Of a stretch of 64,000 nucleotides of DNA, positions 1-64,000 are shown piece by piece (position 1 is the first letter of the stretch; each line of letters starts with the position of its first letter). Position numbers and translations under genes: made by a program. The notes beneath the pieces are model-generated. The model made no database searches and was not told the origin of the DNA. It saw nothing but the letters and a program-made list of their open reading frames with translations. The DNA is from a virus, in IMG/VR virus record IMGVR_UViG_3300025450_000016. One strand, 5' to 3'.

Positions 1-3
1 GTT

Positions 4-999
4 ATGAGATATCTAATTGTTGACACAGCCAATACATTTTTTCGTGCTAGACATAGTGCCCATCGTCAGAGTGACACGTGGGACAAACTAGGTTTTGCTA
101 TTCACGTGACTCTTGCCAGTGTTAATAAATGCTGGAGAGATCAAAAAGCTGATCACGTTATTTTTTGTTTGGAAGGACGTAGCTGGCGCAAAGATCATTA
201 CGAGCCCTACAAGAAAAACCGTGCAGTTGCCCGTGCCGCACTCACAGAAAAAGAAGCCGAAGAAGATCGATTGTTTTGGGAAACCTTCGACAATCTCAAA
301 GACTTTTTAAGTACCAAAACCAATTGTACTGTATTGCAACACCCCAATTTAGAAGCAGATGATCTAGTGGCTGGATGGATTCAAAGTCATCCCGAGGATC
401 ATCACACCATTGTCAGTAGCGACACCGACTTTCACCAGTTACTGGCCGACAACGTAAATCAATATAACGGAATTGCAGATGAGCTCCACACTATTCAAGG
501 TATTTTCGACAAAAAAGGTAAGGCAGTCATCGATAAAAAAACTAAGGAAGCAAAAACAATTCCGGATCCTAAGTGGATACTTTTCGAAAAGTGTATGCGA
601 GGAGATCCAACCGACAATATCTTTTCGGCGTACCCCGGGGTCCGCAAAGTGGGAAGTAAAAATAAAGTGGGACTTGCAGAGGCATTTGCCGACAAAGATT
701 CGAAAGGCTTTGCTTGGAACAACCTAATGCTACAGCGTTGGACCGACCACAACGGCGTGGAACATCGTGTCTTGGATGACTACAATCGCAATCGTGTGCT
801 GGTAGATCTTACAGCACAGCCCGATGACGTCAAAGTTAAAATTGCTGAAACCATTGCGTCTGGTAGTGTTCCACTCAATCGTCCAATGGTAGGAGCTCAG
901 TTTTTGAAGTTTTGTGGCAAGTATGATCTGATCAAAATGTCAGAGCAAGCTGATGGTTTTGTTAAATTTTTAGAAGCACCGTATCCGGAGAACGTATGA
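4..999 (+). CDS. rnh: T4 RNase H-like 5'-3' exonuclease (FEN1/PIN family)
   Basis: N-terminal LIVD, SWRK..Y..YK.NR, LEADD, SSDTDF.QL and GD.TDNI..PGV motifs. Confidence 0.9.
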   Translation: MRYLIVDTANTFFRARHSAHRQSDTWDKLGFAIHVTLASVNKCWRDQKADHVIFCLEGRSWRKDHYEPYKKNRAVARAALTEKEAEEDRLFWETFDNLKDFLSTKTNCTVLQHPNLEADDLVAGWIQSHPEDHHTIVSSDTDFHQLLADNVNQYNGIADELHTIQGIFDKKGKAVIDKKTKEAKTIPDPKWILFEKCMRGDPTDNIFSAYPGVRKVGSKNKVGLAEAFADKDSKGFAWNNLMLQRWTDHNGVEHRVLDDYNRNRVLVDLTAQPDDVKVKIAETIASGSVPLNRPMVGAQFLKFCGKYDLIKMSEQADGFVKFLEAPYPENV

Positions 1000-1772
1000 A
1001 AAAACTGCTAGTGTCAATTTTATTGTTAACCAGTGCCGGTGTTTATGCACAGCACGATGTTGATTTTTATAAAAGCCACAATCCCAGTGTACCAAGCGAA
1101 GTAACGGCCAGGGATTATGCTCCAGATCATTATATTGATACTGCCCGTTACCCTGATGGTGACAAAATTGATTATGTGTTGACTGAGTATCCGGGTGCAA
1201 AACCCAAGTATGCTATCATTGTAATGCCTGGCGGCAACGGCACAATTGGATTGCAAAAAGAAGAAGATGGTCGTATTTTTTTCAGTGCCAAAGGTAATTT
1301 TTTAGTTCGTGCCAGATTGTTGTTTGCTGATCAGGAAACTGTGGCAGTGGTAACAGATCGAGGCGGCAGCGCCAACCGTATGCGGGGCATTGTGGCAGAT
1401 TTACAAAATCGTTATCCCGGTATCAAGGTGTACATTGCCGGGACCAGCTACAGCACAAAAGACACACTATACTATGCCAATAAAATGGATGGAGAAGTTG
1501 CCGGATTTATACACACTTCATCGGTCGGGGCCATTGACGGGCGTGGCTTAAAAAGCAGAAATCTTGTTGTTGGACACATCTACGACAGTTGCCGTTGGAC
1601 CAGTGGCCCAAATTCTGTGCGTGAAGCACAGCGTTACGGCACAGATGCTGTCATGATGGAAGGTGGCTACAACAGTGGAGACGAATGTGGACCTTGGTCC
1701 AATCACGGGTTCCTGGGTATCGAAAAAGAAACAGTGGCATCAATCAAAGAATGGATGAAAAAAGGATCATAG
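996..1772 (+). CDS. Exported alpha/beta-hydrolase
   Basis: Signal peptide MKKLLVSILLLTSAGVYA; PGGNG, GTSYS nucleophile elbow, C-terminal HGF.G.E. Confidence 0.65.
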   Translation: MKKLLVSILLLTSAGVYAQHDVDFYKSHNPSVPSEVTARDYAPDHYIDTARYPDGDKIDYVLTEYPGAKPKYAIIVMPGGNGTIGLQKEEDGRIFFSAKGNFLVRARLLFADQETVAVVTDRGGSANRMRGIVADLQNRYPGIKVYIAGTSYSTKDTLYYANKMDGEVAGFIHTSSVGAIDGRGLKSRNLVVGHIYDSCRWTSGPNSVREAQRYGTDAVMMEGGYNSGDECGPWSNHGFLGIEKETVASIKEWMKKGS

Positions 1773-1773
1773 T

Positions 1774-1941
1774 ATGAACAGTATTCAACGTTGGTATAGA
1801 AATAATTATGTAGAAATCACCTGGTTTATCATTGGCTGGTTGAGTCTAGATGCCTTGCGCGAATTTGCAGTGGGCAACTGGGGCGGTGTTTCTTTTGACC
1901 TGGCATTTATTGCACTCAATTATTTTTTAAGTCGTAAATGA
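1774..1941 (+). CDS. Small membrane protein, 55 aa (not in ORF track)
   Basis: Translated by hand as MNSIQRWYRNNYVEITWFIIGWLSLDA...; fills the gap and has an ATGA overlap with the next gene. Confidence 0.7.
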   Translation: MNSIQRWYRNNYVEITWFIIGWLSLDALREFAVGNWGGVSFDLAFIALNYFLSRK

Positions 1942-2138
1942 GTAAAAGTAAACTTAAAGAAACTGTGTTGATTTGGACTGCCTTGCTGATCCTAGGTGGA
2001 TCCTTGGGTGGCTTGATCTACGGCATCAACGCCACTTTGCCACACGAAGTTGGATATGATTGTCGCTTGGCAGAAATTAGCCCTGACATACCAGTCAAGG
2101 TCAAAGAAGAATGTAGAAAACAAAGGATGGTAAAATAA
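1938..2138 (+). CDS. Small membrane protein
   Basis: One TM helix followed by a C..AEISPD.P......C motif; coupled to neighbours. Confidence 0.7.
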   Translation: MSKSKLKETVLIWTALLILGGSLGGLIYGINATLPHEVGYDCRLAEISPDIPVKVKEECRKQRMVK

Positions 2139-2536
2139 TGTTAGATTGTTTGATCATGGGCGACAGTATCGCCAAAGGTGTAAGTGACATACGAACCGAA
2201 TGTGTAGCGTATGTGAAGTCCGGAATCAACAGTCGTAACTGGCTCAATGCCAATGTTGGCAAAAGTCCATACCTGGCAAAAAATGTCATTATCAGCCTTG
2301 GCTCCAATGATCTGTCAGATACCAATACTTTAGAAGAGTTGCGTACCATTAGACGGTTGACACAGGCCAATCGAGTGTATTGGATTATGCCAAGCATCAA
2401 GCCGGGAGTTATGCAGGCTGTTGCTGTGGTGGCAAAAGAAAACGGAGACACCGTATTAACTGGAGCACCAAGGAGCGCCGACGGCGTACATCCAACTTAC
2501 GCTGGATATAAAAAAATTGCAGAGGAAACAAAATGA
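2138..2536 (+). CDS. Minimal SGNH/GDSL hydrolase
   Basis: GDS block I, G.ND block III, DGVHP block V. Confidence 0.85.
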   Translation: MLDCLIMGDSIAKGVSDIRTECVAYVKSGINSRNWLNANVGKSPYLAKNVIISLGSNDLSDTNTLEELRTIRRLTQANRVYWIMPSIKPGVMQAVAVVAKENGDTVLTGAPRSADGVHPTYAGYKKIAEETK

Positions 2537-3009
2537 CCGAACTGATAGCAAAACCCATAGTAAAAAATAAAATGTGGATCGTAGAAGATTCCGGCCGCAA
2601 AGTTGGAAACATAATGGCCATTGAAGAAGGCGGCTTTGTTTATGTTCACGACAATCAACGTGAAATGTTTTCCACAATCAAACTGTTGAGTAAAAAATAC
2701 AATATCGAATTTGCCAAGGCAGAAAAAGTCAAGAAAGAAAAACAAGATGTATATGATGTTTACGGATTCCCTACTAATAGTCGACCACACAATCAGGTCT
2801 TGGATGTACAACGCTATCTTCCAATTTACACAAAAGGTGCAAAGTCAAAGAGCTTTTTCTGTGCTGGCTACTACATTATCAAATTCTCTAGTACTTGGGT
2901 TCGTGCATATTGTCCAAAACTTATTACGTTGAATCGTTACGAATATCAAGGTCCTTTCAAGACTCAAGACCGTATGATAGAATCAATGAAAGAGGCAAAT
3001 GGACAATAA
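2533..3009 (+). CDS. Phage hypothetical protein
   Basis: 158-aa ORF with AGGA RBS and ATGA overlap. Confidence 0.75.
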   Translation: MTELIAKPIVKNKMWIVEDSGRKVGNIMAIEEGGFVYVHDNQREMFSTIKLLSKKYNIEFAKAEKVKKEKQDVYDVYGFPTNSRPHNQVLDVQRYLPIYTKGAKSKSFFCAGYYIIKFSSTWVRAYCPKLITLNRYEYQGPFKTQDRMIESMKEANGQ

Positions 3010-3214
3010 CTTATCTTTTCATATCAAATTGTTCAACGACCGAGTAAGAACAATGAATCAAAGCAATGGCAAATTATTGACCTTAAATGCACAGGAAGCT
3101 AGAAGTTTACACGCTGAAATTTACGATTTGATGGCCACAATTTCCAGTTTAAGCAAGACTCAGGACAGCTCAATTGTCGGTGTCAGCATCAATATGGACG
3201 GCGGTGGTTTTTAA
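2999..3214 (+). CDS. Phage hypothetical protein
   Basis: GAGG RBS; overlaps upstream gene. Confidence 0.7.
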   Translation: MDNNLSFHIKLFNDRVRTMNQSNGKLLTLNAQEARSLHAEIYDLMATISSLSKTQDSSIVGVSINMDGGGF

Positions 3215-3231
3215 AGTGCGTATATTAAGAA

Positions 3232-3239
3232 GATAAATA
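3232..3239 (+). promoter_or_regulatory. T4-type late promoter-like motif GATAAATA
   Basis: Intergenic, about 25 nt upstream of ATG 3264; resembles the T4 late consensus TATAAATA. Confidence 0.5.
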
Positions 3240-3263
3240 AAGTGTAGATCAAGGATATATGAA

Positions 3264-3551
3264 ATGAGTCGACCAAAGCCAACGGTGTTGTTGGACCACG
3301 TAAATAAAACTACTTATAAAAGCGAACAGGTGCTGAGTTCTGAAGGCATCTGGGCAGTCTTTTATGATAACCAACCTATCAATCTAAAGACTCATAATAT
3401 TTTAGTTGCATACCCAGGACCAAAATACAAAAAAGTTTCTTTCAGTAATCCAGGACACGCCATCAACTTGGCCAAAAAATTAAACGTTCTTTTCAAGACC
3501 GACAAGTTCACTGTGGTGCTGTTACGTGCCGGTGACCAAATCTACCCCTAA
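3264..3551 (+). CDS. Phage hypothetical protein
   Basis: AAGGA RBS; 95-aa ORF starting MSRPKP. Confidence 0.75.
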   Translation: MSRPKPTVLLDHVNKTTYKSEQVLSSEGIWAVFYDNQPINLKTHNILVAYPGPKYKKVSFSNPGHAINLAKKLNVLFKTDKFTVVLLRAGDQIYP

Positions 3552-3927
3552 GCGTTATACTCAACGCCAACTCACAAAAATATTTTGCCAGCAGGCCAAT
3601 GTGCCTATTGCTCAGACTACCGAGATGCAGCAACGCTGGTGGAAAAATCCCACAGATGCCAACAGTCTTAGACTGACTTTGCAAGGCTTACAGTTTGTCA
3701 AGGCTGTTCTCAAATTGACCAGTTACGAGTTTCCACTTCGAGACGAACTTACCAATCACAATCTTCTTCAATTGGAACGTGTGTTCAAAGGTATGTACTA
3801 TCTGCTGAAGAGACAAAAGTTAATTGTATTTGAGGAAGAGGAGGCCACAATGTTGACTTTGTACGGCAACGACCTTCGAGGCTATTTAGAAAACCTTGAA
3901 CAAAATCAGGAGCCTGATCAAAACTGA
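3526..3927 (+). CDS. Phage hypothetical protein
   Basis: Last + strand gene; convergent 10-nt overlap with the epimerase gene. Confidence 0.7.
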   Translation: MPVTKSTPKRYTQRQLTKIFCQQANVPIAQTTEMQQRWWKNPTDANSLRLTLQGLQFVKAVLKLTSYEFPLRDELTNHNLLQLERVFKGMYYLLKRQKLIVFEEEEATMLTLYGNDLRGYLENLEQNQEPDQN

Positions 3928-4886
3928 TCTAAGAAGTCTTGTGCAAGGAACCAGTCCAAGTAAGCAGGAATACCTTGTTCGATATCAACTGTAGGACGCC
4001 AATTGGTCATCTCAACCATACGACTACTGTCTAAGGTATCGCGGTTGGGATAAAAAGCATCGTGTGGTTCTACAACAATCTCTGCGGGAATACGAGCACG
4101 TACCAGTTCAGCGGCTTCAATAATCTTGCGTCCATTGTTACGAGTGCAGTTAAAGATTTGATTGGCTGCATTGGGATTGACAGCAGCTTCGGCAAACGCA
4201 CTGGCTACATCAGTGACATAACTAAAGTCCAATTTATTGTCTGGGCCATTAACAATCATCTGACCAGTCTTGAGTGCAGCCACAGTCATTTTACTAATAA
4301 CACGCACTACCATATCTCTTGTGCCATACAATGCGCTTGGACGCAGAATAGAATATTCTATACCGTGTTCTTTATTCCAAATCTTACACATACGTTCGCA
4401 TTGTAGTTTATAGCTACCATACAAGGTCAGTGGATTACATACCGCATCTTCATTGGGCGCACCGTCAAATGCATCGAAGTCTCCGTAGACCATTGAGCTC
4501 GATGCCAATACAAAACGCTTGACCTCATACTTGACACATAGATCCAAGGCAATAGCAGTGGCCGCTACCATATTGGTTGTGGCATCCACTACATTCTTCT
4601 TGACCATCTTGGCATTGGGATATGTAGCAAGATCAATAACCACATCAGGTCTGGCAGCATCGAATACAGCGTTCATAAATGTAGCATCACATACATCACC
4701 TTGGTAGTGACAATGAGCACCCATATAACTGATACGCTGATCCATAACCGGTTCGTATTCCCACGGTTGGTATTCGCCGTAGTTATGATGTAGGTCAACT
4801 GTGTGTATTTCGTGTCCCGATTCCAACAGTTGACGAGCTGTATGATGCCCAATAAATCCGTGCCCGCCCAATATTAATATTTTCAT
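3918..4886 (-). CDS. NAD-dependent NDP-sugar epimerase/dehydratase
   Basis: GGHGFIG Rossmann motif, SSSMVYG, YGSYK catalytic motif. Confidence 0.92.
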   Translation of the reverse strand: MKILILGGHGFIGHHTARQLLESGHEIHTVDLHHNYGEYQPWEYEPVMDQRISYMGAHCHYQGDVCDATFMNAVFDAARPDVVIDLATYPNAKMVKKNVVDATTNMVAATAIALDLCVKYEVKRFVLASSSMVYGDFDAFDGAPNEDAVCNPLTLYGSYKLQCERMCKIWNKEHGIEYSILRPSALYGTRDMVVRVISKMTVAALKTGQMIVNGPDNKLDFSYVTDVASAFAEAAVNPNAANQIFNCTRNNGRKIIEAAELVRARIPAEIVVEPHDAFYPNRDTLDSSRMVEMTNWRPTVDIEQGIPAYLDWFLAQDFLDQF

Positions 4887-5932
4887 TTTAATGCCTTTAC
4901 AATACGCTCAACTTCGGCGTCAGTTAGTGTGTGTTGATTTGGTACTGTAAAACTGATAGATTTTAGTCTATCGCTTACAGGAAAAGATCGTTTTGTAGTG
5001 TAGAGAGATTCGTCATTGACTGTATGGCGATAATGCACAGCAGCGCCAATACCTTGACTGTTTAAGTTATTTACTCGTTCGTCACGATCTTCTGCTTGAA
5101 ATACCAACTTGTGGTAGGTATTTTTCATTAATCCGGTAGAATCGTTGGCTGATTTTAAATTGCAATTGGTTCTTATATACTCGCTGATTCGGGTACGGCG
5201 TTCCTGCCAGTTTTGGGAATATTTAAGTCCTACCAGTACTGCGGCCACTTCCATGGTGCTCATTATGCTGTTTAACCCGGCACCCACAGCCACATCATCG
5301 TTTCGTAATTTACCGTGAATACGTAAACGTCTAGCCAAATTGGCCATGTCCTCATTGTCAGTCAATAATGCACCGCCCGATCCCCAACTAGAAATAGTTT
5401 TGCTGGGACTGAAGCTGACACAACTTATCAGACCTTTTTTAGCACTCCAGCTTTCCCAATCGTGGCTTTCTAAACTTTGAGCAGCATCATTGACAATGGG
5501 CATACTTAACCGAGTTAAGCTGTGCCAATCACTCATATTACCAAAAAGGTCAACTGGCACTACTGCATCTACCTTGCCAATTTTGGATACATCAATGGTG
5601 TAGTTTTCTGTCACATCAATTGGAACTACTTGGTAGCCTGCTCTAGCAACGGCGTGTGCAGTGGCGGTAAATGTGTAATTACCCACAGCTACTCGTGCAT
5701 TTCGCGGCAGTTTCAGTGCCTGCAGAGCCAGGTCTAATGCGTCAGTACAGCTACCCGTCACTACGCAATATTTTCTATCGTACCGACGGCACAGTTCGGC
5801 TTCCAGTAACTGTGCAGGCTCACCATTTTGGGCAATACCTTGCTGATGATATCGATCAGTTAACTCAAATACTTCATCACGAATCTGAGCCCAGGCTCGG
5901 TCGGTTTGGAATAGTGCAATCTTATCTGACAT
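4883..5932 (-). CDS. DegT/DnrJ/EryC1/StrS PLP-dependent sugar aminotransferase
   Basis: SCTDAL.LAL, TF.ATA.A, VDLFG, DAAQS, SFSPSK (PLP lysine); start moved to MSDKIALF. Confidence 0.9.
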   Translation of the reverse strand: MSDKIALFQTDRAWAQIRDEVFELTDRYHQQGIAQNGEPAQLLEAELCRRYDRKYCVVTGSCTDALDLALQALKLPRNARVAVGNYTFTATAHAVARAGYQVVPIDVTENYTIDVSKIGKVDAVVPVDLFGNMSDWHSLTRLSMPIVNDAAQSLESHDWESWSAKKGLISCVSFSPSKTISSWGSGGALLTDNEDMANLARRLRIHGKLRNDDVAVGAGLNSIMSTMEVAAVLVGLKYSQNWQERRTRISEYIRTNCNLKSANDSTGLMKNTYHKLVFQAEDRDERVNNLNSQGIGAAVHYRHTVNDESLYTTKRSFPVSDRLKSISFTVPNQHTLTDAEVERIVKALK

Positions 5933-6542
5933 ATTTGTATAATAGTGTAAATGCTTCGGCATCTGGGTTGCCAGATTTATCACCGTAGACTCGACTCAAA
6001 TTTCTAATCTGTTCTAGTTTATCTTCGGTAATATAACTACCGTAACATTGTAACAGACTTTGCTTGAAATTCCAATCGATTCCTATGTACATATTGGCCG
6101 TATTGGTACGGTATTGATACGAATAGGGCCACGATGTCATTGTCCAAACTTCAACAGCACGTTTCTGTAACAAGGGCCAAGCCAGTTCGTATGTGGTTCT
6201 ATGGTCCTGGTGAAAATCCTCGGGATTGGGTATAATGGCAATGTCACAGGTATCTATCAACTTGCCCAATTCGGTCATTGTGTTATTGTCGCAAACCAAA
6301 TTGGGTCTGCCATTTTCGTGTAGGTCAGTGTCTAACACACGTAATTCAAATCCCGACAGCTTGTAACTCTGTTCTAGTTCGTGTTCCACAATCCATTTGC
6401 TTCTGTCACTGTTGATTTCGGCACTGGGCTTGACTGTAACAACTGAAACAATTTCTGCACCGGCGTCTTGGAAACGTTTCAGTGTACCGCTGCAGGCAAT
6501 TTCTAAATCATCCGGGTGTGGTGTTACAGCTAGAATTTTCAT
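5922..6542 (-). CDS. PIG-L/LmbE-family N-acetylsugar deacetylase
   Basis: PHPDDLE and H.DH zinc motifs; start at MKILAV overlaps the upstream stop. Confidence 0.88.
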   Translation of the reverse strand: MKILAVTPHPDDLEIACSGTLKRFQDAGAEIVSVVTVKPSAEINSDRSKWIVEHELEQSYKLSGFELRVLDTDLHENGRPNLVCDNNTMTELGKLIDTCDIAIIPNPEDFHQDHRTTYELAWPLLQKRAVEVWTMTSWPYSYQYRTNTANMYIGIDWNFKQSLLQCYGSYITEDKLEQIRNLSRVYGDKSGNPDAEAFTLLYKYVR

Positions 6543-7510
6543 TTTAATTTTGTTTGCCAAAAGGCACTTTCAGTAAACCACCGATGGTAGCGTTCAAATC
6601 CTTCTTCTACATCAACTTGGGGATCGAACCCAAAGTCTCTACGTGCCGCTGTGATATCCAATGCTCCGCGACTGGGGAAATCTGCATCCTTGTCTCCACA
6701 CTCAATGGAACCACTGCCAGCAATACGCACAGCCAACTCTGCAGCTTCTAGCAGCGTGGTGCTGTGGCTTTTGGTAATATTATAGGTACCATTTACAGCA
6801 CTATCGCTCAAGGTGGCTTGTACAATACCACGTGCAGCGTCTTCCACATAGGTAAAGTCTAAGGTTTCATTGGCACCGTTGACTTTAAGAGTTTCGCCTC
6901 GCAATGCGCTGAGCATAAATTTGCTGACCACGCGATCTTCAACATCCAATTCTCCGTAAACAGCACTGGGACGAATAACCACGTGATCAAAGCAACCGCG
7001 ACGGGTGTAGTCTTTGACAAGATGTTCTCCCATGAGCTTCATAATGCCGTATTGTCCTTGCGGTTGACATACGGCTGTTTCTACAACATCGTTTTCAAAA
7101 TTGCCGTATACCATACTGCTGCTGATATAAACAAATTTGGGTATATTAAATGTCTTGGTCAATTCCAACAAGTTGACCAGGCCAGTACACATTACTTCGC
7201 TACCCCAAACAGGATTGGAGCTGACCACTTTTTGTCTAGGAAAACTGGCCAAATGTATAACTGCATCTGCATTGAACGAAAAAGACATAAAGAAATTTTT
7301 AACTAGATCGTGTTCTCTGAGATCAATGTGATGTACGGCCGCTCGTATACGAGCCAGTCTAGCACGAGTCAAGTAGGTCAACTCATCCTGTGGAACAAAT
7401 CCGTAATCGGTCACGTTGTCCAACACAAAACAATCGTGTCCTAGTTCTTCTAACTGACGTACTACGTTGTGGCCAATAAAGCCGGCCCCGCCTGTTATTA
7501 GGAATTTCAT
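6539..7510 (-). CDS. NAD-dependent NDP-sugar epimerase/dehydratase
   Basis: TGGAGFIG, SSSMVYG, YGIMK; paralog of 3918..4886. Confidence 0.92.
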   Translation of the reverse strand: MKFLITGGAGFIGHNVVRQLEELGHDCFVLDNVTDYGFVPQDELTYLTRARLARIRAAVHHIDLREHDLVKNFFMSFSFNADAVIHLASFPRQKVVSSNPVWGSEVMCTGLVNLLELTKTFNIPKFVYISSSMVYGNFENDVVETAVCQPQGQYGIMKLMGEHLVKDYTRRGCFDHVVIRPSAVYGELDVEDRVVSKFMLSALRGETLKVNGANETLDFTYVEDAARGIVQATLSDSAVNGTYNITKSHSTTLLEAAELAVRIAGSGSIECGDKDADFPSRGALDITAARRDFGFDPQVDVEEGFERYHRWFTESAFWQTKLK

Positions 7511-8422
7511 TTATACTGCCATTTCTGCTTGAATTGCTCCGTGACTTTGATACCCGTCCAAGCGAATATCTGCCATAGTAAACTTTGTGATGTCAGTGAC
7601 ATCAGGATTGAGCCAAAGAGTTGGTGCAGGTAATGGTTCACGCTTCAATTGTTCTTTTACCTGTTCTATGTGATTTAGATATATGTGTGCATCGCCGAGC
7701 GTGTGAACAAACTCACCTAGTCCAAGACCGCACACTTGAGCTATCAGGGCCGTTAAAAGGCTGTAGCTAGCGATATTAAAGGGTACACCTAAAAACATAT
7801 CACAACTTCTTTGATACATTTGACAGGACAACTTGTTATCCCGTGAAACATAAAACTGAGCCAGCACGTGGCAAGGTGGCAAAGCCATTTGATCCAGTTC
7901 GCCTGGGTTCCACGCACTCAATATGTGTCTGCGACCGTAAGGGTCTCGCTTGATACCGGTAATCAATGTTTGAAGTTGATCGGTTTCTACTTCTTGTATG
8001 CCACCTTGAATACTGAAATAACTGCCTAGATCGTTTTTGATACTGCCAGACTTAACGTGCTGTGAGCTGCGCCAGTGGCGCCATTGGACCCCATACACAC
8101 GACCCAGGTCGCCTTCGTATTGTGCTCGAGGTTTCCAGTAAGGTGCTAGAGCATTTGGTGTCCAAATAGTGGTAGTACCGGCGGCTGTGCCGTGGGTAAT
8201 TTCTGCCAGTCTACGCTCATTGCCCGATCCTTCGATCATCCATAACAGTTCGCCCACACAGGCACGCCAGGCCAACTTTTTGGTTGTTACAGCAGGAAAA
8301 CTGGCAGACAAGTCATAGCGTTGTTGCATACCAAACAGGCCAATAGTGCCCACACCGGTACGGTCGTCACGTTGTTCGCCCAATTCAAGTACTTGTTGTA
8401 ATGCGTCTAAATATTGTTTCAT
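7511..8422 (-). CDS. thyA: Thymidylate synthase
   Basis: DRTGVGT, YG.QWR, MALPPCH, YQRSCDMFLGVPFNIASY, GDAHIY.NH, C-terminal MAV. Confidence 0.97.
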   Translation of the reverse strand: MKQYLDALQQVLELGEQRDDRTGVGTIGLFGMQQRYDLSASFPAVTTKKLAWRACVGELLWMIEGSGNERRLAEITHGTAAGTTTIWTPNALAPYWKPRAQYEGDLGRVYGVQWRHWRSSQHVKSGSIKNDLGSYFSIQGGIQEVETDQLQTLITGIKRDPYGRRHILSAWNPGELDQMALPPCHVLAQFYVSRDNKLSCQMYQRSCDMFLGVPFNIASYSLLTALIAQVCGLGLGEFVHTLGDAHIYLNHIEQVKEQLKREPLPAPTLWLNPDVTDITKFTMADIRLDGYQSHGAIQAEMAV

Positions 8423-9189
8423 AAATTTAATTGTTTCACTATGTAGTCAAATAGTATTTTATGACCTTTGCGGTTAGGATGCAAGCCATCTGGATGAAAT
8501 ATAAGTTCTTGCATAATACGACTATGGTCTTGTAGTGAATCAACCTCTTGTCGAATACGGTTGGCTGTGTCTGCGTCAAAATCGGATAAATCAATGTAGT
8601 CAATACCCCAGGTATAACTGATAACAAATTCGGGATCATTGATGTGTTTGTGTTCGTCCAGGTGGCCTACCAACATATACATCAAACTTGGTACCAACGG
8701 ATTCAACTGTTGATATGGGCCAAATAGATTTGTGTTCAAATTGGAATTGCCACCTATGCAATGTATAGTGGTGTCAAAACGTTTGCCTACTTCGTTTAGC
8801 TGTTGATAAATTTGATCTTGTGTGCGTCGTAATAGTGCAATGACTCCGCCAGCTTCTTTGATTTTGTCGGCAAACCCTTTGAGATTTTTGACAGTTGCAT
8901 TGCGATGGAGACGTGCTGCAAGCAAGGCCGGCATAACAATATCCAACAACGGATCAGCTAAAAAATAAAAAACAACGTCGCCGGCGGTGTGGTGTTGTTC
9001 CATATGTCTTTCTAAAGAAACAATAGATCGTTGATGCCAACTGCGAGCCAGGCTGGCTTCTATCACTTGATATCCGTATTCTTCGAAGTATTGTGCCAAT
9101 CCACGATGCAACACACGGGGTTTACCGTTTTCCCATTCGCCTCGAGCCCAACTGCCGCCGCCTACAAAAATTTTAGGTTTATTTTGCAT
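8419..9189 (-). CDS. SGNH-like protein (putative acyl esterase/transferase)
   Basis: G.SW block I and DGLHPN..GH block V. Confidence 0.6.
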   Translation of the reverse strand: MQNKPKIFVGGGSWARGEWENGKPRVLHRGLAQYFEEYGYQVIEASLARSWHQRSIVSLERHMEQHHTAGDVVFYFLADPLLDIVMPALLAARLHRNATVKNLKGFADKIKEAGGVIALLRRTQDQIYQQLNEVGKRFDTTIHCIGGNSNLNTNLFGPYQQLNPLVPSLMYMLVGHLDEHKHINDPEFVISYTWGIDYIDLSDFDADTANRIRQEVDSLQDHSRIMQELIFHPDGLHPNRKGHKILFDYIVKQLNL

Positions 9190-9191
9190 TG

Positions 9192-9974
9192 TTAAAGTAA
9201 ATTTAATTTTTCCGTTAGATAATCAAACAACACTCGATGTGCTGCTTGGTTCGGATGTATGCCGTCAGGCCGAAACGGATCCTCACGAAACAGCTTGAGA
9301 TTATCGATCAATTCTTCAGCTTCGGCCAATATACGCTTGCCCAGCTCACGATCAAAAATTGAAAAATCAATAATGTCTTGATCCCACGTGTGTACCACAC
9401 CAAAGGTTTGATTTTGGCAACGACTGTGCTCGCTAAAGTGCCCTACCAGTAAGTATATCCAAGAAGGTACTATGCTGACTAAATTTTTAAATTCTGCCAT
9501 TACGTCTTGGTTGATGTTGAAAGTACCGCCTATACAGTATATTTGAGTATTGTACTGTTGTGCAGTTTGATTCAGCTGAGAATAAATTTTTTGTTGTTGC
9601 TCAACAACTAGATTTTTTAATCCGCCGGCTTGTTGTATGCATTGTGAGAATTTTGGCAATACCACATTCTCGTGAGACTTTAATGTACCTGTTTCTATTT
9701 TTTCAAGTGTAATAAGATCTGTCAAGGGATCGGCTTGTATCCACAGTATTACGTCACCGGGCTGATAGGATTCAGCTAATTTTTGATCTAAGATTTGGTT
9801 TATTTTTTGATGATATGTGCGTGGCTTGGCCGAGTTAACAACTTGATAGCCAGCTTCGGTAAAGTATTGTTGTATACCACCGTGTATGACTTCTGCTCCG
9901 TGCCATTCGCCCATGGCCCAACTAAGGCCGGCTACAAATATTTTAGGTTTTTGCTCGTTTAAAGATGGGATCAT
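9192..9974 (-). CDS. SGNH-like protein, tandem paralog of 8419..9189
   Basis: KPKIFV.G.SWA.GEW, ADPL.D, CIGG..N and DGIHPN shared with the neighbour; start uncertain. Confidence 0.6.
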   Translation of the reverse strand: MIPSLNEQKPKIFVAGLSWAMGEWHGAEVIHGGIQQYFTEAGYQVVNSAKPRTYHQKINQILDQKLAESYQPGDVILWIQADPLTDLITLEKIETGTLKSHENVVLPKFSQCIQQAGGLKNLVVEQQQKIYSQLNQTAQQYNTQIYCIGGTFNINQDVMAEFKNLVSIVPSWIYLLVGHFSEHSRCQNQTFGVVHTWDQDIIDFSIFDRELGKRILAEAEELIDNLKLFREDPFRPDGIHPNQAAHRVLFDYLTEKLNLL

Positions 9975-10443
9975 AGATTGTGAATACCGATTGAAAATCC
10001 TTACTGACTTGAGCACGTACTGGAACAAACCCAGTCAGCATTTCTTTTAAATTTATTCTGGTATCAGCACGATAAGATCCTTTGATATGTGTGGCATAAA
10101 TTCTGTCAAACAAATCGTGTGCTTGTTCCAGCAATGCCGCGCCACCGATCACAAACACAGTTTTATCCGGGTGACGACTTTCAAGTTCTAACAGTCGTTC
10201 TTTGATGTCACCACTGACAGGACTTGCGTGTAGTACTGGCTTGTGTGTAAACACGTAAACTGTACGACCTGGCAGGGGCTTGGGCATCTTGGCATCATCC
10301 CAAGTATTGCGGCCGCATACTACTACGTGTCCGTCAGTTATTCGTTGAAAGTTGGCTAAATCTTCAGCGTTATGAGGCCACGGCAATGTACCGTTGAACC
10401 CCATACCGCCGTTGAAGTCAACGGCAAATATGGCATTAATCAT
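9943..10443 (-). CDS. folA: Dihydrofolate reductase
   Basis: AIFAVD..GGMG..G.LPW, DL..F..IT, GR.TW, PLPGR, VIGGA. Confidence 0.95.
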   Translation of the reverse strand: MINAIFAVDFNGGMGFNGTLPWPHNAEDLANFQRITDGHVVVCGRNTWDDAKMPKPLPGRTVYVFTHKPVLHASPVSGDIKERLLELESRHPDKTVFVIGGAALLEQAHDLFDRIYATHIKGSYRADTRINLKEMLTGFVPVRAQVSKDFQSVFTIYDPIFKRAKT

Positions 10444-10787
10444 AAATCTTTTAAGAGTTGATCGGTGATGGGTTGTATAAACTTGGCTACGCTATCTACA
10501 CTGATATGAAAATCAACGTCTTGAATAATGTCATCAAGGTCGTGTAATTTTTTATTGATCAGTTGTTCTACAAATTCAGGTTCGGCACCTTCGTCAATCA
10601 TTTCTGCAATGTTGACATCGACACTGGTACCGTCTTTGAGGTTAACTGTGATGTAGCGTAACACACCAATGGGTACTTGCTCTTTGTTAATTTCTTTAAT
10701 GAGCTTTTCCCACTGGTCTTTTCTATTTAAATTAAGCCGCTTGCTTTTTGGCTGGCGTGGCTTTTTTGGCTCTTGTTGTTTTGGCAT
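10440..10787 (-). CDS. Phage hypothetical protein
   Basis: ATGA overlap with DHFR. Confidence 0.7.
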   Translation of the reverse strand: MPKQQEPKKPRQPKSKRLNLNRKDQWEKLIKEINKEQVPIGVLRYITVNLKDGTSVDVNIAEMIDEGAEPEFVEQLINKKLHDLDDIIQDVDFHISVDSVAKFIQPITDQLLKDL

Positions 10788-11430
10788 TTTTAGCAGGTTT
10801 CAGTGTGGATGCTTCGGCTTCTAATCTTTTTGCTTCAGCAATTAACTGAGCAGCCTGTGCTTTCATTTGTTCAGCTTGACTTAGTCTTTGTGCAGCTAGA
10901 TCATCGTCACTTAACACACCTTTGATGTATGCAGCGGCATTGTTGGTTGCTTCAACGTCTAGGTTAGTACGACTAACACTGGTGTTGTTTGGAGGCATAC
11001 CAACTTCGCGACCTTGACGAACTTTCTTGGTCTGCATACCTGCTTCTTTGTCTAGATCAGCTAGGCGTTTGACAGCTTGCTCACCTTTGCTCATTTCGTC
11101 CAAGATGCTGTTTAATTCATCTAGGCGCACACTTGATTTGGCAGTAGGAGTGATTAAGATTTGGCTGGTAGGCACTTTCTTGATAAAACCTTCTTTGTGT
11201 AGTACGTCAAGTGCATTACGACCATCGGCCATTACTGTACGGAACAGCACATCGCTGAAGTCAGTGGCATTTTGACCAATTGGGCTTTCCAATGCTTTCA
11301 TAACTTCGTCGTGGATCATACGTGGCAATGTGTCGCTGTATGCTACTAGGCCCATATGGTCTTCATTTGGGACCTTGCGCCATAGTAATACTATTTTTCT
11401 GTTGTTGTGTTTACCAACGTGCTTAATCAT
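10732..11430 (-). CDS. Phage hypothetical protein with coiled-coil and basic tail
   Basis: AAGGA RBS; Ala/Lys-rich C-terminus. Confidence 0.75.
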   Translation of the reverse strand: MIKHVGKHNNRKIVLLWRKVPNEDHMGLVAYSDTLPRMIHDEVMKALESPIGQNATDFSDVLFRTVMADGRNALDVLHKEGFIKKVPTSQILITPTAKSSVRLDELNSILDEMSKGEQAVKRLADLDKEAGMQTKKVRQGREVGMPPNNTSVSRTNLDVEATNNAAAYIKGVLSDDDLAAQRLSQAEQMKAQAAQLIAEAKRLEAEASTLKPAKNAKTTRAKKATPAKKQAA

Positions 11431-11445
11431 TTTGATTTTCCTTTA

Positions 11446-11748
11446 TTATTCTGCAGCAGCATCTTCAGCTGATTCAGCTGATTCTGTGGCAGTACTGCTA
11501 ATAGTTTCATCACTTGATGGAGCCGAAGATGCAGCAGTTAATGCTCCACTGGCTGATAAGAATGTGGTCAAGCGATCAAATAGTCCGCCAACTTGGCTGA
11601 GTTCTTCGGCTTTAAAAGCACCACGCTGTGTGGTAAGTTGAATAACTTGAGCACACAACAATAAATCCTGAAGTGTGAGCTGTGGACCAGCTGGGGTTGT
11701 TGCTACTGTGTCTTCTGTAGTCTGTTCTACTGTTGTATTTTCTTGCAT
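11446..11748 (-). CDS. Acidic phage hypothetical protein
   Basis: GGAG RBS; TAAATA motif upstream at 11775-11780. Confidence 0.75.
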   Translation of the reverse strand: MQENTTVEQTTEDTVATTPAGPQLTLQDLLLCAQVIQLTTQRGAFKAEELSQVGGLFDRLTTFLSASGALTAASSAPSSDETISSTATESAESAEDAAAE

Positions 11749-11810
11749 AGTGTCTCCGTAATAAACTATGCATATATTTACGATCTGTAACAGACCATAA
11801 AAAATTTTTC

Positions 11811-12098
11811 TTAACCAAAATCGTGTTGGTTAATTTGATCCAAAATTAAAGCAAACATACTGGCTTCGCCGGCTATTTCAAAAGCGGCTCTTTTTTGCAT
11901 TTGCACGTGGCCGTCGGCATCTTTATAATACCAATCGCCGTACCAAAACCGACCAGTCAAATTGGTCCAAATCCAATCACTGATGATCTTGGGACTGGCC
12001 ACTAGATCAAAATCCACTGCGGTAAAATGTGGTGGGCAGTAGGACAGTTCTCTTAGTCCAAAAACGGCCAATGGATTGGCTTCTCCGTGTTTAAGCAT
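11811..12098 (-). CDS. Phage hypothetical protein
   Basis: Coupled ORF in a minus-strand string. Confidence 0.7.
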   Translation of the reverse strand: MLKHGEANPLAVFGLRELSYCPPHFTAVDFDLVASPKIISDWIWTNLTGRFWYGDWYYKDADGHVQMQKRAAFEIAGEASMFALILDQINQHDFG

Positions 12099-12387
12099 TC
12101 TTTTCTTTGATAGCGTCTATAGTTGATTGACTGAGCTCACCTTCAATGATCTTGAATTTGGTATCTGCTTGATTGAGCTCGGGCAACGTGATGCGGTCCC
12201 GTAACAGTTCTTCGGCATCACGCACAAACACTTCAGTGGCCTGATATTGTTTGGTGTACTGTGCAATTTCTACACTTCGCATAAGATCGTCCAAGGTATT
12301 TTCTAGCCGAAGCATACGCACCTGTAACTTCAGTGCCAATTCACGTGCAGCTTTGGGTTTTAGTTTGGTTGGGTCTTGAAATTCCAT
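12091..12387 (-). CDS. Phage hypothetical protein
   Basis: Coupled ORF with TAATG overlap. Confidence 0.7.
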   Translation of the reverse strand: MEFQDPTKLKPKAARELALKLQVRMLRLENTLDDLMRSVEIAQYTKQYQATEVFVRDAEELLRDRITLPELNQADTKFKIIEGELSQSTIDAIKEKNA

Positions 12388-12602
12388 TATTTAATTCCTA
12401 AGGTTGTGGGGCTGTGATCCAATCTATCGCCATGCTCATCTGAGTAAAAGGTTGCGGTCTTGTCTGTTATTGTAACAGATAAATCTGAATGAAGCAAGTC
12501 GTAATCGGTAAATTCAAAGGTATCAGTATATACTCTAAATCGGTACTGCCCATCGGCACACCAAATTAATACACCTTCAACTCCGTCAGCTGATATTTTC
12601 AT
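12387..12602 (-). CDS. Phage hypothetical protein
   Basis: Start at MKISADG gives an ATGA overlap. Confidence 0.65.
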   Translation of the reverse strand: MKISADGVEGVLIWCADGQYRFRVYTDTFEFTDYDLLHSDLSVTITDKTATFYSDEHGDRLDHSPTTLGIK

Positions 12603-12832
12603 TGCCGTAATGTCTCCCACATATAGGTTGGATCGTCTTTGGGTACAACAGCCACCATTTTGATCCAGCCACGTTCATAAGCCTGTGCAATGATACTAGC
12701 ATACTCTCTAGGACACTGGCTGGTAATTTCAATACCAGCACGGTTGGCTAAAGTGAAAGATCCTTGTAGTTGAAAACTTGGATCACCTTTACGCAAAGTG
12801 ACCCAAGGCGTTTCGCTTACAGAGAATATCAT
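12599..12832 (-). CDS. Phage hypothetical protein
   Basis: GGAG RBS supplied by the end of the upstream FGVEE gene. Confidence 0.65.
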   Translation of the reverse strand: MIFSVSETPWVTLRKGDPSFQLQGSFTLANRAGIEITSQCPREYASIIAQAYERGWIKMVAVVPKDDPTYMWETLRQ

Positions 12833-12847
12833 TCTTCAACTCCGAAA
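12829..12847. repeat. Gene-end repeat tcattcttcaactcc(g/a)aaa (also 15132-15150, 15547-15565)
   Basis: Three near-identical 19-mers; minus strand reads GGAG-N7-ATGA. Confidence 0.85.
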
Positions 12848-13020
12848 TGTTGTAAAATCTGCTCACTACAATGTTCTCTACTTCTAGCATCATCCCCGGG
12901 CCCAGGACGACTGACACACAATAACGCACATTCTCTCACAATCAACTCGGCGAACCTTTCTATCTCTGCGTTTACTGTGATACCAGCCCGATGGGCCAAC
13001 TGAGCAAGGGTGAGGTTCAT
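12829..13020 (-). CDS. Small FAELIVREC...FGVEE family protein (copy 1)
   Basis: Motifs shared with 14778, 15132 and 15547 ORFs. Confidence 0.75.
   Translation of the reverse strand: MNLTLAQLAHRAGITVNAEIERFAELIVRECALLCVSRPGPGDDARSREHCSEQILQHFGVEE
12926..12960. repeat. Dispersed repeat core gcacattc..tcacaatcaactcggcgaac (also 14836-14870, 15265-15281 partial, 15632-15660)
   Basis: 32/35 identity with 14836-14870 and 27/29 with 15632-15660, counted by eye. Confidence 0.85.
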
Positions 13021-13211
13021 TTTCTTAGAATCCTAATTATTCCATCAGGAGTATTATTAATATTATATTGAAGGTCATTCAACTTGTTAGTTTCACTTAA
13101 CCTTTCCAATGTCTCATTTGATTTATCATTTTTGACATCTTCCCATAATGGTTGTTTCTTCATACTTCTACACCAATTTTGAGATTGAAGTTTTTTGGTT
13201 CTATTACCCAT
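13017..13211 (-). CDS. Hypothetical protein
   Basis: Fills the gap with an ATGA overlap; start uncertain. Confidence 0.5.
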   Translation of the reverse strand: MGNRTKKLQSQNWCRSMKKQPLWEDVKNDKSNETLERLSETNKLNDLQYNINNTPDGIIRILRK

Positions 13212-13214
13212 AAC

Positions 13215-13835
13215 TTATAGTAATCCTTGTTTCTTATATTCTTTTTCAAGCAGGTCCTTTGGAACACTATCACTTTTTCCAAGTCCTAACTTACGCTTTA
13301 ACTCTTGTCTAATCCTTGCCTTCTGACCTTGAATCTCTTTGGTTGATTCTTTGTGAGTTTTACCGAGCATACTTGTACCATATGATCCGTTTGCCTTGCG
13401 AGTTGCTACAATCTTTTTAACCACATTTTTTCGTTGCCCGGAGGCGTGTTGATCTCTTAGAGATTGCCTTCTTTTTTTACGACCAACTGCGGCCCTTTCA
13501 GTACCAAGCATTTCCTCAAGAGTTTTACCACGCATAGCATCACCAATGCGTTTCTTTTCTTCCTCGGTGTACGGATTGAGTTTTCTATACTCAATATTGG
13601 ATAAACGAATCTTTTCAACAATAGCCTCGAACTCGGGAGAATCGGCTCGTTCTGCCATTGCCTTTTCAATGGCCTTTTGATGACGCTCTTTGAATGTTGG
13701 ATCTTGAAAAAGAAGTTTTATGATCTCCCCATTACCAGCATAGCGAACTCGTTTAGCAAAGTCATCACTTAACAGTTCTTCATTGCTGATGCCAGGAAGT
13801 TCTTGGTTGCCCCAATTGTCTTTTTTCAAGCTCAT
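13215..13835 (-). CDS. Basic protein with NUMOD3-like DNA-binding segments
   Basis: MLGKTHKESTKE and YTEEEKKRIG..MRGK resemble homing-endonuclease NUMOD3; no nuclease motif seen. Confidence 0.55.
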   Translation of the reverse strand: MSLKKDNWGNQELPGISNEELLSDDFAKRVRYAGNGEIIKLLFQDPTFKERHQKAIEKAMAERADSPEFEAIVEKIRLSNIEYRKLNPYTEEEKKRIGDAMRGKTLEEMLGTERAAVGRKKRRQSLRDQHASGQRKNVVKKIVATRKANGSYGTSMLGKTHKESTKEIQGQKARIRQELKRKLGLGKSDSVPKDLLEKEYKKQGLL

Positions 13836-14668
13836 TGTCCTTCTCCCCAGTTACCAATTTGGTTGTCTGCTAATGTCTCCCAATCTTTAGGGAAATGGTG
13901 ACGCAAGTCAGCAAGTTTTACAGCCACACGAGGAGTAATCTCTGTGAGAGTTTTATAGTTTTTGTTGATGTATTTCAGTGCATCTGCTTGAACTTCATCT
14001 GGGTACCCACAAATACCATCTTGCTCAAATGCTTCGCAATTGGCCCCGAGCATATCTACTTCTTTGATAAGGTGAAGTGTGTATAACAACTTTTCGTCAT
14101 CGTTGAAATAGCATTTAATAATATTAAAACGACTTACCAAGGCATCGTAGTGCTGTTTGGCGGCCTTCTTAATATCTGCCATTGTGTCGTTAGTAATCCA
14201 AATTACCGTGCCGTCATATTCAAACGACATAGGCACATCTAATGCAATCATCAATGGATTTCGTTGTGCTCGTTCCCAACTAATCTGGCGAGGACGACTT
14301 GATGGCTCAGTGGCACCTTTAATCATATCAAGAATATCACGCTTTTCGCTACCGCTACGATGAATCAGGTCACAGTCGTCTAAGATGAGAACACGATGTT
14401 TGGCACGATTTTGATACAGTTTAACATATAAGGCCGCGGCTGAAATTGAGCCACCTTTGATATATTCTGCGTCCGGTTGTGCGTTCCTGTCTGCAAATGC
14501 TTTACGCACCCAGTGGGTCTTGCCGGTACCGGCATCACCAGAAATTAATAGTCCTTTGATAGCACTATCTTTGTTGTCAATAAATGATCCTGTCATTTTG
14601 TATACAGTATCAAATTTATCAACCACCCGTTGAACAACGGGATTTGTAATGAGAGTTTCAGTTGTCAT
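13832..14668 (-). CDS. P-loop AAA-type ATPase
   Basis: Walker A GDAGTGKT, Walker B LILDDCD, ITN sensor-1, LVSR arginine finger. Confidence 0.85.
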   Translation of the reverse strand: MTTETLITNPVVQRVVDKFDTVYKMTGSFIDNKDSAIKGLLISGDAGTGKTHWVRKAFADRNAQPDAEYIKGGSISAAALYVKLYQNRAKHRVLILDDCDLIHRSGSEKRDILDMIKGATEPSSRPRQISWERAQRNPLMIALDVPMSFEYDGTVIWITNDTMADIKKAAKQHYDALVSRFNIIKCYFNDDEKLLYTLHLIKEVDMLGANCEAFEQDGICGYPDEVQADALKYINKNYKTLTEITPRVAVKLADLRHHFPKDWETLADNQIGNWGEGQ

Positions 14669-14752
14669 ATAGTTCCTTTCTGAATTGTCTTGACAAATCT
14701 AACCATTTAGTAGGTTTTCTTTTAGATGCCTAGACATCTAACCCACACGCAT

Positions 14753-14781
14753 ATAATAGCACATCTATTTATTCTTGTCAA
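14753..14781 (-). promoter_or_regulatory. Sigma70 promoter TTGACA-N17-TATTAT with extended TG
   Basis: Read directly on the minus strand; followed by a hairpin at 14722-14741. Confidence 0.8.
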
Positions 14782-14978
14782 TCCTTGATGTATCCAAAAT
14801 GCTCTAATATATTCTTAGGATCAGAACACAATCCGGCACATTCCTTCACAATCAACTCGGCGAACTTTTCCAAGTATTCTTCTGGAGTATAGTTGTCTAT
14901 CATTTCTCTGCCACTATCGTCCCAAAGTGTAAATCCTATACCAGCCTCGAGGGCAAGTTCTCTAATCCGCTCATTCAT
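14778..14978 (-). CDS. Small FAELIVKEC family protein (copy 2)
   Basis: MNERIRELA...EKFAELIVKECA...ILEHFG. Confidence 0.75.
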   Translation of the reverse strand: MNERIRELALEAGIGFTLWDDSGREMIDNYTPEEYLEKFAELIVKECAGLCSDPKNILEHFGYIKD

Positions 14979-15135
14979 AGTATGGGTCCTGTGCTATACC
15001 TACATTAAGTTTGAACCAATCAATCTTAACTTTATTGTCTTGATATACTCTATCAACTTCAACACCGTTTTCTATTACTGTGGTCATATCGTCCCAGGTA
15101 ATAGTAGCTCTATAGTTAATATCTTCTTCGTTCAT
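14971..15135 (-). CDS. Hypothetical protein, 54 aa (not in ORF track)
   Basis: MNEEDINYRATITWDD...QDPYYE; GGAG RBS and ATGA overlap. Confidence 0.65.
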   Translation of the reverse strand: MNEEDINYRATITWDDMTTVIENGVEVDRVYQDNKVKIDWFKLNVGIAQDPYYE

Positions 15136-15371
15136 TCTTCAACTCCGAAAACTGAAATTTTCTTAACCATATCACCTAACCGCAGTTCCACAGATAAACG
15201 ACGCTCGTTTCCGTTAAACATTCCGTCGCTAACTACAGCCGTATTGGCGATTTCATTAAACAATAACTCGGCGAACTTTTCTAATTCGTTGTATGACATA
15301 TTGCCGTCACTTAGATTAGCCTCTGTAATGCCAACCTGTTCACTAAGTTCTCTAATCTTCTTCTCGTTCAT
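15132..15371 (-). CDS. Small FAEL...FGVEE family protein (copy 3)
   Basis: MNEKKIREL...EKFAELL...FGVEE. Confidence 0.75.
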   Translation of the reverse strand: MNEKKIRELSEQVGITEANLSDGNMSYNELEKFAELLFNEIANTAVVSDGMFNGNERRLSVELRLGDMVKKISVFGVEE

Positions 15372-15550
15372 TCAAATGCACCTTCCATATCCTGTTGCAC
15401 CATATCATACATCGAACTATAACAAGTTGGACAAAATGCTACAGGTAATATTCCAAAGTAGCCTTGTACTCCGCCTTCGTCATCTGTAAACTCACAACTG
15501 CATACATTACATTTGTGGGTATCGCCCACGTGCTCTAATCCTTCGATCAT
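15368..15550 (-). CDS. Small zinc-finger-like protein
   Basis: CNVC...CPTC. Confidence 0.65.
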   Translation of the reverse strand: MIEGLEHVGDTHKCNVCSCEFTDDEGGVQGYFGILPVAFCPTCYSSMYDMVQQDMEGAFE

Positions 15551-15747
15551 TCTTCAACTCCAAAATGTTCTAGAATCATTCTGTTTGACCACTTACCCCA
15601 ATCTTCACTATATTGATTTTTTACCACTTCAGCACATTCTCTCACAATTAACTCGGCAAATAGATCTAATCCTTCTGGATCTGGATTATCTGCTACTCCA
15701 GCCTGCAGAGCAAAATCTTTAATTTGTTTTTTCATAGTCTCAATCAA
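15547..15747 (-). CDS. Small FAELIVREC...FGVEE family protein (copy 4)
   Basis: LFAELIVRECA...ILEHFGVEE; start could be 15735. Confidence 0.75.
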   Translation of the reverse strand: MIETMKKQIKDFALQAGVADNPDPEGLDLFAELIVRECAEVVKNQYSEDWGKWSNRMILEHFGVEE

Positions 15748-15934
15748 TTTGCACGTCGACCAAACAACCGTCTCGAAAGATATAGTACATTTCTAAACTG
15801 TAACCACCTCGCGGTACCGAGACCCATACACATCCATTACCCGGTTGCATAGTGTAGTCATCGTAGCCATTGCGACGCATTTCTTCTATTACCACCAGAC
15901 GTTCAAACTCATTTACTTCTTGTACTGCTATCAT
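15740..15934 (-). CDS. Hypothetical protein
   Basis: ATGA overlap with the VWA gene. Confidence 0.65.
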   Translation of the reverse strand: MIAVQEVNEFERLVVIEEMRRNGYDDYTMQPGNGCVWVSVPRGGYSLEMYYIFRDGCLVDVQID

Positions 15935-17187
15935 TTTTCTGCATCTTCATAGTGAGCGTATACACCAAATTCGGGCTCTGCGTTCTTGTTGCCTTTGATA
16001 ATCCAAACAGTATCGCAATACTGCTCAACTTCTTCTGGACTCCAACCAAAGAAACAGTAGTCAGTAAACATAATCAGCTTTTTGGGCTCAATTTGGTTTT
16101 CTTCCAACCACTTCCATACACAATGCGGATCTGTACCGCCGCCGCCACCGGGCACAAACTCTTCGATATTGGCAATGTTATCGCTGGTAAACACTTCGCT
16201 ATTGTGTACTTCGGTATCCCAACCTACCACGTGTATACGATACTCATCGTAACTTTCCATAATACCTTTGATTTCACTTAGGAAGATTTTAAGATCGTTG
16301 TCGGTAATAGAACCCGAAGTATCAATGCCAATTACTACATCAATCTGTTCGCCGGGCTTCATACCGGGCATAACAGCATCCATATGCCAACTCCGACGAC
16401 TTGGGCGAGCCCAGGTAAAGTCACTTTTTACAGTTGACTCAATCTGTTGCTGTAGCAATTCGCGCCAGTTCATAACCGGCTCGCATAGATCGCGAATCAT
16501 ACGCTTGACACCGCCGGGAATATTACCAGCACCTGCAGCATTGGCCGCCGCTAGTACTGCTTCTTTGACTTCGTCGCGGATTGCTTTCTTTTCTTCTTCA
16601 CTCAGTCTAGGGCGGCCGTTGCCGGGTTTGTCTCCATCACCGTCGCCTTCACCATCTTCGCCTTCACCATCCAAGTGTTCGTCCAATAGACGTTTCATCA
16701 ATTCATCAATATTGATCTTGTCAGCATTTTCGTACAAGTCATCGTAGACTTCTTCGGCGCTCATACCTTTGTATTTAGAATCGTAAAGTGCTACAGGAAT
16801 CTTGTCACCAACTCGTTGTTCTACCAAATCCCAGTTTACACAATAGTCATCGGCAATATTCCACAGTTTGGGATCACGATTACCACGACGTCCCATATGA
16901 TCATAGACCGCGTGTAACACTTCGTGGCCTACCAAGAACTCCAACTGTTTGAGTGGTAGTGAGTTTACAAATTCACTATTGTAGTAGAACTTGCGACCAT
17001 CTGTTGCGGCAGTAGGACACCAGCCATCAGCATTGATCAATGTCATACGAGTGGCCAAGTTGCCAAAGAACGGAGCACGAAGTAACAAGCCGATACGTGC
17101 AGTCACCAATTTTTCACGTGCTGACGCATCTACTTTGGGATCTGTTTCTATTACTTTTTTGCTTTTTTCTGCTAGTGTAGTTGACAT
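15931..17187 (-). CDS. Putative metallopeptidase + VWA-like domain protein (DUF2201-like)
   Basis: TAATDG, HEVLH (HExxH), acidic linker, DTSGS MIDAS, GGGGTD, FTD. Confidence 0.88.
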   Translation of the reverse strand: MSTTLAEKSKKVIETDPKVDASAREKLVTARIGLLLRAPFFGNLATRMTLINADGWCPTAATDGRKFYYNSEFVNSLPLKQLEFLVGHEVLHAVYDHMGRRGNRDPKLWNIADDYCVNWDLVEQRVGDKIPVALYDSKYKGMSAEEVYDDLYENADKINIDELMKRLLDEHLDGEGEDGEGDGDGDKPGNGRPRLSEEEKKAIRDEVKEAVLAAANAAGAGNIPGGVKRMIRDLCEPVMNWRELLQQQIESTVKSDFTWARPSRRSWHMDAVMPGMKPGEQIDVVIGIDTSGSITDNDLKIFLSEIKGIMESYDEYRIHVVGWDTEVHNSEVFTSDNIANIEEFVPGGGGGTDPHCVWKWLEENQIEPKKLIMFTDYCFFGWSPEEVEQYCDTVWIIKGNKNAEPEFGVYAHYEDAEK

Positions 17188-17211
17188 AGTCGCTCCTTAA
17201 CTTATGTATAT

Positions 17212-17257
17212 ATTATAGCATTTTGATCATTATGTGTCTGTGGCTTTTTTGCCACAG
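17212..17257 (-). promoter_or_regulatory. Sigma70-type promoter CAGACA-N17-TATAAT with a 20-bp dyad overlapping -35
   Basis: TGnTATAAT; perfect inverted repeat CTGTGGC-T6-GCCACAG at 17238-17257. Confidence 0.75.
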
Positions 17258-17260
17258 TTT

Positions 17261-17551
17261 TTAGCCCCACTGTAGCATAACCGCACTTAAAGTGGCATCA
17301 TCTTTGAGGTACAATCTCAAATTATTAAACTCTGTGTCCCAGGACCAAACTCGGTCTGATTCCATCTTTGTTTTCCCGGGAACCATTCGAATAAACCCAA
17401 GCTCGGAACTGGGTCCAAATACCGACCAACACCATTCGCGCCAGCCTTTAAACTCTTCGATTCTTTCATCCTTGCCGATAACATTAGGCTCTATTACATA
17501 TTTGAATATCATATGACCGTTATATCTGCGATCTAGTTTAGTGACTTTCAT
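17261..17551 (-). CDS. Phage hypothetical protein
   Basis: AAGGA RBS before MKVTKLDRRY. Confidence 0.7.
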   Translation of the reverse strand: MKVTKLDRRYNGHMIFKYVIEPNVIGKDERIEEFKGWREWCWSVFGPSSELGFIRMVPGKTKMESDRVWSWDTEFNNLRLYLKDDATLSAVMLQWG

Positions 17552-17804
17552 TGTATTTCCTTGCCCTTGCGGCGAACACATCGTTGGCCCGTGCAACTGT
17601 GTCATAACTTGTAGAAACTGGCGCTGATACGGTAACAGAGCCTTGGCGTTCTTCTTGACAGATCTTTTCATCGTGTATGACCCTTGCTATTTTACAGTCT
17701 TGATTGGCCACAGCACTGACAGCGTGATCGGTTAGGCCCTTGCCAGTGGTTTCATACGTGACTACACTGGAAATACCCAGCACAAGAATGATAGTTTCTA
17801 GCAT
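17538..17804 (-). CDS. Small membrane or exported protein
   Basis: Hydrophobic N-terminus, TGK..TDHA.S.....DC motif. Confidence 0.6.
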   Translation of the reverse strand: MLETIILVLGISSVVTYETTGKGLTDHAVSAVANQDCKIARVIHDEKICQEERQGSVTVSAPVSTSYDTVARANDVFAARARKYNESH

Positions 17805-17859
17805 AAGAATAAGGAGGACTTACGGCTTGCACCTGCCCCCTGCCTGTGACAGCAACCGT

Positions 17860-18963
17860 TTACTTACCGCCTGCGGCAATAATGTACTTGCCGTAGCGTT
17901 TATGGAACTCATCAAAGTTCTTGAGCTTACCTGGTACTAAGGGCAAGTTATAAGTGGTCAATGCAACTCTAGCACCCATAACAACCAACTCAGTACTGAA
18001 ATTATCCATCATAAAGCGGAAGAAACAATCGGCCATTTTGTGCCATTCTTCAACTTTAGATTTGCCCAATTTGGCATAGGCGTCTTGTAATTCGTAGCAC
18101 ATAGATACTGTCAACGAATACATAGCCGACACTTCTTTGACTTCTAATTCCTTGACCTTGCCACTCAAAATATCACTTGGATTAGGCATACGGCTAGCGT
18201 GTTTACGATGAGCCATAAACTTCACTGCCAAGCCATCGCCTACAGTACCCGAAATCAAATCACTTAATTCAGCATCTGTGGCATCTTCGTCGTACAAGAA
18301 CTCTGACACGAAACTCCAAGAGCGTGGTGTAGCAAAAGCACGTGAGCTTGAACGTGGGTTAAAGTCCATCAAGTCTTGCTTGGCAAAACCAATGTAACCT
18401 ACCACGTCTTTGTGTACACGATTAGCCACAGCCCACTCGTTCCAACTATCATAGTCAGCACGTACTTCTAGGTGTACAAAACGATTGCTCAAGGGCATTG
18501 GCATACGGAATGAAACACCTTTGTCTGATTCGCGATTACCTGCGGCAACAATAACTACGTTTTCTGGCAAATGATACTTGCCAAGACGACGATTGAGAAT
18601 CAGCTGATATGCCGCGGCTTGTACAGCCGGTGCCGCCACGTTCATCTCGTCCAAGAACAAGACCACTACCGGATACTCTCGGCTCATTTCTTCTGTTGGC
18701 AAATCAACAGGTTCAGCCCAATCCATCTTGCCTGAATCTTTGTTATAGAATGGAATACCACGCAAATCTGTCGGCTCCATTTGACCCAAACGCAGGTCGA
18801 TACAATGACCGCCCAATTCACTGGCCAAACCAGCAACCAACTCTGATTTACCAATACCGGGAGGACCCCAGATAAAAACAGGACGTTTTACTTTGAACGC
18901 ACGAAGCAAACGGCTACGACATTCGCTTGGCGTTACGGTACGATTTTCACTTACTTGACTCAT
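17860..18963 (-). CDS. MoxR/dynein-related AAA+ ATPase (partner of the VWA protein)
   Basis: WGPPGIGKS, LFLDEMN, AAGNR, NRF.H, TPRSW; AGGAG RBS. Confidence 0.9.
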   Translation of the reverse strand: MSQVSENRTVTPSECRSRLLRAFKVKRPVFIWGPPGIGKSELVAGLASELGGHCIDLRLGQMEPTDLRGIPFYNKDSGKMDWAEPVDLPTEEMSREYPVVVLFLDEMNVAAPAVQAAAYQLILNRRLGKYHLPENVVIVAAGNRESDKGVSFRMPMPLSNRFVHLEVRADYDSWNEWAVANRVHKDVVGYIGFAKQDLMDFNPRSSSRAFATPRSWSFVSEFLYDEDATDAELSDLISGTVGDGLAVKFMAHRKHASRMPNPSDILSGKVKELEVKEVSAMYSLTVSMCYELQDAYAKLGKSKVEEWHKMADCFFRFMMDNFSTELVVMGARVALTTYNLPLVPGKLKNFDEFHKRYGKYIIAAGGK

Positions 18964-18997
18964 CACAGGCTCCTAAAAATTTAACTACTGAAACTAC

Positions 18998-19043
18998 ATT
19001 ATACATTATTGACAATTATTTGTCTGTTGTTTTTTAGCAAAAG
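18998..19043 (-). promoter_or_regulatory. Sigma70-type promoter CAGACA-N17-TATAAT with degenerate dyad
   Basis: Dyad CTGTTGT-N6-GCAAAAG at 19024-19043, same register as 17238. Confidence 0.7.
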
Positions 19044-19140
19044 ATGCTGGTTTTTATTTAGAGTCAAAAACCAGCAAAAAGTGACCGCAAGTTTCTGGGG
19101 TATCAAGGCTCCCCAAGGATCGCACGACCCCATTACAGCC

Positions 19141-19314
19141 TTAAACCAATTCCGCTTGCAAAATATCAACCACTTCAGCGAACGATACCTGCGCTTCGCT
19201 AGCAATATAGTCAATATCTTCAGCGGTAAAATCTGCCATTGAAGAATATTTAAATTGTTTTACCAACAACTGAGCAATACGTTCAACTTCTTTAACTGGA
19301 TTATATTTAGGCAT
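19141..19314 (-). CDS. Hypothetical protein, 57 aa (not in ORF track)
   Basis: AAGGAG RBS; MPKYNPVKEVERIAQLL...QAELV. Confidence 0.7.
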   Translation of the reverse strand: MPKYNPVKEVERIAQLLVKQFKYSSMADFTAEDIDYIASEAQVSFAEVVDILQAELV

Positions 19315-19323
19315 AACCACTCC

Positions 19324-19587
19324 TTATCTTGAAAGATTCATTATACGACCTTGGAACTCACTGAAGTCCACACGCCAAGGCACAAACATTTCGATACCGA
19401 CGCGACCTTTATCTTCTGCATCGCTCCAACTATCTTTGGTAACTACAATCTTGTAGGCTTGAAAACCCATTTCAGTATTGTGGGCATCAACGACACGACC
19501 TTCAATAAAACAGTCTTCGCGGCCCAACATTGGCTTGAAGTCATATGCACGAATTGTATCACCTTCAACCACTGTTAATCCAATCAT
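19324..19587 (-). CDS. Small beta-rich phage early protein
   Basis: AAGGAG RBS; first gene after the promoter at 19617-19645. Confidence 0.75.
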   Translation of the reverse strand: MIGLTVVEGDTIRAYDFKPMLGREDCFIEGRVVDAHNTEMGFQAYKIVVTKDSWSDAEDKGRVGIEMFVPWRVDFSEFQGRIMNLSR

Positions 19588-19616
19588 TTTTGCTCCTTGT
19601 TATTCACTATACAAGT

Positions 19617-19645
19617 ATTATAGCATTTTGGCTATTTTGGGTCTA
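19617..19645 (-). promoter_or_regulatory. Sigma70 promoter TAGACC-N17-TATAAT with extended TG
   Basis: Shares CAAAATGCTATAATA with the 17212 promoter. Confidence 0.75.
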
Positions 19646-19706
19646 CCAGAATATTAAGTGCTGTAAGTCGTTGATTTTATTGGATTTTTTACAGCAGAAT
19701 GGCAGT

Positions 19707-20855
19707 CTACGGGCGGCGAAACAGGTAAATTCCTTCGCTTTTATAGGCTTTTTCCAACTTGCCGTTGCCAACTCCCGGGCGGACGTTTAACAGCATATCT
19801 ATCTGCTCTATGTATTGGAATCCTACCTTTTCACTTAGAGCTTTCCAGCGATCCACAATAGCAAACGATTCTTTACCGTTTTTGTAGTCAGCAATATTGA
19901 CAGCGTAGATTGAATCTGGCGCCAGGGCCCGGTGAATCATTTTGAGTGTGGGTGCCACATAACCTTCAAACCACGCATCCAAGTTGTTGTACCTGTTCAT
20001 ACACTGAGTGGGCTCGTCGGTATAGGTTTCCAAGTTAAAGTAGGGCGGACTTGAAAATGCCGCATCGTAGGTACCTGGTTCGGGATCAAATTCTTCACTG
20101 GGCATACAATTCATACTGAATCCACTGCCTTGGCCTTCTTCAGTCAACAGCTCGCCCAGAGCTTGGAGACCTTGAAAAGTTCTAGTATTGGGATCAATGC
20201 CGGTATAATTGTATGCCATACGGCTGGTCATTGCCCCCATCATACGTCCGCCGTAACCCGAACTAAAGTCTAACACATTGCCCCACATAGTAGGACAGAT
20301 ATATTCCCAAACAGCACGAGCATTCATTGGCTTGAAGTTTTGTATAGTGCCGCCGTTAACCAGTTCCAACGCACGACGCAGATTTTTAGGTATAACGCTG
20401 TCCTTGCCTTCGTCACGATGCACATAACACAGTTTAATAGCACGTTTGAGTTTATTGTCGTGGTTGAAACGAGCTTTCATACTCACAGTTGCGTTGTCGT
20501 TCCATTTTGCATCTTGCATATTAGGAAACCAAAAACGTCCCAGTGGTAGTCCATCATTGTTACCCACGCCTAATTGACGGTTGACCACACTTTTATTTGC
20601 ACGAGCTACCTCACGTATCTGTTCTCTGCATCCATCTAGATCAAAGTAAGTGATAGGTACACGATTGATGCTTCGGTATATATCAAACACTTCTTGCTGA
20701 ATAGCTTCGCGACCAGCTTCATCTGCAGCCAGCCAGCGTTCCTTGCTGAGTGCTCGCAACTGTGGCAGGACTGATTCGTATCCGGTGCATACGGCAGAAG
20801 TGGGGGTGTAACCCCACTCCTGACATAATTGCTGATAGTATTGGTTAAGTATCAT
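19707..20855 (-). CDS. Amino (N6-A/N4-C) DNA methyltransferase
   Basis: VLDFSSGYGGR SAM-binding motif I, GIDPN, FSSPPYF.LE.Y motif IV. Confidence 0.85.
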   Translation of the reverse strand: MILNQYYQQLCQEWGYTPTSAVCTGYESVLPQLRALSKERWLAADEAGREAIQQEVFDIYRSINRVPITYFDLDGCREQIREVARANKSVVNRQLGVGNNDGLPLGRFWFPNMQDAKWNDNATVSMKARFNHDNKLKRAIKLCYVHRDEGKDSVIPKNLRRALELVNGGTIQNFKPMNARAVWEYICPTMWGNVLDFSSGYGGRMMGAMTSRMAYNYTGIDPNTRTFQGLQALGELLTEEGQGSGFSMNCMPSEEFDPEPGTYDAAFSSPPYFNLETYTDEPTQCMNRYNNLDAWFEGYVAPTLKMIHRALAPDSIYAVNIADYKNGKESFAIVDRWKALSEKVGFQYIEQIDMLLNVRPGVGNGKLEKAYKSEGIYLFRRP

Positions 20856-21301
20856 TTACCGGTCATTTTAAACAGTTCATCAAACATATCAACAGCCGAC
20901 ATAGATGTTTTACCTTTATCGTCTCTACCGGGAGTATCTCGATGACCGTTATAATCACCTTGACGCATACCTTTTTCTTGGTGACAATTCAAACATAGTT
21001 CTTGCAAATTAGCAGGGTCATTGTTAGTACTATCACCATCGATATGATCAATATGAAACTTACCACGCACATCACTTATCAAAGAATGATCTGTTGCACA
21101 AGGAAATCCTAAATGTCCAGATTGATTCTTACAGGCATTTTGTTTATAAGGTGCCACACCCCAAGGTAAAGCGGCGCCGGTATAACTAGCAATATGACAA
21201 TTACCGCAGTACACTCTATATCGTACACCCGGTACCCCAACACGACCTTTGATAGGAGTACAAGGTTTTCCGCATCCAGGGTTTATACAAGTTGGTCTCA
21301 T
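20852..21301 (-). CDS. HNH endonuclease with zinc-binding motifs
   Basis: HIDHIDG...NN...NL..LC..CH; additional Cys pairs at the N-terminus. Confidence 0.88.
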   Translation of the reverse strand: MRPTCINPGCGKPCTPIKGRVGVPGVRYRVYCGNCHIASYTGAALPWGVAPYKQNACKNQSGHLGFPCATDHSLISDVRGKFHIDHIDGDSTNNDPANLQELCLNCHQEKGMRQGDYNGHRDTPGRDDKGKTSMSAVDMFDELFKMTGK

Positions 21302-21660
21302 ACTTCCTCCGTAAAATATTTAATTGTTGGCAACTCTTCAATTTCATAGTTGATCCAACCTCTAATTTGTTCCAGTGTTATATCTTCCATTAACCATTCG
21401 TATTTGGTATTTCTAGATCCAACAACCAGGTGATCACTAAAAACTGTTTTGATACGTGACTCTAAAGTTTTAATTACTCGGCTAGGACCGGTCCACAAAT
21501 CACAAAATACTACTCGGTGTCCGTTTGCACCTTCGTACTTGATAGCCCGCCTAACATAGTTGGAAGTGATACCAAAGCAAATGCGAGTCGCAATGGTACC
21601 GTCTTCCAATATGATCTGCTTGGTCCAAAGATACAACCACGCCTGATCAGATACCGACAT
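21298..21660 (-). CDS. Degenerate GIY-YIG/T5orf172-like nuclease
   Basis: LYL...FGIT.N..RR...LE..IK...EW pattern. Confidence 0.5.
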   Translation of the reverse strand: MSVSDQAWLYLWTKQIILEDGTIATRICFGITSNYVRRAIKYEGANGHRVVFCDLWTGPSRVIKTLESRIKTVFSDHLVVGSRNTKYEWLMEDITLEQIRGWINYEIEELPTIKYFTEEV

Positions 21661-22816
21661 AAAGCACCATATCGTTGATTGCTGGTGCTGCCAATGTGCC
21701 GCCACAGTTTTTGTAATCAAGAATCAGAATCGGGGTCAAGCAACGGTCGGACCAGCTTTCTTTCAGCTTTTGTTTTTTCTGAAACTTTTTCAATCGTGAC
21801 TTGCAGTCTTCGTGGAATGCTTTGGGTGTTCCGTAATTGTGTTGTACGTGTCGGAACAAGTCGGCTTCAAATGCAGGAGTAATGACAAATCCTGTGTCAC
21901 GTGCTTCGGCAGCCAACCTACCAAACGCCAAAATAAAGCCGCCGTCTACGCCGTCCTCGTGTGGGAAATAGGTATCGTGCCATTTGAGTGCCCAGTCCAA
22001 ATTGTCAAGGCCATCTTCAAAGTCCTGATTGTTTTGAGTACCGTGTCCAGCAATATTATTGATACCAGCAATGTATGTGATCATACCGGGCTTTTTCTTT
22101 TGACCTTGTGCGCTGGGTGCCGGATACATATTGTTACGTTCTAACACTTCTTGTATTTTTAAACTTTGCACATCTTCACGCAGAGTAGAACCGTACAAGC
22201 GAACACCGTTAACACGCGAGCGGTGTGTCCAATACTGTCCAATTGGCTTGCGACCGTTGCCACCAAGTCTACGGAAACCATAGTTGCCTACTGCTTCGCC
22301 AGTTAAAGTTGATCCCGGTATTGTCAAATCGTCATCGACTACTTTGCATTGAATTTTAGTACCCGGAGCAATTAAACCAAAATGTAACATCACTGCAAAT
22401 GCACTACCACTCTGTTGCCCCTCCCAGGAACTGTAACGCCCAGTTTCTTTGATGTAGATAACATTAAGTGGTTGCATAACACGTGGATCAAACAGTTCAA
22501 TAATGTTGTCGGCGATGTGTGCGATTTCAATACCGCGTTGGATATCGACGTTGAAGTCAATCAGGTCCACGTCGATTTCCATAAGACGCCCAAAGTGTGC
22601 CTGTGTATACACATTGCTCTTGAGACGTTTTTTAAGATTCTGTATGCTTGCAATTATTCTTGGATCGCTGATCAATGGAGCGATGCGAGTTGGCATATCC
22701 ACGTACTTGGTTTGTGGTGTGCTTAACAATTGATTTTGGATTGCCGCAATTGGTGCATATGGATTTGGTCCGCGGTTGACCGTGCGTGGTACTACTAGAT
22801 GTGAGGCATTTTTCAT
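21647..22816 (-). CDS. ParB/Srx-like (DGQHR-type) N-terminal domain protein
   Basis: IQR....HI...I...FDP....PL.V......Y..WEGQQ. Confidence 0.55.
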   Translation of the reverse strand: MKNASHLVVPRTVNRGPNPYAPIAAIQNQLLSTPQTKYVDMPTRIAPLISDPRIIASIQNLKKRLKSNVYTQAHFGRLMEIDVDLIDFNVDIQRGIEIAHIADNIIELFDPRVMQPLNVIYIKETGRYSSWEGQQSGSAFAVMLHFGLIAPGTKIQCKVVDDDLTIPGSTLTGEAVGNYGFRRLGGNGRKPIGQYWTHRSRVNGVRLYGSTLREDVQSLKIQEVLERNNMYPAPSAQGQKKKPGMITYIAGINNIAGHGTQNNQDFEDGLDNLDWALKWHDTYFPHEDGVDGGFILAFGRLAAEARDTGFVITPAFEADLFRHVQHNYGTPKAFHEDCKSRLKKFQKKQKLKESWSDRCLTPILILDYKNCGGTLAAPAINDMVLYVGI

Positions 22817-22888
22817 TTTAAGTTTCCTTAATTAAACTCCGTAGAGTTGATTTATAAAATACTGTACGCACTCGCATACAGTCAAAAC

Positions 22889-22934
22889 AGTATAAACTAA
22901 AGAAACTTAAAAGTCTGTCGCTTTTTTACAACAG
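22889..22934 (-). promoter_or_regulatory. Sigma70-type promoter CAGACT-N17-TATACT with dyad and downstream stem-loop
   Basis: Dyad CTGTCGC-T6-ACAACAG at 22915-22934; 9-bp hairpin at 22861-22882. Confidence 0.7.
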
Positions 22935-22935
22935 A

Positions 22936-24756
22936 TTACCAAATTTTGGTTTTGTACTTGTTATAGTAGTAATCTTGGCACCAAGCCCAGTCAAAGCTGA
23001 GTTTGAGTGCTTCGTAATCTCCCCCAACTGCGTCGTGATACTCGACACCATCTGCGGCACCTTGAATACAGTACTCGGCGTTTTTCCCTTCAGCCACTGT
23101 GCACCAGGTTTTGAGTCTGTGTTGAATTTCCAAGCCAGCACCCAACACCACTTCACGCTGTAGTTTCATTGTTTCACGGAAAGCACTACGCCAGGTGATC
23201 CAAGGATCCGTGTTGAAACGACTGATACTGGCGCACACCGGAACCACTTCGTGTGCTTTGCTCAAGGTAAAGTCCAATCCCGGATCGGTTTCTAACACCA
23301 GCTTCTTGTTGTACAAATTGATGTTCATGGCACCATACTCTAGACCGTTTAAGGGATTACGACTGTGAAAAATATAGTGTTTGGGTTCTTGAAAATAGTC
23401 CGGTACAAAGTCAAACTCAAATGTGGGCAACACTTCGGTCTTGGCAAATACTGCATAGAACCAGGGTGTGTCACTCAACTTGGCAGCGGCTTTGTAAGCA
23501 GCTTCACGCCCAGTGACTCCATCACTGCGTTTGGCCCAAGGACAGATACGAGCCAGTGCTTGCCAATTATCTTCAGCCATGGGTTCGCCATTGCTGATAA
23601 ACACCACGTCTGGACGTTCGTCCTGTAACACATAGGTGTTGGTGCGTTTTTCAATATAGGGATAATCGTACACTTGTACTCGCAGATGATTTTTAACTTC
23701 ACGTGGTACCAAGGCTGTGTCACCTGATCTGTTGGCACGACTCAAGATGCGATCTTTTTGACTCCACAAGCAATGCCAGGACGCAAACTTCAAATCTGCA
23801 ACTCGAGTAAACATTGCATAAGGTGCGGTGAAGTTGTAATTCTTGATTTCTTCAATTAGATTATCCGACTCATAGTAGTGTACAGGAATATCAAATCGCG
23901 CGACTGTTTGATCTTCACAATAGTTGATCACATTGAACCAATCCAGCAACTCCAAGTCCACCATTTGCTGTGTAAAACTGGGCACGTGTACATAGAATGT
24001 GTCGCCACGTGTTTGGTTACCGGATGGAAAACAGTGAATCATTTCACGCTGGTGTGGTTCTGGATGCCAGGTAAAGTCAAAATCAGTGTAGTCACAAATA
24101 CTGCTGGCAATCCATACAAACTCTGTGGTAGCCAGGTTGGCAATGCGCTTGAACACATTGAGATGATTGTCTACATAACGTGTGAGTTTGATGTCTGGGT
24201 ACCGAGCTTTCAGTTGTTGAAACTGTGCGGCACTTTCAGGATTTAAAAAATCCATATAAAATATCTGTGTGGCATTGGCTCGTATTTTTTGATCTAACAT
24301 ATACTTGATGCCAGCTGTGCCAGGATATACAGGACCGCCATCACGTTGCCATTGTGTGCCAAAGTGATACTCGTACGGCTCTTCTGTTTCGTCTGGGTGC
24401 CACGAATAATCAAACTGACTGTCATCTATGTTGTCGGGGACTGACCAAATTGCTCGATTAGGCAGTCGAGTCACTGACTGATCTGCGTGAAAATTGTACT
24501 GTCTATTGGCCACTGTGCGTCGGTTTGCCAGATACACTCCGCCGGTGCGTTGCCATTGACTAGGCCAGGTGTGTATGTGTTCTGTTTCCCAGGGAACTGG
24601 TACATAGTCAAAATCAAATCCTGTGTAGTCATTGCCCCCATAAATATACCAGTAGTGACTAGTACGACTCAACTCGGCAGCTTGATCAATTGACTCAGCC
24701 GGACGCTCAAAAGCAAATAGATTTGGTTTTGGTCCATAATAAAAAACATCAAACAT
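22936..24756 (-). CDS. Multi-repeat glycosyltransferase-like protein (GT-A-like)
   Basis: Four F(D/E)(F/Y)...P repeats; C-terminal domain homologous to 44188..45084. Confidence 0.6.
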   Translation of the reverse strand: MFDVFYYGPKPNLFAFERPAESIDQAAELSRTSHYWYIYGGNDYTGFDFDYVPVPWETEHIHTWPSQWQRTGGVYLANRRTVANRQYNFHADQSVTRLPNRAIWSVPDNIDDSQFDYSWHPDETEEPYEYHFGTQWQRDGGPVYPGTAGIKYMLDQKIRANATQIFYMDFLNPESAAQFQQLKARYPDIKLTRYVDNHLNVFKRIANLATTEFVWIASSICDYTDFDFTWHPEPHQREMIHCFPSGNQTRGDTFYVHVPSFTQQMVDLELLDWFNVINYCEDQTVARFDIPVHYYESDNLIEEIKNYNFTAPYAMFTRVADLKFASWHCLWSQKDRILSRANRSGDTALVPREVKNHLRVQVYDYPYIEKRTNTYVLQDERPDVVFISNGEPMAEDNWQALARICPWAKRSDGVTGREAAYKAAAKLSDTPWFYAVFAKTEVLPTFEFDFVPDYFQEPKHYIFHSRNPLNGLEYGAMNINLYNKKLVLETDPGLDFTLSKAHEVVPVCASISRFNTDPWITWRSAFRETMKLQREVVLGAGLEIQHRLKTWCTVAEGKNAEYCIQGAADGVEYHDAVGGDYEALKLSFDWAWCQDYYYNKYKTKIW

Positions 24757-24757
24757 A

Positions 24758-26056
24758 ATGTATAACTTATCCGTTCATTACGAAAATATCTACAACTACC
24801 TACGTACTATTATAGCAGATGCCCGGGTCGGATATCTACATCCTTTTGGGTCAACTCAACCAGAACATATAGAAATCTTGCGGGACGATTCAAATCCGCC
24901 TGATCAAAGAGATCCACCACAGCGTCACGGTCCATTGTTTATGTTTCAAGATCAAGAGCCAATTGATTTTGATTACAATCGACCCTTGTTTGATCATTTA
25001 AAATGGAAAGTACACGCACCTTGTATATTAGTTACCACCGAACAAGAAAGTGCCGATGCAGAACTGGTTTATGCAGAATACCCATTTGCTCGATTAAATT
25101 ACTTCTTTCATATATTTGCTGCAGCCGATTGGTTTCGTGGACACCAATACTTGCCAGGCCTGGTTGCTCCTGCTGACCGCGTCTTAGAAAAAACTTATAT
25201 ATCATTTAATAGACTAACCAGTAATAGACGTATCTATCGTAGCTTGCTGGTCAACGAATTGTACAAAAACAATCTACTAGACTCGGGCTATGTGAGCTAC
25301 AGTCATCATTGTCCCGACGATGGTGCATTTGACGACAACCTACGCAAAGGTGTACCTGAATATGAATTTGATCCAGCCTACATAGAAGAAGCCATTGCCA
25401 ACATCAATCAAATACCAGAATTGCGTATTGACTTTCCCGGGCAACCAATACCCAATCAAAGTATGAACCTAGGGCCACTGGAGAATCTTATGCGTAGTTT
25501 TGTTTATGTGGTAACAGAAACCTGTTACTTCCAACGCAAGACTCACCTGACTGAAAAGATTTTTAAACCCATTGTGTTGCGTATGCCATTTATATTGACC
25601 GGTTGTGCTTACAATCTAGATTACTTACGCAGTTATGGTTTCCGTACATTCTCGGACTACTGGGACGAAAGTTATGATCGAATAGAAGATCCTGTGGCTC
25701 GATTGCAGGCCATTGTGCAAGTATTACAAACCATTGATCAAATGTCAAAGGACGAACAGAAAGCCATGCTGTTGGATATGCAACCGATACTGGATCACAA
25801 TTACAATTTGTTTAACAACGAATTGGTAGATCGGGAATGGGCTAGATTAAAACAGAGTTTACGAGATATGTGCGATCTTTATAGATTTCAGTTTCCATAT
25901 AGACCCAACCATAGACTAGGGCAGGCAATTCCAATGGATTATCCTATAGATAAAAATCCCAATGCACTGGTATGGAAGGCTGAACCTGGATATTTTAATC
26001 CACACCCGTTGCCAGACGACCAACAACCGTTTGGATTTAAGATCGCCCCCAAGTAA
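24758..26056 (+). CDS. GT10 (fucosyltransferase)-like TEK-motif glycosyltransferase, inverted
   Basis: VVTET......LTEK.FKPI....PF...G....L..LR..GF.TF...WDESYD. Confidence 0.6.
   Translation: MYNLSVHYENIYNYLRTIIADARVGYLHPFGSTQPEHIEILRDDSNPPDQRDPPQRHGPLFMFQDQEPIDFDYNRPLFDHLKWKVHAPCILVTTEQESADAELVYAEYPFARLNYFFHIFAAADWFRGHQYLPGLVAPADRVLEKTYISFNRLTSNRRIYRSLLVNELYKNNLLDSGYVSYSHHCPDDGAFDDNLRKGVPEYEFDPAYIEEAIANINQIPELRIDFPGQPIPNQSMNLGPLENLMRSFVYVVTETCYFQRKTHLTEKIFKPIVLRMPFILTGCAYNLDYLRSYGFRTFSDYWDESYDRIEDPVARLQAIVQVLQTIDQMSKDEQKAMLLDMQPILDHNYNLFNNELVDREWARLKQSLRDMCDLYRFQFPYRPNHRLGQAIPMDYPIDKNPNALVWKAEPGYFNPHPLPDDQQPFGFKIAPK
24809..24838 (-). promoter_or_regulatory. Putative internal sigma70 promoter TAGATA-N18-TATAAT with extended TG
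   Basis: Lies inside the 5' end of the inverted gene and points at ATG 24756. Confidence 0.5.
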
Positions 26057-26240
26057 TACGATTCCATACACGCTCGTGTAACCAAAATAAAAATATTTTG
26101 GTCAATATTTCTGTAAAAGCAATTCCGCTGGCCAGTAATACTTGCCCGGTTATAAGCCAACTGATAACAAAGGTATCTATAGTTCCGGTAATTCGCCAGC
26201 TTATTGCTTTTGCCAAACTACGTATAGGCTGATCACTCAA
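26037..26240 (-). CDS. DUF2061-like small membrane protein
   Basis: RSLAKAISWR...T and HERVW..I.WG signature. Confidence 0.8.
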   Translation of the reverse strand: MSDQPIRSLAKAISWRITGTIDTFVISWLITGQVLLASGIAFTEILTKIFLFWLHERVWNRITWGRS

Positions 26241-27069
26241 GTCCTAGAGTCTTTCTAATCTTAGTGGCGCTGATATCTGTTACACTTTCATCAAAAGTTT
26301 CTTCTGCGTGAGTATAACCAACTCCACGACCCCACCCAATGTGTACAATATTGGGTACCACTTGTATTTCGTACTGTCCTTGATAGATAGGATCCAAATC
26401 ACGACGAATAAATGCCTTGACTTTTTCTATTTCAAACGGATTTGAGCCTTGCCATCCTTGTACATCGCGTACTTGAATAATCACTTGCCCTGTACGTGCT
26501 ATCAGTCGGTCGAACAGCGCACGGTGTCCATCGTGCCACGGTTGCCAACGTCCCAACATTTGTACTGTTTCGCGTTTCCAATCAAATACAGGACGGCGAC
26601 GATTGGCCACAATATGTTCGCCAATAAACTCGGCCCACTTTTCTGCATTCTGCTCGGTGATGCGGAAATCGTAATGTTCGGGTTCAACAAATGCTTTGTT
26701 GGTATCAGCATAACGACCTTCGCGGATAGTGTCTACCCAGATGGTCCAGTCGGCCTTGAAATTGTTGCGTTGCTCAACTAAGGGTGCAACAAAGTCACAG
26801 ATCACATAGTCACCGCCAGCTTCCATACTGAATTGAAACATACGCAAGCTCTGACGAATACGTCCATCATTTGAAAAATCCCAGTCGTTGTACTTGCGAC
26901 GTACATCATCGGCATTGAACCAGTTGACTTTGACTTGATTGTCCATTGGTTCCATAATAGCACGACTGTAACTGATGGAACCGTGTAGTTCTAGGTATTT
27001 TTTAAGTGCAGCCGCCAAGGTTGTTTTGCCTGAGCCAGGAAGGCCCATTATTAGAATACGTTGACTCAT
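26233..27069 (-). CDS. APS kinase (CysC)-like domain fused to HxGH nucleotidyltransferase
   Basis: GLPGSGKTT, NADDVR, DFS..GR; GRWQPWHDGH, ISATKIR; AAGGA RBS before MSQRI. Confidence 0.8.
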   Translation of the reverse strand: MSQRILIMGLPGSGKTTLAAALKKYLELHGSISYSRAIMEPMDNQVKVNWFNADDVRRKYNDWDFSNDGRIRQSLRMFQFSMEAGGDYVICDFVAPLVEQRNNFKADWTIWVDTIREGRYADTNKAFVEPEHYDFRITEQNAEKWAEFIGEHIVANRRRPVFDWKRETVQMLGRWQPWHDGHRALFDRLIARTGQVIIQVRDVQGWQGSNPFEIEKVKAFIRRDLDPIYQGQYEIQVVPNIVHIGWGRGVGYTHAEETFDESVTDISATKIRKTLGLE

Positions 27070-27080
27070 TGATTTTTCCT

Positions 27081-27647
27081 TTACCAAATATCCGATGGAA
27101 TTTCTGTGGCCCTGAAGCCTTGATACAAACTGTATCTTTTGTCTACTACAAAATTTTTCATACCGTGTGGTGTACGTGTTGGATACAACATCATATAACC
27201 ACAATTGGGGCGGAATGGTACTGTGTGCCAGGCATCCTGGTCGTAACAGTAGGTTCCCATATTTTCATTGCCTTCAGACAAATACACCTGCACATTGACA
27301 TAATGATTTGGGCTTACATCACCATCGTGTATGGTATTGATATATCCATCAGGGTCACGCCATAATTGCGGATTGTTTTGATACAACTTAACACCAGTAA
27401 CTGATTCAGCAAATTCAATAACAGGAGCTAGCTCAATGCGTATTTGTTCACACAAGTGGTTGTACAATGCCTCTGTTTCTTCTGTTTCTTCTGGGCGAAA
27501 CTGTAGTCTAGGAAAAGCAGAGTTGCCGTCATATTGTTTTAACCAATTGGTGGTGTCTCTGTCAAAGACTGACACCAACTGCTGGAACAAGCTGTTGCTA
27601 AAAACATTGTCAAGACGATAAAATTTTTCTGTAACTGTTACGAACAT
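27081..27647 (-). CDS. Putative 2OG-Fe(II) oxygenase
   Basis: LWRD.....HDGD, QVYL, GT, PF.PN.GY, distal HG and R.SLY. Confidence 0.6.
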   Translation of the reverse strand: MFVTVTEKFYRLDNVFSNSLFQQLVSVFDRDTTNWLKQYDGNSAFPRLQFRPEETEETEALYNHLCEQIRIELAPVIEFAESVTGVKLYQNNPQLWRDPDGYINTIHDGDVSPNHYVNVQVYLSEGNENMGTYCYDQDAWHTVPFRPNCGYMMLYPTRTPHGMKNFVVDKRYSLYQGFRATEIPSDIW

Positions 27648-29113
27648 ACTCGTGCTCCATAGTGCATTTCAAAACGATCAGCATCTTCTCTGTCGTTCAC
27701 AATGGGTTCACCTTTGATATTAAGACTGGTGTTTAACAGCATAGGACAACCTGTTACCACATACCATTTTTCTAACAGTTCTCTAATTCCCGAACCATCT
27801 CGTGGTACTGTTTGTATACGACTAGTGCCGTCGCGATGAACGATAGCAGGAAATAAGTCAGGATCCCTGCAACGACCGATGACTTGCATATACCTAGTGT
27901 CAACGAAACCGCTAGGCATATCAAAATACTCATTGACATATTCCTCCAAAATAACTGGCGCGAACGGTCTAAATTCTTGTCTACGTTTGATTGCATTTAC
28001 TTTGTCCTTTATATCTGGTCCTCTGGGGTCGGCGAGGAGACTTCTGTTTCCAAGGGCTCGGGGGCCAAATTCTGCTCTTCCGGAGGCCACCCCCACGAGT
28101 CTATCACTGAGTAAGCAATCAAGGACGGCATTAACAGGATACGGGCCGCTGATTTCTGTACCAAGGAATGCGTTTTTGAACTCAATTGGTCCGCCGTAGG
28201 CCAGTGCGGCTGCTCCGAGACTACTACCAGCATCGCCAGGATTAGGCATAATCCAAATCTTTTCAAAATACTCACCGAGGTTTCTATTTGCTAAACAATT
28301 AAGGGCTACACCGCCCTGATATACTAAATTTGTGCTCCAGCCAAAATCTTTGGCACGACGCATAACATTATATATCAAATTTTCACAAAAGGCCTGACTG
28401 GAACTGGCAATATCGTATTCCAAGTGCTTGGCCAAAAACTCTTCATCTACTCCTAGATGCAAATTTTGTGAAAATTCAATATTCCATTCGTTGGTCATCA
28501 CTGCCGATTTTATCTGTGCCGCGGCCTTGGGTTCTCCATAAGCAGCCATTCCCATTAGGATATATTCGTCTTCGTTGGGTTTCAATCCCACACGCTTGGT
28601 CATGGCACTATAAAATAGTCCTATGCTGTGCGGATATCGCTGACCCCACAGTCGCTTATACTCAGCACGACCATCAACATAGTGTGCGCCCCATATGGTA
28701 ATACTGTCCCATTCGCCAATGGCATCGATCACAACCACAGTGGCTCGATCAAATGGACTGGTTTGAAAACCAGCAGCTGCGTGACTCAGATGATGCCCGT
28801 GTGTGCTGATTGGAACATTGTCAAAATACCCACGTAACTGTTGCCTGAGTACTTGTCTAGTGGTCAGCTTGTTCCATTCTACACCTTGTCCCGAGTACCA
28901 CTGACGTAACTGCTTTTTCCAAGGAGTTTCGTAGTAGGCAATATGATCAATGTGGCGACCATCTGATAACTCCCAAAACATTGCAGGGTGCAGATTGGCA
29001 TCGTTTTTGATCTTGCTGTACCGTTCGGCGTGACCAGCGTACACTATTTCGCCATTGTTGATCACCGTGGCGGATGCATCGTGGAAACCGGCGCTGATTC
29101 CTAGTATGTTCAT
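27638..29113 (-). CDS. NodU/CmcH/TobZ-family O-carbamoyltransferase
   Basis: ILGIS..FHDA, HH.SHAA, DAIGE, GGVALN, GD.G, EFGPRALGNRS, FRPFAP, LLNTSLN..GEP. Confidence 0.95.
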   Translation of the reverse strand: MNILGISAGFHDASATVINNGEIVYAGHAERYSKIKNDANLHPAMFWELSDGRHIDHIAYYETPWKKQLRQWYSGQGVEWNKLTTRQVLRQQLRGYFDNVPISTHGHHLSHAAAGFQTSPFDRATVVVIDAIGEWDSITIWGAHYVDGRAEYKRLWGQRYPHSIGLFYSAMTKRVGLKPNEDEYILMGMAAYGEPKAAAQIKSAVMTNEWNIEFSQNLHLGVDEEFLAKHLEYDIASSSQAFCENLIYNVMRRAKDFGWSTNLVYQGGVALNCLANRNLGEYFEKIWIMPNPGDAGSSLGAAALAYGGPIEFKNAFLGTEISGPYPVNAVLDCLLSDRLVGVASGRAEFGPRALGNRSLLADPRGPDIKDKVNAIKRRQEFRPFAPVILEEYVNEYFDMPSGFVDTRYMQVIGRCRDPDLFPAIVHRDGTSRIQTVPRDGSGIRELLEKWYVVTGCPMLLNTSLNIKGEPIVNDREDADRFEMHYGARVCS

Positions 29114-29211
29114 TTATAGATAAATGGATCTCGTTTACGTAGTTCTTTTAATTTTTTACGATAACGTAATTCTAAAGTGATTTTATTGTAAAGATTTCGT
29201 AACCATTGCAT
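29110..29211 (-). CDS. 33-aa basic peptide ending RDPFIYK (not in ORF track)
   Basis: MQWLRNLYNKITLELRYRKKLKELRKRDPFIYK; its TGA overlaps the carbamoyltransferase ATG. Confidence 0.7.
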   Translation of the reverse strand: MQWLRNLYNKITLELRYRKKLKELRKRDPFIYK

Positions 29212-29998
29212 TGAATTGATCTTTCATTATGTGTGCTGCCGCTGTGTGTGCTGCTTCTAGTGGATGGGTAGTACCTATTGGGTATTTATTCTCCAAAGCC
29301 CACTGATAAAAACCTCTTGGGTCCGTTGTTTGTGTTGCTTCTGTTCCGGCTGGAAACCAAAACCAATTGGCTTGATCCCGGTGTATTTGTTCAGTTAGAC
29401 TATGTATGCTAGCATCTGCTGTTTGTATTGTATGATTGTACCATATGCAATTATCGGCACAGGTAAACAAATAAGGTATACTGTTGGTTTTTAAATAATT
29501 TTGTAAGTATGTAATTTCTTTGAGCGTGGTATAAATTTCCCAGTACTCGCTGTCGCCCACGTTCTTATAAAAGGATTTGGCAAAGTCGGCTATACCGTTT
29601 TCCTTGGCTTTGGTTATATTTTTAATTTGCTCATACAAAATATTGCTATTTTGATTTACAAATTCTTTTTCTATAGTTGCAGGATCATCCCGTACAGTCC
29701 ACGGAGTAATAGTATACCAAGGACTGCCGCGTTGATTGGTATGATAATTAAAGCGAAATTCATAGCGACCAGGAAAGGTCCACGATACTATCACAGCAGG
29801 ACGTTCAGGCCATATGGCTTCGCATTCAGCAATAACACGATGTGCTATGCCATCATTGCCTAAACCGGGCCAGGCCACGCATTGATACTGGTGTTCTTGA
29901 GACAACAAAGCCGCAAAGGTGCTTTGACTGTGTCTGCCGTTACAGTCTGCCAACTCGCTGCCGTATACGAAACTGTCACCTCCGGCTACTATAATCAT
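29183..29998 (-). CDS. SGNH-like protein
   Basis: GDSFVYG, PG.GN..I, WT...R.E, HP.E.AH. Confidence 0.7.
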   Translation of the reverse strand: MIIVAGGDSFVYGSELADCNGRHSQSTFAALLSQEHQYQCVAWPGLGNDGIAHRVIAECEAIWPERPAVIVSWTFPGRYEFRFNYHTNQRGSPWYTITPWTVRDDPATIEKEFVNQNSNILYEQIKNITKAKENGIADFAKSFYKNVGDSEYWEIYTTLKEITYLQNYLKTNSIPYLFTCADNCIWYNHTIQTADASIHSLTEQIHRDQANWFWFPAGTEATQTTDPRGFYQWALENKYPIGTTHPLEAAHTAAAHIMKDQFNAMVTKSLQ

Positions 29999-31055
29999 AT
30001 CCAGGCTTCATCATATCTATTTGCATTTGTTTGTAAGTGGAATCGCTCCAGCAGTAGTCGTACTGTTGTACAACTCCGTCAATTTCTATACGCTGTATGT
30101 CCAAGTGGCTGCCCAAGATGTCCCATATGGTCTTGTAGTCTGTGGTACCAAAACTGGCCTGTAGATCAATTTGACCCAGCGGCAGGTAACCCAGACTCAA
30201 CGTGGTATCGCTGGGATCTCTATTGTTTTTGATCAACCAAGATTCAAATTCTGTTTGTTCTTTGTCGTGCCAAGGGTGCCCGCCATTGCGAACAACATCA
30301 TTGCCCCACTCAACATCAAACTCGCCCGAGTAATATCTCAGTTCTGTAATAGCTTCGCATACTGTGTCAGTGAGTTCAGGTGCGTGTTCATCACGGAATA
30401 CTTCGTACAAAGTCTTACCTATCTGTGTCCAGTGCATATATACACCGCCCAACACACGATCATATCCGTTGATGCGAAAGCCCTCACGGTGCTCGGGTTT
30501 TAAATCATATCGACGTGCATTTATAAATGTGGTAATTTGACTGGGACGTACCCAATAAGGATCTGTGGCCAATTTGCGTTGACTCAAGATCAAGTTTTCC
30601 ATTTCGTGACAGATGTTGTTCAGTTGACGAATAGCATACTTGGTATCATAGTCAGCACGTTTGTACCACTCACTTAGTCCCCATACCGTACCTTGCAAGC
30701 GTTCAAAATGATTGTGTAACCGGTTCATCATATCGTGATTGATGCCGTTTTCGGCATAATCAAATCCAACTACATTTTTGGGGGTAAACAATTCCCAGAT
30801 AAAGTATTCACTGTTAAAGAAAAGATTAATGGTTCGTGTGTGTTGATTGAGTTCGTTACACAGATATTCCAGTGTGCGAGCAGTCTTGGGAAAACCCATA
30901 AAACAAAAGTTTTTTTCTAGTAGGTTACCAGACTCCAGTAGATCTCGCAGAGCCACTTGCCAATCTTGGGCCAGCGAGGTGTCGTTGGGAACGATAGTAT
31001 AGTCTACTTGATCGTTCCGGTCTAAAGGGTTACGCAATACTACTTTAATTGTCAA
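29976..31055 (-). CDS. Hypothetical protein with possible His/Glu metal site
   Basis: 359-aa coupled ORF; LHNHFE and CHEME motifs. Confidence 0.7.
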   Translation of the reverse strand: MTIKVVLRNPLDRNDQVDYTIVPNDTSLAQDWQVALRDLLESGNLLEKNFCFMGFPKTARTLEYLCNELNQHTRTINLFFNSEYFIWELFTPKNVVGFDYAENGINHDMMNRLHNHFERLQGTVWGLSEWYKRADYDTKYAIRQLNNICHEMENLILSQRKLATDPYWVRPSQITTFINARRYDLKPEHREGFRINGYDRVLGGVYMHWTQIGKTLYEVFRDEHAPELTDTVCEAITELRYYSGEFDVEWGNDVVRNGGHPWHDKEQTEFESWLIKNNRDPSDTTLSLGYLPLGQIDLQASFGTTDYKTIWDILGSHLDIQRIEIDGVVQQYDYCWSDSTYKQMQIDMMKPGYDYSSRR

Positions 31056-32355
31056 TTGAATCCCACCATTCGAGTGCTTGAGGTCTTAAGGACATGATGT
31101 CTCTAAAAGTATACTGGTCTTTTCGGATTTTTTCAAGTTCTAATATACGAGCTTTGCCCTTTCTGAGACCGGCTTCGTATTCTGCGGGCCACTGTTCAGC
31201 AAATGTGGGTCTAGTTTTTAGCTGGACAAGTATATCCCGTAACGGGCCGGTTAGAGGTTTACCCTCAGGAGTGCCATTCAGGATTTCGTCTACCCAGGGT
31301 TCCAAAATGGATCTGGGCAGGGCCAACGGCGACATAACAATGTCCGGGCTAAAACTAAAAACTACTTTGGCTAGTACGTCTACACCTAGTGTTTCTGCGA
31401 GCGATTGTATCGCTTGTACTTCAAAGAGTCCTGGTGTAGTAAGAGTGAAGTCCAAACGGATCTGGCGGCGGTGACTGTGGTACGCAAGTCCTTCGCGGAT
31501 GTTCTCAAGCCACTGATCAAAATCAAGACCTGATCTAATATACTCGCCAATTCGGCCCGTGCCATCGATGCTTGCACAGATTTGCCAGTCACGTAACCCA
31601 GATAGTATATCCCTAAACAAATTGATACCGCGATAATTGATGCGACTAAGATTTGTGTTATACCTAGCGTAAACATTTTTTCCATCTCCAAGTTCTATGA
31701 TCCGTTGCATATACTTCCAGTGTTGCTCGTACATCAACGGTTCACCTCCCACCCAATACACCTCTTCCACTCGGTGTTCCTCAACAGCAGTAGCAAACTC
31801 TTGCTCTACCTGGGTGTCTTGAAACTTTACTATTTGTTCTTTGACCTCAGGGCGCATCCAATGTGTATTAGGATTGTCCCAATCAATCATATTATGTTGT
31901 CGTTGCTCACTCTCCCAAGCACTCGACAGCATATCGCCGCACATACGGCATTTAAAATTACACAGGTTACTAAACCTATAATCCCACGAGACTGGCTTCA
32001 TTGTCGTGTAGCCCGTATCATCAGTATGTTCCAGGGCCTGTAAATACTTATGACCAAATAAACTGTTAAAATACGAGCGGTAAACGTCGGTATTCAGCAA
32101 CTTGCTGTTGCACACATCACATTCGGGCAAGGTTTCTCCGGCCATCATACGACGGCGCACACTTTTCATATGTTCACTGTTCCAATGCTCATCCAATGAA
32201 ATAGGTATGTACTTGCCGGTACCCGATGTAGTATCAATGTACTGTTGAAAATTCTGCGCAGGCTCTCTTGACGCACAACACATTCTACGCTCAGTTTGCG
32301 GGCTGAGATAGGTATGAGTCCAAGGTGCCATACAAAGTGTTGCTGGTTTATCCAT
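31045..32355 (-). CDS. Radical SAM protein with N-terminal twitch domain
   Basis: C.APW...CC...C..C, then CNFKCRMC, GGEPL, YNTN, SIDG. Confidence 0.93.
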   Translation of the reverse strand: MDKPATLCMAPWTHTYLSPQTERRMCCASREPAQNFQQYIDTTSGTGKYIPISLDEHWNSEHMKSVRRRMMAGETLPECDVCNSKLLNTDVYRSYFNSLFGHKYLQALEHTDDTGYTTMKPVSWDYRFSNLCNFKCRMCGDMLSSAWESEQRQHNMIDWDNPNTHWMRPEVKEQIVKFQDTQVEQEFATAVEEHRVEEVYWVGGEPLMYEQHWKYMQRIIELGDGKNVYARYNTNLSRINYRGINLFRDILSGLRDWQICASIDGTGRIGEYIRSGLDFDQWLENIREGLAYHSHRRQIRLDFTLTTPGLFEVQAIQSLAETLGVDVLAKVVFSFSPDIVMSPLALPRSILEPWVDEILNGTPEGKPLTGPLRDILVQLKTRPTFAEQWPAEYEAGLRKGKARILELEKIRKDQYTFRDIMSLRPQALEWWDSIDN

Positions 32356-33313
32356 TTATAAATTCCATTAAGGGTTCGACTATTGACTGGTAGAACGATA
32401 CATCAACAGCAGATCTATTGTGAAACAAACTGGAATTGTGCGCCATTTTGTCTCGAGTTTCTTGACTGTATCCTTGCAGCTGATAATTTTTTATCTGTTC
32501 GTACACTAGATCCAATCGGTTGAGTTTGAAATCGTATGACTCGTCGAATAAATTACTGTATGTTTCAAACCCCGAGCGTTGTAAAAAATCCAATGTACCA
32601 ACTCCGCCCAGCATCACAAACGGTTGTTGTAATGCTAGAGGTTTCATTGTTTTTTCTGTGACAAATATTTCGTCTGTGTTCATTTGTGTTTCTACCACTA
32701 TGTTGATTTCTGTACGATTGTACCACGCAGGATTTATGTAACGATCCCATCTATCCCAATACTCTTTGTGTCCGGGGCTGTCGTGTTCAATATCGCCATC
32801 GATACGCACTCCACGATCAACATAACTGTATAGTCCTTGCTCCAAGATTGGAGTAAACTTGTTGTATATATCGTCTCTAAAAGGTCTAGCAAAATTCATC
32901 ATCAGCAAAAACTTTTTGTCTGGTGTGTAGGTACGTTCTACTGTGTAGTTGCTCAATCGATTTTCGTGATACCAAAAATACAACGGAACTTCCAAGGTAT
33001 TTGGTGGAGTATTTGTGCTCTCTGATCCAACCACGTGCAACACCGTTGTTTCAGTATGCGACGAACTGCTTTGTTTTTCCAACAGCGACTCAAACACCAA
33101 TCGATAACCATCCCCGACCAATTGATCAACAGTTGTTTTATTTTTGTGATATTGATAATGATTGCACACAAACAAGGTTGATTGTTTGTCGTATGCACGG
33201 TGCGGATCATAGAATTCAAAATCAAAAGCCTGACCAATTATACTACGATACTCTAATAAGGTTATCTGTGTATAGTTGTTGTGATCCCAAAAACCAACCA
33301 GTTTAATCTTCAT
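32348..33313 (-). CDS. GT10-like TEK-motif glycosyltransferase
   Basis: IVVET......FVTEKT.KP.....PF...G......L...GF......FDESYD. Confidence 0.6.
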   Translation of the reverse strand: MKIKLVGFWDHNNYTQITLLEYRSIIGQAFDFEFYDPHRAYDKQSTLFVCNHYQYHKNKTTVDQLVGDGYRLVFESLLEKQSSSSHTETTVLHVVGSESTNTPPNTLEVPLYFWYHENRLSNYTVERTYTPDKKFLLMMNFARPFRDDIYNKFTPILEQGLYSYVDRGVRIDGDIEHDSPGHKEYWDRWDRYINPAWYNRTEINIVVETQMNTDEIFVTEKTMKPLALQQPFVMLGGVGTLDFLQRSGFETYSNLFDESYDFKLNRLDLVYEQIKNYQLQGYSQETRDKMAHNSSLFHNRSAVDVSFYQSIVEPLMEFING

Positions 33314-34520
33314 ATCCCATTGCTCTGGCTATTTCAGGGTGCGTGTCCAAGAAGTTTTGTTTGCGGTGTGCATCGGTACGTTGCATCTTAAACAAAAATT
33401 CCGATCCGTCGCTGCCTGAACCTAATTCAATGAAATTGATTATGTTGTTGATTTCTCGTTGATAATGACTGTTTTTCCAAAATGTAGTTTTTAATTTGTT
33501 TAACACCAGTTCATTGGCAGCCGGAGTCATACGTTGTATGCTCATATGATCAGGACTGTGCATCATATTGAAATAAATGTCTCCAAACCCTTTGGTGTCG
33601 GCCCAGTCTAGTAATTCATCCAAGTAATAGACATTTTGAATATTGACAGTAAAACACAACTGTGTGGTGATATTGGGTGTGTCAACACGTTTGGCAAAGT
33701 GTACATCGTCGATAATTTTATTTGCCAAATCCCACTTGGCCCCGTAGCGTTCATATTCAAAACGATCGCCTACGTTGTCAATACTGAACGCAATATCTAC
33801 ACGACCAAATTGATTCCAAATCTGTGTGTTTTCACTCAGTTCCTGCGTGGCATTGGTGTTGTAGTGTATGTCAATGTTCTTGCTGTAACCCAAGGCAGCC
33901 GCATATCTCAGTAGATCAAAATGCTCTTGTATCATCCAGGGTTCACCACCGGTAAATTCAAAATACTTGATGTTGGGCAATAGTTCACGTAGGTTGTCCC
34001 AGAAGATTGTTGTTTTGCGTGGCCAGGCACCGGCCTTTAGCCAGGTGTAGGCAATGTGACTCTTCTTATCAAAGTCTTTGGGCATATATGCTAATTCTTC
34101 TTCGGCCCACTTGCTGCTTGACCACGATCCACAAATACGACATTTGAGATTGCAGATGTTACCCAACTTCAAATCCACAAACCATAGCTGGTCAGGATTA
34201 TCGTTCGCCCAGTCAACCTTGTCGTACAAGTGCTTGAGTCTAACTTGACTATGGATGCGTTTGCTGTCGCGGCCGGCAGCTTCTTCATCCCAACAACGAC
34301 TACAGGTTGCTGGCTTTTCCCCGGCACGAAACTGTCTACGTAGATTTTGCATATACTCGCTGTGATATGCAGTTTCCAAGTTGGTTTCATTTAGATCGTA
34401 TTTTTTACCTGTGGCATCAACTATTTCCTCGTGTGCCATACAGCAAGGACGTGTAGTGCCCATCGGGCTGGTCTCAATGGAGATCCAAGGTAACATACAA
34501 ATTGTTTTAGGTAACGTCAT
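33303..34520 (-). CDS. Radical SAM protein with N-terminal twitch domain
   Basis: CMLPW..RPCC..CSRCW; CNLKCRIC; GGEP; YNTN. Confidence 0.93.
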   Translation of the reverse strand: MTLPKTICMLPWISIETSPMGTTRPCCMAHEEIVDATGKKYDLNETNLETAYHSEYMQNLRRQFRAGEKPATCSRCWDEEAAGRDSKRIHSQVRLKHLYDKVDWANDNPDQLWFVDLKLGNICNLKCRICGSWSSSKWAEEELAYMPKDFDKKSHIAYTWLKAGAWPRKTTIFWDNLRELLPNIKYFEFTGGEPWMIQEHFDLLRYAAALGYSKNIDIHYNTNATQELSENTQIWNQFGRVDIAFSIDNVGDRFEYERYGAKWDLANKIIDDVHFAKRVDTPNITTQLCFTVNIQNVYYLDELLDWADTKGFGDIYFNMMHSPDHMSIQRMTPAANELVLNKLKTTFWKNSHYQREINNIINFIELGSGSDGSEFLFKMQRTDAHRKQNFLDTHPEIARAMGYED

Positions 34521-35712
34521 ACCGCATTGCTTTTGCTATTTCTGGATGTGTGTCTGCAAAATTTTCTCCACGGATACGATCCAACTGTTTCATTTCCTCA
34601 CGGAATCTGACTCCGTCTTTGCTTTCAGCATTGTTGATAAAATCAATTATTTGATCAATTTCGCGACGGTGGCGGTCAATAAATTTGCCTGAGTTTAATT
34701 TTTCAATTACCAATTGTTTTGCTTCCGGCGGCATTGTACCAATACTCAAATAGGCCGCTTCGTGAACTAATCCAAAGTTTTCGTGATCAAAGTCTTGTTC
34801 GGCTATCCACGCACACAATTCCTCAAGATAATAAACATTTTGTATACTCACAGTAGGATTAACCTGTAGCTCTATATGTGGAAGACGAGCTTTCATTGCA
34901 CGAAATCTTTGTATGTTTGCATTGACTTCCGACCACTTGGCTCCTGAACGTTCTAGTTCAAAACGTTTGCCCAATCCGTCAATGCTAAATGCTATTTCAA
35001 CACGTTTGAAGTTTTTCCATAATTCTTCAGCACCTTCGGGGAATACAGTTCCATTGGTATTGTAAAATAAATGTTGATAACGACTGGAACCTGTGTCTAC
35101 GCTGTACTGCAACAGGTCAAAGTGTTCTTGAATCATAAAAGGCTCACCGCCAGTGAAATCTAAAAATTTAATCTTGGGTATCAAAGTTCGTACTTCTTCC
35201 CAAAATGTTGTACTGGTACGTGGCCATTCGCCTTCTACTAGCCAGGTCTTGCTTTGATGAGTTCGTCTTTCTTTGTATGGAACCTGCATTAGACTCTCCT
35301 GTGCCCACTTGCTGCTGATCATAGGACCACATATACGACATTTGAGATTGCAGATATTGCCCAATTTCAAATCCAAGTATAAAAAATGTTTAGGCACGAC
35401 AGTATTAAAATTTACCAAAGGCAACAGCATATTCATTTTCTGCAAATGATTAACACGTTTGCTGATTTTGCCCACAGCTTCCTCATTCCAGCAACGACGA
35501 CACGCTCGAGGTTTGCCACCATCAATGAATTCTTGTCGCAAATCTTTCATATAATTGCTGTGAAAGATTTCCATTATACTGTCGGTAGCAAGATTGTATG
35601 GAGTGCCATCATCACGTTTGATTACGTCCTCGCTAATGCAACAAGGGCGTACTGTGCCTACTGTGTTGGCAGCCAGACTGGTCCAAGGCAACATACACTT
35701 GTGATCAGCCAC
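34507..35712 (-). CDS. Radical SAM protein with N-terminal twitch domain
   Basis: CMLPW..RPCC..CRRCW; CNLKCRIC; GGEP; YNTNG. Confidence 0.93.
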   Translation of the reverse strand: MADHKCMLPWTSLAANTVGTVRPCCISEDVIKRDDGTPYNLATDSIMEIFHSNYMKDLRQEFIDGGKPRACRRCWNEEAVGKISKRVNHLQKMNMLLPLVNFNTVVPKHFLYLDLKLGNICNLKCRICGPMISSKWAQESLMQVPYKERRTHQSKTWLVEGEWPRTSTTFWEEVRTLIPKIKFLDFTGGEPFMIQEHFDLLQYSVDTGSSRYQHLFYNTNGTVFPEGAEELWKNFKRVEIAFSIDGLGKRFELERSGAKWSEVNANIQRFRAMKARLPHIELQVNPTVSIQNVYYLEELCAWIAEQDFDHENFGLVHEAAYLSIGTMPPEAKQLVIEKLNSGKFIDRHRREIDQIIDFINNAESKDGVRFREEMKQLDRIRGENFADTHPEIAKAMRYDVT

Positions 35713-37030
35713 CGTTTAATTCCTTAAATTCAGGAAATAAATCCCAGAAACATTCATTTCGTACTGCGTCTAGTTTGGCAGTTTCTTCTACAAACCGTGG
35801 CCAATGTTTGGTACCATCAGTGCCGCGCATTAGACTCAGTAAACTTTGATATCCTGTGGTAGCACGACGCAAACTGTCTTGTGGATCTAACCACTCAATA
35901 TGACGTTCATATGCCGGATAGATGACACGCTGTTTAAACTCCTCCGGGAAGATATCAATTCTATACCATTCGGGACTTTGGCAAATGTTGATATTCCAAT
36001 CCTTGGCTTGAATCAATCCCAACCGAGTCCATTCCTGATGGAAGTCCAGCACGTGTAGTACATTCATTGAGCTAACAGTTGAGCTTACATAAAAATCCAC
36101 GTGTGGCACTTCTGCCATCATACGTTCGCGGTTTTCTACTGTTTGACGCCAGTCTGCACCTTTGCGTATAAGTTCTGCTTGAGGACCCATACCATCTAGA
36201 CTAGCACCTACTGAAACATTCTTAAAGTGTTTCCAATATTCAAACACGTGCTTGTCTTTGTAACGCATTTCACTGAAGTTTGTATTGTATTGAATACGTA
36301 CATCAGTTTTGCCGGCATCAATTAGCTTTTCTAATAAAGCATAATGCTCTTTCATAATTAACGGCTCGCCGCCAGCAAAGTAAACCTGTTCTAGATACGG
36401 AACGTGCTCAAGCATTTGCTCTTGCATTGCATCCTCGTCTCCTGCAGCGTACTCCACTCGTGACATATCACGACCAAGCACATCTGGAACGCGGTTATAT
36501 AACTTAACGTGATCGTTGTACCAGTTGCTACTGAAAATAGGACCGCAGGAACGACAGCGGAAATTGCAGAGATTACTAAAACGCACATCCCAATACCTAA
36601 TCTTGAATTCAGGATGTGTGCCATCATCTTGTGTCGCATTTGTTTCCTTAATTAAATGTCCGTAGTTACGATTACTATCGTTACGCATACTAAACGCACC
36701 GTGCCGCTCTTGCTCGTAGCACTTGGTACATTCTTTACTGGGTTGATCTGCAAGCATATTGACACGCAACTGCCGGTACCGGTCTTGGTTCCACACTTCT
36801 CGCATTGTGTGTTGACGTAAGTCGCCCACTGGATGCCAATAGTCAGCCAAACAGCAAGGATACACACGACCGTCTGGGAAGGCGTGCATATGAGTCCAAG
36901 GCAACATACAGAATGTTTCGCTCTGAGTCAAGCGATGCCACTCTTGTTCTGTCAATTCTGTGCGTTCAATGAAATAAGGCGCACGAGCATTGTAGTCGTA
37001 ACCCTTGTTGTAAAAATCTTGTTTGCTCAT
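35705..37030 (-). CDS. Radical SAM protein with N-terminal twitch domain
   Basis: CMLPW..YPCC..CTKC; CNFRCRSC; GGEPL. Confidence 0.93.
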   Translation of the reverse strand: MSKQDFYNKGYDYNARAPYFIERTELTEQEWHRLTQSETFCMLPWTHMHAFPDGRVYPCCLADYWHPVGDLRQHTMREVWNQDRYRQLRVNMLADQPSKECTKCYEQERHGAFSMRNDSNRNYGHLIKETNATQDDGTHPEFKIRYWDVRFSNLCNFRCRSCGPIFSSNWYNDHVKLYNRVPDVLGRDMSRVEYAAGDEDAMQEQMLEHVPYLEQVYFAGGEPLIMKEHYALLEKLIDAGKTDVRIQYNTNFSEMRYKDKHVFEYWKHFKNVSVGASLDGMGPQAELIRKGADWRQTVENRERMMAEVPHVDFYVSSTVSSMNVLHVLDFHQEWTRLGLIQAKDWNINICQSPEWYRIDIFPEEFKQRVIYPAYERHIEWLDPQDSLRRATTGYQSLLSLMRGTDGTKHWPRFVEETAKLDAVRNECFWDLFPEFKELNGG

Positions 37031-38376
37031 AACGTGTTGTACCAGCCTGCCAAGGCAGGAAATGTTGCTGTGAAGTTTTTACCGCGACGCTGGTCATACT
37101 GTGTATAAAACTTCTTAAAGTCTTGTTGTAGTACTGATTGTTCTGCAGCATCTGCGTGTGGTGTTTTGACCACATCCAAATAGTCAATCAAGCGTTGCAG
37201 TTGATTGCGTTCATACTCGTGCAAGAATTCGTCATTGCTGTTTGTGTCTAACCAATCTTGCAAGCGAATTTTGTAGTGTGTTCGTAATACATCTGGAAGA
37301 ACCAGTGGACTTTGAAAACTTGGAAATCTTAAAATATTTAGCGAGAAACTAGGGAAGTTCTTTCCGTACTCACGTTTCCAATTCATACAGCACTCTAAGA
37401 AACTGTCTAGTGTGTCTAAACACAAGGCATTGATAGTACACATCACGTGGAAGCCACGTAGTTTACCTGAGTCCATAATCTTTTCACAGTTGTTGGCCCA
37501 GTCGTCCCAGACAAGTCCATCGCGTATGTATTCGGCTTGTAGACCGATGCTTTCATTACTGGTATATAAGTCAACAGTGACTCCATCAATGGCTGCTAGC
37601 AAACGATTTACGTCTACATCAGTACCTAGGTTACTGTTAATAGCAAGACGTGTAGAACTCTTGCCTTTGTTAGTTTTAAACCATTCAATTAGTTTCCAGG
37701 TCTCTGGCGACATAAGTGGCTCACCGCCAGTGATACGTAATTCTTTTAATGTTCTGTGTAGATCTGTTTCCCACCATTTGTGAAATGCTTCTACATACGG
37801 GTTAACTTCGCCGAAGCGATAAAGTTGACTGCTATCGTGAGGGTGAGTAAAGTGGTTGCGGCCGTCGCTAACCAATTGGGTGTATGGCCCGTGTTGCTTA
37901 AGGTCACGTACCCAGCTACTACTAAAAGCAGGGTTGCAGTAGCTACAAGCAAATTGACAGGTACGGTCAAACGCGATTTCAAGTGTTTGTAAATCCACAT
38001 CTTCTTCTGCAGGAGTGTTGTAAGCAAGATCCAAATCCTTATCATCATATATAACAGTTTTGTACACACGGTCACTGATGTTGTCGCGACCAATGTCTTC
38101 AATCTTCCAACAGTATTCGCAACCGACAGGACGTTCGCCCCGTTGCATTTGAGCACGTTCTGATTTCTTTTTAGCGGTATTATGTAATGCCTTGGGATTG
38201 GCACGTACTTCGTCAACACTAACCTGATGTGGCAACGGGTGATGGCAACTAGTAGTTTGCCCTGACCCTAACCATATAGTAGCATTGTACCATTTGGCTC
38301 CGCAGAAGCTTTCCGACTTGATGTCGATCACCCGGCGTTTGTATTCTAAATCGGTTTCATTGTTAATTCTGGGCAT
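37027..38376 (-). CDS. Radical SAM protein with N-terminal twitch-like domain
   Basis: CGAKW..SCHH..CEYCW; CQFACSYC; GGEPL. Confidence 0.92.
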   Translation of the reverse strand: MPRINNETDLEYKRRVIDIKSESFCGAKWYNATIWLGSGQTTSCHHPLPHQVSVDEVRANPKALHNTAKKKSERAQMQRGERPVGCEYCWKIEDIGRDNISDRVYKTVIYDDKDLDLAYNTPAEEDVDLQTLEIAFDRTCQFACSYCNPAFSSSWVRDLKQHGPYTQLVSDGRNHFTHPHDSSQLYRFGEVNPYVEAFHKWWETDLHRTLKELRITGGEPLMSPETWKLIEWFKTNKGKSSTRLAINSNLGTDVDVNRLLAAIDGVTVDLYTSNESIGLQAEYIRDGLVWDDWANNCEKIMDSGKLRGFHVMCTINALCLDTLDSFLECCMNWKREYGKNFPSFSLNILRFPSFQSPLVLPDVLRTHYKIRLQDWLDTNSNDEFLHEYERNQLQRLIDYLDVVKTPHADAAEQSVLQQDFKKFYTQYDQRRGKNFTATFPALAGWYNTL

Positions 38377-39748
38377 AGTATCGGCATTCGTTCCAAAATT
38401 CCCGCATCTCTGGGAAAGTTTCTAAAAAGTCGGTGTTGCGTCGTTGATCGTGTTCGTGGAAAAATCTATAAAAATCTGCACGTTGTAGTTTAACATATCC
38501 TGGATCCAAATTGCGACCTTCCTTCATCCAATCAATATCGCGGCGCATACGTTGTACTTCGTAGTCCTTGAATCCGTGAAATGGATCTTCGGCAGTTTCC
38601 AAATTCAGTTCCATCCAGTCAGCCACACGTTCCAATACCCCCACGTAAACTTCAGGCAAGATTTGTAAACTTTGCCAACGCGGTTGACGTAGTAACGGAG
38701 TATCAAACCAAACACGTTGATATGTGGTACTGTGCGTTCTGCGTAGACTCAAAATATAATCTAGCTGTCGTTGTAAACCCAATACGCTTAGGTTATTCAT
38801 TGTGATAATAAATGTAAGACTGTTGCGATAAGGAACTTCTGTCAGGTAACGTTCAACATAGCTGACCAGACGATTCATATTCAAACCGTTGCGTATGTAT
38901 TCTGCGTGAGCTGGTATACCTGAGTCTAAACTCACGTACTGCATAAAGTGTTCAATTTGAGTTGAACACAAGCGTTTTACATAATCTAGATAGCGTTCAA
39001 ACAATGCTGGTTCTACGCTGAAGTTTGATGTCACATTCAGGTGCAATTCAGGATTAGGCAAGGCCAACACATAGTCAAATACCTTGAATGTGTTACGATC
39101 CATCAGGGGTTCGCCACCGGTCATACGGAAATGTTTCAGTTGCGGATAAAGTGTAGGCCACCAGGCCCAAAATGCATCAACATAAGGATTATCTTGGGAA
39201 TGAGGAATAGGCCTGTTGCGACCAACAAAATGGCTAGCATCGTTATGAACAGTACTGGTTGGGTATCCGCCAAACCTATCAACTTCTTGCTGCCAGCTAC
39301 TACTAAACTGGGGACTACAATAACTGCATTTGAGATTACACGCATGATTAAAGTTAACTTCGACGTACGACGGAACAACGTCGTCTTCATTTCCGGCACT
39401 GGATCTAATAGGTTCATAATCTTCTGCTGCCCAAGGCTCTCCTGATCTATAATGTCTATCGCTTAGGTTACCCAAGTCTTCTTGTGTCCAGCAATAGCTA
39501 CATTCTTGTGGACGTTCGTCTTTGAGCATAATAACACGTTGCTTTTTCTTATGCTCGGTATTGTGTAATGCACCCGGATTGTCTTTTAATACTGCGGGAT
39601 CAATTTGATGCAAGGGCGGATGATAGCAACTGTTGTTGAGTCCTGTAGGCAAGTGTAGACTCACCTGTTTCCATTTGGCCAAACAGAGTGCTGGTCCTAA
39701 TTTTTCTTTCATCTGCTCAGCGGCAGACATAAAGTCGCTTTTACTCAA
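38363..39748 (-). CDS. Radical SAM protein with N-terminal twitch-like domain
   Basis: CLAKW..SCYH..CSYCW; CNLKCSYC; GGEPL. Confidence 0.92.
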   Translation of the reverse strand: MSKSDFMSAAEQMKEKLGPALCLAKWKQVSLHLPTGLNNSCYHPPLHQIDPAVLKDNPGALHNTEHKKKQRVIMLKDERPQECSYCWTQEDLGNLSDRHYRSGEPWAAEDYEPIRSSAGNEDDVVPSYVEVNFNHACNLKCSYCSPQFSSSWQQEVDRFGGYPTSTVHNDASHFVGRNRPIPHSQDNPYVDAFWAWWPTLYPQLKHFRMTGGEPLMDRNTFKVFDYVLALPNPELHLNVTSNFSVEPALFERYLDYVKRLCSTQIEHFMQYVSLDSGIPAHAEYIRNGLNMNRLVSYVERYLTEVPYRNSLTFIITMNNLSVLGLQRQLDYILSLRRTHSTTYQRVWFDTPLLRQPRWQSLQILPEVYVGVLERVADWMELNLETAEDPFHGFKDYEVQRMRRDIDWMKEGRNLDPGYVKLQRADFYRFFHEHDQRRNTDFLETFPEMREFWNECRYYAQN

Positions 39749-40458
39749 ACCAAGTTTCTCTCTTTAAGGTTAGCAATAAGGTATTTGACAAATTCTGTAT
39801 GCGCTTCAGGACCGGGATGGGTTGGATCGGCCCAGCTGTCAATTTCGCCAGCAATCTTGTGCGGAGTTTGTAACACTAGGTTTTGTTTGTCGATCATATC
39901 ATACAAGTGTGAATTGACTCGCAGATCTTTTAACTCTCTCACAGAACAAAACAGGTATGGCTGATTCATTGATTTTAATACACCTTGCAGTCCTATAATT
40001 TTGGTAAGACTTCTATGATAATGGCTTTCATAATCGGTATGATTGTAAAATTCGTCAAACAGTTGTTTGACGCTTTCACCTTCGTTATTGATGTAACCGC
40101 AACCAAATACCCAATCCTTTTCCACATAGTCTTGATCGTTTTCAGGCCAAATAACTTTGCTGGGCCAATCATTCTGTCGGCTTTGATATAGGCTGGTGTA
40201 AGTAGTATCAGCAAATTTGGTGATGTCTCTGACTTTGATATCAAACCGTCTAAAGTCGCACCACATGACCATTACTAGATCGTATTTTCTTTGTGCTAAC
40301 TCGGATATGGTAGTGGCATAGATATATTCGTTACCTGCTCCGGCCTGTGCAAGATTGATAATATCGCACTCGATATTTTGTTCCAGTTGCTCTTGTAGTA
40401 TATAAGGCCACGATCCAGCACCTCTAGCAACACTGGGTCCATTGACTAAAATTTTCAT
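39745..40458 (-). CDS. SGNH-like protein
   Basis: NGPS..G, NLA..GAGN.YI, W....R.D, D..HPG..AH. Confidence 0.7.
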   Translation of the reverse strand: MKILVNGPSVARGAGSWPYILQEQLEQNIECDIINLAQAGAGNEYIYATTISELAQRKYDLVMVMWCDFRRFDIKVRDITKFADTTYTSLYQSRQNDWPSKVIWPENDQDYVEKDWVFGCGYINNEGESVKQLFDEFYNHTDYESHYHRSLTKIIGLQGVLKSMNQPYLFCSVRELKDLRVNSHLYDMIDKQNLVLQTPHKIAGEIDSWADPTHPGPEAHTEFVKYLIANLKERNLV

Positions 40459-41355
40459 TTAAAATCTCCTGGGTAATTGTGGGCCGGCCCATACACGGCC
40501 AAGTGGTTGTTTGGTCATTATCATTTCATTCACTGTATTGGTCCACTCTACTGTATTGCTGTTAATTTCTATTTCAGGTGCTACCGTATTCAAGTACAAC
40601 AAGTATTCGGCTGGCATTGGATGTGTGTTGGTTCTAAATAACAAACGCTTGCTGAATTGATGTTTTTCGTTGATCTCTACCTTGACACGATTGTCGACTC
40701 CACTAAAGTCCTGCTGAACAAATTGTTCCCACGTTGGCCAATTGGCGCCACGTAAAACTGTGTATTCTTGTTCAAGTCCTTTTATGTCTACATACCCCTT
40801 GCGACTGTACCAATCAAAATTGAATATTGCTTCGTATACGCTGGGTTTAACTGCAGCTAGTTCGTTGGCGTATAGTGTGGTTATTTCGTTGTCTATACTA
40901 AAAATTTTAAAAATATTATCATCAGGTACATTAAACGGCACTATACTAAAAAACTTGTACTCACAGCCAATTGAATCCAGTACAGCTTTAGCCGCAGACA
41001 AGTGTGCCATATCTCGAATTAGGTAGCCGGTGGGGTCGGCAAATTTTGCAACAAAATCTTCGCTGTAGGTTGTTTGATTATAGATACTACCCGGAGTAAT
41101 CCATTGTTCACTTGCAACCCAACGGTCCTCGCGGCCTATGCTGCTCCACATAATCATCACAACATCATCCCGGGTGATACGGTTACGTTTGTGGCATTCC
41201 ATTAGGCTATAAAAAATAAAACTATTGCCTGCACCATCTTGTCCCCAATTGGAATACGATTTGTACTGACGTCCCACTATGTCGGCCCAGGTTGGATAGT
41301 ATATGCTGTTAGTAAAGCTACAGCCAAATGCAAAGAATCTTTGATCTTGTTTCAT
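40459..41355 (-). CDS. SGNH-like protein
   Basis: FGCSFT, W.D, GAGN, MWS...RED, C-terminal HP. Confidence 0.7.
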   Translation of the reverse strand: MKQDQRFFAFGCSFTNSIYYPTWADIVGRQYKSYSNWGQDGAGNSFIFYSLMECHKRNRITRDDVVMIMWSSIGREDRWVASEQWITPGSIYNQTTYSEDFVAKFADPTGYLIRDMAHLSAAKAVLDSIGCEYKFFSIVPFNVPDDNIFKIFSIDNEITTLYANELAAVKPSVYEAIFNFDWYSRKGYVDIKGLEQEYTVLRGANWPTWEQFVQQDFSGVDNRVKVEINEKHQFSKRLLFRTNTHPMPAEYLLYLNTVAPEIEINSNTVEWTNTVNEMIMTKQPLGRVWAGPQLPRRF

Positions 41356-42191
41356 TTTGTAATTACGTTATTGTAATGTAAAACTATGCTTTCGTCATCC
41401 TTGGCTGTGGGGCACATAGTACATACACGATGTGGTCGACCATAATTGTTGAGGAATGCTGCAATTGCCTCATCTGGGCTATCGGGTGTAATGTACTGCC
41501 CGCGATATGGTTTCCACGCCGGATCTGTTATGCCAAAACGATCTAGTGTTTGTTCTAACCCGCCCAACGTACTACACTTGTACAACTTGCCCTGAAACAT
41601 CAGCGGACATTTTTGTTGCATACAAATTTCAAACGATTCTGCTGGATTACTATTAAACGGCATCATATTTGGATAGTCGTTCTTATAGTACTTGATAAAT
41701 GTCAGTGGGCGATTGACTTGAAATCGCAGGCCGTTTGTGGTCTTGTAACGATAGATGCCAAACTCGTACACAGGTTCCCATTTGTACATTGAAAATATTT
41801 TGCGTATCACTGCTTCTACACGCTCACTGTGTTGATGTGCAGTAATCTTAAAAACAAAGTTACCCACTTCGTGTGCTGTTTCTAATACATCCAAGTGTCG
41901 GTCCAGCAGTTCACCGTTGGTACTAAAGCGTATGGGACTTGTAGGCAACAGTTCTCTTAGTCCACGTATCCATTGCTTGAGCTCGGGATTGATCAAGGGT
42001 TCGCCGCCCATGATGCCAAAGTCTTCGATATCCATACGTGGCAACCAAGATTCAATTTCTCTGCGACCGTCCTCCCATTTGACATAACCTGTGTGCTTTA
42101 GGTCAGCGTAATTGCTGCACCCAAGACAACTTAGATTACAGAATTGTGTAACCATCATTTCTACAAACGGCAAGTGGTGTTTAGTTGTCAT
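41352..42191 (-). CDS. Radical SAM protein with C-terminal Cys cluster
   Basis: CNLSCLGC, GGEPL, TNG; C....C.....LYKC...C..C. Confidence 0.9.
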   Translation of the reverse strand: MTTKHHLPFVEMMVTQFCNLSCLGCSNYADLKHTGYVKWEDGRREIESWLPRMDIEDFGIMGGEPLINPELKQWIRGLRELLPTSPIRFSTNGELLDRHLDVLETAHEVGNFVFKITAHQHSERVEAVIRKIFSMYKWEPVYEFGIYRYKTTNGLRFQVNRPLTFIKYYKNDYPNMMPFNSNPAESFEICMQQKCPLMFQGKLYKCSTLGGLEQTLDRFGITDPAWKPYRGQYITPDSPDEAIAAFLNNYGRPHRVCTMCPTAKDDESIVLHYNNVITK

Positions 42192-43248
42192 TTACAAAGA
42201 TCTTTTCTACAGTGGTAGTAGTCAACGACAAAAGTGTTTGATAGTTGTGCTCAAATATTTCTTGCATATCTGCAAGTGCTCGGGCCATTTCAGCCGGAGT
42301 CCAACGACTTATTGTTTCTAATAATTTACTAACTTCGTGAATACGATTGGCTAATCCGTACTCGTCGTATCCTTCATCCCAATACTTGTTAAAAGTACAA
42401 AATCCTAAACGACGAAGATTGGCCAAATGATTGCGAGGAGTAACTGAAACAAAAGGTCTACGTGCAATCATTGGTCGCCAGGTCTTTTCAGTACAAAAGA
42501 AAACACCATCGGCCATATAAGTTTCGTGTGCCACATCAACAAAAATTGAATTGTAATAATTCAGTATGTTTAAATTGTTAGGCATCTGTATAGGATAACA
42601 ATCTTGACTTTGGTTGATGTAGTTGCCTTTGCCAGAGATAAACTCCACGTCCTCGGCAATGGTTCTAGGGCAGTCTTGTAAAAACGCAACCACCTCAGGC
42701 AATATGTCACAACCAAACTCAACCAAATCTTCTAGTCCCACGTAATCAACAAGGTCCTCGGATTTTCTCAGATAATGTGTGCCTATTCCGCAATTATAAG
42801 TTTGCAAAGTTTTGTCTGCGTAACGACTGTGTAACAATGCAGCTGTCCATAATCGGTTCCAGTTACTTTTGCCAACAAAATGACCAAAATGATATGTTGG
42901 AGCAAATTCTGGTGTGACAGGATTTTGTCTTATCCATCCACGTATGCGAGTCAGTTCATACCAGGCTGTGGCCACACGTTGTATCTGATACGATTCATGA
43001 TTCTCCAGCATATTGCCAGTGCGTATGGTAACACGCTGTTTGGCATAACCGGTATGATCGCAAAATCTATCTAGTACATTGTATAGACCATTGGCTCTAA
43101 ATGATGCTGCTTCGGGAGTGATGTCAATCACAATGTTTTGATCGTTTTTTAAACAATCGTACATATAGTGTACCAGGGCATCTTTTAACCAAGTCTTGTA
43201 GTCGCTGCCGGCGGCCACACGATATGATCCAGTTGTTTCATTCAACAT
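42181..43248 (-). CDS. GT10-like TEK-motif glycosyltransferase
   Basis: HET......FF.TEKTWRP.....PF......L..LR.LGF.TF..YWDEGYD. Confidence 0.6.
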   Translation of the reverse strand: MLNETTGSYRVAAGSDYKTWLKDALVHYMYDCLKNDQNIVIDITPEAASFRANGLYNVLDRFCDHTGYAKQRVTIRTGNMLENHESYQIQRVATAWYELTRIRGWIRQNPVTPEFAPTYHFGHFVGKSNWNRLWTAALLHSRYADKTLQTYNCGIGTHYLRKSEDLVDYVGLEDLVEFGCDILPEVVAFLQDCPRTIAEDVEFISGKGNYINQSQDCYPIQMPNNLNILNYYNSIFVDVAHETYMADGVFFCTEKTWRPMIARRPFVSVTPRNHLANLRRLGFCTFNKYWDEGYDEYGLANRIHEVSKLLETISRWTPAEMARALADMQEIFEHNYQTLLSLTTTTVEKIFVNDN

Positions 43249-44191
43249 AATTTATGGTTTTTGAAAACTTTTTTTCGATTAGTAAATTGTAATTGTGATC
43301 TAGTATTGGTTGCATATCAGCGTACATTTGTGCCAGCTGATCTGTTGATCGAGACGATAGCGTATCAATAAGATCGAGAATCTTAGTATATTTATGTTTA
43401 ATTCCGTAGCCATCATAGTCTTCATTCCAGAAGCTGCCAAATGTTCTAAAGCCCATTTGTCTTAGATGTATCAGGTGGCATTTTGGTCCCATTGTTATAA
43501 ACGGTTTTTTTAACAGCATTGGGCGAATGGTTTTTTCTGTGGGAAAAAAATTACGTCCATTCACAAAAGTTTCAGCCACTATGTCTATTAGAAAGTCTTG
43601 ATAAAAATTGGCCAATTGTTCTGTGTGCTGTTGAGTTGACACCCCAATGGTGTAACCATCTTGATTTTCAATTTGTACAGGGAAATGATCGGCGGCCAAT
43701 AAAAAGTTCCGGGCCGATGGCAAATCAATTTCAAACAATCGTTGCATTTCAAATAACCGGCGGTCAACATCGTCGTGTGGATTAGAACGAAAATTAATTA
43801 CAGATTTGTCTGCGTGGTTAATTTGCAAATGCCCAGCAATGCCCATACGATTCCACGTGGCTCGATTATACAATGCACCAAATATTTTTCGACGATTCCA
43901 AACCTGATACGGTGTATAGTCTGTGTTGCCAGTGGTATAAAAGAATCTAAAAGCCGAATCGTGTACACGTATTTGATAAACCGGGTGATACTCAACCACG
44001 TTACCAGTCACAATAGTTACCGATTTGAATCTAAAACAATCCAGCAGTTCGTATATGCCCAGGGATTCCAAACACCCACCTTCGTAGTTGGTATTTAGAA
44101 TAATATTTTGATCTTGATTGCGAGCCAAAAAGGCAATCAGCTCCAGCCGATTGAATATATGGTTATCGTTGATGTTTAAAAATAGCGTCAT
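43238..44191 (-). CDS. GT10-like TEK-motif glycosyltransferase
   Basis: VAET......FPTEKT.RP....KPF...G......LR.MGF.TF..FW.EDYD. Confidence 0.6.
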   Translation of the reverse strand: MTLFLNINDNHIFNRLELIAFLARNQDQNIILNTNYEGGCLESLGIYELLDCFRFKSVTIVTGNVVEYHPVYQIRVHDSAFRFFYTTGNTDYTPYQVWNRRKIFGALYNRATWNRMGIAGHLQINHADKSVINFRSNPHDDVDRRLFEMQRLFEIDLPSARNFLLAADHFPVQIENQDGYTIGVSTQQHTEQLANFYQDFLIDIVAETFVNGRNFFPTEKTIRPMLLKKPFITMGPKCHLIHLRQMGFRTFGSFWNEDYDGYGIKHKYTKILDLIDTLSSRSTDQLAQMYADMQPILDHNYNLLIEKKFSKTINYVE

Positions 44192-45084
44192 TCCCTTGCC
44201 ATTGGTCCTTTATTTTTAAAATTACTACGATAGTGATATTTAAAAAAACGACTTTCCTCTGCATCCATATCCACAATAGGCAGACTCAAACGCATACGCA
44301 ATTTGTCTCCGATGTCTCGGCACTCGTCGGCGCCGTGGTCTTTGTATTGCAGCCATAGCTCTGCCAAGGCATCAAAATTTTGTACTTGGCGATAATCCCA
44401 GTCTCCCAGCATTGTCATATATGTGCCAAGACGTGCACCATATATGGCCCAAAAGCCATTGTTGGCATCTGCACCCACTGTTTGCCACACACACAAATGA
44501 TCGTAGTTGCGATTGTTAACCTTGCTTTCAAACTCCAGTAGGCTTGGCTTGGCTCCACGATCTAAACACATTTTAACACCTTCTCTAAATCCGGCACGCC
44601 AGGCTTGAAAAGGAGTGCCGTTGGGATAGGTGGTTGAATAGCAGTCGGCCATGGCCCAGTAGTTGGGATAAAAACAAAACTCCACATCGTTTTCTGCTGT
44701 GCCATCTGAGTTTTCGTGAGTACGCATTGCATAAACAAATTCTTTGGTCCAGCAACTCATACCACCGTTGCCGTACATCAATCCATTAACAGCGTTGCGA
44801 GCCCGCCAACGAAAAACGCAAGAGTCATTAGTATCATTGAGGGCCAATTGGAGATTGAAGAATTCAGGATCAGGAATGTTATCCCCATCGATAAGAACAA
44901 AACGGTCTGTGTCGCTAGCGTCTGCAGCCGCTTTGTGAGCGGCGTCACTGCCTTTAACTCCGTCCACTCTTTTGGCCCACGGAACCATGTTTGAGATTTG
45001 TATCCAGAATTCTTCTTTTCTTGGTTCGTCATAGGTTAAAAATATGCAGTCTAAATCTGCAATGTCAATTATTTTTGTACTCAT
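44188..45084 (-). CDS. GT-A-like glycosyltransferase
   Basis: D.IFL.YDEP, DGV.G..AAH.AAA..S.T..F..IDGDN (DxD motif). Confidence 0.65.
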   Translation of the reverse strand: MSTKIIDIADLDCIFLTYDEPRKEEFWIQISNMVPWAKRVDGVKGSDAAHKAAADASDTDRFVLIDGDNIPDPEFFNLQLALNDTNDSCVFRWRARNAVNGLMYGNGGMSCWTKEFVYAMRTHENSDGTAENDVEFCFYPNYWAMADCYSTTYPNGTPFQAWRAGFREGVKMCLDRGAKPSLLEFESKVNNRNYDHLCVWQTVGADANNGFWAIYGARLGTYMTMLGDWDYRQVQNFDALAELWLQYKDHGADECRDIGDKLRMRLSLPIVDMDAEESRFFKYHYRSNFKNKGPMARE

Positions 45085-45430
45085 AATATTCAGTTTCTTG
45101 TGCCGTTTCGTTTTCTTCCAATATTAGTCCTGCGTGATTTTTTACCACACAATGGCCTTTTGTGCCACGTTTCAATAGCACTCGGTACTTGTTGTCGGGG
45201 TCTTTTTTTACCAGTTTGCCATCAACTACAGTATATAAAAAATATGTATTGTAGATAGATTTATCAACCACTATGTAATTGCCAGACTCGGGGTGGTTTT
45301 GCATCGAGCAACCGACAATGTCTCCAAGCTCGTCATAATAAAATCTATGTTCAATCACCGGCACTGGTATTTCCTGTGCGGCCATTACTGCGTTAACTTC
45401 TTCCCAAAATTTAATTTCTTCTGGACTCAT
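45065..45430 (-). CDS. Hypothetical protein
   Basis: Coupled ORF; RFYYD..G.I, V.DGKLV. Confidence 0.7.
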   Translation of the reverse strand: MSPEEIKFWEEVNAVMAAQEIPVPVIEHRFYYDELGDIVGCSMQNHPESGNYIVVDKSIYNTYFLYTVVDGKLVKKDPDNKYRVLLKRGTKGHCVVKNHAGLILEENETAQETEYYEYKNN

Positions 45431-46271
45431 AGTATTCTATCAATTCTTTGGTTGCGTATTTTTTGTCATAGTAGTGAACTGGATGGTATTGATTTTGATT
45501 GTTAATACGTATCATATCACCATCACGTTCGGCTACCACTGTTTCTAACCAGCTACGTGCATCACTCCAATTTTGTATGCCTGACTTCATATGTACAAAA
45601 TTGATAAAATCCATTGAAGGAATAGTACATAGCTCTTCGCCAATCAACAACGCTGTTACTGCATAAAGCACATCGGTGCTGGGAGTTTCCTCTCGACAAT
45701 TTTTAAATAAGTCTCGAACTTCTGCCCAGTTACGGTATACTGTTTCTGCCAAGGCAAAAAAGTTAAACGCTTCTTGACTGTATCTAAAATACATCAAACC
45801 ATTGTACACATCCGGCAATTCGTTATCGTCAAAAAATTGTCGATATTTTCTTACATCACTGGGTTTTCCCTGGTAGTTTTTACATCCTGTGCTGAGCACT
45901 ATATTGCGTAGTCTAAAAGCTGGCCACCAGTGATCTATACTGCCAGTAAACAACAAATCACTTTCTAGTTTGACAGTTTCTTTAAATGGCGATAGACGTA
46001 GTGCTTGATATTCATTAGCCAGTTTCCAATTGCTGGAAGGGTCATTATTATCGGTGGGCAAATCAATAATATAATCAAAAGTATTACGATGAAGGTCATT
46101 TACTTTCTCCCGTGTGGCCGCATCAACAATTACCGCATACCGGTTATTTTTCTGCGTTGCCTTGATGTTAAGAGCTTGCAGGTAAGCCAGCTCCAAATAA
46201 TCTACTGATGCTGTGTTCTGTGCAAACGTAACAAATCCTTGAGGTTCTCTACTCACACATGGTCTCCACAA
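45411..46271 (-). CDS. GT8-like glycosyltransferase
   Basis: Y...A...A..IK, SPF.ET..LESDL, Y.GL.YF, TD...A, FVHMK; start may be slightly downstream. Confidence 0.6.
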   Translation of the reverse strand: MWRPCVSREPQGFVTFAQNTASVDYLELAYLQALNIKATQKNNRYAVIVDAATREKVNDLHRNTFDYIIDLPTDNNDPSSNWKLANEYQALRLSPFKETVKLESDLLFTGSIDHWWPAFRLRNIVLSTGCKNYQGKPSDVRKYRQFFDDNELPDVYNGLMYFRYSQEAFNFFALAETVYRNWAEVRDLFKNCREETPSTDVLYAVTALLIGEELCTIPSMDFINFVHMKSGIQNWSDARSWLETVVAERDGDMIRINNQNQYHPVHYYDKKYATKELIEYYESRRN

Positions 46272-47094
46272 ATTGTTTAAACGAGTCAGTCAGCAGGTAA
46301 TCTTTATCTAATATATGCAGGCCTTGACGTGGCAGAATTGATGTTGTTGGATAAGTTCCATCTGACGACAAGGTATGGTTAATTTTTAACAGACTACCGA
46401 CAGGTTCTATAGATTCAATTTCGTGATAGATACTGAGCATTGTCCAAGGAATACTTTCTGATTCGTTTAGGCAGTAGCCGTTTAATATATTGTTTGCTAT
46501 GGCAAACGCATAATCATTTCTAAATCGATCGGTGGTTATATTATACAGAGCTCGATAATATCTGTAATTTCTTTGTATGCGTCCCACTAGATCAAACAGC
46601 ATACGACTGCGTTCACGTTTTCTAAACAACACCACTGTGGCCCATACAAAAGGTAAACTGGTATTGCCCATGACATCGTTATCATTGCCGGATGTTGATT
46701 GATTATGATGCATCAATTGATAATCAAATTCTGTTTCAAACAAGGTATTGATACTGCGGTCCAACACAAGATAATCGGTATCCAACAATACAGTTTCATC
46801 GTACGGGCTTAATTCATAAGCCAAGTATCGACCAAAATTGCGCCAGGCTATGGTTTGATTGTTGATAGCACCACGATAATTTACCTGTCCAGCATCGGGA
46901 GTCAGTCGAATGATGTGATCGTATGCAAAGGTAGGATTGCTGTCCAAATCTGTCACAATGGTCACAGGTAATCCTAGATTGTGTTGTATTAATCGACTGG
47001 ACTGATCGGCTATGGCAACATAATCTACTTTTTCGGTATTAAAGGCAAATACCAGTACGCCTCTAGACACGTCGGATACGTCGGAGTTCTGCAT
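46249..47094 (-). CDS. GT8-like glycosyltransferase
   Basis: G.L.FAFN, AY.LSPYDET.LLDTDY (DxD), WATV..F, RND.AF.IA, H. Confidence 0.65.
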   Translation of the reverse strand: MQNSDVSDVSRGVLVFAFNTEKVDYVAIADQSSRLIQHNLGLPVTIVTDLDSNPTFAYDHIIRLTPDAGQVNYRGAINNQTIAWRNFGRYLAYELSPYDETVLLDTDYLVLDRSINTLFETEFDYQLMHHNQSTSGNDNDVMGNTSLPFVWATVVLFRKRERSRMLFDLVGRIQRNYRYYRALYNITTDRFRNDYAFAIANNILNGYCLNESESIPWTMLSIYHEIESIEPVGSLLKINHTLSSDGTYPTTSILPRQGLHILDKDYLLTDSFKQFVETMCE

Positions 47095-47383
47095 ATTGTT
47101 GATGCCAGGTATTCATTACCTGCTGATAGTGTTCGGTGGCCATTTCAAGAAATGCCTGCTGATTGATTTTTATTGGATTACCGTAGGTATCTTCCAAAAA
47201 TAAACTGTCCGGATCTCCGCGCCAGGTTGATACAAAAGCATACAATTCGGGTGTAATTTTAAACAGTCCGCCGTTGCAGGCCATATGTAAATCGGCCTGT
47301 ATTTTTTCCCGTAAGATTTTTTTATTGGCCTGGTAGTTGGTAGCACGACGTACTTCGGTTGTAAGTTTTTCGATTTCGTTCAT
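47063..47383 (-). CDS. Hypothetical protein, first gene of the cluster
   Basis: 106-aa ORF directly after the promoter. Confidence 0.7.
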   Translation of the reverse strand: MNEIEKLTTEVRRATNYQANKKILREKIQADLHMACNGGLFKITPELYAFVSTWRGDPDSLFLEDTYGNPIKINQQAFLEMATEHYQQVMNTWHQQYAELRRIRRV

Positions 47384-47391
47384 GATAGAAT

Positions 47392-47437
47392 AAAAGGTGT
47401 AGATAGTTATTATACTATGCTACACCCTTAAGGTCAA
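47392..47437 (-). promoter_or_regulatory. Sigma70 promoter TTGACC-N17-TATAAT whose -10 lies in an inverted repeat (possible terminator overlap)
   Basis: Minus strand AAGGGTGTAG-C-ATAGT-ATAATA-ACTAT-CTACACCTTTT. Confidence 0.75.
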
Positions 47438-47448
47438 CCTGGTTGGGT

Positions 47449-48402
47449 TTAAGAAACGCTGACTGATCCCCAGCTAGCGCCTAAGAAATTGGATTCTGGG
47501 TATACCACGTCGATGCGATGATTCCAACTGACGTTAAAGTCTTTGTTACCAAAGTCGGATACTAATGCACCCATATGCACATACATTTTGAAATAAATTA
47601 CACTTCCGGCGTCGCCGTGACTGCCTTGTGTACCGTTTGAATACACATTGACTGCTGCCCAGTCGCCGCTGTATGGATAGTTGCTGCTGGTTATGTACAC
47701 AATTGATTGCTCAGTGGTGCCAGTGTTGTAGTATCCAATACTGGTGTTGTTGACAGTTTGGCTATAACCTGAACCGGTTCTACCGCCGTTGCTGTGAGCA
47801 CCGTAGTTGTTGATACTGCCAATGCAATTGATCAATGTGGTCAAGTCGCCGGCACGGCCATGGCCGCCATTGTTGGTAACGCTGGTAGTTACAAAGTTTA
47901 ATTTGCCGCCGGCATTGAAGAAATAACGTGCAGCATCAGCGCCGCCGCTGAATGTCACTGTGCGAACAGCATAATAATCTAAAGCAGCCGAAGTTGAACC
48001 AGAATTTGGGTTGAATGTGTACCCAGAACTTTGTGATGTGCTACCCTGGCTGGCGTAATTTAAACGATTGTCGTACAAGGTGCCCAATGCAGTTTGCAAA
48101 GCTGACATATAGGAAATTGTGTTACCTTGCACTACTGGAGTAATTAGTGCAGGATTTGGACTGCTAGTACCACTTTGGTGTTTGGACATATTGTTGACTG
48201 TGGTCATCAATGTTCCCCACTGTGTAGCTGTTACGTTGGTACCAGTGCTAGCTGACTGTGTAAAAGATTGTCCGTATCCAGCATCGCCATATCCAATTCC
48301 CCAAACTGCGTTCAATTGACCGCGGGTGGTTGATGGATTAGCGCCGACTAACGTGTTATTAAAGTCGCCTTGTGTAATTAGTCCGCCTTGCTGATATGCC
48401 AT
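47449..48402 (-). CDS. Virion structural or tail-associated protein
   Basis: G/S/T/N-rich; MAY..GG.I...D.N, WG.G....GYGQ, ARYFFNAGG; last gene of the tail module. Confidence 0.65.
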   Translation of the reverse strand: MAYQQGGLITQGDFNNTLVGANPSTTRGQLNAVWGIGYGDAGYGQSFTQSASTGTNVTATQWGTLMTTVNNMSKHQSGTSSPNPALITPVVQGNTISYMSALQTALGTLYDNRLNYASQGSTSQSSGYTFNPNSGSTSAALDYYAVRTVTFSGGADAARYFFNAGGKLNFVTTSVTNNGGHGRAGDLTTLINCIGSINNYGAHSNGGRTGSGYSQTVNNTSIGYYNTGTTEQSIVYITSSNYPYSGDWAAVNVYSNGTQGSHGDAGSVIYFKMYVHMGALVSDFGNKDFNVSWNHRIDVVYPESNFLGASWGSVSVS

Positions 48403-48419
48403 TTTATTTCCCTTTGTAC

Positions 48420-50153
48420 TTACGAATTTATTTTAACTATTGCTTCAATTATACCTTCACCCTCGTATGTTTTGTCAACCAAACTGCGTCCAATAACATT
48501 CCAAGGTGTTAATTCATGTGCTTGTCCGGCACGGGCTAACCCATTTCCGGCACTGACTAAACGACTGCCCTTGGCAATTAAACCAACGGCTCTTACAGGA
48601 ACACGTCCGCTCATTGCAATCGGTGGATGAGTAGCATCTGTGCCAGCAGTTGAATTCATTAAGTAAGCTGCATTAGTACTTATGACGCCAAACACTTTAT
48701 CGCTTAAATCAGCTACCACTTTAGTAATTTCTGCCGGGCCACCCATCTCTACCACAGTACCTGGCTCATATTCTGCGTCGGCTTCAAATCGTTCGGCTAT
48801 GTCAGCGTACTGTGCTTGAACTGATCTACCATACACAATATTAAATTGGTTGTTTTGAGTACCCAAATTGTAAAGTAGTGTGCTGGTTGGCACAATATTG
48901 CCTGTAACTGCGGTTGTTCCGTTCAACGTAGCATTGGTAAATGCCGCTGTGCCTGTTGCTGTCAACGCACCGCCAACAGATAAACCGCCGCCGATGATTG
49001 CAGAATTGACCTGAGCCACGTTGCCATATATGGTTCCCCAATAAGCGTTGGTAGCACCCAAATTGATAACTAAATTGGATGCTGGGGTCAAACTGTTGGT
49101 AATGGTCACTGTGGTAAATTTGGCCACGTTTGGCGTTATCAAACCAATTGGGGTATTTTGAATACCGCCGCCACTGACTGTTAAACTGCCACCCGATGTT
49201 GTGGCAATTTCTGAACCGTTGTATGTGGCATAACCAGTTAAATTTATAGTGCCGCTGGCGTTTAGATTGACAACATTACCCAAATTGGTAATATTTGGCT
49301 GGCTAGCCGTTAAAAGTGTACCGGTAAATCCTTGACTTGCACTGACCGAGCTGGCTGTTACTCCAGTGGCTGTTACACTGGTAGCAACCACGTTACCTGT
49401 CAGTGTGCCGTTGAGATTTGGACTGTTGACTGCTGTTGCTGTTACTGTGCCAGCTGATAATGTGGTACCAGTGATATCTGCAGCAACCAAACCGCCTGTG
49501 GTTGTTCTTTGTACCAATGTACTTGCTGTGGCGGCGGTGTCTTGAGTGTTTAATCCCAGTGCTGGTACATTTGTTGTGCTGAAATTTAAACCAGGTTTAA
49601 CATTACCAAACCCGGTTACTGCTGTTTGAAAAGGAACATCGTGTGATAAAATAGCGTAAATTGTACCGTTGATTTTGAACTGTACAACCACGTGTGTGCC
49701 CGACGATGTGTCAGTCATTGTGGCCGGGAAAGCACCTGTATCTGCTACACCCACTAGGGTTTGTGGACCAACTGTGATCCAGCTGGTACCGGAATATACT
49801 TTTAGCTGACTGTGTGTGGTATCAAACCATAAGTCGCCGCCCAGGGCACTTAGATCGCCCGGAGGACTGCTGAATGGGCTGGCAGTAGCACCAGTTGAAA
49901 TCTTCCAACTAGTACCGGAATATACTTTAAGAATGTTGTTTGTTGTGTCCCACCATAATTGTCCCTTGAGTGGGTTGGCTGGGCTGGTATTGTTGGAGAA
50001 ATTTTCCAACAATCTTACAAAATTGTCATTCAAAAACGCACCGTAGCCAGCGTAATTTTTGCCAATTAAAACTAAGCTGGTACTGGTATTATCTACTGTA
50101 CCGTCGCTGACAATAATTGATTCGCCGTCTGATTTGTTAATTGTATATGACAT
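48420..50153 (-). CDS. Tail fibre with C-terminal intramolecular-chaperone/autoproteolytic domain
   Basis: Shared fibre N-domain LLENF; YADIAE.F.....YEPGTVV, GVIST, GRVPV. Confidence 0.8.
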   Translation of the reverse strand: MSYTINKSDGESIIVSDGTVDNTSTSLVLIGKNYAGYGAFLNDNFVRLLENFSNNTSPANPLKGQLWWDTTNNILKVYSGTSWKISTGATASPFSSPPGDLSALGGDLWFDTTHSQLKVYSGTSWITVGPQTLVGVADTGAFPATMTDTSSGTHVVVQFKINGTIYAILSHDVPFQTAVTGFGNVKPGLNFSTTNVPALGLNTQDTAATASTLVQRTTTGGLVAADITGTTLSAGTVTATAVNSPNLNGTLTGNVVATSVTATGVTASSVSASQGFTGTLLTASQPNITNLGNVVNLNASGTINLTGYATYNGSEIATTSGGSLTVSGGGIQNTPIGLITPNVAKFTTVTITNSLTPASNLVINLGATNAYWGTIYGNVAQVNSAIIGGGLSVGGALTATGTAAFTNATLNGTTAVTGNIVPTSTLLYNLGTQNNQFNIVYGRSVQAQYADIAERFEADAEYEPGTVVEMGGPAEITKVVADLSDKVFGVISTNAAYLMNSTAGTDATHPPIAMSGRVPVRAVGLIAKGSRLVSAGNGLARAGQAHELTPWNVIGRSLVDKTYEGEGIIEAIVKINS

Positions 50154-50170
50154 CTTCTATCCTTTGATAA

Positions 50171-50178
50171 TATTTATG
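50171..50178 (-). promoter_or_regulatory. Late promoter-like CATAAATA
   Basis: Intergenic, just upstream of fibre ATG 50153; similar motifs at 52176-52183 and 55808-55815. Confidence 0.55.
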
Positions 50179-50201
50179 CTAATATTATTCATTTTTGCGT
50201 C

Positions 50202-52151
50202 TTAAATTACTTTCTGTATGTAATACAGAGCGTAATAACTTGGTGTAATATCTACGGCTGTTGCGCCGCCAGCGTTTGCTGTACTGCCCGACAAAGTTAT
50301 GCTGTGTGTATGTACATCAACCGGTGTTAATGTAGTGGTTGTGGCCACTGTGATTCCTGTTGTTGCTGTTTGAGTCTGGCTATTTCCAGAATCTGCGTTT
50401 AATCCGCCGGCACCTGTGTTGCCGCCACCTGCGTGTAGTGTTTGCGGTGTAGCGTAGGTGTGTGCGTGTCCAGCATCTGATACCACTGATGTGGATGTGG
50501 CAGTATGATTATGAGCTCCCGCTCCACTAGTAGTAGCTGTGATAGCATTGATACTGTGCGAGTGAGTTGGCATTTGTGTAGCTGTCAGTGTCACTGATGT
50601 GTTTCCACCAGTTGAGCCGGGGGTATAAGCGCCGCCAGCTGCAACAACAAACCGATCAACTAAATTTACTGTACCACCTTGGCCATTACAAATATGCCAG
50701 CCAAACGGAATAGTGTTGCCACTGTACATAATGATAGCACCAGTTGGCAACAAACTGTGTACAAACTGTGTGCTGGCAATTGAATCATTTTTTGTTGCTA
50801 CGTTTACGGTGGTTGCTAACGAATTTACTAAATTGGTGTTGGTAAACACATTGTTTGTACCAGCTACACCAGACACATTACCACCAGTGGCCTGTATGTT
50901 AGCAGTGGTCAATTGGCCAACTGTTCCGTTGGTTGCTGTTACTGTTGCCAAATTGGTAGCACTACCGCCGGTGATTTGTGCATTGGCAGTTGAGAAATTT
51001 GTGGCTGTTTCATTTACCACTGTGCTGTTTGTGATATTTACACTACCACCAGTGATTGCAACATTGCCAGATGCAAAATTGGCAATTTGTGCTGTGTTAG
51101 AATTTAAATTTGTCAGTGTGGACTGTGTGGCTGATAATGCAGTTAGTCCTGTTGCAGAGCCACCAGTTACAGTAACATTACTTGAGTTTAGATTTGTAAC
51201 CAAAGCTGTGGCAACTGTTAAATTGGTTAGATTGGCTGTGCCACCAGTGATTGCAACATTGCCAGATGCAAAATTGGCAACCTGTGCTGTGGTAGCAGAT
51301 AACGTTGCTAGTCCGGATACGGCGCCACCTGTAATTTGTGCGTTGACTGTGCTGACTGTGGTAGCTTGGACATTGGTCGATACCACGTTGCCAGTATGTG
51401 TGCCAAAACTGTTGCCGGTGACATTGCCAATGACATTTCCTGTCAATGTTCCGCTAATGGTTGATGCTATCACATTTCCTATAACTGTAGCAGCTTGAAC
51501 TGTGGTTCCTGCTACATTGCCTGTTAAATTACCAACCACGTTGGTGTTTATTGTTGCGCCAGCAATGGTATTGTTAATGGTAATTCCCGGATTGATTCGC
51601 GGAAATCCTGTGGCGAATCCCGAAGGAGTAAAAGATGTGTCGGTGCTAAATGTTGCAATAACAACGTTACCGTATTGCAATTTTAATATGTTGTGCGATA
51701 GCCCTGATGTACCTGCATCATCTACACTGACCGGAATAGCACCACTTACACCTTGTGCTTTTGTGTAGATCGGACCAACAGGTTTAAACTGCCCCTGGTC
51801 CCAAATACTCATTTGGTTGGTTGTAGTATTGAACCAAATGTCGCCATCTTTTGATATAGCGGGTTGAATACCCGAATTGGTAACACCTGATACTGGAACG
51901 TAACCCTGTGTTGTATAAACTTTTAAAATTTGATTGGTTTTATCAAAATACAGCTGACCTTGCAAAGAAATACCACTTGGAGATGTTGGGCCAGCAAAAT
52001 TTTCCAGTAAGTGTACTAGATTTTCGTTAAGAAGAGATCCATATCCTACAAAATTAGGACCAGGCAATGTCAACGCAGTGGTGGTATCTACTGTACCATC
52101 TTGTATGGTAATTAAATTAGTACCGTCTGCTTTAGTAACTGTGTATGGCAT
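50202..52151 (-). CDS. Tail fibre with phage tail-collar domain
   Basis: Shared N-domain; T/N/G-rich shaft; P.GAIIMYSG..IP.GW.ICNG, H.H motifs, P.YYAL.YI.K. Confidence 0.85.
   Translation of the reverse strand: MPYTVTKADGTNLITIQDGTVDTTTALTLPGPNFVGYGSLLNENLVHLLENFAGPTSPSGISLQGQLYFDKTNQILKVYTTQGYVPVSGVTNSGIQPAISKDGDIWFNTTTNQMSIWDQGQFKPVGPIYTKAQGVSGAIPVSVDDAGTSGLSHNILKLQYGNVVIATFSTDTSFTPSGFATGFPRINPGITINNTIAGATINTNVVGNLTGNVAGTTVQAATVIGNVIASTISGTLTGNVIGNVTGNSFGTHTGNVVSTNVQATTVSTVNAQITGGAVSGLATLSATTAQVANFASGNVAITGGTANLTNLTVATALVTNLNSSNVTVTGGSATGLTALSATQSTLTNLNSNTAQIANFASGNVAITGGSVNITNSTVVNETATNFSTANAQITGGSATNLATVTATNGTVGQLTTANIQATGGNVSGVAGTNNVFTNTNLVNSLATTVNVATKNDSIASTQFVHSLLPTGAIIMYSGNTIPFGWHICNGQGGTVNLVDRFVVAAGGAYTPGSTGGNTSVTLTATQMPTHSHSINAITATTSGAGAHNHTATSTSVVSDAGHAHTYATPQTLHAGGGNTGAGGLNADSGNSQTQTATTGITVATTTTLTPVDVHTHSITLSGSTANAGGATAVDITPSYYALYYIQKVI
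51046..51280. repeat. Exact 40-nt direct repeat in the fibre shaft (51046-51085 and 51241-51280)
   Basis: ccaccagtgattgcaacattgccagatgcaaaattggcaa twice, offset 195 nt (in frame). Confidence 0.9.
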
Positions 52152-52175
52152 ATATATTTTATCTTTGTTATTACT

Positions 52176-52183
52176 TATTTATC
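52176..52183 (-). promoter_or_regulatory. Late promoter-like GATAAATA
   Basis: Intergenic, upstream of ATG 52151. Confidence 0.55.
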
Positions 52184-52189
52184 GTATTT

Positions 52190-53548
52190 TTACGCTGTTA
52201 ATGTCCAGTTGCCCGGGGTACTCCACCGGTGCGTTACCCATCCATCATTGACTGTGATGCTGTCGCCGCCGGTAAAAAATGCCGATAGTGCTTGATATTG
52301 CACTATCACTGTGCCTGATCCCCCGGTACCACCATTGGTATAAGAGCTGTGCATACTACCACCCCCGCCGCCACCAGTGCCATCCTGTCCATTTCCGCCA
52401 TTTCCCACACCGCCTCCGCAGTTGGCATTTCCGCCAGGTCCTGTACCACCGGGTCCTTGATTTCCGTAGCCACCACCACCGCCTCCGGCCAATTGAAAAG
52501 TCAGACCGCCCTGGGTTATGGTTAAACCAGTACCGCCATCACCGCCGGTATCGCCGTTGCTTTGATTTCCCGGGCTGTTGTAGCCACCGCCGCCGCCACC
52601 ACCAGCTTGTCCATAGCCTTGCCAAATACCAGTTCCGCCGCTATTTCCTTGTCCGCTTACACCCGAGCCGCCACCGTGCGTATTTACATATCCGCAACCA
52701 CCGCCGCCTGAGCCGCCATCGCCCACTGTTTGGTTTGGAGTTCCCCAGCCACCGTTGCCGCCACCAATGGCCAACAACGGGTTTCCAGTAATTACTGGAG
52801 CTGTCATTCTGGTATGCCATACCACATTTCCGTAGCGATCGTAAAGGGCTGCAGCAAATAGTGCTGGTCCGCCATCATTGAGTGCCTGTACAGTAATTGT
52901 TTGCACCCCAGCATTGACAAAAAACGAACCTGATCCATTGGTACTGCCCCAATCGTCGTTGCCAACCACATAGTTACCATCCACGTACACTCTGATATGA
53001 TTGTCAGCCGATGCTGTGATAGTATAGTAGCCGCTGGTAGCAACATTTACGATGTAGTCCACTGTGACCCACGAGCCCACTGGGCTTACAAAATCTTGAC
53101 TGGTCCAAACTCCATATGTGTTTAGAAATCCGTTGTATACTGGGTATGTGCCAGCGTAAACTGGTCGATCGACTCCGCCAATTACACTTGGTTGTGGTGT
53201 TATTCCAAAATAACTATTTTGTCCACTGGCGTTTGCGCCACCGCCTGCACCCACTGTGACATAGTGCGGTTGACTGACAGAAAGCTCAACATTGTTTTGC
53301 ATCACTACGCCGCCGGCTCCGCCACCGCCTCCGCCTTCCCAACCGTAGCCAACACCTCCGCCACCGCCACCGGCAACTACAATTACATTGGCAAACACAT
53401 TGGGTGGCCAAAATTGTTGCCACTGTCCATTCTTTTTATTCCAACCAGCACGTATGCTCGATGCGTGTCCAGCCGACGTATTCACATAAGGCGCAGCAAC
53501 TGATTGCCACACGCCATTGTTGTTGACAAATATTCCGCGGCCGGCCAT
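52190..53548 (-). CDS. Glycine-rich adhesin-like virion protein with inserted lectin/PA14-like domain
   Basis: Poly-Gly segments flank a beta domain (ADN...VYVDG, NDGGPA). Confidence 0.7.
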   Translation of the reverse strand: MAGRGIFVNNNGVWQSVAAPYVNTSAGHASSIRAGWNKKNGQWQQFWPPNVFANVIVVAGGGGGGVGYGWEGGGGGGAGGVVMQNNVELSVSQPHYVTVGAGGGANASGQNSYFGITPQPSVIGGVDRPVYAGTYPVYNGFLNTYGVWTSQDFVSPVGSWVTVDYIVNVATSGYYTITASADNHIRVYVDGNYVVGNDDWGSTNGSGSFFVNAGVQTITVQALNDGGPALFAAALYDRYGNVVWHTRMTAPVITGNPLLAIGGGNGGWGTPNQTVGDGGSGGGGCGYVNTHGGGSGVSGQGNSGGTGIWQGYGQAGGGGGGGYNSPGNQSNGDTGGDGGTGLTITQGGLTFQLAGGGGGGYGNQGPGGTGPGGNANCGGGVGNGGNGQDGTGGGGGGSMHSSYTNGGTGGSGTVIVQYQALSAFFTGGDSITVNDGWVTHRWSTPGNWTLTA

Positions 53549-53551
53549 TGA

Positions 53552-55126
53552 TTAACCTACCTGAAACCAGAAGTCGCCGTTGTTTCCGCCACTGGGTGGA
53601 TTAGGTGATACTGTATAATTAAATTTTTGTGCTGCAATAGCGCCAGTTACAAATGCTGTAGTAGCCAACTGTGTGCTGTTGGTGCCAGCAGGAGCAGTAG
53701 GTGCTGTGGGTGTTCCAGTAAATGCTGGACTACCAATGTTGGCCTTGAGTGCCAAGTCAGCATTGAGTGTGTTGATCAATGATGCTTCAAACGCTGAAAT
53801 TTGTGTAGACAATGCAGCATTTAATGCAGAACTGGTTGTATCAACATAAGCTGTACTGGCTATAACTGTGTTGTTGGAATTCAAAGTCGCTGTTGGAACA
53901 GTAGGTGTTCCTGTCAATGCTGCACTATTCAATGGCGCCAATGTTGGAATAGTGTTGTTGATGCTGACCACATTGCCTTGTAAAGTGGCAATTTGACCGG
54001 AAAAAGTAGCTACATTGGAATTTAATGCTGTGGATACTGCGTTGACGTTGGCGTTGATATTGTTTGTAGCTGTGTTTAAATTGGTTGCTGTATCTGACCG
54101 CAAAGTGTTGATGTTTGCTGTCAATGCGGCCACTGCAGAATTCAAATTGGTAGTGGTTGTTTGTGCCAACAATCCAATATTGGCGTTGAGAACCACAACG
54201 TTTTGATCAACGTAACTTTTATTTGTTACCGAATTTGGGTTACTGGCACTGGTCAACGGTATAGGCATTTGAGGAACGCCGTCGATGCCAGAAATTGACA
54301 ACGAGTGTGTGGTTCCGTTGATGGTATTGACATATACTTCAATGTTGCCAGAAAAATTGCGATTTTGTATAGTTAATGATTTGTTACCAAACGATAAACT
54401 GGCATCACCAAGTCGTAAGTTTCCGTTGACGCTGATATCTTGTGCAAATGTGCTGGCAATGTCTGTTCTGGCATAGTTGGCTGCTATTGCTCCGCCTAAA
54501 GCTAGGGCGTTTAAAGTTGTACCGTTTACAGTTACGAGATTGCTTAGATTGATACCAGGCTGTATGTCGCCAAAATGTGCAATGGCAGTTTGAGGAGTAA
54601 ATTCAGGGTCAAAGCTGGCAATGGAAATTCTATTGCCATTGGTATATGTGCTTACCACTGTGTGCCCGTTGCCGGCACTATCAAGTATGGTTTCAACTAT
54701 GTCGCCGCTTAGACCTTGTGTGGCCGAATAAGGAGGCCCTACAACTACCCACTCAGCACCGTCCCAAGAAAATAATTGTTTGTCGTTGATAGAATACCAT
54801 TGGTCGCCCAATTTGTTTTGAGTAGGAGCAGTTTGACTAACAGTACGTTCACTTACTGGTATCCAATTGGTACCATTGTACACACGTATTCTAAGATTGG
54901 CAGTATCATACCATAGTGTTCCTTTTAAAGGAGTGTATGCGCCATTTTTGTTGGGATCTTGTTCGCTGGCAAAATTTTCCAACAGTCTAACAAAGTTTTC
55001 GTTTTGAAATTCACCGTAGTTGGTATAATTACGACCAATCAAGGTCACGCCTAGATCGCTGTTGGTTGTACCGTCCAATAGGTCAAATAATTTAGTACTG
55101 TCGGTTGTGGTAATAGGGTAACTCAT
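53552..55126 (-). CDS. Tail fibre protein
   Basis: Shared N-domain; coiled-coil; SPAFTGTPTAPT...QLATTAFV repeats. Confidence 0.85.
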   Translation of the reverse strand: MSYPITTTDSTKLFDLLDGTTNSDLGVTLIGRNYTNYGEFQNENFVRLLENFASEQDPNKNGAYTPLKGTLWYDTANLRIRVYNGTNWIPVSERTVSQTAPTQNKLGDQWYSINDKQLFSWDGAEWVVVGPPYSATQGLSGDIVETILDSAGNGHTVVSTYTNGNRISIASFDPEFTPQTAIAHFGDIQPGINLSNLVTVNGTTLNALALGGAIAANYARTDIASTFAQDISVNGNLRLGDASLSFGNKSLTIQNRNFSGNIEVYVNTINGTTHSLSISGIDGVPQMPIPLTSASNPNSVTNKSYVDQNVVVLNANIGLLAQTTTTNLNSAVAALTANINTLRSDTATNLNTATNNINANVNAVSTALNSNVATFSGQIATLQGNVVSINNTIPTLAPLNSAALTGTPTVPTATLNSNNTVIASTAYVDTTSSALNAALSTQISAFEASLINTLNADLALKANIGSPAFTGTPTAPTAPAGTNSTQLATTAFVTGAIAAQKFNYTVSPNPPSGGNNGDFWFQVG

Positions 55127-55130
55127 AGTA

Positions 55131-55817
55131 TTATCCGATCGAGCTTAAATTGGTCAGGGTTTGAATTCGCACAGTATAATCAATTTGAATTAATCTATTA
55201 AGAGCTTTTTGCACTGGGTGGAATACCACGTGAGTCAATAACAATCCAGTGGAAGTTAGTCCGCTAGTGCCATTAATGCTGCGACCGCGCAGACCTAATT
55301 CGTCAAATACAAATTCGTTGTTTAGACTTTGGCTAACGTCAAAGTAATCTTGCCCGTTGGGCTCACCGTAGTCTAACAAACAGCTGACCAGAATATCAGT
55401 ATAAATTGTGCCAGGAATATGGCTCACTGTCATTTTGTTGTTGCTGGGATCTTTGTTGGCCACCGCAGTATCGTCAATCACTTTGGTATAAGTTGGATTG
55501 TATAAATTGCTGTTTTGTCCTGTGGTGTTGGTTGGCAAATAGGTAATAATGCCAGTGGTGTCTACGCTGGTACCACCATTGCCAAAATTCATTTCGTAAA
55601 TAAAGTTCTCGCCTTTGTTGGCAACAGAACTGGCCAATGCTCGACTAAAATTTTCATAGTGGATTGCATTGGGTTTATCAATGTAGACCTGCCCTGACTC
55701 GGGGTCAAAAATTTTGATATGACCACGTACATAAATACCAGACTGTTCATCTGGGCGTTTTTGTGTATTTTCCACTTGTTTTTCCTCTAAATTTTGTTTG
55801 TTATCAGTATTTATCAC
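55131..55817 (-). CDS. Baseplate/tail structural protein
   Basis: G.IKI, NAIH, FG.GG, FDELGL, LLTHV.F.PVQK...R.I.I.Y; sits between the large baseplate gene and the fibres. Confidence 0.7.
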   Translation of the reverse strand: MINTDNKQNLEEKQVENTQKRPDEQSGIYVRGHIKIFDPESGQVYIDKPNAIHYENFSRALASSVANKGENFIYEMNFGNGGTSVDTTGIITYLPTNTTGQNSNLYNPTYTKVIDDTAVANKDPSNNKMTVSHIPGTIYTDILVSCLLDYGEPNGQDYFDVSQSLNNEFVFDELGLRGRSINGTSGLTSTGLLLTHVVFHPVQKALNRLIQIDYTVRIQTLTNLSSIG

Positions 55818-58800
55818 GGTGTTTTACCCCCGGCTGCAGTAACACTTGGACTGTTTTTCAAGAAAGCAACCTGCGCTGTTGTACTGTTGTACAAGCCTGT
55901 GCCATCTGTTGCTGTGCCGTATGGGCCTGGGCTGTACCAAATTTGTGATTTTGAAACTGTTGAACCGGCTGGTACTGTGATTTTTCCATCTACGGTTACA
56001 TTGCCCAAGATATAAGAACTCACAATGTAGCTGTCAGCTTCAACTCTGTTGATTTGCAGTTTGCTGGTTGAATTGCTAAATGAATCTTCGTCAAATCCGT
56101 CTGCAGTGTCAAAAAACTCAGGACGTCCTTGAGTGCCAATAATTGATCCGCTAGTAATAATGGCACCAAAAGAACGCTGATTTGATACTGTTTCAAGTGC
56201 TCTTAGTGTAACACTCACCGCAGTATTACCTTCAAATGCATAGGTTACGTTGCCAGCTGCCAGTACATTTGCAAACTTGGATGTAGCTATGTTTGCCGAC
56301 GATATTGGTGTGATATTTGATGTTGGGAATGTGGCAGAATACACATTACCTGTGGTAATATAAGTGTTGCCACCGCTGTCAAAAATATATGTGTGCAAAG
56401 GAAACGCTGTGTTGGCTGTCCAAGTTTTAGTGCCAGGGCCATAGACATTTCCGGTAACAGTATAACTGTTTCCGTTGTAGTAGGTTAGAACTCCAGGTTT
56501 TATTGTGGTACCAGGTTGCCATAAATCCACAGTGGTCAAACTGGTGATGATATCACCAACATTGACGCTTATGTTTGCTGTAGTTGTAATTCCATATGCA
56601 ACCACATCAGTTGCTTGGTAAGTTGTTGCCTGACTCAATGTTGTTGAGGTAACTGCGGTATTGGGAATCTGTTGTGTTGCACTAGAATCTACCACTCGAC
56701 TGCCGGCTGGATGTATGTTAGCTGTTGCGGTTCCGTCAACTCCGCGTCTAATTTGTGCCAAGGTATTGATACTGACTTGTTCAATTTGTGTTGGTGCTAC
56801 ATTTGCAAAATCTATGGCATAAACGTTACCAGTGGCCACATAAACATTGCCAACGTAACTGATCAAACTTCCAGCAGGTACTGTAATGTTTGGTTGCCAA
56901 GGAATAGGAGTTTCCAATGCATAGTTTCTCCAGTAAGCAATTTTTTCTCCGTTGATGAAAACAATGCCCGGTGTGCTGGATATCTGATTGGGGGCCGGCA
57001 AACGTGTAGCATCAACTACACTGATAGTTGTGTCGGTCATTGCTAAATCTTGGGCTAATGCTGTGGTTGATGCCGCGGCAATTCGATAATAAGATCTCTC
57101 GCTTTGCATATTATCAAAATATCTCCAAGCAATATTGTCAGTTTGATAAACACTCAAATTAAAACTGTCAAACATACGACCCGGTATTAATTCTTCGGGT
57201 GCGTGACTGACATAGCTGTTTACATAGCTGCCACCATCCACATACACATTGGCCATATCAATGCCCAGGTTGTCGGAATATTGACTTTGTATAATAGTAT
57301 CTACTGTGGTACCCAGGTATGTGTTGCCTTCAATGATCACCCCAGGATAATTTATTCCGTCGCTGATCAAACTCAAATCAACATTGCCGTTGTAGGCCAC
57401 AATGCGATCATTGGCATTGTCAAAGTCTGCGGCAGAAATTTTGACAATTTGGGAAGGAAAGTTGACTGTGTTTGTTACAGTATTTCCAGTGATCACGTAG
57501 TTGTTGCTCAATCTAAATAGATGTGTATCCAACACTATGACTGAGTTGGCTGCAATAGTTTGTCCCAAACTTGCACTAACATTGCTTGATATATTGCTCC
57601 AAAACACAAAAGTGTTTGGGTTGGTATATGTGGTACGGTCAAATTTGATATTGGTTTTGATGCTTCTGACCACGTTGTGTCCCGAATTGTTTCCGGTATA
57701 TTCGTTTCTCAGTATTGGGTTAACTATTGCACCCGCGCCTGTGCCGTTGACAACTATGGTCGGAGTCGATGTATAACCAGATCCAGGGCTGATCACACGA
57801 ATTTGATTGATCTGGCCGTATGAGTTAATGGATGCAGACAAATTGGCTCCGGTACCACCACCACCGGTAACAATAAGTTGCGGAGGCAAGGTGTAACCCG
57901 ATCCAGGGTTCTCTATGCTTACATCAACAATTTTGTAGGTGTAGTTGTTGGACCAATTTTGGTAGGTACTACTAGATAGCAAGGCAACGTCAGTACTTTG
58001 TGTTCCGTCTGGTGCTCTGTAAGTTTTTAAATTGGCGTCCCAGTATGCCGGCAGGTCAAAGTCTGTTATGTCTCCGGCATACGGATCATTGCGTTTGTAA
58101 TTGATAACAAATTCGCGCAGTATGGTTCTGTATGGTTTAACTTCGTTGATGTACTCTAGATAATAATCTTGGTTGTCTTTGATGTAGGCCGGGAAAGTTT
58201 CTAATTTTCTAATATCTTGTGTGGCCGATACAAAGCTGGTTTTAAATACCCAATCTAGATTTTTCTGTTCACTAAGCACATACTTGACCATTGAGAAGAA
58301 AATTTGATTGTAAGTCAACGCCAAGTCTTCAATGAAAATTTCTTTTTGCATTGCAGAAATAATTTGTCTCAATTCTTTGCTTGGAATAGCGCCAGTGGTG
58401 ATTTGTAAGGTGCCGTTTTGTATTCCCACCAATGTTTTGGTAAGGTCGCTGTTGATCTGATAAACTAAAAATTGTCCGTTACCACCATCCAACACTTTGA
58501 CAAACTGACCAGCTGTCAGTGACAATTTGCCCAGCTCAATGTCATTTTTAACAGTATAGTTGGGAGTGGTAGTTGGATTGTAAGCAGAATCATACCAATC
58601 AGCATAGGTCCAATACAAATCGGTTTTGTAAGTTTGTACTGTTGATACCGTAAATATGCCCACCGTGCCATTACAGCCCGACAGAGTGTATACTGCCCAT
58701 TTGCCCAAATTGGTGCTGTCTGATTTTACCAATACACGACTTTGACCCACAGTTAATGCCGTTGTATCAATGTAATTTAATTCATCAACAGTATCAACTG

Positions 58801-61800
58801 TTAAATCATATGCACCTGAATTGGCAGTAGGTACTGGTTCCTGGCTGAGCAAGGTTGTTAGTACTTTACGTTGTGTTACTGGATAGGTTAATAATTGTGT
58901 GTTGACCAAAGTAACATAGTTAATCAGGGCCAACGGCTGATCCACAAACATTGTTTGTCTTGGACGAATATTGATACCGTAGGCCTGTGCCGGAGTTAAC
59001 GCAGGATCAGGAACAACATTGCCAAATTTGTCAACCCCAGCAAGACTGTCAATAAACTTGGCCAATATTGCTGCAGGAATAACGCTGTCGGCATTGCCTT
59101 CTTGTACCAACGCATACTCGTTGTGTATTAAATCTGCATCAGGACTAAAACTGCCCAAATGCAATACAGTATTTTTTGCTACCAAGTATTGATTTACATT
59201 GTACAAGGCCACGGTGTCATTGCGTAAAAATGCCGCATATGGAATTCCTTGACTCAAAGGATTTTCAATGGCAGAAACAATACTGGAAACGCTGTTGTAT
59301 TTGCCGGCCGCTGTGTTGGCCACATCTCTGCCCGACACCCAGAAATAATACTTCAACTGTACTGATCCTGATTGATCAATGTATCCATATGTGCTGTAGG
59401 CGCTGTCATTGCTGTATAAAGGTGTACCCACGTCAGAATACTGACTTGGCGGTACGGTGCTTTCTACCCATTCGTAAACATCAATTGAGCTGCCAGGGAA
59501 TCGATTGCCCCATTGGTTTAATCTATAGATCAATTCATCTTGTTCGTAGTCTACGTAACGTACAGTATCCAAATTCCACCAAATTTTACCTACCTGAGCA
59601 GGCCCCCAGTGGTAATCGTTGTGTATGGTCAGACCAGGATTTAATGTAACATTACCGGCATTGTAAAGTGCTGGATCTTGTGTGCGTTGATAATCAATGT
59701 CTCTGGCAACAAAATTTAACACTTTTCCTTTGTTGGGATCAACATAGTCTATTGCAGCTAAAATATTGTTGTTGACTTTGTTGTACAAAAATGTTCGGTT
59801 GATGCTGTTGATATCAACTTGGGGTTCTTGATTTCTGATCACTGTCCAAGAATTATCTACAGCGTCATATTGGTATACTCCCCACTCACCTGTGTTGTAA
59901 TTATCAACCCAAACTTTATCGCCAGTGATCCATCCGCCGGGTGGTGTAACTGATGCAATACCAGAAGGTGTTGCCACTCTAACCGATGCAAATTTATATA
60001 CTGCACCATTGCCCTGTACCGGAGCCGGAATCAGTGCAACTAAGTTGGCCACGTTGGTAATGGCTATAACAACAGAATTGTTGTTGTTGATTTGAATTAC
60101 TTTGTACATTCCATCAAACACTGATGTGTTGTAGGTGGGCGACGAGGGATTCAAGTCAATATTGAAATTGTTTAACAGTATGTAATCACCAACCACAAAT
60201 GAATGTGTAGAATTGAATGTCAGCTGTGCGTAGTTGTCTAAATTGTAAGTGAGTGTGGTTGCTGTCAATCCGGTGTTGTTGATTCTAAACACATTCCATT
60301 GTTGATTGTTATCTTTGGCTACCCATACATAATTGCCCACTGTTACTGCTGGTGTAACGGTGTTGGTTATATCAAAAATAGTTGCGTCAACATCGTTGAC
60401 ATTGACATATCCAGCAGTTGGTAAATCTTGAGGATATGCTGTACCTGTTCTATTGTTGTACAGTGATGTGCTTACGCTGGACAAATTGCTGGCATTGTAA
60501 ACGTTAGACAATTTTAAATTGGCATCCAACTTCAAGTCCACAATGATATTGCCAGTGGAATAAGAATCAGTTGTTAATGTAAATGCCACAGGATTTGTTT
60601 TGAACACACTTTGATCTAGAATAAATTCTGTGTATTGATTTCTAGCTAGGTCACCGTACTGTCCAACGCGGAACGCCCATTCTTCGTAGGTGGTGATACT
60701 GCCGCCCACGTTGTTAAAGTTGGCTTTGGTCAATGCGCTGACAGAATTGATTGTGCCTTTTTGTTTGATATAACCCTGGTATAATTTTGTTTGATTTTGC
60801 ACAGATATACCTAGATCAGTCAAGTAAGGACGCTGTCTAAATCCTATTAGGCCAGCACTGAATGCCTGAAAATCTTCGCTGACAGGCGGACGATCGATAT
60901 CGTATATTCTTTCAAACTCTTGAGCATTTTGACCAAAGCTGGGCAGTAATCCAGTTTGAATATCAGATTTGCTGATACTGGTCCACTGCTGTGGATTAAA
61001 TGTTTCGCTGGCATCTAAATCAGTTTTGGTAACATAAATTTGATTGCTGTAGGTAACTATGTCGCCAGACTTGTAGTCTGTTCCTGGTTCCCACGTAACT
61101 ACTGTAAAGTCACTGTAGACAAATCCTGGAGCATCAAGTGCGCCAGTCCAAGCGCCAGTTTTAGATCCGGTCAATCGTAAACGATATTGACGACTGCCCA
61201 AACTTGGTACATAGATAATGTCGCCAAAGTCACTGACATTGTCCAAGATCAACACGTGCTCGTACTGTATCAAATTGAATTTGCCATAACACATTGGCGT
61301 ACCGTTGACTGTACTCACAACTGTTTGATTGCCATTGACAAAGTTTTCTTTTCTCAACACATTGAAATCATTGCTCTTGATGGTTTTATAATTTTGATCT
61401 AACAATTTACTGCTGTTTGGCAAATTGGTAATTTCGTCTACAACCATTTGAGTAGAATTGATAGTCACCGATGTGGCTGCTGGATTTAGTAAGATAATTG
61501 TGCCAATGTCCCAACCCTGTTGTGCCCAGTATAAAAATTCTTTGACACTCAATTTCCAATCACGCACCTCACTGAGATCGTAATCAAAGTCAGTAAACAC
61601 AAAACCTTGACTGGTCAAGTATCTTTGATAGCTGAATAAAAAGTCTGCCAACTGTTGTTCGTTTACAAATACTGTACCATATGGTATGGTCATTGTTTCG
61701 TTGGCGCTGTCTTGGTACAGGTTCACTGTTAGTCCATTGACAGTTACCACGTCAACTGATCTGCTTACCGCACTTGGAATAATGGTAAAATACGGATTGG

Positions 61801-64000
61801 TTGTATCGTATCCGGTTACGCTATAGCCTGCCTGAACATTTTCCACGATCACTGCGCTGTATGAAATGGATTTAACCGGAACCGATTTGTTTAGATACAA
61901 ATTGTAGTTTGCATCTGGAATAATTACGCTGGCATTTGTTGAACCCGGACTTGTTTGTTCCGCACTCACCGTCAAAATCTTTTTATCAGTGAACCCACCA
62001 ACTTTGTAAGACAGTTGCATATTCAAATGCATAAAATACTGATTGAACTTTGCTACTGGATCAATGCCAAGATTTTTAACGCTGTCAAAAATCCAATTGA
62101 TATAGCCGCTGGTACGTAACACAGTACCCGATGTGCTGTCGCCATTGACAGCCAACAATGTTGGAGTCAATTTTTGATTGTCGCTGTTGCTGAATTGTCC
62201 AGTTACTGAATTTCTATAGAAACGACTGGTGTCAATTTGTGTGCTGAAATATTTTGCTGGTCTAGTCAATGCCATAGCCAATTGCAATGCATAAGCATAG
62301 TCACTGCTTCTGCGCCAAGCTGTTTCTACTGGGCCTTGCTGACCCACGCTGAAACTGCCAGATATAGTTCTTTGATTGAGCCCTGCCATCAACGGAATCT
62401 CTGATGGTGATTTTAGATCGCCAATTTCGTTCACTGGAATAATTGATGTCAAGCCAGGTCTAGCAAATCTTGTATCGTAGTAGGGATTGCCTGCGTTCCA
62501 AATGTAGCCAGCTTCAAGATCTTGCCACAGAGTCAAGTTGTTTCCGGTGTACGGTGCTGGACCATAACGATCTGTCCACCAATTTGGTTGGCGACTGAAG
62601 CCCAACATTTCCCACGGATGCAGGTGCGGACTATCTGTGTCAAACCAGTAGTTGTAAATTGCTCGCCAAGTTCCTTGTAAAGGAAGTCCTGTCAGGCTGT
62701 CAGCCAGACCGCCATAGTTCCAGGTCCAGCTGTTGTTGGCGTCATACCAAGTGTTTGATGTGTAGTCAATTTTGTAATTGCCGACCCACTGTAAAAAGTT
62801 TTGGTTTAGAATTTGATTGAATTCTTCTTTGCTGTAGTCAGTATTTCTGAAATATCCGGGAATTGTATCGTAAAGGTTAATTTCATTGGTTGCGTAACTG
62901 GCTTTGATATTGTTAAAAATTCTTCGCTCAAGTTCTAGCAAAAAGTCGTCGCGGAAATCACCAAACGCCGGAGTTAAACTTCCGTCGTGTCCTCTAATAA
63001 CACGCACAGGAGTTTGATATGTGCTGTCAAGATAAATCTCTGGTTCAAACTTTGGGTGCAGTCCCAATTTGGTTGGTGTTTCCGGCACATAACAACCATC
63101 GGTATTAAAATAGTCTCTGATGGTCAGTGTGTCACCAAATGTCAATGAAACCATGATTTCAACTGCTGGACTCACTGTGCTGAATTGGTAGTCGCGTCCC
63201 ATTACCAATTGTTTATTGTTTAAATAGACCAATACTGCACGATTGCTCAATTTGGTTGTGTCAAAGAAACTGCTGATTTCGTAACTGGTTTGACGTGCAT
63301 TTAAAATAGAGTACACCGTGGTGTTGTAATTGCCACCTTGTGGTACCATATCACTGAAGTACCAAGGGAATGTGTTGTTTTTGACCAAATTGATACTTTG
63401 TAATATGGCATCAACACCGGTCACGGGATTTTTATAATCAATACCATTCAACGTGGTGCACAGGCCCAAAAATTTATTTTTAAAGCGTGTGTATTCTTTT
63501 CTTGCTGCCGTAATGCTGTCAACAAAATTGGCCGACGGATCGTTTAAAAAACTCATTGCATAAGTCAATGGCGCACTATGTTGTACCAGTGTGCCACCTT
63601 GCGCTTTTAAATATCTGTCTTGCGAAGGTGTTGATTCAGTTGCCCCAGTAACAGTATTTTCAATCAGTTTGTTATAGTGTGCTCGTAATTGGCCAAGCGT
63701 GATTGTTGTGAAATTTTCATTCAGTGGGTTTAGGTCCAAGTTCTGAGGAACTTCGTAGTAGCCTATACTGCTTGGTTCGTTGCTAAACACAGCAACGTCA
63801 ATTTTATCTCCAATGGCTGGCATCGATAAAAGATTAACAACATTGTATACACCATAGGTAGTTACCACATAGTCAACATCTCTGCGTAGCAATGTGTTGT
63901 TTAAAAAAACTTTGATGTATGGTACTGTGGCTTCGTTGTCGGGCGTCACATCAATTTGTACAAATGCTCTTTCTATACCTTGATCATCTGTTATCACGTA
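55814..64000 (-). CDS. Very large virion/baseplate protein (>2,700 aa, 5' end beyond the window)
   Basis: Open to the window edge; I.NPGSGY..P repeats typical of baseplate wedge proteins; four CBM5/12-like W.P...Y motifs. Confidence 0.75.
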   Translation of the reverse strand, partial: YVITDDQGIERAFVQIDVTPDNEATVPYIKVFLNNTLLRRDVDYVVTTYGVYNVVNLLSMPAIGDKIDVAVFSNEPSSIGYYEVPQNLDLNPLNENFTTITLGQLRAHYNKLIENTVTGATESTPSQDRYLKAQGGTLVQHSAPLTYAMSFLNDPSANFVDSITAARKEYTRFKNKFLGLCTTLNGIDYKNPVTGVDAILQSINLVKNNTFPWYFSDMVPQGGNYNTTVYSILNARQTSYEISSFFDTTKLSNRAVLVYLNNKQLVMGRDYQFSTVSPAVEIMVSLTFGDTLTIRDYFNTDGCYVPETPTKLGLHPKFEPEIYLDSTYQTPVRVIRGHDGSLTPAFGDFRDDFLLELERRIFNNIKASYATNEINLYDTIPGYFRNTDYSKEEFNQILNQNFLQWVGNYKIDYTSNTWYDANNSWTWNYGGLADSLTGLPLQGTWRAIYNYWFDTDSPHLHPWEMLGFSRQPNWWTDRYGPAPYTGNNLTLWQDLEAGYIWNAGNPYYDTRFARPGLTSIIPVNEIGDLKSPSEIPLMAGLNQRTISGSFSVGQQGPVETAWRRSSDYAYALQLAMALTRPAKYFSTQIDTSRFYRNSVTGQFSNSDNQKLTPTLLAVNGDSTSGTVLRTSGYINWIFDSVKNLGIDPVAKFNQYFMHLNMQLSYKVGGFTDKKILTVSAEQTSPGSTNASVIIPDANYNLYLNKSVPVKSISYSAVIVENVQAGYSVTGYDTTNPYFTIIPSAVSRSVDVVTVNGLTVNLYQDSANETMTIPYGTVFVNEQQLADFLFSYQRYLTSQGFVFTDFDYDLSEVRDWKLSVKEFLYWAQQGWDIGTIILLNPAATSVTINSTQMVVDEITNLPNSSKLLDQNYKTIKSNDFNVLRKENFVNGNQTVVSTVNGTPMCYGKFNLIQYEHVLILDNVSDFGDIIYVPSLGSRQYRLRLTGSKTGAWTGALDAPGFVYSDFTVVTWEPGTDYKSGDIVTYSNQIYVTKTDLDASETFNPQQWTSISKSDIQTGLLPSFGQNAQEFERIYDIDRPPVSEDFQAFSAGLIGFRQRPYLTDLGISVQNQTKLYQGYIKQKGTINSVSALTKANFNNVGGSITTYEEWAFRVGQYGDLARNQYTEFILDQSVFKTNPVAFTLTTDSYSTGNIIVDLKLDANLKLSNVYNASNLSSVSTSLYNNRTGTAYPQDLPTAGYVNVNDVDATIFDITNTVTPAVTVGNYVWVAKDNNQQWNVFRINNTGLTATTLTYNLDNYAQLTFNSTHSFVVGDYILLNNFNIDLNPSSPTYNTSVFDGMYKVIQINNNNSVVIAITNVANLVALIPAPVQGNGAVYKFASVRVATPSGIASVTPPGGWITGDKVWVDNYNTGEWGVYQYDAVDNSWTVIRNQEPQVDINSINRTFLYNKVNNNILAAIDYVDPNKGKVLNFVARDIDYQRTQDPALYNAGNVTLNPGLTIHNDYHWGPAQVGKIWWNLDTVRYVDYEQDELIYRLNQWGNRFPGSSIDVYEWVESTVPPSQYSDVGTPLYSNDSAYSTYGYIDQSGSVQLKYYFWVSGRDVANTAAGKYNSVSSIVSAIENPLSQGIPYAAFLRNDTVALYNVNQYLVAKNTVLHLGSFSPDADLIHNEYALVQEGNADSVIPAAILAKFIDSLAGVDKFGNVVPDPALTPAQAYGINIRPRQTMFVDQPLALINYVTLVNTQLLTYPVTQRKVLTTLLSQEPVPTANSGAYDLTVDTVDELNYIDTTALTVGQSRVLVKSDSTNLGKWAVYTLSGCNGTVGIFTVSTVQTYKTDLYWTYADWYDSAYNPTTTPNYTVKNDIELGKLSLTAGQFVKVLDGGNGQFLVYQINSDLTKTLVGIQNGTLQITTGAIPSKELRQIISAMQKEIFIEDLALTYNQIFFSMVKYVLSEQKNLDWVFKTSFVSATQDIRKLETFPAYIKDNQDYYLEYINEVKPYRTILREFVINYKRNDPYAGDITDFDLPAYWDANLKTYRAPDGTQSTDVALLSSSTYQNWSNNYTYKIVDVSIENPGSGYTLPPQLIVTGGGGTGANLSASINSYGQINQIRVISPGSGYTSTPTIVVNGTGAGAIVNPILRNEYTGNNSGHNVVRSIKTNIKFDRTTYTNPNTFVFWSNISSNVSASLGQTIAANSVIVLDTHLFRLSNNYVITGNTVTNTVNFPSQIVKISAADFDNANDRIVAYNGNVDLSLISDGINYPGVIIEGNTYLGTTVDTIIQSQYSDNLGIDMANVYVDGGSYVNSYVSHAPEELIPGRMFDSFNLSVYQTDNIAWRYFDNMQSERSYYRIAAASTTALAQDLAMTDTTISVVDATRLPAPNQISSTPGIVFINGEKIAYWRNYALETPIPWQPNITVPAGSLISYVGNVYVATGNVYAIDFANVAPTQIEQVSINTLAQIRRGVDGTATANIHPAGSRVVDSSATQQIPNTAVTSTTLSQATTYQATDVVAYGITTTANISVNVGDIITSLTTVDLWQPGTTIKPGVLTYYNGNSYTVTGNVYGPGTKTWTANTAFPLHTYIFDSGGNTYITTGNVYSATFPTSNITPISSANIATSKFANVLAAGNVTYAFEGNTAVSVTLRALETVSNQRSFGAIITSGSIIGTQGRPEFFDTADGFDEDSFSNSTSKLQINRVEADSYIVSSYILGNVTVDGKITVPAGSTVSKSQIWYSPGPYGTATDGTGLYNSTTAQVAFLKNSPSVTAAGGKTP

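Follow-up and report, generated by a model that had tools for sequence, protein, structure and literature searches.

The window, a 64,000-nt stretch of DNA from an uncultured phage with a genome of roughly 350 kb, carries seven radical SAM ORFs on the minus strand in the 31045–42191 region (hereinafter designated R1 to R7), each overlapping its neighbour:

31045..32355, minus: R1, N_Twi_rSAM protein (NF033640, 293 bits); core orthogroup, deep sister of the R4 type
33303..34520, minus: R2, N_Twi_rSAM protein (NF033640, 335 bits); core orthogroup
34507..35712, minus: R3, a divergent additional N_Twi_rSAM protein of the R2 type (NF033640, 350.8 bits)
35705..37030, minus: R4, N_Twi_rSAM protein (NF033640, 398.5 bits); core orthogroup
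37027..38376, minus: R5, N_Twi_rSAM protein, sister type of R6 (NF033640, 295.6 bits); core orthogroup
38363..39748, minus: R6, N_Twi_rSAM protein of the C.AKW / SC.HP subtype (NF033640, 290.5 bits); core orthogroup
41352..42191, minus: R7, short radical SAM protein with a C-terminal Cys cluster (PF04055, 53.5 bits); accessory gene in a variable slot

R1–R6 are intact members of the NCBIfam family NF033640 (N_Twi_rSAM, twitch domain-containing radical SAM protein), scoring 290–398 bits against a curated cut-off of 170 bits and spanning model positions about 1–397 of 398. R7 falls outside the family (30.5 bits) and reaches the cut-off of no NCBIfam model. The same phage record holds two further members outside the window, and a near-complete relative of the phage holds 12 copies. 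The family is very large: a library of 1.84 billion proteins yields 10,896 cluster representatives at E ≤ 1e-3, of which 1,585 also pass E ≤ 1e-30. No member with a characterised function or known substrate was found in the literature searched. It is typically present as arrays of old paralogs; R4, for which over 5,000 homologs pass E ≤ 1e-10, represents the type most widespread in bacteria.

Four N-terminal cysteines (C41, C60, C101 and C104 in R4 numbering), the CxxxCxxC motif (C155/C159/C162) and a GGEP sequence containing the SAM-binding GGE motif (G220-G221-E222-P223) are invariant in R1–R6. Pfam SPASM (PF13186) precedes Radical_SAM in R1–R4, covering residues 41–105 of R4; R5 and R6 have no PF13186 match, yet retain the same four cysteines. 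A full seven-Cys SPASM motif and a Cx2Cx5Cx3C block are absent from all six proteins, and the four or five cysteines before the core point to one auxiliary cluster, i.e. a twitch rather than a full SPASM domain, with Fe-S binding by these cysteines predicted from sequence. In the AF2 model of R4 (pLDDT 93.8), C41 lies before a β-hairpin, C59/C60 after the hairpin and C101/C104 where a helix begins. R7 has its CxxxCxxC at residues 18–25 and five C-terminal cysteines. A preliminary description had reported seven radical SAM genes, six with an N-terminal twitch domain and the seventh with a C-terminal Cys cluster, all of which is borne out by the ORFs, family matches and cysteines above. The domain order in all six, twitch before core, is the reverse of that in BtrN/NeoN-type enzymes, and had been presented as a novelty; this was overstated, because NCBIfam already curates the architecture as NF033640.

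The same description arranged R1–R6 into three paralog pairs by shared motifs, all of which are present in the proteins. Identities within the pairs are 45% (R2/R3), 31% (R5/R6) and 28% (R1/R4). On a 94-row tree, R5 and R6 form sister clades (SH-aLRT 100), R1 and R4 are sisters (SH-aLRT 98) and R2 and R3 share one clade (SH-aLRT 97), so the pairs reflect real kinship. Their ages are very different: the R5/R6 and R1/R4 splits predate sharing between phages and bacteria, and R3 is an additional R2-type copy, with no ortholog above 44% identity in the 47 related loci sampled. The natural units are instead five old orthogroups (R6, R5, R4, R2/3 and R1), whose order is kept in about 45 related phage contigs. 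In these contigs, orthologs are 51–87% identical for R6, 58–86% for R5, 56–87% for R2 and 48–85% for R1; relatives of R7 occur only in L001, L002 and L011. Each phage orthogroup has a counterpart in one Bacteriovoracaceae array, and the R6 and R1 clades include ORFs 12859–14337 and 7401–8756 of locus L024, respectively (both SH-aLRT 100). The reading of the copies as sub-functionalised paralogs is thus supported by their old, individually conserved orthogroups.

The pair itself finds no support as a unit of function. Four natural double-rSAM fusions (P0121, P0123, P0126 and P0156) join an R4-type N-terminal half to an R2/3-type half, the C-terminal halves of P0121 and P0123 being 46% and 40% identical to R2, and the R2/R3 pair reflects a single additional copy. 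In the gene order of the phages and of a bacterial array, too, R2/3 comes after R4, and no fusion of R1 with R4 types or of R5 with R6 types was found.

The array is embedded in a cassette spanning about 47094–26233, directly downstream of tail-fibre genes. Its other genes are as follows:

44188..47094, minus: GT2l, u121, GTA2 and GTA1, conserved cassette head; GT-A-like proteins with DxD motifs, plus the 121-aa unknown u121
42181..44191, minus: F355 and F317, GT-B glycosyltransferases, paralogs with 31% mutual identity
39745..41355, minus: S237 and S298, SGNH/GDSL-like by sequence motifs (a G.S and a D/T..H block)
32348..33313, minus: F321, GT-B glycosyltransferase-like with a GT10-like TEK motif, in a variable slot
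29183..31055, minus: u359, a conserved unknown after R1, and S271, SGNH-like with a GDS block; position kept in relatives
27638..29211, minus: carbamoyltransferase (Carbam_trans_N, Carbam_trans_C) and an overlapping 33-aa ORF ending in PFIY
26233..27647, minus: Ox188 and KinNT, cassette tail, with motifs read in the sequence; KinNT conserved in relatives

The head block, in which GTA1 and GTA2 are paralogs with DxD motifs read from sequence and which contains a weak Glyco_tranf_2_3 match, keeps its gene order in almost every related contig. S237 and S298 are likely glycan O-acyl transferases or esterases. Among scanned orthologs of the accessory genes, 15 match DUF6071, 11 Lipase_GDSL_2, 6 Lipase_GDSL and 1 ALGX; S-type members most likely account for these matches, and orthologs of the S271 type in this set match DUF6071 and GDSL families. 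The carbamoyltransferase matches Carbam_trans_N at E 6e-38 and Carbam_trans_C at E 3.5e-46. Ox188 has an HxD...H motif and looks 2OG-oxygenase-like by eye, and KinNT combines a P-loop kinase (APS_kinase, E 8e-7) with an HxGH nucleotidyltransferase-like C-terminus. KinNT probably begins in fact at an ATG near 27069, since from its listed TTG start it would overlap Ox188 by 124 nt. For u359 there is no lead.

F321 has an Atlas lead to PF00852 (score 0.84) and shares a C-terminal block with F317 and F355; the model for its family has a GT-B fold. For the AF2 model of F317 (pLDDT 90.9), GT-B transferases make up nearly all of the top Foldseek matches and the best 24 VIA rows. The top VIA match is T4 DNA β-glucosyltransferase (Z 9.8), with T4 α-glucosyltransferase at 8.1, and glycosylation of phage DNA is documented (bioRxiv 10.1101/2023.12.21.572611), as would be expected if the cassette hypermodified phage DNA with a tailored glycan. 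We consider this very improbable. The F317 scores tie with those of H. pylori FucT (9.2), OGT (8.8) and FUT9 (8.6), the cited study describes no radical SAM or carbamoyl steps, and this record and a 98%-complete relative each encode a single canonical ThyA. A search for TET/JBP gave no match, but it gave none in any control genome either, and the bacterial homologs lie in non-phage glycan or metabolite loci.

The surroundings of the array are conserved in phages and in bacteria. Every relative has the cassette within its late structural region, and in the about 45 related phage contigs a conserved backbone with variable GT, SGNH and extra-rSAM slots always stands beside fibre-like genes. Recurrent bacterial neighbours of the family are a UbiA-GT4/GT1-GDSL fusion (8 loci), carbamoyltransferase (5), SDR (5), GT2 (4), GDSL-TPR (4) and an ABC ATPase (4). 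In a separate count, a carbamoyltransferase adjoins N_Twi_rSAM genes in 7 bacterial loci, with a 49-aa DUF5989 gene beside one; locus L124 combines a carbamoyltransferase, DUF5989 and a GT with three N-SPASM rSAMs and 2OG oxygenases. One bacterial operon begins with an NTP_transferase gene, followed by 11 radical SAM genes and then GDSL and AsnB, and a bacterial protein (P0159) fuses GT2 to N_Twi_rSAM. Elsewhere in the phage window, an NDP-sugar epimerase/dehydratase pair, DegT and PIG-L are encoded. The radical SAM genes sit in a sugar-handling operon beside tail-fibre genes, and glycan editing is therefore their most likely role. On balance, we favour R1–R6 as the radical-chemistry module of a soluble phage cassette for glycan assembly and tailoring. 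Sugar tailoring had been put forward earlier by reference to BtrN and NeoN; the proposal holds up on genomic context, in this phage, in the related contigs and in bacteria, and the link to those two enzymes is an analogy only, no specific similarity to them having been found.

None of the 22 cassette proteins has a hydrophobic 19-mer above KD 1.6, and the cassette encodes no flippase, polymerase or initiating phosphoglycosyltransferase. With no membrane segment, flippase or polymerase, the acceptor is probably cytoplasmic. These absences weigh against the idea that the cassette supplies the host's envelope synthesis with a modified sugar or glycolipid, causing serotype conversion or superinfection exclusion while the virion stays undecorated, as do the late structural location in every relative and the lack of any sign of lysogeny within the window in this large phage. 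Such a role is improbable, even though the window also encodes NDP-sugar enzymes, and the UbiA-GT fusions and ABC transporter ATPases beside bacterial relatives suggest lipid-linked or exported products.

Clustering with a characterised non-sugar family had been set in advance as a test of the sugar-tailoring proposal; against all NCBIfam models other than NF033640, R1–R6 score at most 31 bits, with cut-offs of 131–650. NF033640 itself matches them end to end in architecture (N-terminal twitch cysteines, CxxxCxxC, GGE), and what sets R1–R6 apart is their arrangement, within a phage glycan cassette, as an array of five orthogroups with additional copies. The R4 model matches BlsE (PDB 7VOB, Z 12.6), CteB (12.3), SkfB (12.3), anSME (11.8), Tes/GDGT-MAS (11.3), DesII (10.9) and AprD4 (7.6); sugar, nucleotide, lipid and peptide radical SAM enzymes tie at Z 11–12.6, so the structure search does not separate substrate classes. 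BlsE, a cytosylglucuronate decarboxylase, is the best match (221 residues, rmsd 3.8). BlsE and DesII, which act on sugar nucleosides or NDP-sugars, align with R4 over the core barrel only, at 14–18% identity and tied with peptide maturases, and the BlsE model TIGR04466 gives 15.6 bits against a cut-off of 400. BtrN, NeoN and AprD4 belong to antibiotic clusters, where their substrates are small aminocyclitols or sugars; they resemble R1–R6 in having one auxiliary [4Fe-4S] cluster (predicted by analogy in R1–R6), a twitch beside the core and a carbohydrate pathway context; their twitch, however, is C-terminal, whereas that of R1–R6 is N-terminal. Neither BtrN nor NeoN is among the listed PDB sequence or fold matches, where BlsE, DesII and AprD4 are present, tied with non-sugar enzymes. 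An N-terminal auxiliary cluster has been described in the tetraether lipid synthase Tes/GDGT-MAS (PMC9433317), and the predicted auxiliary cluster of R1–R6 would be placed likewise. This archaeal enzyme differs in its lipid substrate and extra domains, and its model NF045702 gives at most 20 bits for R1–R6 against a cut-off of 450.

Most characterised SPASM/twitch enzymes are maturases of peptides or proteins, which favours direct modification of proteins such as the tail fibres (cross-links, epimerisation or side-chain C-H oxidation), with the glycosyltransferases acting separately on the same protein. N_Twi_rSAM proteins frequently carry fused TPR, Sel1 or ankyrin repeats, modules that as a rule bind proteins. 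In the bacterial array that matches best (L024/L083), no glycosyltransferase gene lies between the others, but a secreted, Cys-rich, Sel1-like protein of 110 aa is encoded there. Fibre genes also adjoin the phage cassette. The SPASM radical SAM enzyme CrpC, reported in 2026 to cross-link a whole Cys-rich protein, provides a precedent for whole proteins as substrates (PMC13692751). CrpC, CteB, SkfB and anSME have the radical SAM core in common with R1–R6, as well as a Cys motif of the SPASM type (Z 11.8–12.3). Their SPASM/twitch is C-terminal, an N-terminal RRE is frequent and a precursor gene lies nearby; none of these features was found for R1–R6. Pfam detects no RRE/PqqD in R1–R7, and the maturase models score far below their cut-offs (StsB 27 vs 625, PapB 28 vs 340, SkfB 22 vs 300 and DynA 15.7 vs 450 bits). 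The window encodes no Cys-rich protein, its only small, leader-like gene is the Cys-free 33-aa ORF, and the fibres are almost Cys-free (0–0.4% Cys, 17–26% Ser+Thr). Moreover, genes for GT, GDSL, carbamoyltransferase and NTP-transferase proteins recur beside the bacterial members. We therefore regard protein modification as rather unlikely.

For the glycan-tailoring role we infer the carbohydrate substrate, the reaction type and the acceptor. In each enzyme, the [4Fe-4S] cluster at CxxxCxxC would cleave SAM to a 5'-deoxyadenosyl radical that takes a hydrogen from a specific sugar C-H, and a twitch [4Fe-4S] cluster at C41, C60, C101 and C104 may handle the electron of the substrate radical in a BtrN-like manner, giving a net oxidation, epimerisation or dehydration/deoxygenation of the sugar. 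The five orthogroups would each catalyse a different step, R4-type and R2/3-type enzymes acting jointly or one after the other, and R3, R7 and the interleaved GT-B and SGNH genes may add strain-variable decoration. The acceptor could be an NDP-sugar, or else a glycan assembled on a protein of the virion, for which the neighbouring Ser/Thr-rich fibres are the most plausible candidates; the virion-protein assignment is drawn only from where the genes lie and from the lack of membrane steps. A bolder version, which we hold tentatively and think doubtful, is that a five-enzyme radical SAM module, common as one unit to a widespread lineage of freshwater ~350-kb phages and to predatory Bdellovibrionota, performs successive radical C-H transformations on a glycan assembled in the cytoplasm on fibre proteins of the virion. 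The resulting class of radical-tailored protein glycans would have no described counterpart, and the variable additional rSAM, GT and SGNH genes would make the glycan differ among strains, by analogy with O-antigen loci.

If R1–R6 edit sugars, a virus would encode radical chemistry on carbohydrates at a scale not known from primary glycan synthesis; if their substrates are proteins, they would form a new system for maturing components of the virion. In both cases, the core of five orthogroups, together with the R4~R2/3 fusions and a soluble, compact phage cassette, offers a well-defined gene set for co-expression. The 133-kb fragment (about 38% of the genome) contains no flavodoxin or 2Fe-2S ferredoxin gene, and a predicted Fe-S and SAM demand of the array on the host is a fair inference.

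All seven ORFs called radical SAM (rSAM) proteins in the preliminary description prove to be such, and six of them (R1-R6; 31045-39748, minus strand) match nearly the whole NCBIfam model NF033640 (N_Twi_rSAM, "twitch domain-containing radical SAM protein") with 290-398 bits, the model's cut-off being 170 bits. All other curated NCBIfam models give at most 31 bits (cut-offs 131-650). Four N-terminal cysteines, followed by CxxxCxxC and GGEP, are invariant in R1-R6 (C41, C60, C101 and C104 in R4), and the Pfam SPASM model (PF13186) matches R1-R4 N-terminally. In the AF2 model of R4 (pLDDT 93.8), these cysteines flank a beta-hairpin and head a helix, an arrangement that we take to be the SPASM/twitch topology of Grell et al. 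2015. The N-terminal twitch domain is therefore present in all six proteins, as described earlier, but the architecture is that of a family which NCBI already curates. R7 (41352-42191), a 279-aa radical SAM protein without a specific family match, carries five C-terminal cysteines, in line with the cluster described for it. A library of 1.84 billion proteins contains 10,896 relatives of R4 (E≤1e-3), and the searchable literature on this family, on N-terminal SPASM/twitch domains and on phage rSAM glycan clusters yielded no characterised member. The phage rSAM array in a probable glycan cassette is a real case, of which we found no description in that literature.

The window corresponds to bases 9735-73734 of a 133,207-bp IMG/VR virus record with a CheckV completeness of 38%. 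Contigs of 354-364 kb carry close relatives of the record's proteins, indicating that the virus is a jumbo phage of ~350 kb. Megablast of the rSAM array against the phage collection gave no match, and tblastn with R4 retrieved only 21-23% identical rSAMs in Vibrio and Ralstonia jumbo phages. The moraphages, which reach 307 kb, belong to another lineage, and the paper describing them nowhere mentions radical SAM (PMC12619734). The 133-kb fragment yielded neither flavodoxin nor 2Fe-2S ferredoxin, an uninformative result at 38% completeness. The array and the genes upstream of it are arranged as follows.

47094 down to 26233, minus strand: probable glycan cassette of ~22 tightly packed, mostly overlapping genes
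48420-64000, directly upstream of the cassette: tail-fibre-like genes with Phage Tail Collar, Peptidase_G2 and Gly-rich domain matches
55814-64000, minus strand: very long fibre-like ORF (>2,727 aa, exiting the window) whose sole match is CBM5/12

The six proteins had been described as three paralog pairs, and their kinship stands: R2/R3, R5/R6 and R1/R4 are 45%, 31% and 28% identical, and in a maximum-likelihood tree of 94 rows (window copies, phage relatives and bacterial arrays) R5+R6, R1+R4 and R2+R3 form sister groups with SH-aLRT support of 100, 98 and 97, respectively. The pairs are not of equal age, however, as their split ages differ greatly. Five types (R6, R5, R4, R2/3 and R1) each form a clade uniting orthologs from related phages with a single gene of L024, an array of eight in a Bacteriovoracaceae MAG, so that the five phage types match members of that bacterial array one to one. 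The splits between types thus predate the sharing of the module by phages and bacteria. Gene order was compared across 47 related phage or phage-like loci, ~45 of which hold enough of the cassette to be read. It runs u317-GTA1-GTA2-u121-GT2l-(variable)-R6-(variable)-R5-R4 and, after R4, (variable)-R2-(variable)-R1-u359-S271-S237-carbamoyltransferase-KinNT, where GTA1, GTA2 and GT2l are GT-A-like, S271 and S237 SGNH-like, and KinNT a kinase-nucleotidyltransferase. R7, the SGNH-like S298 and the GT-B-like F355 and F317 lie in a variable slot. Close relatives keep the five rSAM types at 56-87% identity, and no R3 ortholog above 44% identity occurs among the 47 loci.

The pair members had also been proposed to be functional partners, possibly heterodimers. 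Fusions and gene order instead join R4 with R2/3. Among the best R4 relatives in the library are double-length proteins (P0121, P0123, P0126 and P0156) with an R4-like N-terminal half (33-55% identity) and an R2/R3-like C-terminal half (31-46%), a Rosetta-stone signal that links the two types, and an R2/3-type gene follows R4 in the window, in relatives and in L024. Complex prediction for R4 and R2, each supplied as an alignment, scored 0.00, which we count neither for nor against binding.

The family extends beyond the array. Of the 12 N_Twi_rSAM members encoded by a 98%-complete relative (354 kb), five belong to the array and the other seven are dispersed. Two further members of the present record sit outside the window, in a second rSAM cluster on the plus strand (87723-95320 of the whole record, ~14-21 kb past the window end).

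87723-88154, plus strand: weak rSAM match
88676-90115, plus strand: N_Twi_rSAM of R2/3 type with an N-terminal extension of ~95 aa
92995-94026, plus strand: rSAM of 343 aa with a C-terminal SPASM-like Cys block
94016-95320, plus strand: divergent N_Twi_rSAM

The same cassette also occurs on phage-like contigs binned in a Polynucleobacter MAG (L006, 2.5 kb) and a Haliscomenobacter MAG (L011, 148 kb; L013, 183 kb), which is either mis-binning or a pointer to hosts.

Foldseek and VIA searches with the R4 model returned generic radical SAM cores only (TM ~0.35, Z ≤12.6), with Z of 12.6 for BlsE, 12.3 for CteB and SkfB, 11.8 for anSME, 11.6 for MoaA, 11.3 for viperin and 10.9 for DesII; as modelled, the fold of R4 does not tell substrate classes apart. 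Related loci were sought with an alignment of R4-type proteins as query. R4 relatives of 35-42% identity occur in Bdellovibrionota, Bacteroidota, Acidobacteriota, Myxococcota and one Elusimicrobia MAG, and bacterial arrays reach eight N_Twi_rSAM genes. Genes found repeatedly beside family members encode other N-SPASM rSAMs, a UbiA-GT4/GT1-GDSL fusion, carbamoyltransferase, SDR, GT2, GDSL-TPR and ABC ATPase; one operon runs from an NTP_transferase through 11 radical SAM genes to GDSL and AsnB, and a single protein fuses GT2 to N_Twi_rSAM. In a Fluviicola-like locus (L124), three such rSAMs occur alongside carbamoyltransferase, DUF5989 and GT genes and several 2OG oxygenases. The only cultured-isolate homolog, in Agaribacillus aureus (L123), is a solo gene adjoining a LiaF/His-kinase pair, an uninformative context. 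In the Elusimicrobia MAG MJ-2014_bin-0981 (L042, L047, L048, L054, L064, L070, L080, L081), dozens of N_Twi_rSAM-containing ORFs of 600-1,100 aa form head-to-tail arrays on many contigs, an expansion far exceeding that of the phage; this MAG may not be purely bacterial.

Some of these contexts bear on whether the N_Twi_rSAMs modify protein directly, which we consider rather unlikely. Fusions to TPR, Sel1 or ankyrin repeats are frequent in the family, recent work describes a SPASM radical SAM enzyme that cross-links an entire Cys-rich protein (PMC13692751), and the L024 array lacks a GT yet has a secreted Cys-rich Sel1-like protein. The latter could be a protein substrate or scaffold.

L083, 12469-12801, plus strand: 110-aa protein that combines a signal peptide with Sel1-like repeats rich in Cys, amid the eight-gene Bacteriovoracaceae N_Twi_rSAM array

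The window, by contrast, holds no Cys-rich or leader-like candidate, and its fibre proteins are Ser/Thr-rich and nearly Cys-free (18% Ser+Thr and 0.1% Cys in the >2,727-aa ORF).

We cautiously favour radical tailoring of carbohydrate within a soluble glycan cassette, none of whose 22 proteins has a membrane-like segment. The most plausible acceptor, proposed tentatively, would be the virion fibres; conversion of the host envelope by the cassette product seems quite improbable. F317, F355 and F321 are paralogs whose family profile gave no meaningful match to PDB sequences, so that the fold was needed to place them. The F317 model (pLDDT 90.9) matches almost solely GT-B glycosyltransferases (Z of 9.8 for T4 BGT, 9.2 for H. 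pylori alpha-1,3-FucT, 8.8 for OGT and 8.6 for FUT9), and Atlas offers GT10 for F321 as a weak lead only and no lead for u359. GT2l, GTA1 and GTA2 have DxD motifs and weak GT-A matches. PHROGs gave no match for the eight accessory genes scanned; accessory-gene orthologs match DUF6071, Lipase_GDSL_2, Lipase_GDSL and AlgX-type SGNH families, the matching orthologs being most likely of S271/S237 type.

The cassette tail encodes a carbamoyltransferase with an overlapping small ORF, a 2OG-oxygenase-like protein, and KinNT, in which a P-loop kinase is combined with an HxGH nucleotidyltransferase-like domain.

29110-29211, minus strand: 33-aa ORF ending PFIY, overlapping the carbamoyltransferase gene start

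In L124, whose cluster includes the N-SPASM rSAMs, one 124-aa gene separates the carbamoyltransferase gene from a 49-aa DUF5989 gene, and a small partner of the carbamoyltransferase may therefore be conserved. The listed TTG start of KinNT (26233-27647 region, minus strand) gives a 124-nt overlap with the 188-aa oxygenase-like gene, and the true start is more likely an internal ATG near 27069, directly ahead of the P-loop. The HxGH motif in the C-terminal third identifies KinNT as a kinase-nucleotidyltransferase fusion, which, to judge by its motifs, could activate a sugar. Further sugar genes lie elsewhere in the window.

3918-10443, minus strand: NDP-sugar toolkit of two epimerase/dehydratases, a DegT aminotransferase, a PIG-L deacetylase and two GDSL paralogs (38% identical to each other)

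Interleaved with the toolkit are canonical ThyA and DHFR genes. Glycosylation of the phage DNA is highly improbable: ThyA is only canonical in this record and in a near-complete relative, the bacterial contexts of N_Twi_rSAM genes are not DNA-related, and no TET/JBP match was found, in a search that was equally silent in every control genome. A MoxR-like AAA ATPase is encoded one short gap away from a DUF2201 metallopeptidase/VWA-like protein (15931-18966, minus strand), an arrangement that resembles MoxR-VWA chaperone pairs.
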